DNA from: Oopsacas minuta
Taxonomy: Eukaryota; Animalia; Porifera
Length of the DNA: 64,000 bases
NCBI GenBank assembly: GCA_024704765.1
Contig: JAKMXF010000329.1
Coordinates: 124,001 to 188,000 of the forward strand
Reading direction: 5' to 3'
The notes beneath the pieces were generated by a model. That model was not told the origin of the DNA. It made no database searches and worked only from the letters and a program-made list of their open reading frames with translations. The position numbers and the translations under genes were made by a program. This document shows, piece after piece, positions 1-64,000 of this stretch; position 1 is the stretch's first letter, and every line of letters starts with the position of its first letter.

Positions 1-23
1 TTGCTAATAAGCGAACTCCACTG
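1..23. repeat. Right terminus of a pogo/Tc1-type MITE (same family as 30407-30503)
   Basis: TTGCTAATAAGCGAACTCCACTG followed by TA. Its reverse complement CAGTGGAGTTCGCTTATTAGCAA differs at one base from the left TIR at 30407. Confidence 0.7.
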
Positions 24-414
24 TAATTAACAGCCCATGTACTTCAACTGCATCGTCAAAACTATGAAATTAATAACTCGCCTTGCGATGATGGTTTTAA
101 TACTAGACAGGAAGTAACGCTCATTGATAGTAAACTTGTTCTATTTTGACAGGCACTGAATTTCTACTATAATTTTAATTGAATTACCACGACCGCTAGT
201 AATTGTTGTCAGAAGTTAGACTGTCCATTGAAGTAATTGAAGCATTGGTGATGCTCTTAGGGTTTCAGTTTTCAAAGCTTGTTTTGAAATTTACACATGG
301 GTGAAGTCAATTTCAGATATTCTCTATAAGTTATAAAGTCATTCTATATCATCAAATCTTTCACATTTTCTGTTCTTCAATCAGTTCAGTGACTCGTATC
401 TCAAACAATCCTAG

Positions 415-2733
415 ATGACTAAAAGACTACAACAAAGCAAAGTTCAGGCATATTTTAAAAGAAATCGAATAGAAATCGAAGATCATGTCGTCTCTTCAAA
501 TTATGAGGAGGTAGAGCCTGTTGTTACGAGTCTTCAAGTTTCGACCCCTTTAACTTCCGATTCTTGTACAACTATTTCAACTCCAAGTTTAAACACGACT
601 CATATACAATAATCAATTGTGACTGTAAATGATTTGTCCAAAAATGGTGAGAAACCGAGGCAACCTTCTATTATCTTCCCAAAAAATGAGGCCGGTAGAC
701 ATTTTAGTACTCATTGGTATGCCCAATTCTCCTGGATAAAGTATAACAAAGAACTCGATGCTATATTTTGCCAACCGTGTCGGCTTTTTGGAGGATCAAC
801 AGCTGAAGCAACTTTTTCAACAAAAGGACTTTGTGACTGGAGGAAACTTGGCGACAAGTGCAGGAAGCACGATAGTTCTGTGTGTCATATGGCAGCTGTT
901 GAAACACAGAAAGTCTGGGCAATTCATCAAATAATAGGGACGGTAGATAAGCAACTGGATCCAAATTTTCGAAATGAGAAATTCATAGATGACAATCGGA
1001 AACATTTAATGACTGTTCTTGACATTATTACTTTTTGTGCCAAACAAGATATTCCTCTTCGAGGAGATGATGAATCAGATCAGTCGCTTAATAAAGGGAA
1101 CTTTCTTGAAATATTAGAACTTTTAGGAAAATATGATAGCAATGTGACCAAGAGGATAGAAAGTCTTCCAGGAAATGCAAAAATGCTAAGTCCAGATATT
1201 CAAAATGATTTGCTTACATCACTCGCTTCAGTGCTTCTAGACTATGTTAAAAGTGAAGTAGAAATCGCGTCTTGTTATGCTATTCTAGCTGACGAAGTAA
1301 AAGATGCATCTAAGAAGGAGTTGTTAGGTGCTTCTTTGCGATATATCCATAAAGGTAATGTCCGAGAAAGAGCTATTGGCTTTATTGAATTGAAGGACAT
1401 GGATGCGGGCACCATCTCTGAAAAACTGATAGAGCTACTTAAGCCTTTTGAGCTCGATCCTCTGAAATGTGTAGGGCAGGGTTACGACGGGGCTAGTGTT
1501 ATGTCAGGAATATACGGTGGTGTCCAAGCCCGCATGAAAGGAGCAGGTTATCGCAATGCCACATTTGTTCATTGTGCTTCACATAGGCTTAACTTAGTAT
1601 TAGCTGCAACTGCTGAACGACATCCTCTGATGAAATCTTCCTTTAATATATTGGATTTGACGTATTCGTTCATGAATGGAACAAAGCGACATGCAGTTTT
1701 CATAGACGTCCAGGATGAGCGCTATCCCAACGTCCAAGCTCTTGGACTTGCACGTTCATGTAGTACTCGTTGGTCTTCCCGTTCTTTGGAGGTGGAAAGG
1801 TTTCTGCGTCGGTTTGATTGCATACTTGATACTTTAAGCATATTTGGAAATGATAATGATGCAGACACAAGTTTAGCAGCTAAATCTTTACTAGGTAGTC
1901 TACAAACAAAGAAATTTATGACCATCTTAGTTTACTTTGGTAGGCTGTATGATTACTCTGATTTTTGCACTAAAGCTTTTCAGAAGTCGACAGCAACTGT
2001 TTCTTCTTGTTTGATATTACTTGCCGATCTGAGGGAAAGGTTGGTCAATTTCGATTTTGACAAGGTTGTCGAATATGCCAAAGATTTGTCTGGTAAATAT
2101 GAAATCGAAAATTTTGATGTAAGAGACACAATCAGGCAACGGCGTCTTCCAGAAAGGTTTAGAGAAGGATATCTAAATAGCTCTGTTGGACACACAAACG
2201 CATCCAACTTTGAAGAGCTTGAAATATTGTTACGCCAAAATGTCCGCGAGATCTTAGCAGAATTGGATGCCCGTTTTGGTACAGATCAATCAGGCATCAT
2301 GAAGGCTGCTGATTGCTGCTTACCAAGGTCTCAAAACTTTCTTAACAAACGGGAATTGAATACACTATCTGAACTGTATGCAATAGATATCAAAGATTGT
2401 GAAATAGAAGTTTTCCGTTCGTTTATTGCTCGGAAAGATGAATCTCAGCTAAATACTTTGATCGATGTACTGGATGTGATTGACAAAGATATTTTCCCTG
2501 ATGTTTTCAACTTATACCAAATTCTTGTGACTATCCCTCAGACGTCTTGCAAAGTTGAGAGAATGTTCTCATCTGTTAAGAGAATAAAAACACGTTTGCG
2601 CTCACAAATGACCACTGAGCGTCTCAACCATCTTGCCCTGTTATCTATTGAAAAAGATATTGCAGAAACACTTTGTTATAATGATGTGATCGAACATTTT
2701 AAGCAGATGAAGCACCGCCGCTTTCTTTTGTAA
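415..2733 (+). pseudogene. hAT transposase, ZMYM1-like (TTF-type Zn finger, DUF4371-like region, hATC dimerisation domain), interrupted by one in-frame stop
   Basis: Motifs include FCQPC...HDSSVCH, PLRGDDES...NKGNFLEIL, ILADEVKD, QGYDGASVMSG, FVHCASHRLNL, TRWSSR and TSCKVERMFSSVKRIKTRLRSQMTTERL. ORFs 415-612 and 619-2733 share a frame and are separated only by TAA at 610-612. Confidence 0.9.
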
Positions 2734-2949
2734 TGTCAAATAGTATCCCTGAATTGAGTTTAGTATCTTAATAAATGCTCTTACTATAATGTAGACTAAT
2801 CTAATGCTCCCTAGCCTAGTAATCTGGTACTTTATGAATTAAAAAGGTTATACATGTAAGAAAAGGAGACTGGGTCGTACTTGTTATACACAAGTAATTA
2901 AGTTTTCAAAAATATTTATCCCTGCAATTGCCCTCCCGAAATACTTCTT

Positions 2950-2984
2950 GCCCCCCTGAATGTCTTGCTCTAGCTACGTGCCTG
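2950..2984. mobile_element. Right TIR of the ZMYM1-like hAT element (left TIR not found)
   Basis: The reverse complement reads CAGGCACGTAGCTAGAGCAAGACATTCAGGGGGGC, a typical hAT end, 250 bp after the stop codon. No matching left end or 8-bp TSD is found in 1-414. Confidence 0.65.
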
Positions 2985-3779
2985 CCACTGACTGGATACC
3001 ATGTAGCGGCGACGTTCCCCATTGGCCTGTGGAACTACCACTTCAGTACGTCCTTCGGACTCCCCCGTACAACCAACGCCGTAGAGGCATGGCACCGCAG
3101 CTTCAATGCCACTATCGGCTGCCATCACCCCACCATATGGAAGTTCCTCCTACCCCTCAAGCGTGAGCAGGGCCTAGTGGAGGTGCGGCAGACTAACTAC
3201 CTTGCTGGGAAGGAGCCGACCAAGCGGAGGAGGTCCCAACAGAGTGAACAAGCGTTGAGTACTCTAGTTGGAGAATATATCCACCAGACGATACTAAGAC
3301 GAAGTTCCATACAAGTGTAGACGCCATCTCAGCCTGAGAACGGATATTAATATTCCGTATTATCTATCCCTCAAATAAATTTGATTTTGAGATAATACTT
3401 TAGATTACCATGTTAATCCGCCCCCTGACTGAAATTATGTGCTACACCCTGCAAGAACTCCATCTTAGTACGATTTGGTGAATAATACTCTCCAACTAGA
3501 GTACTCAACGCTTGTTCACTCTGTTGGGACCTCCTCCGCTTGGTCGGCTCCTTCCCAGCAAGGTAGTTAGTCTGCCGCACCTCCACTAGGCCCTGCTCAC
3601 GCTTGAGGGGTAGGAGGAACTTCCATATGGTGGGGTGATGGCAGCCGATAGTGGCATTGAAGCTGCGGTGCCATGCCTCTACGGCGTTGGTTGTACGGGG
3701 GAGTCCGAAGGACGTACTGAAGTGGTAGTTCCACAGGCCAATGGGGAACGTCGCCGCTACATGGTATCCAGTCAGTGGC
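2984..3779. repeat. 291-bp inverted repeat (2984-3274 / 3489-3779) with a 214-bp spacer
   Basis: The arms are identical by eye along their whole length. Confidence 0.9.
2985..3330 (+). pseudogene. MULE transposase C-terminal fragment
   Basis: FPIGLWNY...GLPRTTNAVEAWHRSFNATIGCHHPTIWKFL is a typical MULE C-terminal motif. The fragment begins immediately after the hAT TIR. Confidence 0.85.
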
Positions 3780-4651
3780 TAGCGTGCGACTGATATAAGT
3801 CCTCTCAAAGTAGTCGACTAGCTCGCCTATCTCAGACGTAAGGGGAGATCCATTGACACTTGCTCAAACAGATCGGGTACGTCTGCTGGTCGGGCGAATT
3901 CAAGGGCTGGTATCTTCCGGATGCGCATGGCCAGCTCTTCGTCATGTGTGTAGTCAGACTGCACATGGCGCCAGATATTCTGTGTGAGGTGGAAGAAGGA
4001 GCACTTCACCACTGTGTTAGGTCAGACATGCTCAAAGCTGTTAATTGCGCCCTTCTCAAAGTTCAGAAGCATCTGTTCAGGCTGGGCAAGAGGACAGAGT
4101 ATGCGGATCTGCTCCCACATCCTACGGTAGGTATCCTCTGTCTTATTGAGCAGCAGCACGAACAGACTCGGCAACAGATGACCAGTCTTCATAGGATCGT
4201 CTCCTCCTCGGAGTCCATGCACCACATACACCTGGGCGAAGAGGGGAGGCGCCGTCTTGAAAGTGCCATCAGCTAGCCAGATCTTGCTTTGCTGTAGCAT
4301 CCCGAAGTTGAGGAATCTATGTGCATAGTCTTCCCCAGAGTCATAGAGTAGGAACTGTTCCCCCTTGGCTGTCCGCTGGTATTCTGCAGGTAGAACCAAC
4401 TCTGCTAGGGCGGTAGGCTGCACTGGAGCTGATAATACACTTGCACGCTGACGCTGTATCGTCCGCTTCAGGCTGTCCAGCTTAGGTAGTTTAGCAGCAG
4501 TACCCTCTGATGCCGTTAGCATACCCTCACCGATTATGTAATGTGAGCTATCCTGTGTGTCCCGTGCTTTCCTCTTGATGCCGGCCTTTAACTCACAGCA
4601 GGCCGTAGCCTGCACATCAGGTGCATGCAGATGCTCATTCGTACGCTTCAC
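3410..4651 (-). pseudogene. MULE transposase, 5'-truncated and frameshifted
   Basis: WLADGTFKTAPPLFAQVYVVHG, LLNFEKGAINSF, CSFFHLTQNIW and RTTNAVEAWH motifs occur across several frames. The region is GC-richer than its flanks. Confidence 0.85.
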
Positions 4652-5391
4652 TATCTCTATTCCCTTCGTATAAACCCTTGCTTTCTCTTTCCCTCTCTCT
4701 CTATCTCAATCTGTCAAATCTCCTCTCTCCTATCTTTCTCCGGATTTCATCCTAATTCCTGAAGGTGCAGCTAATTGAAGTGGACAGTGGTCGAGGTGTG
4801 GTAGCTGCACCGAAGTAGAACATAGTTTAGTTTTTAGTTTCTATTTGTTTTGTTCTGTTTTCTATTTGTTACTAGATAAATGTTTAATTAATTAATTAAT
4901 TATATTTCTTGCAAATTACTTATTAATAATACAAGTAGTCATAATTCAACTGAGAAACTAGGATTTATAAAGAGCTTTGGCTCAGGAATCTCGACAAAAG
5001 CAATGAAATATAAACTTAAATATTTCTAATTGAGCATCTGTACATTGGTTTAGTCAGGCCTGGTTCCCCCCTAATAGCGTGGTCGTAAACCGCAAGCGGA
5101 ACTCGCTCGTTTATATAAAATATTGCAAACATAAATAAAGCAAACATTACAATACGCAGCTTTGTTGCATCGTATATGGTTCCGGTGGGCGGTATACATA
5201 TATAATCAATAAACAATGCTCTTAGTCAAAGGGGCAAAACAATTACAGGGCGTGCTGCACAGCACTTCGATAACCGTGCGCATCTAGATCTCATTGCGAG
5301 TATGCATGCCAAATCTGGCCTTAACCCCTCCAAAGTCCAAAGGTATGAACAAGGAAGTAATTTCAAGTGAACACACACACATATATAAATA

Positions 5392-5520
5392 CAGTGGAAC
5401 ATCTGAATTACGGTCACCCTTGTATTCAGGTAAATGGCCGTGATTTCGGGGTTATCAATATAATATGGTACTAATAAATGGCTGGAAGTCAGAATTATGG
5501 GGTGTCTGTAATTCTGAATT
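5392..5520. repeat. pogo/Tigger-type MITE remnant
   Basis: TA followed by CAGTGGAACATCTGAATTACGG at the left end. The right end is only partial (GTGTCTGTAATTCTGA). Confidence 0.4.
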
Positions 5521-6097
5521 AAATTAATGTTAATGCTTATTGGAAATTTGGAATTCAACCGGGACAAAGAAGCTCAAAGAAGCGGGCTCCGAAAACAGGT
5601 TTAGCACTCACTGAATCCACCAGGGCGCTAAAATTGATTGAAACAAATGCAATAAGATCTAGTCAACTGCTCTTGAAGCTATACCAGTTTGTAATAACTA
5701 CTACGTAATTATATCTGTCATCCTCTAATAATATACTATGTATATTTTCGACCACAATCTAAATGAATCTATACAAGCTACTTAATTAATCTATTTTGCA
5801 AATTATGCAAAGCAATTGGTAAACCAATTATATTTAAGTTAGAATTAAGCAAACGAATTCAGAGAAGAAATTAGTTCAATTATTTAGCCATTTAAAACCT
5901 GTTAAATTATTAACAAACATTGACCAGTCAAAAGTGGAGCGAAATGTCGTCGAACGTTTAGTCGTGGAACGTTTTGTCGGACTTCCCAAATTATCAAAAT
6001 CGCATCGTCGACTCTAGGATTAACACCAATTGATCCAAGGATGTTTTCAGACAAAATATCAGAAATGACCATATTATAGTCAGATTGCAGATATATA

Positions 6098-7403
6098 CGA
6101 GGGGAACTCAATAAGTTTTGAGCCTGACTAAGTTGCGAGCTCTTATATAAATAAACCATTACTTGTTTCGAATAAACATGGGATAAATATACTTCGCTGA
6201 AAATCTTGTAACTTTATCTTGTATACTTTTCAGATAGCAGTAGTTTTATTATCTATGGATTCCTTAGTTACCAAATCCTCGATACAGTTATCAAGGCGTG
6301 ATATTCGTGCGATAATACTTTTTCAGTTCCAACTTTTGAAAACAATAAAAGAATGTCACGAAAATTTCTGTACAGCCTTCCCAAATAACAAGATATCTGC
6401 GGCAACAGTGAAAAGATGGTACAGAGAATTTAAGTATGGGAATTTTCATCTTGAAGACCAACACTTCCCTGGACCACCCCCATACGCTGTTATAGAGGGA
6501 ATTGTTGGGGCAATTGAGGACATGGTGGTAGCAGACCCAAATGTTACATATGAGAGGATTCAGCACGAAATTGGCATTTCATCCAGGGCAGTGCACACCG
6601 TTTTACACTAACCCCTTCTACCACGTAAACTTTGTCCCCGTTGGATCCCACATCAGCTTCATCTTGAGGAGAAGCAGAATCGAGTGAAATTGTGCTATGA
6701 AATGCTTTAAAAATTCAACAATGGCAACAATAGAGATGTTTCCAAGTTAATAACTCGTGATGAAACATGGATCTACATTATGGTCCAGAAACAAAGCAGC
6801 AGAACCGTCAATGATGTGAAATTGGAGAAGGTCCCCCAACAAAGGTTCGCAGAACTCAGTACACCAAGAAACAAATGTATGTAATTGTTTTTAATCCAAC
6901 GGGTGTTAAAACTGTTGTACCTCTTGAACCTGGTAAGACAATTAATTCAACCTGGTATACAGAGAGTTGTCTGCCTCTAGTCATAAGAGCAATAAATTTA
7001 CAGCGTCCTGGCACAGTAATAAGGGGGACATTTTGCACCACGATAATGCCAGTTGTCATACATCAAAAATGACAAGACAATAAATTGAAGAATCAGGACT
7101 ACATATTTTGCCACACCCTCCTCATTCTCCAGATCTATCACCCTGCGACTTCTGACTCTTTTTCGAGAATAAAAAATACTTAAAGGCAGAAATCTTTCAT
7201 CGAAATCTGAACTTGAGAGGGCCCTCAGAGGATTGATCGGAGACGTCAACGAAAATAAATTTAAAGAAGTTATTCAAGCTTGGTTGAAACGAATGAAAAA
7301 GTGTAGTCAAGCTAAGGGATGCTATTTCGAACAATTATAATAAAACTATATATAGATTGATGCTTCTTGATACTTAGGCTCAAAAGTTATTGAGTACCCC
7401 TCG
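6098..7403 (+). mobile_element. Full-length mariner (DD34D-type) element with a degraded transposase
   Basis: TIRs of about 28 bp (CGAGGGG[A/T]ACTCAATAA[G/C]TTTTGAGCCT), TA on both sides, length 1306 bp. The coding remnant has an HTH (TVKRWYREFKYG), WIPHQL, DETW, H-DNA and SPDLSPCD motifs, with stops and frameshifts. Confidence 0.92.
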
Positions 7404-8029
7404 TAGTAGTGGCCATGGATGACCAATATTCAACTATAACTTACATTATGTTATGACTAAATTCACTTCCAAACATTTAGTATATACCCGACCTCCCATA
7501 TACTGATAATACATTTGAAATGATATCTCTGACGATTATTACGAATCTTGAAAATGACCACATATGGTGATACCTGGAATAGTCCTTTGGAGCGTGAACT
7601 ATGCACAGTGGCTTAAAATGGGAGTAAGTAAAGAATGGGTATTTCATTTGAAATAGACATATATAAAGTATTATCAGCATATAAGTTATCATATGCTAGG
7701 AATCATTTGATGCATTCAAATTTTATAAGGTTTCTATATCTTATGTTCTGACGTCATAGCTTTATGCTGAATTTTGTTTTTCTTTAATATCTGATTGTAA
7801 AACAATCTTAGCCTATACATTTTATTATTTGGGTATAGTATATCATATCCATGGAAGCAATTAGAACTGTTAGAAATACAAAATTACTCATAATTTTATA
7901 AAATTACGTCATACACATGTTTTTCATAATTTTTGCTTTTGTACTCCATACTTCTAAATGCGTTTATAGAATTTATTACTATCACTTTTGCTAATATATG
8001 TGTAACAATTCTAACAATTTCTGGATAAA

Positions 8030-8667
8030 AACAATAAGCAATTATATTAAGGGATGTATTTGTAATATTCATTCACTAACATTCTGCAAACTACTTTGTG
8101 ACAATATCATATCAACAATAAGGCCCTTAACGATATTATCAATAGATGATTCCAATAAATCTGCTGCATTAATTCTACAGCACTTAGCTCTTCGGGTAAA
8201 TGTTTCCATTGATGGGATAACCTTGCAAAATTTAATCACGATCTTTCAGTTCTTTCTGCGTGCAGTACATAGTTAGCAACTTGCACCTCCTGTTCCTGAG
8301 AGAATACTTGCCATTTTACCATCAAGCATTGATCGGACAACATCGACAAATATATGTTTATCATCGGCAAAATAGAAACCTTGGTCCTTCATTTGATCTG
8401 TTTCGGGATTGATGATATCTTTCATAAATTGGCGAATATTGTCATGATTTTCTGTGGCAGCAAGAAGGGAAATTGGATCTTGGGGGAATGGAGAATTCGG
8501 CAGTTGTGATTTGGTAGACGTATTCGTATTCGGTTGATTATATACGGTATGCGTTCCAGATCCATCTAAACCATCAGCAATCTGAAATCGGAGAGGAAAA
8601 TCCTCATTTGAAGGGGACGGTAGAGTGGACATAATTCTACAAAATGTATGGTATACTAATTGAGTGT

Positions 8668-8708
<41 letters not shown>

Positions 8709-9440
8709 AACTGGGGCTGTAGGATTTGGGTACAGTTGAATCATACTTCGTAGTACTAAATTATTTCTATGATCGGCCACCCTTTGATATGTAGGAAAGT
8801 GAATTTCATTAGATAACAAAAGTTGTCGTAGTAGAGTATACTTCCTCTTGCCAATCTCTAATTGATCCAAAAGAAATAATGTCTTGCCCACACCCAATTC
8901 TTTGCTTTGGATTCACGCTCGAATTGACCAGAGAATTTTCCTTGGCAATTGATTAAGATACCCTGGCAACTTCTCGATTGTCTTCTTCATTGCACAACAA
9001 TTGTAAAGCAAGAACTGCAATTGTAATTTCAGAAGTTTTTTCGATTACCGAGATGGACCTGATAGACTCAAGGAAACTAGAGATATGGGAACGCTGATGT
9101 TGCAGTGAAAGATTGATAAGTTCTTTCTTTTGGCGCACCGACTTAGTTTTTGGGGGCTTGTGAAGCTATAAATAATTCTGAGCAAATTTCAGAATGCCAC
9201 CAATCTCCATGCAAAGATGCAAGTGAATTTTTTGAAGTTCTAATCATATCTCGTATTCTACGTAGAATCAATTCAAGTTTAGGCTGTCGGCATGGTCTAA
9301 TCAATGGAGATTGGTAAGATAACCGAGAGTTATTTGGACGTAATCGCTATTTGCTTTCAGGATTCTCGCTAAATCGAGACGAGATTCGAGGAAAGTTATC
9401 GAAGCAATTGGTTCAGCCATTGATCACGGATAAATTATCC
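8030..9440 (-). pseudogene. Transib transposase pseudogene (NBD-like region through the second catalytic Asp and the CxxC region; C-terminal part lost)
   Basis: LFLLDQLEIGKRKYTLLR, LRFQIADGLDGSGTH and VRSMLDGKMASILSGTGGASC align with the intact 713-aa ORF. KKELINLSLQHQRSH resembles the NBD. Confidence 0.88.
8671..8706. repeat. (CA)18 microsatellite inside the Transib pseudogene
   Basis: Read directly from the sequence. Confidence 0.95.
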
Positions 9441-10849
9441 ATGGGGGTGAAAATAAAGGTGTGTGATTGAAAACATAAGTACACGTATATACACACATCT
9501 ATATGTTTAATTTGGTGCAGTAATTCCCAAGAATAATTAGGATTAGACGAGTATTCAATTACTTAGTTACAGATATCACTTTAGGAATTTCCATAGCAAC
9601 GATTACAGACAATGGAATGCGACCAAAAAATCAAAGTTGCGCACCATTTCGGGGCCTGTCATCTTCATATAACATAGCATAAATTGTAAACAACAACTGG
9701 TATTATTTTCGCTTTGACGTTCCTTGACTTTTTCTTTTCAGACACTTTTAAAATTTTATGTATGGAAAAATGAGATTCATTTTTTACCCTGAGTACAACA
9801 ACCCTTCATATGAAAAGTACCCAGTTTAGAATATATCTGATACAAAATTTGAAATCAGCAAGCAAAATTGTCTAGAATAGATGAAACAATAGATCTTTAA
9901 TATATCCTTTAAAGAATCAGAATCTATGGAAGAATCTTTTATATTTTGAATTCTCCGAAAGGATAATTTCAGCATCAAAAACACAAAGTTTCGGTTCAAA
10001 TTTACATAACTAATAGGCTCCCAAATGATTCGAAAATTGGAATGGATGCTACTTGAATGTTTAGAAACACAATGAAACCATAAGGGAATGAAAGCATTAC
10101 TATAAAAAATTTCTTGATTCTTTACTACTAAGCCACTGTGTTATGTAGTATAAGGCTAGAAACTATAATGATTTTCTGGACGAGTGATAAAACTAGTGTA
10201 TTGTAGTTACTATTTTCAAATTTGAGAAAAATGACGTTTGTGATCAAAACAACGAATTATTGTTTTCTTAGGTCATAGGCCAAACGCCATGAAATATTTG
10301 AAAATATTGATGTGGAACGAAAAATACATAGGAAATAGGTGTCAAAAATTATAATTGTAAATTCATTAGCTAAGCTGGCGGAATTAAATACCTAATATAG
10401 TGAGAAATACGATGGTTAATAATTGAAAATGAGTATTTTTAGGAGACGCCATTAGCAATTGCAGAATTTACGGCAAAATGCTTTTATAACCAAACAATTC
10501 AAGAACAACATTGGCTACAATCACAACTCAAAAGGCCAGAAAAAAACGCAATAAAAGTGACTCAACTCAACTTTTTGAGCAATGCAGACTAACGACGTGC
10601 AACGCGGGCGATTAATCCTAAATAATATTTTGGGCTTATTGAACACTGCGAGCTTTCCAAAATTCTAATGTGACTAGAATCGGAAATCAGAAACATGCAC
10701 GTGCAAAAAACTAATCTCTCACCGAAGACATACCCAAGTAATTGTGAAGAGTTCCAATCCGATTTAGGGATAGGGATTCCACACTTCATATTCTACATAT
10801 GTGAGATTTCATCAGTAGATTGTTATCCCAAATATAAAAAGATTTAGAA

Positions 10850-11642
10850 CCGGCACTTCATGCATCGGGTATTAAGAAATTATGAAATTTTTAACTTTTT
10901 GTACAGTCATGATTACGTAATAATCCTATGATTAGTTAGCTTTTGGTCAGAATCATGACGTGAGGACATTTGTGACGTTGAAGGGTACCTGTGATGTAAA
11001 TTCAAACTTGAATCATGCATAATGGCTTACCAGTGGTTAATAATGTGATTTTTCGAAAATACAGACCAGTGTCAATGACGTCATAATTTCTTCATGGGTG
11101 TTAATATTGATCCTAGACTCGAACTGTCCATGCCAGACCCAAATATCACTGTATACCCAAGAGATAAATATAATTGGATTTCGGATGATACCCAATTGTA
11201 ATAACTCTTAAGCCATCAGCAAATGAAGTAGCCAAGATACGATTAGGAACCTGTTTATCTACTCTGAGAAATTGATTTATTGATTAGACTTAACTATAAT
11301 CCAAATAAAAACTTCATTTACTTTCTTCCCTCTAGATCACTCTATCCTACCTTCCCTACTAAGTTTGGGTCTTTTGTCATATATCCATTGGACTCGAGAT
11401 AACTAACCAAAAGTTACATAGCATCTCCAGTGTCACCACAGAAGGCCATTTATTGTAATTGGATGGACCATGGATAATATTGTCTCAATATTTCCGCTCT
11501 ATTGTAATCCAGAGGCACGAAAAGCCGAGTTTATCCCGTCGAATAGCGAGCAAAAGCATCAAGAAATGTAGCTGTTAAATACTTTTGATAACTTGAGTCC
11601 CTACGCTGTATCGCAGTAACCTAGCAAGCAAGCGCGCTACTA
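10850..11642 (+). repeat. Dispersed non-coding repeat (modules shared with 22930-23435, 30892-31070 and 61480-62135)
   Basis: Shared blocks include TTAGTTAGCTTTTGGTCA, AATGTGATTT[T/C]TCGAAAAT and CAAAAGCATCAAGAAAT[G/T]TAGCTGTT. The end block ACCTAGCAAG..GCGCTAG/C resembles the end of a non-autonomous Helitron. Confidence 0.6.
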
Positions 11643-12825
11643 TATATATATACACAAATATATTTTAATTACGTTTTAATAGTATTGATGTGGAAACGTG
11701 AACTATGCAAAGTAAGGACTGGAAACTAAAAATATTTTCTGGGCCAGGGACAAAAGAGAAGTGCATTTTTAGTTGATTGAAGCAAATCGATATTGCAAAC
11801 ATATTGAAGCTATCATCAAGTTTACAAATATGATGTAATGAAATCACACATCTCACATCTAGAAAACATTTAACGTCATGTGATTGCCTAATTGGGTGAC
11901 ATGTTTGAAAAACTACTCTGAGTATCACAATAAAAGCTAAATATTGAATGTATATTTTTCGGTTAATTAATAATGAATTATCAGAAAATATTTGTATAAA
12001 AAATAAAAAAATTGTCATGATAAAGTTGGCTAGTTCTTGAGTTGCAACCATGGATTGCAATTCTTTGTCAATAGTCACTTATGACTTGTTAATTACAATT
12101 ATGTTCAAATCACGATAGCCAATATATACTTCATACCAAAGCTCCGGTACCCCAAAATACATTTCGATCTGTTAATTAACTGTCCACATATATGCTGTCG
12201 ATTCCTGCCGTAACATATAAATTTGTGCGGATTCGCGGAACCATTTACAAAAACTGGTCGGCCCCGCCGGACACTCGAATGGATGTGCCGCGCATGCTAA
12301 CAATATTGTTTATCAAAGATTGGTTCAAACACCTACATAGAATCGCTTAAATATACATTGAACACTTCTTGAAATGATGTAGGGCCCATGTATGTATGAA
12401 TATAGATAATCATACCATAACTTATAGTCTAAAGTTCCAGCTATAATATTCAAATTATTCAACATTATTTCGCAAAATGAATAATCAATTAGAGAATTGT
12501 AAAATGGATTGTGATCGTAGATCCTATTTTAATTTAAGATCAGAACCGGGACGCCGATCATAATTTCAGCCAGGATCAAGATCTGGATTGGGATCTAGAT
12601 CCTATAATTGAGGATCGTATTGCTAAATGCTAATAATTCGGAAACAGTTGAAATTTATCAAAATTATGTAATACAAGCCTACGATTGAATGAAGTTGTAC
12701 ATGGATCCTATTGGCTTATGCAAAACATCCTATACTCTAAGGCAATTGTGTTAACTGATGGACTTTGACCAAGGACATGTTAATTCATTCATTATCCACA
12801 TAGGACTGTCTATTTGTAGCGACAA

Positions 12826-14159
12826 CAGTGGCGGATTCAGGAGTGGTGCTTCGGGACCACCCTAAATTTGAAAAATTAAACTTTTCTATTTGATCCATTA
12901 GCTTATACTGAACCCCCGAATAATTATCTCTCATGATGTCTCATCTCAACTATCTCTATGTCTAATCATACATGAAATATGTATTATACCGATTATGTAA
13001 GAATATTTTACATTTTCATGCTATACAGACCCTCGCAAATCTGAATCTAGTTTACCCGAACAGGTCCTAAAGTTAACAAACATTAGAGAATTTTCTCAGT
13101 GTTTCTTACAGGATTTTGATTTCGAGGGAAGCTCCCAATATGGGTGTTAACACTAAACATTCTATGAATAGTATTTATGACAGGCACACTATTGCACTTG
13201 GTCACATAAATACTTATTTCTATTTACAATTCAGTTTATATTGCACACTTTGGTGGGCTATTATAATTGAATGAGAGACATAATCTTGAATGGACCTCAG
13301 AAATGTTTTCCAGCAAGCGAGTGGATGCTGAATCTAGTGGATGTTTAGTGGAGAGGAGTCAGATAGTGAAGAAGATTTAGTCAAAACGACGTCTAGTGGT
13401 TAATTTTCCCCTACCATTTCCGAAGCATTATTAGGTGGATCGGTTTGCTCCAAAGCTCGTCAGAAGTAAGTCTATAAAGCTAGACTTAGTTACCTGAAGG
13501 AATGGGAGCAGATATATATATATATATCCTTGGGTATACAGCATTCATCCAAATCAGGGAATATTTTACACGCCATCCCAGAAGCAGGGAAATCCAACTG
13601 CCACGGCCAGGGGTGCGTAAACCTCGAGGGAGTTAAAGATTGGAATCATGCAAGTAAGCAACTCTAAGACAACAGCAAGTCAAAATGGCACAGAGACTCT
13701 ATATGATCCATGCCCAAATGGCAGAACAGAAAGATGCAAACGTCATATACGTTTGGGGAATTTCCTGGGACATGGAAACTATTGAACATCACGATTTCAC
13801 TTCTTGTAGGCACAGCATCTGTTGAGCAGTCCTTTAGTCAGATGAAACTGATCAAACCTCGTCTACGTTCCCGAATATCAGACTTGAACCTATATCAATT
13901 GATGAAATCGAAATAGAAGGACCTTCCTTAATAGACATTGATTTTGAAGAATTACTGTCCATTTTCAGGGAGAAAATAGACGTATTTTGCTTAAATTTAG
14001 TTACCTTTGTTGACTATGTAATACTTGTTGTTTTCATTTTGGTAGTAATATTTTTTTGGAGGGGAGAAATTTCTGGGGCAAATCTTCCAGAGCGTCCTAA
14101 GCTTTGTTCGCTTCGCTCGCTCTGTGCACCACCCTTTTAAAATTCCTGGCACTGCCACT
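12826..14159 (+). mobile_element. Non-autonomous hAT element with transposase remnants
   Basis: Left end CAGTGGCGGATTCAGG and right end CCTGGCACTGCCACT; CGACAA is present on both sides (partial TSD). The remnant GTASVEQSFSQMKLIKPRLRSRISD (13710-13916) is an hATC domain. Confidence 0.75.
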
Positions 14160-14771
14160 CGACAATATTAACTGGTCACGGTTGAAGTTATACGTTCGTA
14201 ATGAAAAGGAACACTAAAATTTTGCCACATCGATGTAACCAATTCCCGTCCCAAGAACAGGCTTTTAACATCTTTTTCCCGTCATAACATCACACATTTT
14301 TCATGGAGTATTCGGTTAATACCTAATACAGAGAAGAAAGATCTGCTATGTTTTCCAAACAATTTTAAAAGGAATCAGGCCCCTGTCTGATTTTACCTAA
14401 AAACAAGTAAATTGAAAGTATTCTCTTACATTTACTTAGAAATTTGCCAAAAATATATTTTCATTGTGTTAGAATGTTATATGCAATTTTTTGTTGATAA
14501 TTGGCTCTATCTCTAAAACTAGGAAGATTCATGTATTCAATTTTTAAAACCAGGAAAATACAGACTGATGTTTTTCCAGTATTTTACAATTTGAATATTC
14601 TCTGTATTGAATTTGAATTTTCTTCATCCAATTTTGCACCCTAGTAAGATTTTAATTCCAAAATCAAAAATTGCTATCAATTTTTGTTTCGAAATTTGTA
14701 TCGGGTGAATTTCATTGAAACATTTCGAATATTAGTCAACCAGGATATTTTCAAATATATTTGTTGGATAT

Positions 14772-16066
14772 GGACTGTTTTGTCATGAACAATTCGTTAT
14801 GGACATTTATGTATGGATAATTTGGTACGCAGACATTTTCTTACGTTGACATTTCAATATGGGACAGTTCGGTTTGTAGACATTTCGGTACGTTGACATT
14901 TCTGTTCAAAATTAATTTGGATTGTAAAAGAATCACACAAATTCATATCTAAAACCATTCGGGAATTACGCAACGCAATTGCACGATTTCTTTCTTCTTC
15001 ACACATTTCTTTTTCTTTTACACCTCTATTCATCACTAATGACAATCTAAGTTGACTAATTATTATTCACTAGGTTTATTAATGAATAATTCTTTTTTGA
15101 ATTAATACCCTTCTGGCCCCAATTTTAATGCATAGATAGGATTTGTATTAAGTCGAGTTGATAAATATGAATTCTCTATATTACAAACAGTTTCTCTAGT
15201 CCCCTAGTGGTTCAGAATTCGCGACACTAACATATATTATTCAATATCATTATGAATTGTATAAACCCATTAATTAATCAACTCTTCAAAAAGAATAATG
15301 TATAATTTGAGAAAGAATTATTCATGAATTATTCATTATTTTGAAGATATTTCAATGAATTAGTCAACACTAGATGACAATTAACAACATTAATCATTGG
15401 TGAAGTATAACAATTATACTATGATTTCAGATACATACCTGATTCAAGATCAGAGTATTTCGAAGGTGTTTGAGGAATTGCCAATTCCCGATGCACAAGG
15501 ATTGGTACTATATTTTGAACGCTTCTACATAGGACGTATACTCCCTGTTTGTACCCAACCAGAGCCCATCTTTCCAATAGAGATGTGGAGTCATCACCAC
15601 GAAGTTCCTCAGTGAATTCCCAGGACTACTAACTCAGTAGAGGCTTGGCATCACTCATAAAATGCTACCTTCGGATGTTATCATGTCAACATTTGGCGTT
15701 TCATCAATGCATTGAAGCGAGAGGCAATCCACGTATATACACCAAGGATAGTTTGTGAAAGTGTCCGGAGATCAGACTTTTAAGCGAACGGATTAAAAGT
15801 CTGGTCTCCGAAATTTCAGAGACTATCCTTGGAATATATACGTGGAGTGGCACATAGAATTGGCCTAAAGGAGACATAATTTTAGTGCTTACTCTCATCA
15901 TTACTTATCATTTTTGTTTCAATATTTCTCAATTAATCATTAATCTAGCAGTAACAGTAAAATTTATGAGTTTCTACTTTACGTCTTAATAACGTACCGA
16001 ATTGTCCACGTCCCGAATTATCCGTACCGTAATGTCGTACCGAATTGTCCACATACCGAACACTCC
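14772..16066 (+). mobile_element. Degenerate MULE derivative
   Basis: Inverted subterminal arrays of GGACA[A/T]TTCGGTACG-like units (14772-14900 and 15990-16066) flank the remnant YFERFYIGR...FPIEMW...PRTTNSVEAWH (15400-15720). No TSD was recognised. Confidence 0.7.
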
Positions 16067-16450
16067 TTGTCCAATATTTGCTATAAGTAGGATTTACATT
16101 TTATTATCATTTGGGAAGTAATTTTCCACAACACTGAGGGTCAAACTTTCTCACTTTATAAAGAGCTCGGCATGGTCGAGCCTATCTCAAAACCATGGCA
16201 AGGCCACAGGGTGCAGCCATCAAATGACCAAAATGACTGCTTCATGACCAAGGAATATTCGATATTACTCTATTATACCCGATCACGGCAGAAGTTTTCC
16301 TTTCGTAATAAAAAGGAACACTAAAAATTTCTACTTCGCTTTAACTATTCTCGCATAAAACACGAGATTTTGGCACCTTTTTGACATCATATTCGCAAAT
16401 TTTCCTTGCAATATTCAGTAACAAGTACACTTTGGCCGAATTCATATTTA

Positions 16451-17158
16451 CACAGTTGGCAAAATGGTGATTGTGCTGTAATAGGTACTTACACTGAGAT
16501 ATATGTTGAGATGGTGTTACATACAGTAAATCGACTCTGTAGATTTAAAAAATGGTACCAGAATTTTAGTTACACTTCTAGAAATGGGACTATGACGTAA
16601 TCTGTGGCATTTTGATTTAATTAATAATTATGGTTCAAGAGTAATTGAGTTCTAAATTTTTGAGTAATTTATATCAATCAGCCCTATATATTGATAAACT
16701 TGAATAACAATGCGTTATACTGAATTCAATTCTGCATTGGATACTTCATACAATGATACTAATAATTTAGAAATACAGTAATTATAAATTGTTATAACGG
16801 GATTCAAATTTTTCTAAATACAAATTTCATGCTAATCGGAGAGTCCCACACACTCGATGCCAAACAAGTACAAGTGGGCACCTTTGGGCGGGTTTAGAAA
16901 TTTTTGAGAATGAAATATCGAAAGATATACTATGCGAAATTGTCGACTATTCAATTCACAATTATTTGTATTGTAAGATCGGGGACTTAAAATGTACTTC
17001 AAAGAGCTAAAACTTTGATTAGATTTGTTATATGTTCATTAAGTAACTAATAATAGCATATTTCTAGGTTTGAAATAGTGTAGAATTGAATGCACATATT
17101 CATTTTGGTGAATAGCGAAGTCAGATTTTCACCTATTACAGCATAATTCCGCACTGTG
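16451..17158 (-). mobile_element. Transib-derived MITE (708 bp)
   Basis: Ends CACAGT-TGGCAAAATGG... and ...GCACTGTG, with a shared inner motif TGCTGTAATAGGT. The interior near 16520-16600 resembles the 3' region of the intact element. Flanks are ATTTA/GTTTA once the adjacent insertion is removed. Confidence 0.8.
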
Positions 17159-17159
17159 G

Positions 17160-20100
17160 CACAGTGTGGCAATATGGGGAAATAGGCATATTTTAAAAAA
17201 CATATTTCAATGCATTTTTCGAATTCTCCATAGTTCAATTAGTACGAAAATATCATTGGCAGCATTAGAAGCAGTTAGGAATCCTAACTACGCACAACTT
17301 TGTTATGTGTTTCTAATAATAGAAATATATATTTTCAAACCTCAAATTCCTATGCCCTAATGTATGTAATCATATTTGATGTAAATATTAAATATAAGAG
17401 TGAAAAACATCTTCTGATAATAAATCTATATTATAACAACAATTTAATCATTGATAGGTTAGTCTAGATATTCATTTGTACTTTTTTCCGGGTGTCTAGT
17501 TTGGCCCTCCCAAAGTTATAATTTGGAATTTTTTCTCATTGATTGAAGTGTAGCATCTCTTGTTTGACAAAATTTGACAAAACGTTATTAATATATAAGT
17601 AATGTTACTATATTTAGTCAACTATTTAATCACTTTCCAGGCTTGCCAAAAGCTGCCCAAAAATTTATCACGTCATTCATTGTCCGGACCGGACAAAAAT
17701 CCGAAAATATATTTTTCATACGTTTTAAATTTTTTCAGTAAAATTCTATATTTTGCTGGTTATTAGTTATTCCAATACTCTACAATCATATATCATAATG
17801 TTTCTATGTTAAAGTAGCCCTTTTGCGGATCATGTCTGTACTAATCACCAACAATGAGGCATATAGTTTGTATATTTCGAATGGAAGAAGTGTTACAGTC
17901 TCTGTTAGGAAACTTATTGAGAACAACCATTTATCCGAAGAAGAAACTGCTACTCTTCATTTAAAATTTAAATCACTTCTAACATCCAGAGAGGCTTACC
18001 GCAGGAAGGATCTTGAAACATGGGATAATATGATTTTCCACTCTACTCATCTAACAATATCCAATCCAAGAAAGAGAATATCGCTTGATCCTGAATTTTC
18101 TTTAGTCACTGATTCTGAAAATCGAAACTTTTCAGAACAGATTGTAACTGAATCCCGGAAGCATATTCTCGAATGTCACATGAAGACTTCCAGATCGAGA
18201 CTTGGTGTTCTTTTAGAGCATGTGGACTTTTTAGCAGAGAGAGAAAAGATTGAGCCTAAACAACTACTCGCTCTAGCTTTAGAATTAGTCTCAAATAAAT
18301 CCTATGACCGTGATACTTCAGACATGTGCAGAGAAATAATTGATAAGGGATCTTTTAGCGGTGTATTGAACAAAGTACAAATCTCTAAATGTGCTTATAT
18401 ATTGGACAGATTAGAAATTGGGGCGAGTAAATACACGAATCTGAAAAGAATTCTCAAAGGTGATGTTAAGCTTCCTTCCTATAAACTTGTCTCGCAATAT
18501 CGTAGGGAAATAAGCCTAATAAATGAAATGGAAATAGTCAGAGACCCCGAAGCATTGTCAATTGGGACTTGCGTCTCTTATCTTTCCATCCTTAGTCTGA
18601 CCATTCAACGCTTGCTTTCAACATTAGACCCAGTTCCTGATTCACACTACCCACTCAAAATTAAGATATCTGATGGATTGGATGGCTCCGGTTGTCATCA
18701 AACCTATAACCAACAAAGCAACAATTCTGCATTAAGCACAAAAACTTTCATTTTGTTCGGATTCAAAGTAATATCAATTACAGACACACTTGGAAATGAC
18801 GTGTTCTATAACAGCTCACCCAACTCTCCGTTCTGCTTTAGGCCAGTAGCACTGATAGCTCTGAAAGAAGATTATTCTAGTGTAAAGCTTATCATGAATA
18901 CAATAGTCAATCCTCAAACAGACCATATCATACAGGATGGGTTATCTCTTATTGGAGGCCATGCACAGGTCGAGATAGTCCGTTCCCTTTTTGATACCAA
19001 GATGGCAGGATTGCTGGATGGAGCTGGTGGGGCTTCTTGTCATCTGTGTACTGCAACGGATAGCCAAATTAAAAGTTTAGAATGGGCCCATTCTGGTTTC
19101 CCTATTAACAGACTAATTAGCGACGCTCGGCAACTTTTTGAAGAGGTTGATGAAGAAGATTACTTGAAACTCCCATCAAATCAACGTGTTGGTATTACGC
19201 ATCAACCAACTTCTAACATCGATATTATAGCTGCATCTCCTTTGCATGCTTACCTTTGTGTATTCAGGTGGTTCATGCTGTTGATATACCATCTTGATGC
19301 AGGACACAAGGTATGGGCGCCATCAAACTCGAAAGTAAATTTTTCCATGAAACGGGTTCGAGCTATACTCCAGGAAAGATGTAATTTCAGTGTCGATATC
19401 CCTTCAAGCCAGGGCGGCACTTCAACCACTGGTAACATTGCGCGAGACTGCTTTTTAAATAAGAGAGACTTTTTGACGTGGGCCACTTCTTCCATTAATC
19501 CTTCAGATAAAATATCATTAGAGAAGATCCAGACAAATCTATCTGTTTTGTTAAGACTCCTCAACAGTGGTGACTTGATTAACTGTGACAAAATGCAAGA
19601 ATTGTGCAAAGAAACGTACGAATTTATTCTAATTGAGTACCCATGGGCAAGCATCACTCCATCTTTGCACAAGTTACTTGCCCATTCGTTTCAGTTAATA
19701 GGTGCTTATAATAATGGTAAGGGATTACAGAATCTCTCTGAGGAATGTTTAGAATCCTGCAATAAATTTGTAAGGCGGTATCGGGAGAATCTTGCAAGAA
19801 AAAGTTCTTTCACTGATAATGTTAGAGATATTTTAGTCAGGTTGTTATGTTGTAGTGACCCCATCTTAGTACAGAATCGTTTGATGCACGCAAAGAAGAA
19901 AAGAGACGTTGCAAATAGCCTCCAAGAGATATTATATAATAGTATACTATCAGATGATTTATGATAATTAGTATATCCAATAGTCATACATAATTAAGGG
20001 TCTTTAAATTGTACGTTATCAAATAGCAGAATAGAGACCATGACATGCATGTATTATCAACTTTCATAATATCCTCACTAATGAACCACAAGTGTTAAAA

Positions 20101-20270
20101 ATTAGAAAATGTCAGTAATTACGTCATAACTAGGTTTATAGTCGTGCTACTAAATAATCATTGGTATTTTTGAAATCTACAGTGTCGATTTAGTATATGT
20201 AAGTATAATTGTTGCGATAATACAGATTCATTTACCTATTTCCCCATTATGGCCATTTTGCCACACTGTG
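17160..20270 (+). mobile_element. Intact Transib (RAG1-core-like) transposon, copy 1
   Basis: Termini CACAGTG...CACTGTG, perfect 5-bp TSD TGTGG (17155-17159 and 20271-20275), a single long ORF, length 3111 bp. Confidence 0.96.
17832..19964 (+). CDS. Transib transposase (710 aa from the first ATG), homologous to the RAG1 core
   Basis: Catalytic triad contexts are SDGLDG, SLFDTK and SEECLESCNK (RAG1 D600/D708/E962 equivalents). Zn ligands are CHLC and LHKLLAH. Transib motifs SPLHA, GGTSTTGNIAR and RLLCCSDP are present. Confidence 0.95.
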   Translation: MSVLITNNEAYSLYISNGRSVTVSVRKLIENNHLSEEETATLHLKFKSLLTSREAYRRKDLETWDNMIFHSTHLTISNPRKRISLDPEFSLVTDSENRNFSEQIVTESRKHILECHMKTSRSRLGVLLEHVDFLAEREKIEPKQLLALALELVSNKSYDRDTSDMCREIIDKGSFSGVLNKVQISKCAYILDRLEIGASKYTNLKRILKGDVKLPSYKLVSQYRREISLINEMEIVRDPEALSIGTCVSYLSILSLTIQRLLSTLDPVPDSHYPLKIKISDGLDGSGCHQTYNQQSNNSALSTKTFILFGFKVISITDTLGNDVFYNSSPNSPFCFRPVALIALKEDYSSVKLIMNTIVNPQTDHIIQDGLSLIGGHAQVEIVRSLFDTKMAGLLDGAGGASCHLCTATDSQIKSLEWAHSGFPINRLISDARQLFEEVDEEDYLKLPSNQRVGITHQPTSNIDIIAASPLHAYLCVFRWFMLLIYHLDAGHKVWAPSNSKVNFSMKRVRAILQERCNFSVDIPSSQGGTSTTGNIARDCFLNKRDFLTWATSSINPSDKISLEKIQTNLSVLLRLLNSGDLINCDKMQELCKETYEFILIEYPWASITPSLHKLLAHSFQLIGAYNNGKGLQNLSEECLESCNKFVRRYRENLARKSSFTDNVRDILVRLLCCSDPILVQNRLMHAKKKRDVANSLQEILYNSILSDDL

Positions 20271-20465
20271 TGTGGTTTAGCATTTCTACACATAACAATT
20301 TCTTCAAGCTATTTCCTAGTCGAAACATCTTACAGTGGCTCTACACAACAACAGGCTATGGATCTATTTTTTCATGTTTCCAAATTAACTCATATTACAA
20401 TAAGTTTCAGCATGCAACAAATCTAAAAAGCTGAATTTTGACCTAGTTTTTCTTTTAGAAATAAT

Positions 20466-21386
20466 TTGTTTATATTTATGGATTACCATTTGCAGATGAA
20501 TGGTTTGTTTGATTACTACAAGATTTTGTATTTCGTGAAAATTGCTCTTTCTTTTTCTTTACTACGAAGGTTTTGTCACGATGATTTAGAAAAATGTATC
20601 TCACGATACACAACAACATGTTTTGAAAATTATCGGGATTTCCTGACCTTTGTACCATCTTCTAGATTCCATTTGGCGATCGGTTTTGGCCATATCTATG
20701 TACCTGAGTTATCTAATGATCAGATTAAGTTCATACGCCTTATGCGTTCATTTGACCATTTCAATTCTCTTTTCAACTCACACCTTTCTTCTAGTATGTG
20801 TCATAGTGTTAGAAATTCCTCTTTGGGAAATTCCAGTGATGAACTTCATTTACTTACTAGGATTATTTCTAATATTTGTCAGATTGACATTATGATGTTG
20901 TCAAGTAAAGAGATGATCTTATTGGGTAATTCTCTCGAACGTGTATTTTGTAATGTGAATACAATGTCTGTCCCACAGAGAAAAATTTTCCAAGAAATTA
21001 TTGTTCGTAGTATTTTCGTGGTCAACTTTCCTACCCTTTCCCGGTCCAATTTCACGATCTTCAAAATTTTTTTTAGCCTTTCAAGGATTAGTCATATTTC
21101 AGCTATATTTTTCTTTGTATATTCTAAGACTCTATTGAATAAAATATTGACTAGTCTCGTTGAATTGTCCTGTAATACAGACTGCCTCTATCATTTGTTT
21201 ATTATATCAGAGGTTTTTGATCTAAATGAAAACTGTGGTCTCTTAATAGATAAAGATATTAATCTATTTCATGAGCATTTATCATGTGATCATATTTATT
21301 TTACCAATTCTGTCTATTCTAAATTTAGTGTAAATTTTCCTTTATTATCTCTAAAATTTGCTTATCTGGCAAACACTTTTACATGA
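20466..21386 (+). CDS. Uncharacterised 306-codon ORF (possible host exon)
   Basis: Long stop-free frame in AT-rich DNA, rich in Leu/Ile/Phe/Ser. No motif was recognised and there is no ATG-context support. Confidence 0.35.
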   Translation: MFIFMDYHLQMNGLFDYYKILYFVKIALSFSLLRRFCHDDLEKCISRYTTTCFENYRDFLTFVPSSRFHLAIGFGHIYVPELSNDQIKFIRLMRSFDHFNSLFNSHLSSSMCHSVRNSSLGNSSDELHLLTRIISNICQIDIMMLSSKEMILLGNSLERVFCNVNTMSVPQRKIFQEIIVRSIFVVNFPTLSRSNFTIFKIFFSLSRISHISAIFFFVYSKTLLNKILTSLVELSCNTDCLYHLFIISEVFDLNENCGLLIDKDINLFHEHLSCDHIYFTNSVYSKFSVNFPLLSLKFAYLANTFT

Positions 21387-22153
21387 ACCTAAACAGTTGC
21401 AAAAATTCTCTTTCGCAGATAAATTGTACAATTTATGGAATTTCTATCAACTTACTCACAGCTATCCCAGCATTTAAGAACCGTTTTCAGGTGGTGGTTC
21501 ATATAATAGATACCCAGTTACCCACTACACATATATTTAGTCTATTTAATTTATTTACTTAGAGTTATAGACATAGAAGTCCATGTCCTAATATACAAAA
21601 TAATTGTATTGTATTGTTCTTCAAGATACGAGCCTTTGGCTCGTTGCTTTGCGATGAACTCAGCGCATTGTGCCTCGAGGTCTTCAAATGGCAAACGACA
21701 ATTGCGATTTAATAATATTGATGTTGTTTATAATATTCAGACTCAGCATACCCGATTATCCCAATATGGCCGTTGAAGGTATGATTCTACCTCAATTTTG
21801 AAATTTTGTTTACTTTATTTCATAAAAATAACACAAAATTTGCATATGATTAATCTAAAAGCGTGAAAATCGGATTCAGTATGTTCGATATATATAGTGA
21901 AGTTTATTGAATTATATTTAAATACGATAAATACATAGTTATGTGACAATTTCAATATTGCATACCATAAATCCTTTCCTTGACAACGGTCAAACAAATA
22001 ATCATTGAGATTTAATAATTTAGATTCCATAGAATAGGATATATTTTGAGTATCCCACTTTATCAATATCCATCTCCTGCTTTTTGGGTAAAATTCCCAA
22101 ATGCTAGAACGTTACGTATGTATCTATGTTCAAATTGTTGAAATAGCCAATTA

Positions 22154-22781
22154 CACTGTACGACAAATTTTTATTTTGGATAAAGACGAGAATTTGATTA
22201 GGTCCCTATAGTCAATTAGGATCTCCTGATTCCCGAATATGAATTCAGTTTTGCTTAATCTCGCACCAATTCATTAGAATTCAACTCATAAATTGAGAAA
22301 ATGGCATATATTTCCGAAGAATTTCTACTTAAATATGAACTAGTCGTGTAAAACTTGTAAGCAATTTTAATTTCGCGGTTATATTGAATTCATTTATTAC
22401 AAGAAATAGCTCTGTATTGGCTAAACCATTTATTTATATGCTATTTTCCGATATTTTGTGATTTTATCTCGTTTTTGTACGTGTCATTCAAATTTCGTTA
22501 GTAAAATGACCAATTTTTTACTATACTAGCTCTTTCTGGTTTATATTTGCTCTAAATACGATGTAGTTTAATAATCCTCACAGGTTTCACATGACTAGAT
22601 GATATTTCGAATAATAATTTTGCAAATGGTAGTAATTTCCCAATTTTACATGTTGAATTCTATAAAATTGTTGCGTGATCAAGCAAAAATGTATTCATAT
22701 TCGGAATCTGGAGATCCTAATTGACTATAGAGACGAAATCAGATTCACGTTTTTTTCCAAAATGAAAATGGTTGTGCAGTG
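22154..22781. mobile_element. MITE with CACTG termini and ~130-bp TIRs (CMC/EnSpm-like)
   Basis: CACTGTAC...GTGCAGTG with a long imperfect inverted repeat that includes CTATAGTCAATTAGGATCTCC. TTA is duplicated on both sides (22151-22153 and 22782-22784). Confidence 0.75.
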
Positions 22782-22929
22782 TTATCTATAACCGTTTCTG
22801 AGTTATCGCACAGACCATGGATTTCACATATTTTGTTAATATCTAATTGTAAAATGTTTCAGGGATTTATTCACGATAATCTTAACTAACACAGTTCTAT
22901 AGTTCTTTCAGGTATATCATCGTATTCAG

Positions 22930-23435
22930 AAATGGGCCGCATAGCCGGGATATGTAATTGTACACTTAGTTGTATTGAAATACTTATGTTCGGTTAGTGT
23001 ATTTCCAGATTGATCGAAGAAACTGGAGGACCCACATGGCTGACTTTTGGCATACAGAGGTACTTTTGGCCTGGCTTGGATAGTTTCGAGTTTTGGACGA
23101 AAATTCACACCTATAATGAAATCATGACGTCATTGTCACATTTTTAATTTTTAACCACTGCTCAGCCAATATTCATGATAGAAGTGTACAGATTACTAAC
23201 CTAATGCCACGTATGAGCTGCAGTATTACCACAGAAGTCCATTTAATGGAATTTGGATGTACCCGGTATAATACAAAATTAACATATTCACAAAAAATTA
23301 ACCTCGAGGCATTTAGTGCTGAGTATTTTCGTCGGGCAGCCACCAAAAGCATCAAGAAATTTAGCTGTTTAATACTTGAGCTAACCTGAGACCCTAAACT
23401 TTCGTGCAGCGACCTAGCAAGTGAAGAGCGCTAGT
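22930..23435. repeat. Dispersed repeat modules (see 10850-11642)
   Basis: 22930-23190 is the reverse complement of the middle module. 23330-23435 is the GACCTAGCAAG...GCGCTAG end module. Confidence 0.6.
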
Positions 23436-24599
23436 AAGTGGATAATCTACGATTATCGGGTTAGAAGAGAATATTGCCAAGCACGTGCAATCTATTTTCT
23501 ATACCATAATTCAGAAAAATTCGAACTTTAACATCACGATTTTATTTATACTGTACAGAATCGATTTAGATCATTTGGTTCTATCAAAAATTAGTTCATT
23601 GATTAATACAACGCTTTCTACATGCAGATGGATCAATTTTAATACGTACATATTTACCAATAAACCAACATATGACGTCACTGTTGTCTGATCATTTTCA
23701 CAAATGTTGCTGTTGTGCATTTATACATCAATACATTTTCGGATGAAAGGTACTAGTTTCTTTTTATCGGCAAAATATTTAATTTCTCACCTAAGAATTT
23801 CCACTTCCTTTTAGCCTGGTCCAGTGATATTTGCCTCAATGAGCAGCAGCGCTCGACAATATGAAATTCGTGGTGGCTAACTTAGCCACCACCTTGGATA
23901 ATTAAACCATAATACACGATATTTTGGCAGCTTATGGAAAATTATGGTGACCAAAGCCAACAAACTATCGTATTTGTCGAGCACTGGTGAGCAATACTTA
24001 GCTTGATTAGGCTATACCAACTCTCAAAATATAGGTAGAGACTTGCTCTTAATGGCTACAATAGGGTGACAAAGTACACTAAATCCGAATTGCAAATTTC
24101 ACGCTGTTCTTATGAAATCACTACTAATATTCTATGGAACCTTTTTACTAAAATGTCAAAAATTGTACCAATGTAGGTTCGTTCTTGAGTTACTTTTGAC
24201 TCTATGATCACATATTTTAATGAATATTCTATCATAACTCGATAATCTTGAAAGTTATAGCATAGCCTACTATACATAAGGCCTCACAGTAATAATTGAA
24301 ATATGGACCAGGGATGGAGTTCTTGATCTACTGTGAAAATGGTTATTTCTTCTTGTAATGCCAGATATGGTCAAACCTAGACTACTAAACATAAGACTAC
24401 ATATTATTAGAGAGATTGGGACCATGGATTGAATATGGATGGATTTTCCATCATTATATTGTCCAAATATTATTCATCAGGAATGTAATTAGTATTTGAA
24501 TTGTCAATAAGATATATAGAAACTAGAAGAAAATTGCTATTGAGTTAAATTAAAAGTACAAATAGATGAAAAAGAAAATTACTTAAAATTGTCTAAATA

Positions 24600-27436
24600 T
24601 AGGATCTGTTAGCTGTTTTGCCAATGAAAGTTCTAAGAATTAATTATTTCAGCTTTCGTTTCTCAAATTCTTTCGAAGCTACCTTAGAATTGTAATTTTT
24701 CACTTTATTAGCTATTAAACAATTCGCTTCAGTGAATACAAGTTTGCGAAGAATAGATGACCTATTTAAATTGCAAGAGGGGCATTGCTCTCTCCAACAA
24801 CCATCATCAACAGAACACACAAGATCCAATAGAATCTGCCTATATGATCCTTCAACAAAGATCCTCATCCATTCTGCATATCCTTCAATAACAGTGAAAT
24901 TCTTCCATACAGTGATTATGGAATCCAAAACAAGTTCAGAAGGATATTTCAGACCTTCACGATCAGTAAGCTCAAGTAGTCTATACTGAAATCCGGTTGA
25001 TTCATGAATTAGGCAATCTTTATCAATTGTTAATAAATCTTGACATAAGTAACATGGTGGACTTCGTTTCAGGCATTGGTGTGCAGCATATCCGGCAATG
25101 AAAGCTAATGATTGAATTGTTTGGGTATCACACTCAACGCTGGATAGATCAGAAATTGCATTAAGGAAAGGGTCAAAATCAATCTCAGCATCCTAAAATA
25201 GCTTCTCTTCAGGTGAAAAGGACTGAATAAATTCTTGTAATGACTTATTACATGATTCGGGCTGATAGGAAAATAGATTTGAATATTTGAAATTTTCAGA
25301 CAACGTTCAGCTTCTAATATTTGAAGATAAGAAATATGGTAGTTGGCACCTGACATCATGCGATAAAGTCCGAATCCGTGCTCTGATGGGTCAGTTTGTA
25401 TGAAAGAAGTTGGAAGGTACGAATATCCATAAGTTTCTGTTAGATAGTTGGTTATTTGTGGTAAAACAATGCATGCATACCTTAAGCTTCCGAAAGTTTG
25501 TTTGGATAATTTCCCATCTTTCCCAGGAAGAGATTCCCAAGCATCTAACCAATTAACTATACGATCTAAGAAGGAGAAGCGATAGTCGTTAAAACCGAAT
25601 GGTTGGGCGGCTGGATCATTTAAACGAACATGCTTGTATAGAACATTACATTGAACATTTTCCATAAAGAAGAAATAATGCTGAGAAAATCTGAAGTGTT
25701 CGATTTATTAGCCACACAGCGTTGGTCATTTTGAATTATTAGAGCAGTTATTGTAGATTCATGTTTAACTTTAAAACTAGTTTCACTTTCTGACGCTCTA
25801 AACTAGAGGGAAAATATGCTTTAAATGTTAACCGCGGAGCTAGTTTTACCAAGCATTCTTTCTCAGAAGGATATAAGATGCGAACATCGCGGAAAGAAGC
25901 TGAGCACATTCTCAAATGTTAGGAACAATAATCTGTCCGTATACCTTAAAAATTAGGGTATATAAGACTCTTACTCTCTGACTTCAGATTTAACCAGTTA
26001 TTGCGTATTGTCTTTAATATATGAAAGAAATCAGAGGTGAGAAATAGGATTCGATTTGGATTAGAAGGATGGAGAACTTGAGTTTCCAGCTTACCACTTT
26101 TAGAGAAGAGTTTGAATAATTTTACATTGAGAGGATAGTTGTCGTTAGAGATAATAACTACAAATAGCACCAACACTCAAGTATCGTTTGTGTTGAAGGA
26201 GAAGCGCAAGGTAACAGACGAACAATACAAGACCATTTTTTCTGTAGACTAGATACCATAATTGCGAATATAGTTTTGATTGGATCATCTGGTGTCAACT
26301 AGCCCCGTATATCTTACCACCAATGTATGAAATATCCGATTTCACATGAATTTCGTCCATTTGGACAATTACATGTTTTTCAGCATCACAGAAAGAACGG
26401 GTCTCTTATTTGAGGAGAGTAAAATAGTCACTTTTTCAAGGCCAGATGAGGAATATAACTCGACTAGAGTATTTACATGAGGAAGAATTTGACAATGCAT
26501 TTGCTGAAGATATTTATAACAAGCTGGAGAAATCAAATGTCTTTTGAGGGCCAATATTTGTGTTAGTACATTATATCTATGCCTGTTTTGTAACTAGCAT
26601 TGCATGAATTGCAGTCTTGAAAGTTCTGGATAATCGGGTTATTCTAAATCTGATTCATTTATTTGTAAAGTGTTATAACCTGTTGAATATGGTCTGTGGT
26701 TAAAGGAATATGGGTAGCATTTGCCTCAGAAATATAAGATTCACTCGGATGTGTTGATTTAGATGCTTCACCATGTATAGTTTCTATTTGTTGAATATCG
26801 CTATGGAGGTTAGCGAAAGCAAACTAGGTTCTCCATTACAAAAAGCTCTAACAGATAGATTGGAATGTAATATCAAGTACATATTTACAAGGATATCACT
26901 ACTTACAAAACTTAGGCGCATAAAAACAATACTATTTCGCTCAGGATGCCATAATGACCATTTCTTAGACAAGGAAAGCAAGGTAATTTGTATGAAATAT
27001 CGTAAAACTGCTAATTTTGAATTTATCTCTCTCTTCAGCTTCTGATTTCAGGCTAAGTGTCAAAGTTTGGTTGAATAGTTTATCTTCTCATATATTCTAG
27101 GGGACTCCTGCGCATAGTATTAGATTGGTAGTATGATAGACAACCTAGTAGAAACGCTGGTACAGCGCCATCTTTCAGCTTGAGCATGACTCGAGGGATT
27201 TCACAAAAGGTTCCATCTCCGTTTGGAACTTGGTGACTGTATTCTACATCCTCTCCCCGAAAATGTTTAACACAAACATCAACAGACTTCAATTTATCTA
27301 AATCATCCCTCCGAAGAGCCCTAATCCAAGAATGTCTGAGTTAAGGTGGTTTATTACGTAATCTGAATACATGTACAGTTTCGAGAGTAGATTTGTGGTT
27401 ACTTTTGCACCCAGGAGCGGAGCAGTAATTAGGCAT
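24600..27436 (-). pseudogene. THAP-domain P-element transposase pseudogene
   Basis: THAP domain MPNYCSAPGC...W...VCVKHF...LKDGAVP; core MDEIHVKSDISY, SDFFHILKTIRNNW, QTDPSEHGFGLYRMMSGANY and FIAGY. Many stops and frameshifts. Confidence 0.9.
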
Positions 27437-27571
27437 AATTTTTAGCACTCAACAGTGGTAAAATGCTAAACTAAGCAGAAAAAAGTTAATAAATTAATTA
27501 AATACGGAAAAATACAAGCATAAACACATGAAAAAGATCAAGAGTGACAGAATTCGAACAGCAAATGAGTA

Positions 27572-27740
27572 CAGTAGAACTCGGATAAGACGTACTCGGC
27601 TTAAGACGTACACTCGGTTAAGATCTACTATTTCTTATATCCCAAAATATCAGTCATCATTATTTGTAATGCAAACATATTCGGATAAGACGTACTAATT
27701 TCTGTTTCCCGAGGGGGTACGTCTTATCCGAGTTCTACTG
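27572..27740. mobile_element. pogo/Tigger-type MITE, 169 bp
   Basis: Perfect 24-bp TIR CAGTAGAACTCGGATAAGACGTAC with TA on both sides. Confidence 0.92.
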
Positions 27741-27824
27741 TATATGGATATCTATAGGATTTCTGAATAATTTTTCTAATTTATTTATATAATATAATGA
27801 ATTTTCAATTGTTTTTGGTTAGAT

Positions 27825-30311
27825 CAGTGCTACTTAAGCGGTGGGGAATAGAGGATAATTAGGTGGGGAATAGCGCTTCTGAGAAATATTATATGAAAGT
27901 TATTAAATCTGGACACTTATTCATAAAAATTCTGAATAATATGTCAAGTTCTGCGAATTTAATGAATTCTAAGAATACATTTAAGTGAGATATAACCATA
28001 TAAATCCAAGTGCAATCAAATTCTTTTTCATTTGCACTAAATTTTTAATGGTATCTTTGCTAACAATAAATGTTTATTTGGAGATTGAAACTAGAAGTTC
28101 AATCAATGTGCCAGTTCTAATTTAGTGAAATTGAACTTGTTTCATACTTGGTATTACATATAAATAGTAAACAACTTTCAACAATTATTCCTCAAATGAC
28201 TCTGATTTTATAATTATTTTACATTTTTTGGCCTCCTCGACTTCTTAAGTGTCAATTTTCTAACTTTCTTACAGTAAATTATATACGTCAGTCTTTACCA
28301 TGTCACTGAAGAGAAAGTATCAAGAAGGTTATCTCAATTTTGGCTTTACATTCCAGGAAAATAATGGTTATCCACTTCTACAATGCGTATTGTGTATGAA
28401 AACTCTATCGAATACAAGTATGAAACCGTACCAACTGAAGCAACATCTCACTACAGTCCACCCGGAGCCCTCCAAAAATGATCGAGCTTTCTTTAAGCTG
28501 AAGGAGACTGGAATACAAAGGGTGAAACTAGATTCCAGTGGAGCATTCCATCAACAGGCAAAGTTAATTGTTCACGCGTCGTATGCCATTGCACTATTGG
28601 TGGCAAAAAACAAGAAACTTCATACAATCGGGGAGACTCTCATAAAGCCCTGCATTCTTGAATGTGCTCGAATAGTCCTCAACAAAGATGCCATTAGCAA
28701 GCTGGAGCAAATATCCATGTCAAACGACTCAATTAAGTCAAGGATTGTTGATATGTCTAACAATATCAACATCAGATAATTACAAAAATCCAGGCATCTC
28801 CCATGTTTGCTATCCGGGTGGACGAGTCTACAGATGTGGCCAGTCTTTCTCAATTGATGGTTTTTGCTCGTTATATGAATGGTCCGACGATTGGGAAAGT
28901 GTTCCTATTCTGTGAGCCCTTGGAGACGACAACAAAGGCAGAAGATGTCATGGTCATTGTCTCAACATTCTTTGGGGAATGAATCTCAACTGGAAAAATA
29001 TAGTTGGGGAGTGCTCAGATGGAGCACCAGCCATGTTGGGTAGCCGATCTGGTTTTATCTCGCTTGTTAAACACAAGAATCCGAATGTGCTAGGAACCCA
29101 CTGTTCCATCCATCGCCAGGCACTGGCCTCTAAAACAATGCCTAGTTCTCTATGTGCTAATTTATCGATCGTCATTAAAGTAGTCAACTATACCCAAGAG
29201 GAGCGTCCAATACCCGCTTATTTCGCCAAATTTGTGAAGGAATGGATACACCCATCAATCTCTCTTGTTCCATACGCAGGTACGGTGGTTATCCAAAGGC
29301 AACATATTGGTTCGGGTATCTGAACTTAAGGAAGAGGTGGACACCTTTCTTAAGATGAAATGCAAGATGGATCTCCTAACTGAATTTAATAACCCAGAGT
29401 TTGTCTCTCACTTGGCATACCTTGCAGATATCTTTGAAGCTTTAAATTAGCTTAATCGGAAACTTCGGGGCCGAGATACCAACATTATCAGTCAAACAGA
29501 CAACATTAATGCCTTCATCTCCAAAAGTAAACTCTGGATAAGAAAGATCATGGAAGGCAATACATGTTCTCTTCATCGATTGACAGATGTATTCTGTAAT
29601 GAACCCTTTTCTGCACAACTTCAAAAAGAGATAATGGAGCACCTTGACTGCCTGGGAAGGGAGTTACTAAATATTTTCCTGGGATTAACGTAGAGGATCC
29701 ATTAATTGCTATGGTAAGAAATCCATTCAAGTGTGTGGTTGTGACGATTCCAGAGGATATCCAAGAGGAGTTCTAGAACTTGTTCATGATTCATTTAGCA
29801 AGGATGAGTTCCAAATTCGTTTTCTCTCTGTGACTTCTGGGCCAAAATGTATTTAGTTTATCCAATCGTCAGTTAGCAAGCTCTTAAAATTATTGTACCT
29901 TTCTCATCAACTTATCTATGTGAGTCTGGATTTTCAAACTTACTTGCTATCAAACAAAGGCTCAAAACAAATTAGAGGTGGAAGATGGCCTGAGATGTTC
30001 TATTTCCTTTACTAAACCCAGTATCATCGATCTTGTGCGTAGTAAACAAGTAGAAAAATCACATTAAAGAATTGAATTACTTATTTACCATTACAAATTT
30101 AGTACTTCCGATAATGTACTGAGATGTCATGTTGATTAATTAAAAAATACATTATCAAATTCAATATATAAAGTTACAAAACTTCTAAAACGTATGACAT
30201 TACATGACTGTGTGCTTTTGAATATTTAAATAACATTCATGATTTGGTGAGAAATAGATTGACTGAGTCTTCTAGAGTGAAAAATGGCCAACAAAAGGTA
30301 AAGAACCGCTG
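27825..30311 (+). mobile_element. hAT element, Buster/Charlie type, nested in the P element
   Basis: Perfect 8-bp TSD GGTTAGAT (27817-27824 and 30312-30319, with the central TA typical of Buster). Ends are CAGTGCTACTTAAG and CAGCGGTTCTTTAC (reverse complement). Confidence 0.9.
28300..30067 (+). pseudogene. Buster/ZBED5-like hAT transposase pseudogene
   Basis: KRKYQEGYLNFGF...QCVLC...MKPYQLKQHL, HTIGETLIKP, DGAPAMLG...HCSIHRQALA, VRWLSKG, LAYLADIF and PFSSTYLCESGFS occur across frameshifts. Confidence 0.92.
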
Positions 30312-30406
30312 GGTTAGATAATAAACTAAATATTTAACCATGTGGTTCATTAATAAATCCAGCCTGTAATTGCATCCATGGTCCCAATTTCTCTTAATAA
30401 TAAGTA

Positions 30407-30503
30407 CAGTGGAGTTCGCTTGTTAGCAAGTCGGTTTTGCACAAAAAACTTGCTATTAAGCACACTTGCAAATAAGGCAATTACTAATAGACGAACTCTA
30501 CTG
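30407..30503. mobile_element. pogo/Tc1-type mini-MITE, 97 bp (a further right end lies at 31520-31542)
   Basis: Imperfect TIRs CAGTGGAGTTCGCTTGTTAGCAA / CAGTAGAGTTCGTCTATTAGTAA, TA flanks and internal TTGCTAATAAG repeats. Confidence 0.8.
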
Positions 30504-30891
30504 TACTTATTTCAAAAGCAACCACAATTTCCTCTAAATCGAAGAATGTAAATTCTCTTTACTACTATACTACAGAATAATCTCATTATAGCAACTTCTT
30601 CATGCTTATAAACGAACTAAAGGTTCCCTTATTAAGTTATTAGCAAGTTGTGGTTTATGAGAAACTTGTTCATGGGCGAACTTGCTAATAAGGGAACATA
30701 ATAAATGCAATTTGGGCCATTGTGACGATACAAAAACTTGCTAACAAGGCTATATAAATAATATACTTGTTTATCATCCCCGCCCGCCCAATTTAATCTC
30801 ACTCCTCGGCAATTTTTTGTATGTTAATACATATCTTTATTTAATACATATATTCGCAGATGAGCATCTTCGAAACAAGCTAATTATTTAA

Positions 30892-31070
30892 CACTAGCGC
30901 CCTTCGCTTGCTAGGTCGCTGAGCAGTGTGGCTAACCATGTGATTTTTCGAAAATCCAAAAAGGTGGCAAAGGCATCATAATTTCGTCAGGTGTGAATTT
31001 CGTCCAAGACTCAAGCCTGTCCGAGTCAGGCCCAAATGCCCCTCCCTGTATGGCAATAATCAGCCCTGGG
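30892..31070. repeat. Dispersed repeat modules (see 10850-11642)
   Basis: CTAGCGCCCTTCGCTTGCTAGGTCGC (reverse complement of the end module) is joined to the middle module. Confidence 0.6.
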
Positions 31071-32039
31071 GTGTGCACTAAATTTTTATCATTATTATTT
31101 AAATTGTACAATAATTTAGATTATAGAGAGGAAGTGAATATTAGTTTTCCCATATACAGTGTAAGCTTAACACGAATACCAACGTACCGTACGGTTAAAA
31201 TTTACTCACATTTCCGGAGTTCATAAACCCGGAGTAATATCCATTGAAGTACGGTTGTAGGGACCTGATTATGTACGAATATTGTTCGTCTTATCAGAAA
31301 TTCGTATTTACGAGATAGTTTAAATAAATTAGTAAAATTACACTAAGCAAAAAATAAAAATAAAATGCCGCCCTCCGCCCCTATTTCGCAGAAAAAATGG
31401 ATGAGAAACAAGTAATTTATTTTACATGGCCTAAGCGAATCTTTCTAATAAGCGAACTTGTTTATACCTTAATCCCTATACCTTTACTCCGTGCACTGAA
31501 AAACTTGCTAATAAGGCTATTGCTAATAGACGAACTCTACTGTAGTCTTGTTTGATAGACTAAGTTTGAACATTTTTGGCAATAAAAAAAGAAATAACCA
31601 CTTTCACAGTAGATCGAGGATCCATATTTTAATTGTTATTGTGAGGCCCTAGGTATATTAGGCTATGGTTATAGTAAATCGGGATAGCCAAATTTGTAGT
31701 AAATACCCGACTTCCCTTTTATTTGTAAGACATTTGGATGTGATATCTCTGAGATTACTTTGTAATGCTAATAATGATACTATATGTCATATTCACGATT
31801 ACGTCAAAGTTAGCATATCAAAATTCATTCCAAGGGTAATGGAAGTCGGGTAGATAATTACTTAACTTTACGATAACTTGTACGATTATCGAGTTAGCAT
31901 TGGATATTCAGAAAGAATTATAATTCCCAGACTGTAACTCAAGATCCAGTCAACATTAATTGTAGTTCCTTTTTTGTTTTTTTCATAAATAGTAACTTTA
32001 TGGACAATTATTCATATATTCAGTTTGACTTGAGATGAA

Positions 32040-32412
32040 CATGGGCGCCCAAGACCAGGGGCGGAAGGGTCCAGCCCCCTAGGGGCCTCAAGCCAAGGGG
32101 CTCTCTCCCTCGTGATTTCCTAACAATTACTTTATTGATACTCACGATTTATGTCATCAGTTTACATCTTATTATATTCAAAATATTTCTGTATAATGTA
32201 TGCCTAGATTATCACTGGTACGTCTAAGAGTTCTGAAGACGAGAACCAGAATTCAATTGGGCTAAATGAGTCTTAAATCCGATACTTATTCTTCATTGAG
32301 CTTGGAGAGTTATAATACAGTTATTTGCACTTAGAGAATTATTTAGAAGATATTTCACACAATTTTCAATTGCTCCGACCCCCTTGGGAATAATGCACTT
32401 TCGGCGCCAATG
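32040..32412. mobile_element. Possible hAT-type MITE
   Basis: Short inverted ends CATGGGCGCCC / CATTGGCGCCG. No TSD was found. Confidence 0.35.
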
Positions 32413-33793
32413 TGAAAGATGCAATATTTATCGTTCTACAAGACATGGAATATTAAACAAATTTACCAGATAAATGCTTCCCAGACAATATTCTTGCAAA
32501 TTCCTCAAATATTTTATTTTTATTGGTTGATAATTTGTTCTTACTACATATACGACATTATTGAATTATGCAATTACAGTGTAACACTCATAAACCACAT
32601 CTGTATAATCCGTAGACCTCTATAATTCGACATTGTTTGTGAACTGAAATAGCTTCAGACAGTACAATTCACCTGCATAATTCAACAATTTCAATAGCGA
32701 AAAACTTTAATATCCCAAAGAGTATCGGTTTTGCAGGTTCCACTCTACATTTTTCTGGCAAAATGAGCCGTTTCTGTAATATAAAAACTACATTCAAATA
32801 CTTCGGTAGACACGTACATCCCTACTCCAAAATCCTAAAGGAGTTACGAGACATTATGTATAGTAATCTTTGACATCGTAAATTTTATTTATGAGAATGG
32901 CAATTGGGAAATTAATTACGTATTTGACAATGCTATCGATTTTAGGAAATTTGTTCCGGAACTATTGTACGATATATACCAATATACATACTATAAATCA
33001 ATTCTTTCATACGACTAACGATTTTTTGATGCGTAGTGATGGTATGTCCTTGCTTAAATGTGGCAGGTATTCTTCAGAATTTGCGAACCGCTGCAATAAC
33101 CTAATTCTATTAGGAACCATAAATCCAGTACCCAATATTAAAAGCTTCCATTAGTATTCTAAACATTTCTACATATCAGAGATACTGACAGGATTCCAGA
33201 AAATCTTACCTTTTCCAATCAACTTCCATTTTTAAGAAAGATTCTTTGCTTTTGTAGTGCTTATCCAACATCATCTCAATGATTTTTCTTATTATTTAAT
33301 CCATATTAACAAAAGAACTGAGAGTGTTCTGGGTCAAATAGTCCTCCCTATATATTTGATTCGGGGACCATTTGGTCCAAATCTTTTTCCCTTCAGGCCA
33401 AATTATCCCCCTTTAAATTTTAACACATTTTTAGTTTCAATATTGTATGGTTTTATATTCTGATAACTAAGTTACTTTTAAATTTGTATCCCGAGGGACC
33501 ATTTATTCATTTTATATATTTTTTGGCCTAATGGTCCCCAGTAAAATTTTGGTACGTTTACAGTTTTAATATTTTATTGTATAATTTGCCTTCTGTATAT
33601 TTCGGATAATGGAATACCTCATGCATTTGTAATTGAATTTATTATATTCTTACTAGCTATTGGCTTTGCAGCTTCGCGATGGCACTCGACAACGTTGCGG
33701 ATTCGCTGATTTCAAATTTCATTCTATATAATTTTACTTATATATATTCAGATTTCAAAGGTCCTGATATTGTCTTTATGAAATTTGTTATTA

Positions 33794-33961
33794 CAATGGA
33801 ACCTCCATGATTCGTCACTTCACAGGAATACAATAATATGTCCGATAGTAAGATTGTAAAGGTAAATTTTCATGAGATTATGGTACTTTGCTTAAAGATC
33901 AATGTCTGATTTATTATAGAGGTGTCCCGGGTTATCCAGGTTACAGATTTGAGATCCACTG
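33794..33961. mobile_element. pogo/Tigger-type MITE, degenerate
   Basis: TA-CAATGGAACCTC ... GAGATCCACTG-TA. Confidence 0.55.
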
Positions 33962-35118
33962 TAATAATAAAATTTCATAAAAGCTACATCCAACATCACG
34001 AAATTGGAGATCTGAATACGTATATATACGTAGTATCAAAATTTTTATAGAATAAATTTTGAAATTAGTTCAACTGCATGGCTGTTGGGTGATCCAGCGC
34101 GAAGCCGAGCCCATGACTGATAAGAATATAAGTGCGGTCTGTACCGACGAACTCTCATTTCATCTAATCGCTCGCATCGCATTTTCTCCTGAATAATATA
34201 TAATCTCACCTAAATAAAAGGGATATATCTTGTACATATTCATCTACAGCCTAAGCATTATTTTTCAGTATTACCATAGTCAAATGCATCGAACTTAGTA
34301 ATATACGAATGCACAAAGTTATTCAGAAAATACTCCAAACCAAATGTGTATTTCGCGGTTGTGTCACGTAGGCTTGAAATTGTTTAAAAATTCAAGCCTA
34401 TGTGACAATACAGATATAATTAATGTGGTAGGAATTATAGCTTGTTGTCCAGGTGCTTAATATACTGATGTTTACAGCGCTGATACCACGGTGGCACGGT
34501 AAGGAAATTTGAAAAAATCCATCATTCAGATTACCTCGTAGGTAAGATTTTCGGCTTTCCTATACCTAATTTACACAGGAACCATTAACTCGATTTGTAC
34601 AAGCTTTAATGATGCTTCTAGAACTCTTTATACATTTCACATACACAGAAATTGCTAGACTAATTAGACATTTCCTAACAGTGACATTACTAATCAATTT
34701 AATTAAAATCATTATTACGTACGTTACATCCTTCCTATGCATACTAATTTATAGCTTATTTTCAGCTTTTTTCATCAAATATACGGTTTCAGTTTCTAGC
34801 GTTTCATTCTCGAAATATTCTGATATCTAACTTGGTTATATTTTTGCAATTATCAAACTTTTTTGAAACTTTAAATTGTAGAACTAAATTTAAGATTGTT
34901 GACAATCCTGTGTATATATTTTATGAAAGCATATTATTTTTGTAAAAATTTAGACCATTTCAAAGCTGCCGAAATTTGATGAAAGTAGTCAACATCTGCT
35001 GTCAGACTTAAGGACTCCGAATATTTTCATTAATTCACTCTTCAAAAACTTTTGTTTTCTTATGGTTGTATTTAAATGACTTAATTTTAGCCTATTTAGC
35101 TTCACTAATTAACATACA

Positions 35119-36300
35119 ATGAACAACGAAAAAGCATTTTATTATTTTAATAGCAACAAAAACAATAGTATTAGTTCAATCTCTAAGGAATTTGTTGCAG
35201 AATTTGCTCTCAATGCTTCTCAGTGTGATGAAATACATCTAATATTTTCTAAACTGAACCTCGAGAGGAGAGATTTCGCAAGAAACAAGAGCTTGGAGAT
35301 TTGGAATGAGTCGCTCTTTTGCCAACTCCCAAACATACCAGAGGCGATTGTATATCCACGAGAGCAAGAAGTTAGCGTGACCTCATCTATTCAGAGTACA
35401 CTTACCTTCGAAGAAGATGTCAATCGTGTGCCATATAAGCATATTGATAAACTGTCAACCAAGGGCTTAGGTATTCAGTTAGATTCATTAATCTCACTCC
35501 TTAGAACCGATGCTGAGAAAGAACATGTTGCTCCTAAAACCATCGCTTCTTACTTGTTAATGTTGAATTCGCAAAAGAACGCGATTTCTCAAGTTAATTG
35601 TATGTAAGGAGATTATTGCAGCTTATCTTAGATATTTCGCATGGTTTGTAAATCTAGTCACCCACTTGGTTGCAGGAGAGACTGATAAATAGTCCCCTTC
35701 TTCAACCACTGTTTCAGAGTCTAAGGAACTTGTAGTCAGTCTAATAAAAGACAAGCTGAACATACTTATCGAAGTTCCATCTATACAAGGGGGCACATCA
35801 ACTACAGGAAATGTAGCACGGAATTGTTTGAAGAGACTAGACGATAGTGACAAAGATTGTCTCTATTGGATTTTGACAATCATTCCACTTGAATATCATT
35901 CTGCAGTCACTGATATTTATAACAAGCTTGGTGTGATAATACGAGTCTTCGATTGCAGTAGGAGAATTGACACAGAAGAACTAGAAATTGCTTGTAGAGC
36001 AGTTTATCAATCGATTTTAGTAATTTCCCGTGGGCCAAAATTAGTCCGACACTACACAAGCTACTAGCCCATGCTTCAGGTATAATGACAAAGTTTTATG
36101 AATTCGTGGATTAGAGGCTCTATCGGAAGAAGGCATTGAGGCTTGTAGATACAAGTTCGCAGATATAGCGAATGTCTCTTACGAAAATTTAGTTATGAAG
36201 AGAATATTCGTGACACCTTCATACGGCTGATTTCTCAGAGTCATCCCATATTACTGCTGAACAGAAAATCCCAGAAAAGCAGTCAAACAACTCAACAAGT
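35119..36300 (+). pseudogene. Transib transposase pseudogene lacking the RNase H segment with both catalytic Asp residues
   Basis: The NBD-like YKHIDKLSTKGL...AEKEHVAPK jumps directly to AYLRYFAWF...IQGGTSTTGNVARNC, followed by LSEEGIEAC and NIRDTFIRLISQSHP. Confidence 0.88.
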
Positions 36301-37785
36301 GAGTTGAAGAGTATTGAATGTCGTTTATTGAATTCCTTTATTCTCGAAGATGAGAACTAGGATGGGTGTTATTTTTAGTAATAATACATTTACTATGACA
36401 TCATAACTAATTAAAGTGAAGACGTACAACAAAACTGAATATGCCAATCTCTTGATTGGGATAGAAAACCATAGGTTAATACCACTTTTTGTGACGAGTG
36501 TGAAGTTGGCTGAATATTCGACCAGCAGTACTTCAACCATTAATTCGACCAACTTCCCATAGTCAGAATGTAAATATTTTTAGGCCATTCGAAAGAAGAG
36601 ATACGGATGTTTCTGAAAATAAATTTATCTTTTATAAACTTTAATTTTTTCTAATAGAAATTGGTGTATCTAACCAGCAGTAGTTCACATATGAATTTAG
36701 TATACTTAAACAAATTATTTTTTCCTGAAATCATGGGGCATGTATTCGTGCTATATGGACGTTTATGTGTTTAAAATATTATGGTAAAATAAGCAAAACT
36801 TTTGAGATATTTACATTTGAAAACTGGCTTGTTAGAATCGAGTCTCTATTAGATTTGTACTAAGCACACAAATTTAATGAAACATTCTAATCTATTCTAA
36901 CTATAGTAACGCATATAGATTACTGCAATATCAACTGTTTAATCTCAGTTGACTCACTATGAATTACTCAAAGATCAGAATATACTTTCAATTAATGCCA
37001 TAGCACTTATTTTCCATATATTCCAATATAGATTAAATAATAATCAAAGTTTATTTGTCTAGTAGAAATGAATAGTTCGGAGTTATTTGCTAAATTTCAA
37101 TGACTTAATCAACTAATGTTAGATATACCATGAAATCATTCTAATAATATACATATTCGCATGATAACTTCCCCATTTGAAATACAAAACACTGTTACTG
37201 AAGTGTAAACCTCTTGAAATTGTTCTTTGGTATTTGTATCAATATTATCTTAAATTTCATCGATTCATTAACAAACTATTTTATTTTATCACTTTCATCA
37301 AAAAATCTTTCACGATTCTACAATTCCAAACTCTAATACAAGTCTATTGACTTAGGCTTGTTGTCTATTTTCAATATACAATTTTTCTCCAATAGTACTC
37401 CGGGACTATTATATATTTCGAGGTTCCTTCAGGGGGCGATTATTCGAAGAAGGGCTACCTACTATTCGAGGAAAAAGGTATCTAAATTCTGCCCTATATC
37501 AAAGATTGTATTATTTTCTCCACATTTAGAATCATACTTTCGTTTCGACCCTCCTTCAATGGAACCAAATAGTTTTATTACTTCAAGTGTAATCAATATT
37601 TCAAAATGTAACTTCCTTTCTTCCTATTTAAATTATTTCCGTCTCATCGGAACACGTGCTTGATGTGTAATAATCAATTGCTATAACAGAAGTTATATTT
37701 ATCTTAACACGTTTTCTGGTGAGTACGGCGCATATAGTATTTTTATGTTCCTTTTTTAGTTCCACGAGACCTTCAGCTGTTACTT

Positions 37786-40700
37786 TTGTATATCGAATCC
37801 ACTTTCAATTCATACAAAGAGGTTGCGAGTTCACTTTCTGTTGCTCCTAGCGTTAGTGATTCTATTTGGGGCATTATTTGTAAAAAACTACATGGCCGCA
37901 ATAATCCGGCTCAACGAACATCTATTTATTCGAAATGGAAAAATAATTCACACAATATACGTGTGTTATTCGAGCGAATAATCGATCTATCAGTCTCGCC
38001 TCAGCCATTTATAGATTTCATACCGTGTAAATCGCTTTCTCTATGTCCATCACCTCCACAAAGTACAACCAAATCATTGATTGTGAGTTATAGTCTCGAC
38101 TCTTTCTCAATAGTGGATTTGCCATCTCTTCAAACTGCCACAATTTATCGAGATATTGTCCATTGCCTGGAATCTGCGTCTTCTTTTCATGATAATCATG
38201 AAGGAATATGTTGGGAGTCAATTGAACAGGATTTGCTAGATGATAGGCTAATGGTAATTTGGTCCTCAGCTGCATCAGACCCATCTCATTACTATGACTT
38301 GAGAGATGAGCAATACAGTATCGACCTTTGCGGATGTAATGATAGTAGTAGTTTAGTCGAATATTATTATTACAACAATCATCAGGCTCAGTTGTGGATT
38401 GATGGTTGTAAATTTACCGTTATCGGAGTCCAAATTCTTTACGAATGTTTTTGGGAATTTGAAAGCATTGAATTTGTACAGTGTAGTTCATTCGTAAATA
38501 ATTTTCCAAAAAGTTAGTATGAACATCAAGTCATTGAGCAGACAGCCATGTTGCTAATGTGGATAGTTCTACATAAATTGATTGTAAATCAACTATTTTG
38601 TTTGAGAATAAGTACTTGCTTCTGACCAAAGATCAGATGAGTTTATTTATTCATTGGGTAGTCAAATTGCGAGACCAGTTTTCCTGTATTGGTATTGAGG
38701 CATTTAAAGCTCTCTATACTAATTGCGTTAATGCTAGGATATGCGGAATAGAAATTTCCCCGGATTGTCACCAACCCCTGGCTCTGAAAAATACTCCTCA
38801 TCTTTGTGTTGATGAGGATTTTGAAGATGAAGATCCTATCAAATGCAACAATATTATGTCAAATACAGTTAATGACCAAATAGCGCCGTTATCTGATAAA
38901 TCTGATGTATTTCTTATGACACCAGAGTCAAACGTCAATGGAGAATTTCTTCTTGAGATTGGTGAATGGGATAGTATTCATTTTATCGATTTACAAGGTA
39001 GAGATATGTTGAATAGAGATTGGACAGCTGTGTTTAGCGATAAAATATCTAAAATATATCCAGCATGTGTTCTTAAATTTAACAATTATTGGTTTTAAAA
39101 GTCTTCTAGCCGAAAAATAAATGCGCCCTACTTTCGAGCATCTGCTGAATGCAAGTTTTATTATTGTTCCAAATTTGAGTTTTGTCTTGACGAGCTTGTA
39201 ACTACGAGACAATCACAATACAATATGTAGTAAGTGGTTCACTCTCCTAGCAACATTCTGATGGAGAGACTGTACTTGTACGTCATATATCTGGTAGTTT
39301 GCGAAAAATTTATGGAGAAAGTCTTCAGCACATATCTGTCACAAATATTTTTCATAAACAATTCAACTGTCAAAGTAGCTCAATGGAATATTGTAGAGGT
39401 AATTTTTCTAACCTGAGGTCTCAAGAATGCTTAAGACAGATAAAAACTGAAGCTATATCATTTAATAGATTTTCTAATGATCTAATTACAGATATTTCTA
39501 TCACTCAAGATTATTATCGTAACTTATTGAGTGAAAAGCCAATACCTGGTTACATTCAATATTTTGTTAAGGAACCCTTCATTATGCATCTATATATGAA
39601 GAGGCAGATAGAGGTGTTGAAATATTTAACTAAAGATATAGTTTTGCATTTTAATGCTACAGGTTCCATTATACGTAAACCTCAGTTTTTCACCAAATCT
39701 ATTTATTATTATTCTTTAACTCTACAACATCCCGACTACCACATTACACCTATCCCTGTAGCAGAAATGATAAGTTCGGACCAAGGAACTGCTGAGATAA
39801 CCCACTTCCTTAACAAATGGTACTTGAATTCAAAGTTAATTTTACACAAAGAAATATTCATAACAAGAGTGGAAATAGATTACAGTTGGGCATTGATTCA
39901 TAGCACATGTATCGCATTTAATAAAATTAATATTTTAGGGTATTTAGAGAGTTATTGGAGAAATGTAAATTCAGACGAAAGATCGGTTGATGTGGATGTC
40001 TTCACTGTAATTCATTTATGTTCTGCTTACGTAATGCATAAGTTGAGTCAGAACTTGTCAAAAACATTCAAAATCGATAAAACTCTAAAACAACTAATCC
40101 TGCATGTCTTTGCTGCAATTTTGAGAAGTATTACGATGAGAGAAATAAATCGACTTTACATATTACTGTGTAATGTTTTATCTGTTGTGCATTCTACCAA
40201 AATTGTCAGTTCAAGTTTAGTAGAGTTAAACGATTTAGTGAAGGGTAAAATAGAATTACAATTAGAAAACGAAGGAAATTTTGAACTTGATACTGATACG
40301 AAAGAGAATCCTACCACTTATCCTTGTAAATCACCATTTGGTAGACATTTCGATACTCTGAGAAAAAATAATTGCACAGATCATGTAATTCACAAAGGCA
40401 ACGATCAAATCCATGTTATTCTCTAGAAGTTTTAGAATATCTGCTGACATATTATATGCCAATTCAACCTCTTTGGACTGGAATTATACTGTCTAGGAGC
40501 AATGAAAACCTGTGTAAGGTTAGTAATGCAAATGCAGAAAATTGGTTCAGAGTCAAACATCCAATTTTAGAAAAGAAGGTAAACCTAAGAGCTGGCGATT
40601 TTATACGTACAATGTATGAATATGTGAATGACAGAATTGATGCATTTAATTTTGGATTTCATCCTTTGGCTACCAACATATTTAAAAGTAGGAAAAGGAA

Positions 40701-41591
40701 ATTAGAAATACAAAATGAAGAAAATTCCAAAAAAAAATGGTGTCGCAGAAGTAAATGCCAACAGAGTTACTTCAATCCTAATCTAAGTAGGGTAGGTAAA
40801 GTTTTTGAAGCAATAAATGTAAATAAAACGGGAGGGAAAGCTAATAATAAGAGAAAAAATTCTGATTTTGTAATTCCACACAAAAAAAGGAATATTGACA
40901 AAGATTCTGTAAGAAACACGGGCCCAGATGTTGTCCTCTCAGTTAATAACGTTGAAATTATAACAGATTTGGATCTAATAGAATTGTGCACTTTAAATAA
41001 TGATCTTCCAAGTTATAATCCCATCTCCCACACAGGAAAGTTAGATATTTGTAACACGTTACTTAATGTCAGGGTAAGTCTAGGAATAAATAATGTTAAT
41101 AGTCAAATGAACAGGCCGTTGAATTATTATATACCTAACAGAACTCAGTATATTCCTGGAGATGGGAACTGCTTATTTTCTTCCTTAGCATATTCCGTGT
41201 CAGGTTCGCCAGATAATTCTCATAAAATACGTAAATGCATTGTAGACAGTATGTCAAGTTCGCTAAAAGAAAAATGTGCAAAATTTATTACTAACAAATA
41301 CCCAAATACTTATAGGAACACAGTAGATTATATCAATAAACAAACATCAAAGGCAATGGAGTATGGGGTGGAGATTTGGAACTATTTACAGCAGCGCTTC
41401 TACTTAAGACTGACATATGGGTGTTTATGAAAGAGACTGGAAATAGTTGGAATGTATTCTCCGGCAAAGGTTCTTCATTTGATGAGGTATTGAATTCGCC
41501 TTCCGCTAATGCTAATGGATCAATATATATTGTACATACAGGTAATCACTATGAACCTGTTTTAGAAATTTTAGACAAGATTATAGTATAA
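37786..41591 (+). pseudogene. Large NOF-like MULE transposase gene with a C-terminal OTU cysteine protease domain, broken by stops and frameshifts
   Basis: The core has LHFNATGS, PVAEMISSDQ...FLNKW, VEIDYSWALI and IHLCSAYVMHK. The OTU domain has PGDGNCLFSSL, WGGDLELFTAA (after a frameshift near 41340) and GNHYEPV. Confidence 0.8.
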
Positions 41592-41887
41592 TAGAGGTCT
41601 AGTAATAGAAATTCTAAATTATCAGATTATATGTTAAAGGGTATGTAACCCAATTACTATTGCATTGTATAATTTACGCGTTCTTATATATTGTTTTTGA
41701 TGAAATTGAACCTACACTCAACTGCCGTTATATCAAACTTAAATGGGCCAATTTGTGTTCCTTCTCTTATACCGGATTTTATTTAGTGGATAATTGAATA
41801 AAGTGAAGGCTTTGAAGGAAATCGCTTATATCACTTTGATATAAGCGATAAATGTATTTTTGGTTATAAGAACATCGTCTGGAACTA

Positions 41888-42052
41888 CAGTAGACTACGC
41901 TTAATAGAGCCACCGTTAAATCGGGTCACTTGGCCAGAAACAGAACCATACAAATAGTGTAAATTATTGGTTAATCGGGCCAACACCGTTATTCCGCTTA
42001 ATCGGGTCAAAATGGCCAGGTACCAATGTGATCTTATTAAGCGGAGTCTACT
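41888..42052. mobile_element. pogo/Tigger-type MITE nested in the MULE
   Basis: TA-CAGTAGACTACGCTTAATAG ... CTTATTAAGCGGAGTCTACT-TA. Confidence 0.8.
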
Positions 42053-45000
42053 TATATTAACAGAGGCGCCAAGTTTGGGTACCCTGGGGGTTTCTGAAGT
42101 CTCTGGACTCCCCAGGCTTTGAGGTAGAGACTGTATTCATGTGAAATTTACTTGTAGGTACCAGCAATTTCATATGGTAACCTCCCAGGTTTGATTTTGT
42201 TTTCTAAAAATGGGTGCCAATGTCTGTATATGATGTTCACATAACTTGCATGTATTCATAACTGTAGCTCTTATATCAAGTCTAGAGGAACGTATTTTGA
42301 AGTTTGATATAATAGGAGTTGGTTGTGTTCTATTGTACGTATATTTGAAATTCTTGGAGGGCGTAGTAGGTGTAGATACAGTCTTGCTTCTAGGGCAACA
42401 ACAAACCACCCACTTGTATAATCTCTAATTAAAACCCGGTGTATTTGAGGCCCTGGACTACTTATATATATTAATTAAGTAGATTCAGGCGAACTCCTGC
42501 TGTCCTACCCCTCATTTATGTATTTGTATATTTGATTCCTTAAATATAGCTTAGCTATAATACAGTTTTTCGTAATAATACAAAAACCCCATGTCAACAG
42601 AATAACGATGAAATTGTTGGAAAGTAAATTGGAGGGCGCTCCTTTAATGCTCTGCAACACAGCGTATCTCTGAAGAATAATGTTACGCCCTACGAGCAAT
42701 GAACATTGAAAGGGACAAGTAAGAATGATAGAAATAGACTTTGATGACAGTAAAAGTGAAGGTAATATGATCTAACCTAGAATATATATGTGAGTCATTA
42801 TAGCTTCAAACTTCTGCTGCCTACTTGAGAGGTACATAACTAAATACATCAACTCAACTCGTAACACAACAAATCAAGACTATGCAAGGATCATATAATC
42901 TTATAATCTGATGTATTCTGTGAATTTTCATCAATGTTTTCGTATTTATTGAACTAAATATCAATTCACCAATAAATAAAACTATAATTAGATTCACAAA
43001 TCATTTCGTATTACATTAAAAAGTTGATATTGCAGTAATCTATATGCGTTACTATAGTTAGAATGGATTAGAATGTTTCATTAAATTTGTGTGCTTAGTA
43101 CAAATCTAATAGAGACTCGATTCTAACAAGCCAGTTTTCAAATGTAAATATCTCAAAAGTTTTGCTTATTTTACCATAATATTTTAAACACATAAACGTC
43201 CATATAGCACGAATACATGCCCCATGATTTCAGGAAAAAATAATTTGTTTAAGTATACTAAATTCATATGTGAACTACTGCTGGTTAGATACACCAATTT
43301 CTATTAGAAAAATTAAAGTTTATAAAAGATAAATTTATTATCAGAAACATCCGTATCTCTTCTTTCGAATGGCCTAAAAATATTTACATTCTGACTATGG
43401 GAAGCTGGTCAAATTAATGGTTGAAGTACTGCTGGTCGAATATTCAGCCAACTTCACACTCGTCTTTTTGTGGGTGTATCTGCACTCTGCATACAAATTT
43501 CTAGTAATGAGCCATTTCATGCTACTGTGCATAGATCCTCATCTATAACTTATTGCCCACCATATTATACTTGTGCCACCCACAGATTTCAAAGCCTCAC
43601 GATGTCACTACCCAGCTGTAGGGTTATACCCAATTAGAATTTATAGAACCACCCCTGAGCATGCCTCCTGCCGAACCCGTGGAAACACCTTTCCTTGTCC
43701 TGCCCCCCAATGATATTTTCTTTGCATCCCTAGGTGAAAATCCTGGCAACGTCCCTGTCTGGACTGTTCCTTATTAACGAGCTAACTGTCTGGCCCGAAT
43801 TTAATACTGATCCAATATACAAATTTATAGCCGCATACTTACTAGCAGTCCCACATTTTTGGACATGTGTTGACTGTTGGGCTATTGTCTCTCCCAAACT
43901 TGCAAAAATTTAAGGTGGCTGAAGACTCACCCAGTTCTGTCCAGACCTGCCCAATATTTTGAAGGCACCCCTGGACCGGTCCGGACTCTCTAGAAAAATA
44001 CATTATGGTTCGTCCGGTCCATGAAATTTCTTCACCGCTGCACCACTTGGTATTACTTCATCAGAAATAAAATTAAGACAAATTATTTCGATATGAAGCC
44101 CTTCAGTATTCAAACTGTGAATGTTGCAAAATTTTGATGGAGCCATTTGGCCGAAAAATATACAAAATCTATTCTAATGGTCCCTCCTTATACATTGTTA
44201 TAAGAATATGAAGACTTGCAATATTGAAAAATTTAGCGAGAAGTTGGCATGTACTAAAGTTTTAATAAGACCAAATTAAATTGATGTCATGAATTGGTGT
44301 TCATATTTCGGTTTCTGGCTAGCAAATAAAAATTCTGCCTCGATAACTGAACCCTAACTAAGTCATACAAGTATAACAAAAAGTACACAGATCATGATCA
44401 TAGAAGTACACCGATCATGGTCGTAAAAAGTTAACAAGACGTGCATATCGGTACTACGATTAACTGTAAAACCACATCAATTCTTTTGAATGACAACAAT
44501 TTGGTTTCTTTAGTATGGACAATCTAGTCCAGGCAAATATTTGTAGTTACACATAGTTAAACAGTATATATACACCTAAATACTATTCGAGAATATTCAA
44601 TCTTCTTTCATTAATACAATATATTATCTTCCATCCAGATTGATGAAGATCAACAATTACTTCCCATTTCCCAGGCATTGCGTATATATTTTATCTATAG
44701 CTAACAGAAAAGCCCTATTACAGTATTTACAACTTGGTCTCCCATTCACTGCATTCCAAAATCTCCTCCAGTCTCTTGGTATAGGTCCTCTTGAAAATTA
44801 TATCATGGCAGGAAGTATCGTGATGATTACAATGTTCTTGTTAGAGACAGTCGCATTAGTGATTTTATTAAGTACTTCACTGGAAATGAGCCGATATCTG
44901 GAATATTTCAATTTGCTCTACTAGGCCAAGAAGAACTCGTTTCTGTAGTGAAGCTATCGAGAGGAATTTTCGCTCAAGAAAACTTATTTTAGGAATTTTA

Positions 45001-45139
45001 AATACATACACTTGAAAAGCTATTCATTTCCTTTAATTGTAAAAAGGAAACAGCCAATCAGTGACAAGTGTTGATATCTTTGCATCCTAAAATATTTGCT
45101 GTGCTAGTTGGGTTATGGAACGACTTGAAGCCTTGTATT

Positions 45140-48100
45140 CACAGTGTGGCAAAATGGCCATAATGGGGAAATAGGTAAATGAATCTGTATTATCGCCACA
45201 ATTATACTTACATATACTAAATCGACACTGTAGATTTCAAAAATACCAATGATTATTTAGTAGCACGACTATAAACCTAGTTATGACGTAATTACTGACA
45301 TTTTCTAATTTTTAACACTTGTGGTTCATTAGTGAGGATATTATGAAAGTTGATAATACATGCATGCCATGGTCTCTATTCTGCTATTTGATAACGTACA
45401 ATATAAAGACCCTGAATTATGTATGACTATTGAGTATACTTATTATCATAAATCATCTGATAGTATACTATTATATAATATCTCTTGGAGGCTATTTGCA
45501 AAGTCTCTTTTCTTCTTTGCGTGCATCAAACGATTCTGTACTAAGATGGGGTCACTACAACATAACAACCTGACTAAAATATCTCTAACATTATCTGTGA
45601 AAGAAGTTTTTCTTGCAAGATTCTCCCGATACCGCCTTACAAATTTATTGCAGGATTCTAAACATTCCTCAGAGAGATTCTGTAATCCCTTACCATTATT
45701 GTAAGCACCTATTAACTGAAACGAATGGGCAAGTAACTTGTGCAAAGATAGAGTGATGCTTGCCCATGGGTACTCAACTAGAATAAATTCGTACGTTTCT
45801 TTGCACAATTCTTGCATTTTGTCACAGTTAATCAAGTCACCACTGTTGAGGAGTCTTAACAAAACAGATAGATTTGTCTGGATCTTCTCTAATGATATTT
45901 TATCTGAAGGATTAATGGAAGAAGTGGGCCACGTCAAAAAGTCTCTCTTATTTAAAAAGCAGTCTCGCGCAATGTTACCAGTGGTTGAAGTGCCGCTCTG
46001 GCTTGAAGGGATATCGACACTGAAATTACATCTTTCCTGGAGTATAGCTCGAACCCGTTTCATGGATGAATTTACTTTCGAGTTTGATGGCGCCCATACC
46101 TTGTGTCCTGTATCAAGATCGTATATCAACAGCATGAACCACCTGAATACACAAAGGTAAGCATGCAAAGGAGACGCAGCTATAATATCGATGTTAGAAG
46201 TTGGTTGATGCGTAATACCAACACGTTGATTTGATGGGAGTTTCAAGTAATCTTCTTCATCAACCACTTCAAAAAGTTGCCGAGCGTCGCTAATTAATCT
46301 GTTAATAGGGAAACCAGAATGGGCCCATTCTAAACTTTTAATTTGGCTATCCGTTGCAGTACACAGATGACAAGAAGCCCCACCAGCTCCATCCAGCAAT
46401 CCTGCCATCTTGGTATCAAAAAGGGAACGGACTATCTCGACCTGTGCATGGCCTCCAATAAGAGATAACCCATCCTGTATGATATGGTCTGTTTGAGGAT
46501 TGACTATTGTATTCATGATAAACTTTACACTAGAATAATCTTCTTTCAAAGCTATCAGTGCTACTGGCCTGAAGCAAAACGGAGAGTTGGGTGAGCTGTT
46601 ATAGAACACGTCATTTCCAAGTGTGTCTGTAATTGATATTACTTTGAATCCGAACAAAATGAAAGTTTTTGTGCTTAATACAGAATTGTTGCTTTGTTGG
46701 TTATAGGTTTGATGACAACCGGAGCCATCCAATCCATCAGATATCTTAATTTTGAGTGGGTTGTGTGAATCAGGAACTGGGTCTAATGTTGAAAGCAAGC
46801 GTTGAATGGTCAGACTAAGGATGGAATGATAAGAGACGCAAGTCGCAATTGACAATGCTTCGGGGTCTCTAACTATTTCCATTTCATTTATTAGGCTTAT
46901 TTCCCTACGATATTGCGAGACAAGCTTATAGGAAGGAAGCTTAACATCACCTTTGAGAATTCTTTTCAGATTCGTGTATTTACTCGCCCCAATTTCTAAG
47001 CTGTCCAATATATAAGCACATTTAGAGATTTGTACTTTGTTCAATACACCGCTAAAAGATCCCTTATCAATTATTTCTCTGCACATGTCTGAAGTATCAC
47101 GGTCATAGGATTTATTTGAGACTAATTCTAAAGCTAGAGCGAGTAGTTGTTTAGGCTCAATCTTTTCTCTCTCTGCTAAAAAGTCCACATGCTCCAAAAG
47201 AACACCAAGTCTCGATCTGGAAGTCTTCATGCGACATTCGAGAGTATCATTCCGGGATTCAGTTACAATCTGTTCTGAAAAGTTTCGATTTTCAGAATCA
47301 GTGACTAAAGAAAATTCAGGATCAAGCGATATTCTCTTTCTTGGATTGGATATTGTTAGATGAGTAGAGTGGAAAATCATATTATCCCATGTTTCAAGAT
47401 CCTTCCTGCGGTAAGCCTCTCTGGATGTTAGAAGTGATTTAAATTTTAAATGGAGAGTAGCAGTTTCTTCTTCGGATAAATGGTTGTTCTCAATAAGTTT
47501 CCTAACAGAGACTGTAACACTTCTTCCATTCGAAATATACAAATTATATGCCTCATTGTTCGTGATTAGTACAGACATGATCCGCAAAAGGGCTACTTTA
47601 ACATAGAAACATTATGATATATGATTGTAGAGTATTGGAATAACTAATAACCAGCAAAATATAGAATTTTACTGAAAAAATTTAAAACGTATGAAAAATA
47701 TATTTTTCGGATTTTGTCCGGTCCGGACAATAAATGACGTGATAAATTTTTGGGCAGCTTTTGGCAAGCCTGGAAAGTGATTAAATAATTGACTAAATAT
47801 AGTAACATTACGTATATATTAATAACGTTTTGTCAAATTTTGTCAAACAAGAGATGCTACACTTCAATCAATAAAAAAAATTCCAAATTATAACTTTGGG
47901 AGGGCCAAACTAGACACCCGGAAAAAAGTACAAATGAATATCTAGACTAACCTATCAATGATTAAATTGTTGTTACAATATAGATTTATTATCAGAAGAT
48001 GTTTTTCAGTCTTATATTTAGTATTTACATCAAATATGATTACATACATTAGGACATGAGAATTTGCGGTTTGAAAATATATATTTCTATTATTAGAAAC

Positions 48101-48249
48101 ACATAACAAAGTTGTGCGTAGTTAGGATTCCTAACTGCTTCTAATGCTGCCAATGATATTTTCGTACTAATTGAACTATGGAGAATTCGAAAAATGCATT
48201 GAAATATGTTTTTTCAAATATGCCTATTTCCCCATATTGCCACACTGTG
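45140..48249 (-). mobile_element. Intact Transib transposon, copy 2 (inverted relative to copy 1)
   Basis: Same termini as copy 1, perfect 5-bp TSD GTATT (45135-45139 and 48250-48254), length 3110 bp. Confidence 0.96.
45446..47578 (-). CDS. Transib transposase, copy 2 (710 aa)
   Basis: Open frame with 21 amino-acid differences from copy 1 by manual count (about 97% identity). DDE and Zn ligands are retained. Confidence 0.95.
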   Translation of the reverse strand: MSVLITNNEAYNLYISNGRSVTVSVRKLIENNHLSEEETATLHLKFKSLLTSREAYRRKDLETWDNMIFHSTHLTISNPRKRISLDPEFSLVTDSENRNFSEQIVTESRNDTLECRMKTSRSRLGVLLEHVDFLAEREKIEPKQLLALALELVSNKSYDRDTSDMCREIIDKGSFSGVLNKVQISKCAYILDSLEIGASKYTNLKRILKGDVKLPSYKLVSQYRREISLINEMEIVRDPEALSIATCVSYHSILSLTIQRLLSTLDPVPDSHNPLKIKISDGLDGSGCHQTYNQQSNNSVLSTKTFILFGFKVISITDTLGNDVFYNSSPNSPFCFRPVALIALKEDYSSVKFIMNTIVNPQTDHIIQDGLSLIGGHAQVEIVRSLFDTKMAGLLDGAGGASCHLCTATDSQIKSLEWAHSGFPINRLISDARQLFEVVDEEDYLKLPSNQRVGITHQPTSNIDIIAASPLHAYLCVFRWFMLLIYDLDTGHKVWAPSNSKVNSSMKRVRAILQERCNFSVDIPSSQSGTSTTGNIARDCFLNKRDFLTWPTSSINPSDKISLEKIQTNLSVLLRLLNSGDLINCDKMQELCKETYEFILVEYPWASITLSLHKLLAHSFQLIGAYNNGKGLQNLSEECLESCNKFVRRYRENLARKTSFTDNVRDILVRLLCCSDPILVQNRLMHAKKKRDFANSLQEILYNSILSDDL

Positions 48250-48429
48250 GTATTCCACACTAACTAGAAAATTTTACCCTTCAAACAAATAGAATTACTA
48301 AATTTCTCATATTATTTCCCTGGATTCGATATACAATACAAGTAAGTTTTTCAATGTGTAATATGATACCCTAGAATGTATCTATTATTGACATGTATAG
48401 ATTACCGATATATGTAGAGGACAATATTT

Positions 48430-48860
48430 CAGTAAACAAGGATGGCTCTTCAAAGAAATTCTCTACACATCACTCACTATGACCTGGCCTGATAATGATG
48501 TTTTTCTAACACAAGGTTTCTATGGCTATCAGATATTGAGATCGAAGGAATCTACCCTATCAATCCTTCACCTCTTCCTGACACACTTTATGGCCCAACC
48601 TCGGATTATTAGATATGACAACACCTGTAACCCCCATAGAAAGTGCACCATCAGGTATTTACTGATTTCCTAGCAGATACTTTAATGTATTAATGGATAT
48701 AATTTTCTAGAGATATGGTAGCTTTGAAGATACAAGTTATCTGGTTGAGAGATTTCACTCGTGCTATCATCGATGTTCTCCATTATACTCAATGCGACGC
48801 ATTCACGTGGATGAACAAAATCGTAAAACTCACACGCATGTGAATGATTATTTTCAATAG
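48430..48860 (+). pseudogene. KDZ (Kyakuja-Dileera-Zisupton)-like transposase fragment
   Basis: GFYGYQILRSKES...FLTHF..QPRIIRYDNTCN.H..C and YLVERFHSCYHRCS resemble the YDNAC and DRFH...H..C motifs of KDZ-type transposases. Confidence 0.6.
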
Positions 48861-49239
48861 TCAGAAGGATCTGAACTCAAATTGTCTACATGCGATTGGA
48901 AAATCTATTCTATACTATGCGATAATTCCTATCGATTATCAATACAGACATCAACAAATTACAGTAACAGAAAGAGAAATATTTATATAATGTCGTTGCT
49001 TGTAGGAGATAATAAACATATTGAGTACGCTAAAACGAAATGGAGGGACTTTAAGAAATAGGAAATTTCAAGCACAATTTGAAACAAAATTCAAATAGGT
49101 TGTTTTTATATAATGTAATGAGTATTGTATTCATGTTAACTCGAACATTCGTTATCTCGATTGAGATCATTATCTGTTTCCAACTAAGCTAAATCTGATT
49201 GAGGTCCACATTGGAAACAGGAAATTCGTCGGTCCCTTT

Positions 49240-50115
49240 CTGACATCCTTATATCCCAAACAGGAATTGTGATGTTTCTCGGTGCAAGAAGAACAGGCTA
49301 TGGTCTTATTGATACGTATTCAGGGAGTCTGCATACACAGATTAATGCGATCAAGAAGAAGGATAGCTCTACGTTGGACGAGAGTTTCACCGGAATGCTT
49401 GGAAATGGTGTCAAGTTTCCAGTTTCTAAGCAATCTCTAAGGTGCTTCCGCATACGGTTTTGACGCCACCTAACCTTAGCTGGATTTCCAGCTTAAGCTA
49501 AAAAGAGGCACACAGCAGCTGCAAATAGGCTACAATCCGAGCCTCCTTGTTGTTGTTGAATTGGTACTTGTTGCAGTTCAAGATCTTCGGGGGCCTCCCT
49601 TCTAGAGTGACGCTAGTTGTACTTTAGTTCCTTCCGTACTGTTCCGAAATACATTGAGTCTTGCATGTAAACTACCCTATTTACGTCTATCCCCGATGCA
49701 ATCCAGTGTAGTGCTCCATCGTATTGTGTTTGGATACTACCCGGAATGGCTGGTACAAAATGTCACTCCTATTACTGATAGTAGATCATAAGACTAGTAA
49801 ATCACTCAAAATATGTTTCTACTTGACTTCGAATTGTACCTTGCATCCCTTTGATGTGTGCAAATTGGTTCAGTAATAGCGCCTAAAGGTAATTAGTATT
49901 GAAAAATGTACATTAGCAAATATATGAATTTTCAAACTCACACTGAATTCATTCATAGTAATGTCTGTCAGAAATATACTGTTATGACTAAGTTCATGGA
50001 GAGCGATTTGCATATTTCCCTTAGATATAATTCTCTGGGGGAAAATATTATCTACAACTTTGTCTACTCTAGTAGGAATGTCTAACTCGGTACTTAAGGT
50101 GAGTGTAAAGAGCAT
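49240..50115 (-). pseudogene. Ulp1-like cysteine protease followed by a PHD-like finger, degraded
   Basis: Manual translation gives IQTQYDGALHWIASG...VYMQDSMY, QQQQGGSDCSLFAAA...MRKHLRDCLETGNLTPFP and ICVCRLPE. Confidence 0.7.
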
Positions 50116-50373
50116 TCGGGTTGCTGGATATGATTGAAGCTACAAAATTTGAATAAGAGATTAATGTTTGAACAATACAAAGTGTGAGGTGGATTTCAAT
50201 ACTACTAACTGCATGCAAAGCCACACACAATATATTAAGTTTATCATACAACTTTTTCTTGATAATTGAGTAGGCAGATGGTATGTATTTGTATTTATAT
50301 TGATTTTGCCTTCAAACAAATCACACATAATTCACTATAGTTTTGCATCATTTAAGGTAGAACCTTGCTAATA

Positions 50374-51110
50374 CAGGGTGTCAATTAAGTTCTGGTACAT
50401 AAAGTATATCACTGGTATAGCAACAGTTATTATCGAAGCATACTTAAACAATTCCAAAATGTTTGCGTAGGTTATGTTGTTGAAATATTCATTTATTATC
50501 CAAATTCTCATGCAAACATCAGAATCCCGGCCCATGACGGCAATTCGATCAAGAATTATTGAATTATTTATGGCTGATAAGTCTTAGAAAGAAATTTTAC
50601 GCGACCTGAAGGACGAATAAGTCAAGCGGCAACTGGTTTATCGTACCATCAAGCGATATAGGATACTGGTTCTGTGCTAGACCGCCCAAGAACTGGACGT
50701 CCGACATCAGATTCCACCCCGCAGCTCAAGAAAAAGATAGTGAGTCGGATTACTCCAAATTTGCGGCGATCTATCAGAAAAATGGCCCTGATTTTTCACT
50801 TAGTCACGAATCCGTTAGAAATGTGGTACGTAATGACCTAGGACTAAAGTCTTTGAAACGGCAATCAGTACACCATCTACTCCAGTTCTAAGGCAGAAAA
50901 TATTTCAAAGATCGAAAAACTTCTAGCCTGGCTCGCAGTGGGTGCTGAGAATAACATACGATTTTCAGACGAGAAAATTTTTACAGTTGAGGAGGCACAC
51001 AACTCTCAAAATGATCGTATCCTCGCTCCATCATCTAAAAGCATCAATGATGAAGAAAAGTTCGTTGATCGGGTGCAAAACCCCAAATATTTGATGGTAG
51101 TCATTATGGA
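50374..51110 (+). mobile_element. Tc1/mariner-superfamily fragment (maT/DD37D-like), 3'-truncated
   Basis: Left TIR TA-CAGGGTGTCAATTAAG; HTH VYRTIKRY..TGSVLDRPRTGRP; FSDEKIFTVEEAHNSQNDR. No right TIR was found. Confidence 0.8.
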
Positions 51111-51171
51111 AAATCTGTCTGCTGATTTATAACGTCATTTAGTAGCTCATTGGAAGTTCGACACTCTCAAG

Positions 51172-54100
51172 TAGGGTGACCAAATGATTTTCATCAAAAT
51201 CCTGTACATTTCAATTTTTTTCTTTAAAAATCCTGGACATTCCTGGACACTCTATAAATATCTGAAAATTACTAAAACACAATAATGAATGCATTATGTT
51301 TACTGAATACTGTGTAATCGTATCTAAACGAGCTTCTGCTGCATATATTTATTAACAACAGATGTAATAAAGACTGATAGAAAGTTAGATTAACTAACAA
51401 TTGATTATATTATAAATAGTGTACGTATGTTTACTTCACTACTAAGTAACAATTAGATTTCGAAAAACAGATTAAGAAGTGGGCTACTATAACAGCTAAT
51501 AATAAGTATTTTTGGCATATTTTTCAGAAAGTGTGACTTTCTTAAGAAGCTCTTTGTTCTGTAAAATATGTTTATAAAATTCCATACATGAGAAATCGAA
51601 ATTACATTTTATAAATAGCATTGACCTCAGGCAATCAATGCTGAGCCGCGCCTTATCGTCTGTCCAAATATTATTCATTAATGAGAATACTCTCTCTACA
51701 GCAGCTGATGTCCCTGGTAAGGACATAGAAAACTCAACAATTTTTTCGAGATATACAAACTCTAGTCCATTCATTCGTAAAAAAGTGAAATATTTCGACC
51801 CAACGAAGATCTGGCGTCAACTCAGAATTTTTCCAATTAATTAGTTTTTCTTGAGAAATATACTTCGAGAGAGTGTCAAATTCATCGAAAAGGGAATTAT
51901 CATCAATGGATATAATCTCACCACTTTCTTGAACAATAAATACTAGAGAAGATTGTACTTGAGACCATAAAGGCTTGGTTTTTAACGAAAGCCATTGTAA
52001 AACTTCAAATTGTTCAAATGTCTTAATCCATTTGTTCAGGTATTTCACGGCATTGTCATAAAATTTGAGGGTATATCCTCGAAATATTTACTAGAAATAC
52101 CTTCTTCAACATTGATTTTACTTAATAGTGATTGAACGATAATAAGGAGGAATTTATATTCATATCTATTCTGCATCTTGCCTTTAATATCTTTAAGTAT
52201 ATCGTATACCTCAAAAAGCAGGGATATTTTGATTTTCTGCGAGCAATACACCTGAATGAAAATTGATGCTAGATTATGGACAAATAAAAGCTAACATACT
52301 GAATGATGGTTTGAAAAGAATGAGTAGAACATGTTAGGACAATTGTCAAGAGATAGAAAATAACTCTTTAATGCAGGGTACAATCTTAAAACTCTTTCAA
52401 TTGCAGGTAGAAGAGATAGCCACCTTGTCTTACTGTATCCGAGGAGCTTTTTATACTCTATATCAGCTTCATCACAGAATTGTTTCAATGATTCTACTCG
52501 GATAGTGTAAATGTAGAGAAAGAATAGATTTTTTGTATAACAGCATCTATTTCAATAGGAAGAACATCAACTGCTGTTTGTATTGTGTTGTTAATTATGT
52601 GGGCAGAACAACCGATGCCTAAAATAGTTTGATTCAGCTGATCTCTCAATCTAAAGTGTAGATTATTTTCACCCTTTCTGTGAACCTCCAAAATTGGTAT
52701 TAGTATTGTCTGCACAGAGGGCTATGATTTTGGATTCGATACAATACCGTTTTATAGTACACAAAACCGTTTCGCTTAATACACCGGATGTTTCAGCAGG
52801 AATTGATTTGAAGTCAATAAGTTTTACACAAGTTCCATACCCTTTTAAAAATATCGTACCAGAATTGGCAAACACTTAATTTCATCATGATTCGATTTGT
52901 CTGTATATAAAGAAATATAATTAGCGACTTTTAAATCAGCTGAACAAAGGGAAATAGAATACGGTGCAAGAACATTGTTAACAATAGCGTCAACTTTAGT
53001 CCTAGCACAATTAAATTCCGATCCAAATAATTTACGAATTAACTGAGAAGTACAATCCATTGATCTAAAGGTTTGATTATGCTTTATTGTGTGAAAGCAC
53101 CATGTTGCTTCGTTAGCTGCCGATTTTAGATCCATAGTTACTGAGAATTTTGTTAAGGTCTGACTCTGAGCACTGGTATCAAGAGTAGCCATATGTTTTT
53201 TAGATTTCATATGCCTCCGTATTGCTTGGTTTCCTTCATATTGAACTGAAAAAATTCCAAAGCACTTCTTACACTTCAATTTACCATTACCAACGATGGC
53301 TAAAAAGGGATACTTAACCTGTAAACTTGTGTTAAATGTACAGTGTATCCTTTTAGCACCTAGATTTAATTGAACCATATCATATTTTTTCAAAGAAAAT
53401 TCCGTATAATCTTGTGATTGTTCGATAGGAAGTTCTGTATAATCTTGTGAATCGGGAAGCATAGTAAAAACAAGTGTCCGTGTCTTTAATTCACTGAGTA
53501 TTTGTCCTCTTAGAAATTCTGATGAATTCTCAATATCTAAATAATTACATTCTCGATGTAAGTTAGAAGAAAACTTTTGCTACCTGTAGGATCAAAACAC
53601 CACAATCATAGACGTTATTCTGTACCGGCATGTTCTCAAAACAAAGAGTAAAACCTGAAAAATAAAAGCTAAATACCTTTTCAACAAATCCCGTCAATAC
53701 AGTGTTGAACTTGTGAAAATTTGCGGATATACCAAGAGGACCATAAAAGAGGAAGATATTAAATTTGATCGAGAATAGAGCTATAGTCCAATGATTCTGA
53801 GAAAGGATTGGCAAAATAAGGTATGATAATCCAACAGACTTCAAACCATCTACCCAGCTATATGAAGTGACATGATCCAGGCCGCGAGTTGAAGAGAAGT
53901 AAAAAAAAGGTAGTGAAACATTTAATACTTTGCGGGTCAATTTCCTTCTACAAGATTCAAGTAAGAATTAATTATCTTATCATTTAATCGTTTACTAGTT
54001 CCCAAACATTGATAGTCTTGCTCATCCAAAGCCATAAAAAAGCATAAATAGCTGAAATAGTTGGAAGAAAACATAAAAAAATAATTCAAAATAGATACAT

Positions 54101-54373
54101 AATGGTTTAATACAACTAGGGTAAGAAAAGCCTAAAAAGATTATTCAAAATGGATAAATAATACCTAGGTTAATACTACTCGGGCGACCCCCTCCGCAAC
54201 AGATTTCCTAGGTACCATGAGTATAATATTGACATATTTCTAGGAAATTTCTTCAATATTTCCCAAAATATTAATCCTGGACAAATCCTGTACAAATCAA
54301 AATCCTGGACATCTTAGAAAAAATCTCAAAACCCTGTACAGTCCAGGATAAATCCTGTACAATGGTCACCTTA
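51172..54373 (-). mobile_element. hAT element, 3202 bp, carrying a Ulp1 domain
   Basis: TIRs TAGGGTGACCA / TAAGGTGACCA, perfect 8-bp TSD CTCTCAAG (51164-51171 and 54374-54381), and subterminal ATCCTG[G/T]ACA repeats at both ends. Confidence 0.93.
51496..54035 (-). pseudogene. Ulp1/SENP-like protease fused to a hAT transposase (frameshifted)
   Basis: Ulp1 part: RLNDKIINSYL, LPILSQNHWTIAL and PVQNNVYDCGVLIL. hAT part: CKKC...HMKSKKH, KTRWLSLLPAIERVL and PGTSAAVERVFSLMNNIWTD. Confidence 0.85.
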
Positions 54374-55029
54374 CTCTCAAGGGCTGTAACTCCCAAAATA
54401 TGTGTCTAAATCAAAATTTCCTTTTAACAACATACATAGGGTATAAGAGAATGTAGCATACAACATTTTCCTCGACTGGAGCCTTATACCACTTCCAAAA
54501 GAATATTTCAGAAACAACAGTCGGATACGAATTATTTAAAATGCAAAAATGTAGCCCAGAATGGTATTCTTTCCAAATACAAATCTTTCATGACGCTAGG
54601 TCATAATGCTCATTCGTTGTGTGGGGTCTTAATCCATTTAGTCTTTGCACAAAGTGCCTCTAATTTCGAGCATACCCTAAACAAATTTATATAATAGACT
54701 ACGCTTTTGACACATATTGTAATTTTAGATTTATTTCCGTTGCCTTATATGCATGCCAGATGATCTTACTTTTGTTAATGATGAGTTACTCAGAAATTAA
54801 GTTGTGAAAAAATTGGATTCTAGAATTCTTCTGATTTTATTTTAGAAATCCTCGTAAAAATCGGTACTTTGGACAATTTAATTTACCATTAGCGCATCGT
54901 TTGGCCAGCATGGCTCTTGACTGTGATCCGATAGGATTTCTATAATTATATATGTTTTATAACCCAAGATTCTATCTCAATTACCTGTTTAAATCTCTGC
55001 ATAGTTGTTATTCTTTTGAAGTTTCTTTG

Positions 55030-55538
55030 ATGGATATCCAAAGTGGTGGAGGACAGGATGTTTTTCAAGTTGACAGGAATACTCCATCCTCCTCCGAAAG
55101 TGATGACGAATATTCTGATAGAAATGTTGAAGACCTTATTAATGATGACCCCGAATCCTCTGCTTCCCAAAATGAATCAGAATATGTTATTGGTGTTAAA
55201 AATAAAAGCAAAAAGAGAAGAGGTATTGATAAACGAAAAACCACTGAAAAGAGGAAAGACTATGTAAATTTAGATGACGATGATTATGATCTATTAGGAG
55301 AAAATTTGGGGCTTCCAGTTTGGCATAGACGTAAATACCGCAGGGTTAGAGTTGGGAGTAGCGGTGATGAGGCTGAAAATGATATTGAGAAGCAATTGTT
55401 TCCCGATGAAGATCATCCAACTGCTCAAACTAATGATGCTGCTCTCGAAATGGATTTAGAAATTCACTCTAGTTCCGAAGCAGAAGATGTTGATGATTTT
55501 ATTGTGGATGACGAAGGACAACCTATCAGTAAACACAG
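55030..55538 (+). CDS. SUPT6H: Transcription elongation factor SPT6, N-terminal acidic-region exon
   Basis: LDDDDYDLLGENLG...KYRRV and DVDDFIVDDEGQP match the SPT6 acidic N-terminus. A GT donor follows at 55539 (CACAG/GTATGA). Downstream exons were not identified. Confidence 0.8.
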
Positions 55539-56657
55539 GTATGAATGAAATCAATTACAGCGACCTCTCTAAGTCTATAAATGGGAAACCTCTATAAGCG
55601 GGGAGTGGGCATATTTTAGAGATAATTCTGCCTCAAACCATAACATTTACCTATAAGTGGTGAATTCTACTACACTCCTTGGCCAAAAGTAGTGGAACAT
55701 CATACCACTAATGACACATGTGGCATATGGCACATTGCGAAGATCTACGCATTGAATATTCTGTGGGTATATCAGAAAAGGTGATTGTAATGATCAAATT
55801 CATGATAGTATTGGTTCACTAATGTTTGAAATTATCTTCATGCTATGCAACTAAAGTATATGCATATTTGTGCCATGTCCAATTGTGGCTGAGTGTTCCA
55901 ATTCTTTGGCTATAGAGTGTAAATATTTTCAAAAATAATTTTTTTTGATATTTTTTGACAAAAAAATTTATTTATCGCTATTACGAATTGAAATCTTTGG
56001 GTTTTTAATTTCTTGTGAAAACCTATTTATCGCTAATACTAATTTTTATATTTACCAGGACATATTACATTAACAAGTAAGCTTCGCTTTCTGCGCTCCG
56101 CGACCTAACGTTTGAACAACCCTATTATACATAGTATAGATATCGAGTATATTCACTACATATAAACCTTAAAAACGACTTAATGTTTTATAGACCACAT
56201 TAATCAATCATTCTACTTTATAATCTTAAGTAGCCTTTTGTGAAAGTTGTCTATATTTACCTGTTTGTCACCGTTGCCATTGGCTATTTTTCGGTATTTT
56301 GAACGCATTACTCGTTTAAATATATTTTCATGCTTACATTTGTGTTCCATTAACATTTTATTTAATCTCCGCTAAATAATTAAGGGGTATGCATACTCTA
56401 TTTTTTTGAAAATTATCGAAAGTTTTACAAATTTTGGTTTTATTGTATTAAGGCACATTTTCCATTTCTCTTTCAAATTTCAAACAGCCTTCTGATATAA
56501 TTATTGAATTATTTCGTTTCTATATAACTCATTTTCTCAATTTCGATGTAAATTTCATCATAATATTGTTTCGTTTTTTGCAGAATTCCTGGATTATGAC
56601 TGTGATAACATTTGATAAATATATTTGTTTGTGATAGTATTGTTTTTAATTTTGTTA

Positions 56658-56730
56658 TGGCCCAGTGGTTGTGCTAGCGACCTTACCACTATCATATAGT
56701 AAGGGTACCGGTTTCAAACTCCTGGACTGG
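56658..56730 (+). repeat. tRNA-like head with Pol III A/B boxes (degenerate SINE or tRNA pseudogene)
   Basis: A-box-like TGGCCCAGTGGTT and B-box-like GGTTTCAAACTCC at tRNA-like spacing. No complete cloverleaf. Confidence 0.4.
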
Positions 56731-59273
56731 AAGCCAATCAGAATAATCAACTAACCCAGACTGCAACACTGTGGCAATCTTATTGATACTTGCTTCAATT
56801 CACATTACCCTCACTAGAATCTAATAGTAACGCATTTTCCAAGAATATCTGTTATATTTAAATTTCTTATTTATGTTATAAATGTACTCTTCCATCTTGA
56901 AAATTTGATGCGATTTTGTGTTGTATCTATCTTAAGTTTTGCTATTCCATTATTTGATAGTTCTCTATCGTATGAATTTGTGGTACAAATTTTAGAGTTC
57001 TATTATCAATAATTCTGAAATATTCTGGATTTTGTCCGATAAAACCTCACAATGGGTTGAAACTATCTGATTGTATGGGTATATACCACCACCTAAACTT
57101 TGAATAGTATTGTGTCAAGATGTTGTGAAACTTTCAGAATGAGAGAGACATTTGTTACGTAGATGATGTGAGTTCTTCTTTATCTCGATTTTCTAAGAAT
57201 ATCTTTGGCTATATTTTTTGTATGTAGCATTTCCTATATACAAGGTTAATTCAGTAACTCAACGGTTTGGATACATCTAAGGGCTTACTGCCTAATAGCC
57301 GAGCTCGTTTTTCAACTATAACTATGAAAAATTTTATATTTCAAAGTTATATCCTTCGATGTCGTAACGACATCACAACCAACATTGACCACAATATTGT
57401 TCCATGCTCTATAATGAAATTCCAGCTTGAACACTAGTTTTTTCAATGGATTAGGAACAAATCAGACTCACATTCTTTAAAAACCTGTCTTAATTAACTG
57501 AGAGTTTGGTACTCGTTGTCATAGTCTATGTCGTATGTATCGTGCATAGCTCGGATATTATTGGTGTTGAATATGCGTTGAATTCTATAGTTTGGAAACC
57601 TCTATCGTAATATACATCTGTAGCAAATTCAATTACCGTATTAGATAGATAACGGATGTTTGTTTTTCAATATTCATTTGAATACAATTATAGTATGAAC
57701 TTAATTTAATTAATTAATTAACCCTTATATAGGAGTTGGTTAGGAATATGAAATTGAAACAATTTATTGTATGCCAATTAGTCTGCTGAATAATTGATAT
57801 ATCAACAATATACACAAGAATGTAAGATATTGTATGGTATACACAAGAATATAAAGATTTAAGATATTGTGTGGACTGTTAGGTATTAATGCATCGTGTT
57901 TAAATCCAAGTAATTTGTTGAAAACTTCAATTGTTCTAACTATTGTGGCAGATAGAGCAGAATGCTTAAATTCTCGGTAATTCTTTATTAGAAAAAGACA
58001 ATGTTTCGTCCAGACCTTGGTAAGGAGGTGCAAATGCACTCAAAAATACAGTCAGAATCATTATTATCGTTTTATTGGCTTCGTTAATAATATATGATTT
58101 ACATTCGTTCTTTCATAGAGCTATTTTGAACTTCTTTTCTATTTTGATCAGAAAAATTCTGAACAAAATAATGCACTGCAATACTAAATACAAATGATGA
58201 TAATCTATACAATTACACGCAATAGATAGTTCTGCCATTCTTGTGGGAGGGTCTCCGTTCCCAGTCAGTAACAGCAAGAGCCAATAAATATTGTCTTAAA
58301 AGTGCTTTGAAACATTTTGTCATGCCCACTATAGTATAGTATAGTGGGCCAGCAATGAAATCACTATTTGTGTTATTTGTGTGCAGCTCTTATTTGGAGG
58401 TCCCCTAATGGCATGAACAATATACAACTTCCGTCCGCGCGTTCATGCGAAATTTAGCTTTCCGATTAACATGAAAATCGGTACACATACAGTGGAGTCT
58501 CTCAAAGCAGACACTCCCCAAAGCGGACAATACCTCTACAACGGAAAAGCTCGTGGAACGAAATATGTTGATATTACATGTAATTAATTCTTATTAACAA
58601 ACATAGGGTCAAATACATATGTATGTGTATTTTAAGTATTGAAATACTTTTTTTCAAGTATTTGTATCTTAACTTTCTCTAAATGAGAGTATTTGTATTT
58701 GTATTTAAATACTTTCAAAAAGTATTTAAATTATTTAAATACTTTACAAAATACGATCAAATATTTATTATACTCCCATAATAAATTCCAGTTATTCTTT
58801 TATAGGTAGGTGAAAATTAGGCAATAATATACACAGTAGAATATTATCCAGCTACATGGTATTCATTAGGTGATAGTATAGTATTGGGTTTTTTCATAGT
58901 TGGATTTTATAATATAAATGTGAATTGTATATTCATCATCATTGGTTCATTAATTAGAGACGAGTACGGGGGGATGAGAATTTTGCTAATATGATAATCA
59001 TGGTCTGGGCAGAACATATTATAATTTGCATCGGTTTTGGCTAATTGTATTTGTATTTGTAATAAATTACATTACAAAGTATTTGTATGTGTATTAATAA
59101 TATTGTCATTTAAGCGTATTTGTATTTGAGAGTTTCATAAGAATTTGTAGTTAAATTGTTTTCTATGTTTTTGTCCCGATGTTTGATGATTTATCATGTT
59201 TCGCACCTTTCGCAACTTTTTCTAAATCATGCTAGAGATTTCGTTCTAACTGCTAGTAAGGACTAATCCAGTA

Positions 59274-60584
59274 CTAGGCGTTCAATAAGTCTTGCGGGTG
59301 ATATCATAGAATATGACACAAATACTATAAATACTAATTCACTGTATTATCTATTCAAAGTAATCCCCTCCTGCAGATACACAAAGTTTTAACCTTTCCA
59401 CCCACTTGTAAACACATTTCTGTACTCTTCTTCGGGGATGGATTTGAAGTACTGGTACAGACCCGTTCCGTGTGCTTGCAATGTGTTAAAATCTTTGCCT
59501 TGAAGGTAGATTTTAAGCTTGGGGAATAGCCAAAAATCACACGGAGCTAGGTTTGGTGAGTATGGTAGATGGGGAAGTACTTCTAACCCTTCTACATCCA
59601 AGAAATTTTTGGTAAGCTTAGCTGTATGGGACTTGTGTTATCAATTAGAATCTTCATTCCTAGAGTTCCGGATTTCGGCCGGTACTTTTCTATATTTTTT
59701 ATCAAATTTGGAAGCACTTGCTCTGTTTAGAAAGTAGCAATAACAGTCTTGCCACTCTCAGAAGGTAATTGCAAGACAATTCCATGACTGCTGAAGAAGA
59801 TGGTATACATAATCTCGGGTTTTCGTAAGTCGGGCCTAGGAATTTTCACCGGTTGTTCGTCGCCCCTCACCCATGATATATGGTGTTGAATAGTATACCC
59901 ACGTCTCGTCATCAGTAACAATCTCTGTTAGGCGTCTAGAATCGCAGTTCTCATGAGTTTCCGAGAGTTTCTTGGCAATATTCAGTCGTGCCAACCTTTG
60001 ATTCTCACTGAGCTTATGCGGGACCCATTTCCCACAAATCGATCGGTAGCCAAGCTCAGTCGTCAGAATTGTATGAATAGCTCCCGATGAAATCTCCATA
60101 TTTTATTCTAACTGATTGACAGTAAGCACTTGTCTTCCATGACCATACTTTCAATGAGTGCGATATTCTCTGAAGTGGTGGCGGATACGGTCTTCCAGAT
60201 CGAGCCAAATCTGTGACATCAGCATCATCAGATCTAAAACGGGCAGCCCATCGCTCAACAGTAGATCTGGAAGGGCAATCCACGCACAATATCTCCTGTA
60301 ACTCGCTGAAGATCTGTACGGGCTAGATCTTGAGTATTGTGCGAAACTCTATGTAAGCTCGCCATTTGAGGTTGAAATTATCATCCTTTGAAGCTATAAA
60401 TTCAACAGTGGATATAAATTGACTACACGTAACTATCTCAAAAATTCATAATTTGTATTGAATAAGCTTGAAACATTCAGTATTGGTGTTTAACTATATG
60501 GGCTTATAATATATGACTGTTAGATATATTACTTGACTAATTCGTAAGATATATCATGACCCGCAAGACTTAGTGAACGCCTGA
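59274..60584 (-). mobile_element. Full-length mariner (DD34D-type) element with a degraded transposase
   Basis: TIRs AGGCGTTCA[A/C]TAAGTCTTGCGGGT, TA flanks, length 1311 bp. Motifs include TVERWAARF, WVPHKL, TDDETW and YSPNLAPCDFWLF. Confidence 0.92.
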
Positions 60585-61479
60585 TATGTGGATATCAATT
60601 CTAAAATTTTTAAATCCTTTAATCAGTGAATAACCATGTGATTAGTCCTATTCTCACAACTTTTAACACCTATTTTGAATTATTGGCAAATATGTTGTTT
60701 CAAAGTATAATGGGTAATTGTATGATGATAATTTTGAATTTTAGCAATAGGATTTGTGGATCAAACAGGAAGTTAAGTAGGGGACTAGTAATTTTTAATA
60801 CCCGAAAATGTTTCTCTGATCCAAGATCCCAAAATCTGTCGGGTCTCTTGCGTTGCGGCACTATACGGTGAGGTCAGGGGGGCGTGCTCCTCCTGAAAAT
60901 AGCGAAACACAGCCCTAAGATGACCTACCAGTATGTCTGCTGGACATTTATTCTTATTTCTTTATCCTTTCTCCGTTACCCAACCAAAACCTTTTTTTCC
61001 GAATTGTATTTGGTTTTTCGTAAATTTTATACTGGGAGCAAAATCGTAGTAAGTGGTTACATACAGTATACGTAGGTATTAATAAACCTCAACAAACTAG
61101 TGCACATTCACTATACTATGAAAAATTTCGATATCCTGGATAATTTGATGAAATTTGAAACGGGAATAACTCGATAAGTAAACTGCTAGATAATACTTAC
61201 ACTTGATGAAGTCTAGTTGATGCCAGGACTGACACATTGTAAAGTAGTTGCATGATAAATCTTAGGTAAATTTCAACACAGAACTTATTCTCAAGGGTTT
61301 TGATACAATAAAATTCCCAATTCTTGGCGAGTTTTCTAGCTTCCTGCAAGTATTCAGACACCTACGTTTTATACCTTCCCGTTGACAGCCTACACATCTA
61401 TGTTATTACATTTGCATTTGCTCTCTCTGTCTATTTGTTCATTTTCTACGAAAGGATTTACGATATGCAATTTTGAATT

Positions 61480-62135
61480 TGAATTTCACAATTCCTATCA
61501 GCGCATAACTATGTACCCCATTAATATATTGGAACTATCCTGAATCCGATTTTCAGTACTTGAAGTGATCAATCTCCTCATTTGGCGGAATTTGTACACG
61601 GCAAGGAATACTTGATACCCCCTTAACTATAAATATATTTCCTATGTTCTTCTAAATCATTTGTTTAGGAGAAACTTCTCCATCGACCTTATCATATATA
61701 AGCACACTGCAAAATCCATCGTTAAATGCAACATATACTCGCAAATGCAAATCTTGCAATAGTGCTAGAGGCCCTTGACACTGGAGATGTAATATGGCTT
61801 TTGATTAGTAATCTCCGCACTTCGCTACTCGTGTATTAAGAAATTCTGAAATTTTCGATATTTTGTACAGTCATGGCGACATCATAATCACATGATGAGT
61901 TAGCTTTTGGTCAAACTCATGATCTCATGACATTTGTCACGTTGTGAGGTTCCTGTGATACAAATTTCAATCTTCTATCACTTGTATTGGTTGAACAGTG
62001 GTTGATAATGTGATTTCTCGAAAATCCGAAAAGATAACAATTACTCTATCATTTCATCATAGGTGTGTCCAAGACTCGGACTTATCTGAGCCATGCCCAA
62101 AATACCCCTGTATACCAAAAATCAGCCCAGGGTGT
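61480..62135 (+). repeat. Dispersed repeat (see 10850-11642)
   Basis: Colinear similarity to 10740-11160, e.g. GCACTTC...GTATTAAGAAATT.TGAAATTTT and GTTAGCTTTTGGTCA. Confidence 0.65.
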
Positions 62136-62208
62136 TCCGGTTTCTTCAATCAATTCTGGACATATATATATATATATATATACACATATAGATTAATTGC
62201 ATTTAATA

Positions 62209-62787
62209 GGGGCACATGCATTAGGTCGAATTCAGTGTGTTGGCATTAGATAGAATTTTGATGGTGTCGATAGATCAAATTCTATTTTAGCTATGTTGAC
62301 GATAGATCGAGTAAATTTAGCTTTAAATATCACTTTTGGAAGGCCATTTCCTATTTGGATGAACAGTGGATGCTTCCCTAAATTCTAGAATAAGCTAAAC
62401 TAACGTTATAAAACCAGAAACTACAGCGATCCGACATTTTGGAAAGTTTTCTAATAATTAATCCAACAAAAGTCCATCCACATACAAGTTAGCATGGAGT
62501 CCACATCTCGCCTCTGGGTAGTTAATAACGACTACAAATGAAAACTCCCGGGCCCATAAGGTAGTGAACTAAATTTTAATCCCATCCCAATGGTACGGGT
62601 TTAGAATTAATACAATCAAAAGTCCTATCACGTCCTGTTTCGATAAATTCATTTTCTATATCAATCTATCTATCAAAAGTATAGCTAAATAAATTCGATC
62701 TATCAACAACATCAAATTCGACCTAATGCATACATATTAAATTCGAACTAATGCCAACACACGGAATTCGGCCTAATGCAGCGCCCC
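62209..62787. mobile_element. MULE-type MITE with long TIRs
   Basis: GGGGC...TGCATTAGG[T/C]CGAATTC.GTGTGTTGGCATTAG inverted at both ends, with 9-bp flanks CATTTAATA/TATTTAATA (8/9 match). Confidence 0.75.
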
Positions 62788-64000
62788 TATTTAATAGTAT
62801 AGATTATTCATTTTTATAGTGATTAGTAGCACTGTGTGTGTGTGTCTGTTTGTGTGTAGTCTTGAAGTCGAGGAACGTGACCCCACTATTCTTATTAAGC
62901 TTTAGCCTCCCCAGTATTGATTTTTCCTTTCACCCAAATTTACAGGAACGTAGCCCCCTCGAACGGCGAGGGATATCTGTAGTCCACTTCTGCCACATGT
63001 GGAACAAGTATAAAATGCAAATATGTCTGCAAGATTTGCTCTAAACAATTCATATATTCATACTGGGGTAATACTCAGGCTTAGAATTGAAAAAATGATA
63101 TCAGAATGGTTCAATCTCATTTGAATTCGATGCAATCTACGATTGAATGTTAAATTAGCTCATTAATTATTTAGTAGAATATTCATCGAATTAGGCATGG
63201 CAATATGAATCTCATAATCAAATAGGATTTACGAGTGTAAATTTGGTGGTGTGCAAGTGCTTTAGTTCTGCTGTTTTCAAGGTGATGGTACTTATATTCG
63301 AAATGTTGTTAACTTCTTAGTGCTGGAGTTCGTATATTTCAGTGGCCGGGAATTAGGGGTAAATTGTAAATTACCATTGGGGGTAATTTACAATTTTATC
63401 ATGTACGCATTTTAACAACACTTTCCAAAAATATTTATAATGGTGTCAGGCCTGTCTAGGTTCGCCCGGCGCACCCAGGGGTGCCTAATCTTTGGAAAAT
63501 ATTTATGAAGGTCAGAAATCTAGTCTTTATCATGCGCTACACCCTGTTGTTCATACTCTAGGGTCTGCAAAATTAATCCATGCAAACTTGGGTTTCGCGG
63601 GTTTCTTAACTATATATAATGCCCTACTGGGTTTACGCAGACACCTCTCTCTATAGAGTTTGTACGGAATTTTCTTCTTGTCCGAGACCAATTGCAGATA
63701 TTTATGTAAGTATTTGAGATAAAAAATGCTTAAAATTTTCCCAAGGCTGCTAATGATACTATGTATGTCAAATGCTCTTAACACAATTTTCTGCAAAATA
63801 TGTGAAAAGGCGATTCCAGAGTATCTTATGTTTTTAATGAAACTGAATTTCTTAGTTTCTAAATTATATGTCCAGGATGTTTGATTAATTCGCAACAATG
63901 TCAGACTAGCGAAGTACCAGGGGCCTCATCGTTAAACTCTGGAAATTGGACCCACCATACGGCTATGCGTCAAATATCCCCGAAGTAACCCTCCTGTGAT

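Follow-up and report, generated by a model that had tools for sequence, protein, structure and literature searches.

The glass sponge Oopsacas minuta carries a Transib-superfamily DNA transposon that is autonomous, moves by cut and paste, and has two unequal ends. Each terminus is the heptamer CACAGTG, separated from the inner box GGAAATAGG by a spacer of 11 bp (5' end) or 20 bp (3' end). The asymmetry is beyond chance, and comparisons across six families make it well supported that the unequal ends are under selection. We lean towards an account in which this is a mobile Transib that has a homologue of the RAG1 nonamer-binding domain (NBD), in which its ends are kept unequal by selection, and in which a pair of one short and one long end is favored. 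The features are listed in the table; "the window" is the whole stretch of 64,000 nucleotides that was analyzed.

Table. Features of the O. minuta element and of related copies in the window
Feature	Positions	Strand	Remarks
Transib element, whole	17160-20270	+	3111 bp; host, glass sponge Oopsacas minuta
TSD TGTGG, left copy	17155-17159	.	identical TGTGG at 20271-20275
TSD TGTGG, right copy	20271-20275	.	matches left copy
5' (short) end	17160-17186	+	alike in 9 copies and 5 other families
5' heptamer CACAGTG	17160-17166	+	exact terminus
5' spacer, 11 bp, TGGCAATATGG	17167-17177	+	sequence read directly
5' inner nonamer-like box GGAAATAGG	17178-17186	+	sequence read directly
3' (long) end	20235-20270	-	sequence read directly, reverse-complemented from 20270
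3' heptamer CACAGTG	20264-20270	-	exact terminus
3' spacer, 20 bp	20244-20263	-	sequence read directly
3' inner box GGAAATAGG	20235-20243	-	same box as 5' end
3'-end-specific AAATGG box, inside the extra 9 bp	20253-20258	-	positions 13-18 from terminus
Transposase ORF, single exon, intact, 710 aa	17832-19964	+	homology to HzTransib and RAG1
NBD homologue, aa 106-182	18147-18377	+	immediate N-terminal neighbor of the segment alignable with HzTransib and the core of RAG1
RAG1-core-like catalytic body, aa 179-687	18366-19892	+	alignments and structural model
Second full copy, same family, inverted	45140-48249	-	3110 bp, 98.3% identical
Decayed copy of a different Transib family	7604-10140	-	CACAGTGGCTTA ends; ORF broken by (GT)n run

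Read directly, the 5' end at 17160 is CACAGTG-TGGCAATA-TGGGGAAATAGG, and the 3' end, from 20270, is CACAGTG-TGGCAAAATGGCCATAA-TGGGGAAATAGG. The offset between the ends is 9 bp whichever way the inner box is framed: the sequence-only reading of this DNA had given spacers of 8 and 17 bp, which become 11 and 20 bp when measured to GGAAATAGG. The 13-mer CACAGTGTGGCAA occurs exactly four times in the window, at the four ends of the two full copies; with up to two mismatches, there are 6 occurrences in the window, versus 0.84 expected. In family A, to which the element belongs, the long end consists of three phased 9-mers (GCAAAATGG, CCATAATGG, and GGAAATAGG) and the short end of two. Another short-type end adjoins the element at 17158; no partner for it was found within 7 kb.

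The 5-bp TSD and the CAC-heptamer termini (CACAGTG at both ends) are those of the Transib superfamily. RAGL (RAG1L-RAG2L) transposons carry a linked RAG2-like gene, and none was found inside this element. Because just 672 bp lie 5' of the ORF and 306 bp lie 3' of it, a RAG2-like gene is excluded from the element; the 3,111 bp contain no other sense ORF of at least 80 amino acids. The sequence-only reading had described a single-gene Transib with CACAGTG ends and unequal spacers; with an intact ORF, DDE triad, zinc ligands, and 5-bp TSD; and with no room for RAG2L. All of this was borne out.

The transposase has 710 amino acids if translated from the ATG (713 from an upstream TTG). Its sequence identifies it as a Transib protein, not as RAG1L: with phmmer, it matched HzTransib (6pqn) at E = 1.4e-26 versus E = 1.6e-4 for BbRAG1L, and it matched Pfam's RAG1 model weakly. 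We therefore reject the earlier suggestion that the element is an intermediate between Transib and ProtoRAG/RAG. Alignment to HzTransib and BbRAG1L places the DDE triad at D284, D388, and E637 and the zinc ligands at C403, C406, H613, and H618. A structural model gave Z = 29.4 both to RAG1 459-1007 and to HzTransib 21-500. HzTransib (from Helicoverpa zea; 6pqn and others) is the closest solved relative and has the same catalytic residues and zinc ligands. However, it aligns only from amino acid 179, where the core alignment of the model begins (the match covers amino acids 179-710), so it has no counterpart of the NBD. The zinc-binding (ZnB) region also differs: as judged by ligand spacing, it is 42 amino acids longer than HzTransib's between the CxxC and HxxxxH ligands, and it has an extra segment (amino acids 418-465, missing in HzTransib), so its alpha11-alpha12 part may have been retained. 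Counted from the pairwise alignment, C406 to H613 is 207 amino acids, versus 165 for C227 to H392 in HzTransib. The distance from C730 to H937 in RAG1 is 207 amino acids as well. Thus, despite its closeness to HzTransib, the protein shares the NBD and the ZnB length of RAG1.

The NBD homologue is evident from both sequence and fold. In a profile search, the best matches were all RAG1 (16 of 16), and the crystal structure of the RAG1 NBD (3GNA) was matched at E = 3.1e-5 over RAG1 393-438; the NBD itself is RAG1 389-458. RAG1 NBDs were also the best structural matches of the domain model (pLDDT 89.7), with TM scores of 0.71/0.79 and an rmsd of 2.2 Å against 3gna_A. In the alignment, the GGRPR minor-groove motif of the RAG1 NBD is missing: the window protein has SRKH there, and its relatives mostly have (T/Q/A)RKP. 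Because GRPR is replaced, it is an assumption that this domain reads DNA. The CCGHC zinc knuckle (CTT1) has been lost from the window transposase; it is kept as CxxCGxxxHxxxxC, with weak zf-CCHC matches, in the relatives P0002, P0003, P0004, and P0009. Amino acids 1-70 form another conserved domain, for which no homologue was found in PDB or Pfam.

The copies in the genome suggest that the element is young and probably still active. The second copy in the window has an intact 710-aa ORF, its own TSD (AATAC, or GTATT on the + strand), and the same short and long ends. We checked nine copies in the O. minuta assembly: all keep the short/long asymmetry, and their insertion sites are all different. 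Eight are full-length elements of 3110-3112 bp that are 98.2-99.9% identical and have intact 710-aa ORFs; the ninth locus (L004) encodes the same protein but has a mutated 5' heptamer. A perfect 5-bp TSD of its own flanks every copy except L007, that is, eight of the nine; the flanks of L007 agree at only 3 of 5 positions. A cluster of this transposase has 33 members, all from O. minuta. In public read assemblies, many unrelated flanks start exactly at 17159/17160 and at 20270, and when word depths are summed, the element exceeds its unique right flank by a factor of several hundred. The element might instead be inactive, with copies that spread only through segmental duplication or assembly redundancy, and the read assemblies did not contain an empty-site allele, that is, a joint spanning the element. 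However, this is already contradicted by the distinct TSDs, and neither the differing flanks, the intact ORFs in copies that are up to 99.9% identical, nor the many distinct sequences that adjoin the exact termini fit with it; we find it scarcely credible.

Five further families, with about 37-45% protein identity, have exactly the 11/20 spacing, and the short end is always on the 5' side of the transposase. These are L009, L010/L011, L013, L014, and the decayed copy in the window, whose short end is at 10140 and whose 3' side (at 7604) has the additional 9 bp with AAATGG. All six divergent families come from sponge or sponge-associated assemblies. Between families, the heptamer is invariant (100% pairwise identity), the nonamer is 59-76% identical, and the 5' spacer is 34% identical. 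The long spacer is not neutral: it contains a conserved 3'-specific box, AAA(T)GG, with AAA in 6/6 families, T in 4/6, the first G in 6/6, and the second G in 5/6. The short ends do not have this box. Its conservation exceeds that of most of the nonamer, and elsewhere the spacers diverge. In four families, the 5' end has a run of A residues some 22 bp away from the heptamer. A few other candidates were set aside. The contigs for two more distant relatives, P0075 (27% identity) and P0095 (30%), are 2.7 and 3.4 kb and lack the 3' end, and for L012 (P0002) we found no convincing 5' end and a single long-type match that may be due to chance. Upstream of the gene at L016 is a long-type end (CACAGTG, 20 bp with AAAACGG, then GGAATTTAAGG), which, going by this one end, would mean the opposite orientation.

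We argue for selection on the unequal ends because the 11/20 geometry and its orientation are strictly conserved across six families with diverged spacers. Given the common ancestor of all six, part of this orientation and offset could reflect inheritance; that the lengths are conserved while the spacers diverge argues for constraint instead. In the proposed mechanism, a transposase dimer would cleave at both heptamers by the nick-hairpin route of RAG and Transib. An NBD dimer would have to hold two inner boxes whose distances from the cut sites differ by about one helical turn, so a complex of one short and one long end would be favored over short/short or long/long pairs. This preference would arise without a RAG2-like partner in the element, although a partner protein encoded elsewhere in the genome may act in trans. 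A RAG-like reading of the two unequally spaced boxes is plausible because an NBD homologue is present: in RAG, the RSS is bipartite and asymmetric, and its nonamer is read by an NBD that sits on a flexible hinge (summarized in PMC7204232). In ProtoRAG, the asymmetric 5'/3' pair outperforms symmetric pairs (PMC8289069). Several points count against this account. The offset is 9 bp, or 0.86 of a turn, not 11 bp, and the inner box differs from the A-rich nonamer of an RSS. Carmona et al. (2016, PMC4840297) found that RAG1 no longer requires a 12/23 pair when RAG2 is missing, and Martin et al. (2020) argued that asymmetry of the TIRs matters relatively little to the RAGL enzymes of invertebrates.

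Since the AAA(T)GG box is specific to the 3' end, the ends differ in content as well as in spacing, and this difference could account for the asymmetry with no need of a pairing rule. The additional 9-bp module might be a separate site, bound perhaps by the domain at amino acids 1-70, by some other region of the transposase, or by a host factor. The ends would then be functionally differentiated, for instance in cleavage order, binding strength, or the orientation of the complex, by analogy to the left and right ends of P element, piggyBac, and Tn7-type transposons; symmetric pairs would still work, if less well or differently. We consider this alternative possible but doubtful. The high conservation of the box at positions 13-18 of the long ends, the motifs that the 5' ends have of their own (such as the A-run), and the conserved N-terminal domain without a known homologue fit with it, and in the TIRs of RAGL elements, A-rich TR2 boxes that adjoin the heptamer are known to serve in binding (PMC10462144). 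By itself, however, it gives no reason for heptamer-to-nonamer distances of exactly 11 and 20 throughout the families. It overlaps with the short/long pairing account, and both may be true together.

The asymmetry could also be a historical accident: an ancestral tandem duplication or deletion of 9 bp that was inherited and has no mechanistic role. The three versus two phased 9-mers of family A do resemble the duplication of a unit, and all of the families have a common ancestry. However, the 9 bp are neither lost, gained, nor displaced in any family despite protein differences of 55-63%, and the motif within these 9 bp is nearly invariant even though the 5' spacers are near random in their identity. 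A neutral 9 bp at the tip of a transposon would not persist in this way, so we regard an accident as very unlikely.

Among the known elements close to the O. minuta family are the Subgroup I Transibs, all of which have asymmetric TIRs and which were described as intermediates towards RAG1L (Tao et al. 2022, PMC9435367). We base this likeness on shared features. Both have a single RAG1-like transposase without RAG2L, a 5-bp TSD, and a CAC heptamer; an asymmetric TIR pair, here 11/20 in every copy and likewise in the five related families; and an NBD-equivalent region. Subgroup I also retains a part of the ZnB region, lost from HzTransib-type (Subgroup II) elements (PMC9435367), that the O. minuta protein may have kept as well. 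The CCGHC tail of Subgroup I is present only in the sister families P0002/3/4/9. Our element differs in having a sponge host (we found none in the text and the searched supplements of PMC9435367) and in that its nearest solved structure by sequence is HzTransib, whose TIRs were described as symmetric (PMC8289069). AanRAGL from Aureococcus anophagefferens has a 13-bp box that contains the heptamer and a 10-bp inner box, 4 or 13 bp apart (PMC9435367). It shares the bipartite ends and the 9-bp offset, as the ends of family A can be rewritten as CACAGTGTGGCAA, 4/13 bp, and GGGAAATAGG; however, it is a protist element that carries RAG2L and has different box sequences.

That the asymmetry is not unprecedented, as the sequence-only reading had noted, is confirmed by discussions of the idea in Kapitonov & Jurka 2005, Tao 2022, Yakovenko 2021, and Martin 2023. 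In Transib5, Transib2_AG, and TransibN1-3_AG, the 5' end is RSS12-like and the 3' end is RSS23-like, and it was concluded that the 12/23 rule is derivable from Transib ends (Kapitonov & Jurka 2005, PMC1131882, Fig. 4C for the ends). The short end is on the 5' side in these elements too, but they are insect elements with spacings of about 12/23 and an A-rich nonamer, in contrast to 11/20, GGAAATAGG, and the 3'-specific AAA(T)GG. Compared with the V(D)J RSS and RAG1-RAG2, the O. minuta element has the exact consensus heptamer at the cleavage site, an NBD homologue in the enzyme, a 5-bp TSD, and an inner box whose two distances are fixed and differ by about one helical turn; it lacks RAG2/RAG2L and the GRPR motif. 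Spacings of 12 ± 1 and 23 ± 1 bp before an A-rich nonamer were not found: the short end is within 12 ± 1 (11 bp, or 12 bp to GAAATAGG), but the long end has 20-21 bp, and the box is GGAAATAGG. The spacing is 27/31 in ProtoRAG, and the TIRs of PflRAGL-A have a 10-bp asymmetry (PMC10462144). Thus, of the proposed analogy to the 12/23 rule, a fixed and conserved 9-bp asymmetry stands, whereas the spacers are 11/20 instead of 12/23 and the idea had already been published.

The O. minuta element is a further case, from a sponge host, of a kind of unequal-ended Transib that has already been described, and it places NBD-bearing, asymmetric-ended Transibs in Porifera. A literature search found no paper on Transib in Porifera, which is no proof that there is none. 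The family should be a good experimental model, as its 710-aa enzyme is compact, intact, and, judging from its copies, very recently active; the two ends differ by essentially one 9-bp module, and the five natural variant families can serve as comparative controls, so the pairing question is directly testable. To our knowledge, HzTransib, which has no NBD and whose ends are described as symmetric, is the only characterized Transib enzyme; it appears that biochemical tests have not yet included a single-protein Transib that combines an NBD with asymmetric ends.

The origin of the 12/23 rule is debated, with a contribution from RAG2 (Carmona 2016) on one side and descent from the unequal ends of transposons (Kapitonov & Jurka 2005; Tao 2020, 2022; Martin 2023) on the other. 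A stronger version of the pairing account, which we think rather unlikely, is that this sponge Transib clade enforces a true short/long pairing rule with a single protein, by means of an NBD dimer that reads boxes at 11/20. If so, a restriction of the 12/23 type would be older than RAG2 and would go back to transposases at the Transib stage, which would contradict the view that RAG2 established the 12/23 restriction.

The element at 17160 to 20270, which belongs to family A, is a mobile single-gene Transib. On direct reading, its termini matched the sequence-only reading exactly: the left terminus is CACAGTG followed by TGGCAATA and then TGGGGAAATAGG, and the right terminus (reverse-complemented) is CACAGTG, TGGCAAAATGGCCATAA, and TGGGGAAATAGG. 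A single open reading frame (ORF) leaves 672 + 306 bp of noncoding sequence outside it, and no second sense ORF of at least 80 amino acids lies within the element, so the description as a single-gene element stood. The encoded protein matches structures of the Helicoverpa zea Transib transposase (HzTransib; E = 1.4e-26) and amphioxus RAG1L (E = 1.6e-4), and its score against the RAG1 family of Pfam is slightly below the cut-off. As had been claimed, the ORF, the catalytic triad (D284, D388, and E637), the zinc ligands (C403, C406, H613, and H618), and the 5-bp TSD (the direct repeat TGTGG at both flanks) are all intact. The residues were identified from alignments to HzTransib and RAG1L and from a 13-sequence family alignment; D284 is the second D in DGLDGSG, which aligns to the aspartate of GFDGAS in HzTransib.

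Transib features in the window and related families from other loci
Feature	Window position	Orientation	Remarks
Transposase ORF of family A element	17832-19964		710 aa counted from ATG
Second family A copy	45140-48249	inverted	98.3% identical; TSD AATAC
Decayed Transib of another family	7604-10140	minus strand	transposase ORF broken; 9 extra bp at the 3'-side end
Family L009			TSD GGGCC
Family L010/L011			ends placed by terminal match and TSD
Family L013			TSD GGTAT; ENA assembly, not assigned to a host
Family L014			TSD CTTCG; ENA assembly, not assigned to a host

At 90% identity, the family A protein clusters with annotated proteins from the glass sponge Oopsacas minuta only (33 proteins, assembly GCA_024704765.1). 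We checked nine family A elements, two in the window and seven at other loci. The flanks differ in all nine, and eight have a perfect 5-bp TSD of their own; at locus L007, the flanks agree at three of five positions. The eight copies with both termini intact are 3,110 to 3,112 bp long and 98.2 to 99.9% identical, and every one of them has an uninterrupted 710-aa ORF. The copy at L004 has a mutated heptamer (CGCAGTG). Logan contigs from public O. minuta runs give a summed word depth of about 15,000 to 25,000 on the element versus 30 to 47 on the unique right flank, and many different loose-end sequences start precisely at 17159/17160 and 20270. Because word depth is not copy number, we took these data only to indicate a high-copy family with sharp termini. 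No empty-site joint across the element was seen in these contigs. The left flank also consists of repeated sequence, with a word depth of 1,000 to 2,300 (30 to 47 for the right flank).

Two runs that are labeled as other organisms (X5 and X6) contain copies that are mostly 90 to 99% alike to family A (window 16900 to 20500), and the 3' boundary at 20270 is also found there, along with a shared flank. Thus, family A is present beyond the assembled individual; these copies could come from a related sponge, from O. minuta labeled differently, or from horizontal transfer. The TSDs of the window copies and of loci L001 to L011, L013, and L014 (TGTGG, AATAC, TAGAG, AAGTA, CTTTA, CATTA, ATTAG, GGCCG, GGGCC, GGTAT, and CTTCG) are mostly not GC-rich in this small sample, whereas a preference for GC-rich targets has been reported for insect Transibs and RAG (PMC1131882).

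The unequal ends are kept in all nine family A copies. These copies are too recent to count as independent evidence; divergent families provide the informative test. We used relatives with roughly 37 to 45% protein identity (local BLASTP) whose ends could be placed by terminal match and TSD. In the decayed element in the window, the end on the transposase 5' side (at 10140) is CACAGTG GCTTA GTAGTAAAGAAT, and the 3'-side end (at 7604) is CACAGTG GCTTA AAATGGGAG TAAGTAAAGAAT, which is 9 bp longer. (The decayed ORF of this element is broken by a (GT)n/(AC)n microsatellite at 8637 to 8710, which gives VCVCVCVC in two minus-strand ORFs that overlap.) In a common frame, all six families have a heptamer, 11 bp, and a GGAAATAGG-like inner box on the transposase 5' side (the short end) and, on the 3' side (the long end), a heptamer, 20 bp, and again such a box; the 5' box of L014 has a 1-bp deletion inside it. 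The asymmetry noticed in the sequence-only reading was therefore borne out and extended, as 11/20, to six families.

These unequal bipartite ends are conserved in length, in orientation, and partly in sequence. Pairwise identity among the six families is 100% for the heptamer, 34% for the 5' spacer (about random), 53% for the 3' spacer, and 59 to 76% for the inner box. The long spacer is better conserved because of an AAA(T)GG box at positions 13 to 18 from the 3' terminus (AAA in six of six families, T in four, the first G in six, and the second G in five), which is absent from the short ends. In four families, the short ends instead have an A-run roughly 22 bp away from the heptamer. With one 9-bp gap introduced, the two ends of each family agree at 18 to 26 of 27 positions. 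That the length difference, the orientation relative to the gene, and the motif within the extra 9 bp were all held amid base drift argues for selection rather than a neutral indel, and the ends are very probably selected to be functionally unequal.

The transposase contains a homolog of the nonamer-binding domain (NBD) of RAG1. In an AlphaFold model from the 13-sequence alignment (pLDDT of 76.8), aa 179 to 687 superpose on mouse RAG1 459 to 1007 and aa 179 to 710 on HzTransib 21 to 500, both with Z of about 29; in contrast, HzTransib has no counterpart to aa 106 to 182. A profile of this region from nine family members matched 3GNA, the crystal structure of the DNA-bound RAG1 NBD (E = 3.1e-5, RAG1 393 to 438), and its best 16 matches were all RAG1. 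When the region was modeled separately (pLDDT of 89.7), the top structural matches were RAG1 NBDs (3gna_A, TM of 0.71/0.79, rmsd of 2.2 Å over 66 columns); the Foldseek E values were weak, as is usual for a helical domain of only 77 residues. In place of the GGRPR motif, which is not conserved, the family A protein has SRKH and its relatives mostly have RKP. No homolog was detected for the conserved N-terminal domain (aa 1 to 70).

Farther along the protein, the CxxC and HxxxxH zinc ligands are 207 residues apart, which is also the distance from C730 to H937 in RAG1. The corresponding distance in HzTransib (C227 to H392) is 42 residues shorter in the alignment, and the extra segment is aa 418 to 465. 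Four sister families (proteins P0002, P0003, P0004, and P0009) have a C-terminal knuckle, CxxCGxxxHxxxxC (alignment A1, columns ~717 to 733), which is the CCGHC/CTT1 motif of RAG1L proteins. Family A and several other families have lost the knuckle. The 11/20 arrangement is kept both in L014, which has the knuckle, and in A, L009, L010, and L013, which lack it, so its loss leaves the end geometry unchanged.

How might the transposase use such ends? Both heptamers would be engaged by a transposase dimer, and a pair of NBDs would bind the two GGAAATAGG boxes, whose first bases are positions 19 and 28 when counted from the cut sites (after 7 + 11 and 7 + 20 bp). The short end would be near the geometry of a 12-RSS, and the long end would be 2 to 3 bp short of that of a 23-RSS. 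Boxes at unequal distances cannot be occupied symmetrically by a dimeric NBD, so a short/long complex would be favored, as in RAG. That the short/long pair is measurably preferred is a real possibility, if not quite an expectation, and a strict short/long rule seems unlikely. In the strongest competing reading, the AAA(T)GG module, present only at the 3' end, would be a binding site of its own that just makes the ends nonequivalent; this is compatible with short/long pairing, so the two readings are not mutually exclusive. As for the RAG2-independent analog of the 12/23 rule that had been suggested, RAG1 alone acts without a 12/23 requirement (Carmona et al. 2016, PMC4840297), which argues against a RAG2-free rule.

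Other related ends were found nearby and in distant relatives. Within 17123 to 17166, a short-type end that reads on the minus strand from 17158 (CACAGTG, 11 bp, TGTAATAGG, TG, AAAA) lies head-to-head with the family A element, with 1 bp between them. The final 4 bases of this older heptamer are shared with the TSD TGTGG, so the family A element inserted right at the tip of a related one. We found no partner for the short-type end within 7 kb. A fourth Transib-related relic, at 35597 to 36265 (+), has 31% tblastn identity to aa 465 to 683 of the transposase and no recognizable ends or TSD. A search for distant relatives among 1.84 billion proteins gave 2,257 matches at E ≤ 1e-3, and the distant relatives examined from it lie on contigs too short to include both ends. 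On a TARA metagenome scaffold that encodes P0095 (30% identity), a long-type end lies upstream of the gene (L016:357-410; CACAGTG, 20 bp with AAAACGG, GGAATTTAAGG). If this is a real 5' end, then the short/long orientation would be reversed in this lineage; the contig stops before the 3' terminus. No 5' end was located for L012.

The core idea of the asymmetric-end reading is already in the literature, and its interpretation for family A is plausible but unproven. Kapitonov and Jurka (2005, PMC1131882) described several Transib families with RSS12-like 5' ends and RSS23-like 3' ends, and Yakovenko et al. (2021, PMC8355894) built a hypothesis on these ends and proposed a functional role for them. 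Asymmetric TIRs, CCGHC, and the NBD are all known from Transibs, and PflRAGL-A has a 10-bp asymmetry (Martin et al. 2023, PMC10462144). ProtoRAG experimentally prefers its own asymmetric 5'/3' pair (Tao et al. 2020, PMC8289069). Transibs have been split into two subgroups, both with an NBD equivalent (Tao et al. 2022, PMC9435367). In the AanRAGL ends described in that paper, 4 or 13 bp lie between a box of 13 bp and one of 10 bp; family A can likewise be written as CACAGTGTGGCAA, 4 or 13 bp, and GGGAAATAGG. Since asymmetric ends and an NBD equivalent were already reported for Transibs, family A fits a described kind. In its features, it is most like Subgroup I of Tao et al., although its protein lacks the CCGHC that is a criterion for that subgroup. 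We saw no mention of sponges in Tao et al. 2022 (PMC9435367) or in Martin 2020, and we found no paper describing a Transib in Porifera in the literature we searched, which is not proof of absence. Porifera appears to be a new host phylum for this kind of Transib, and family A, which is well preserved, is useful as an experimental system.
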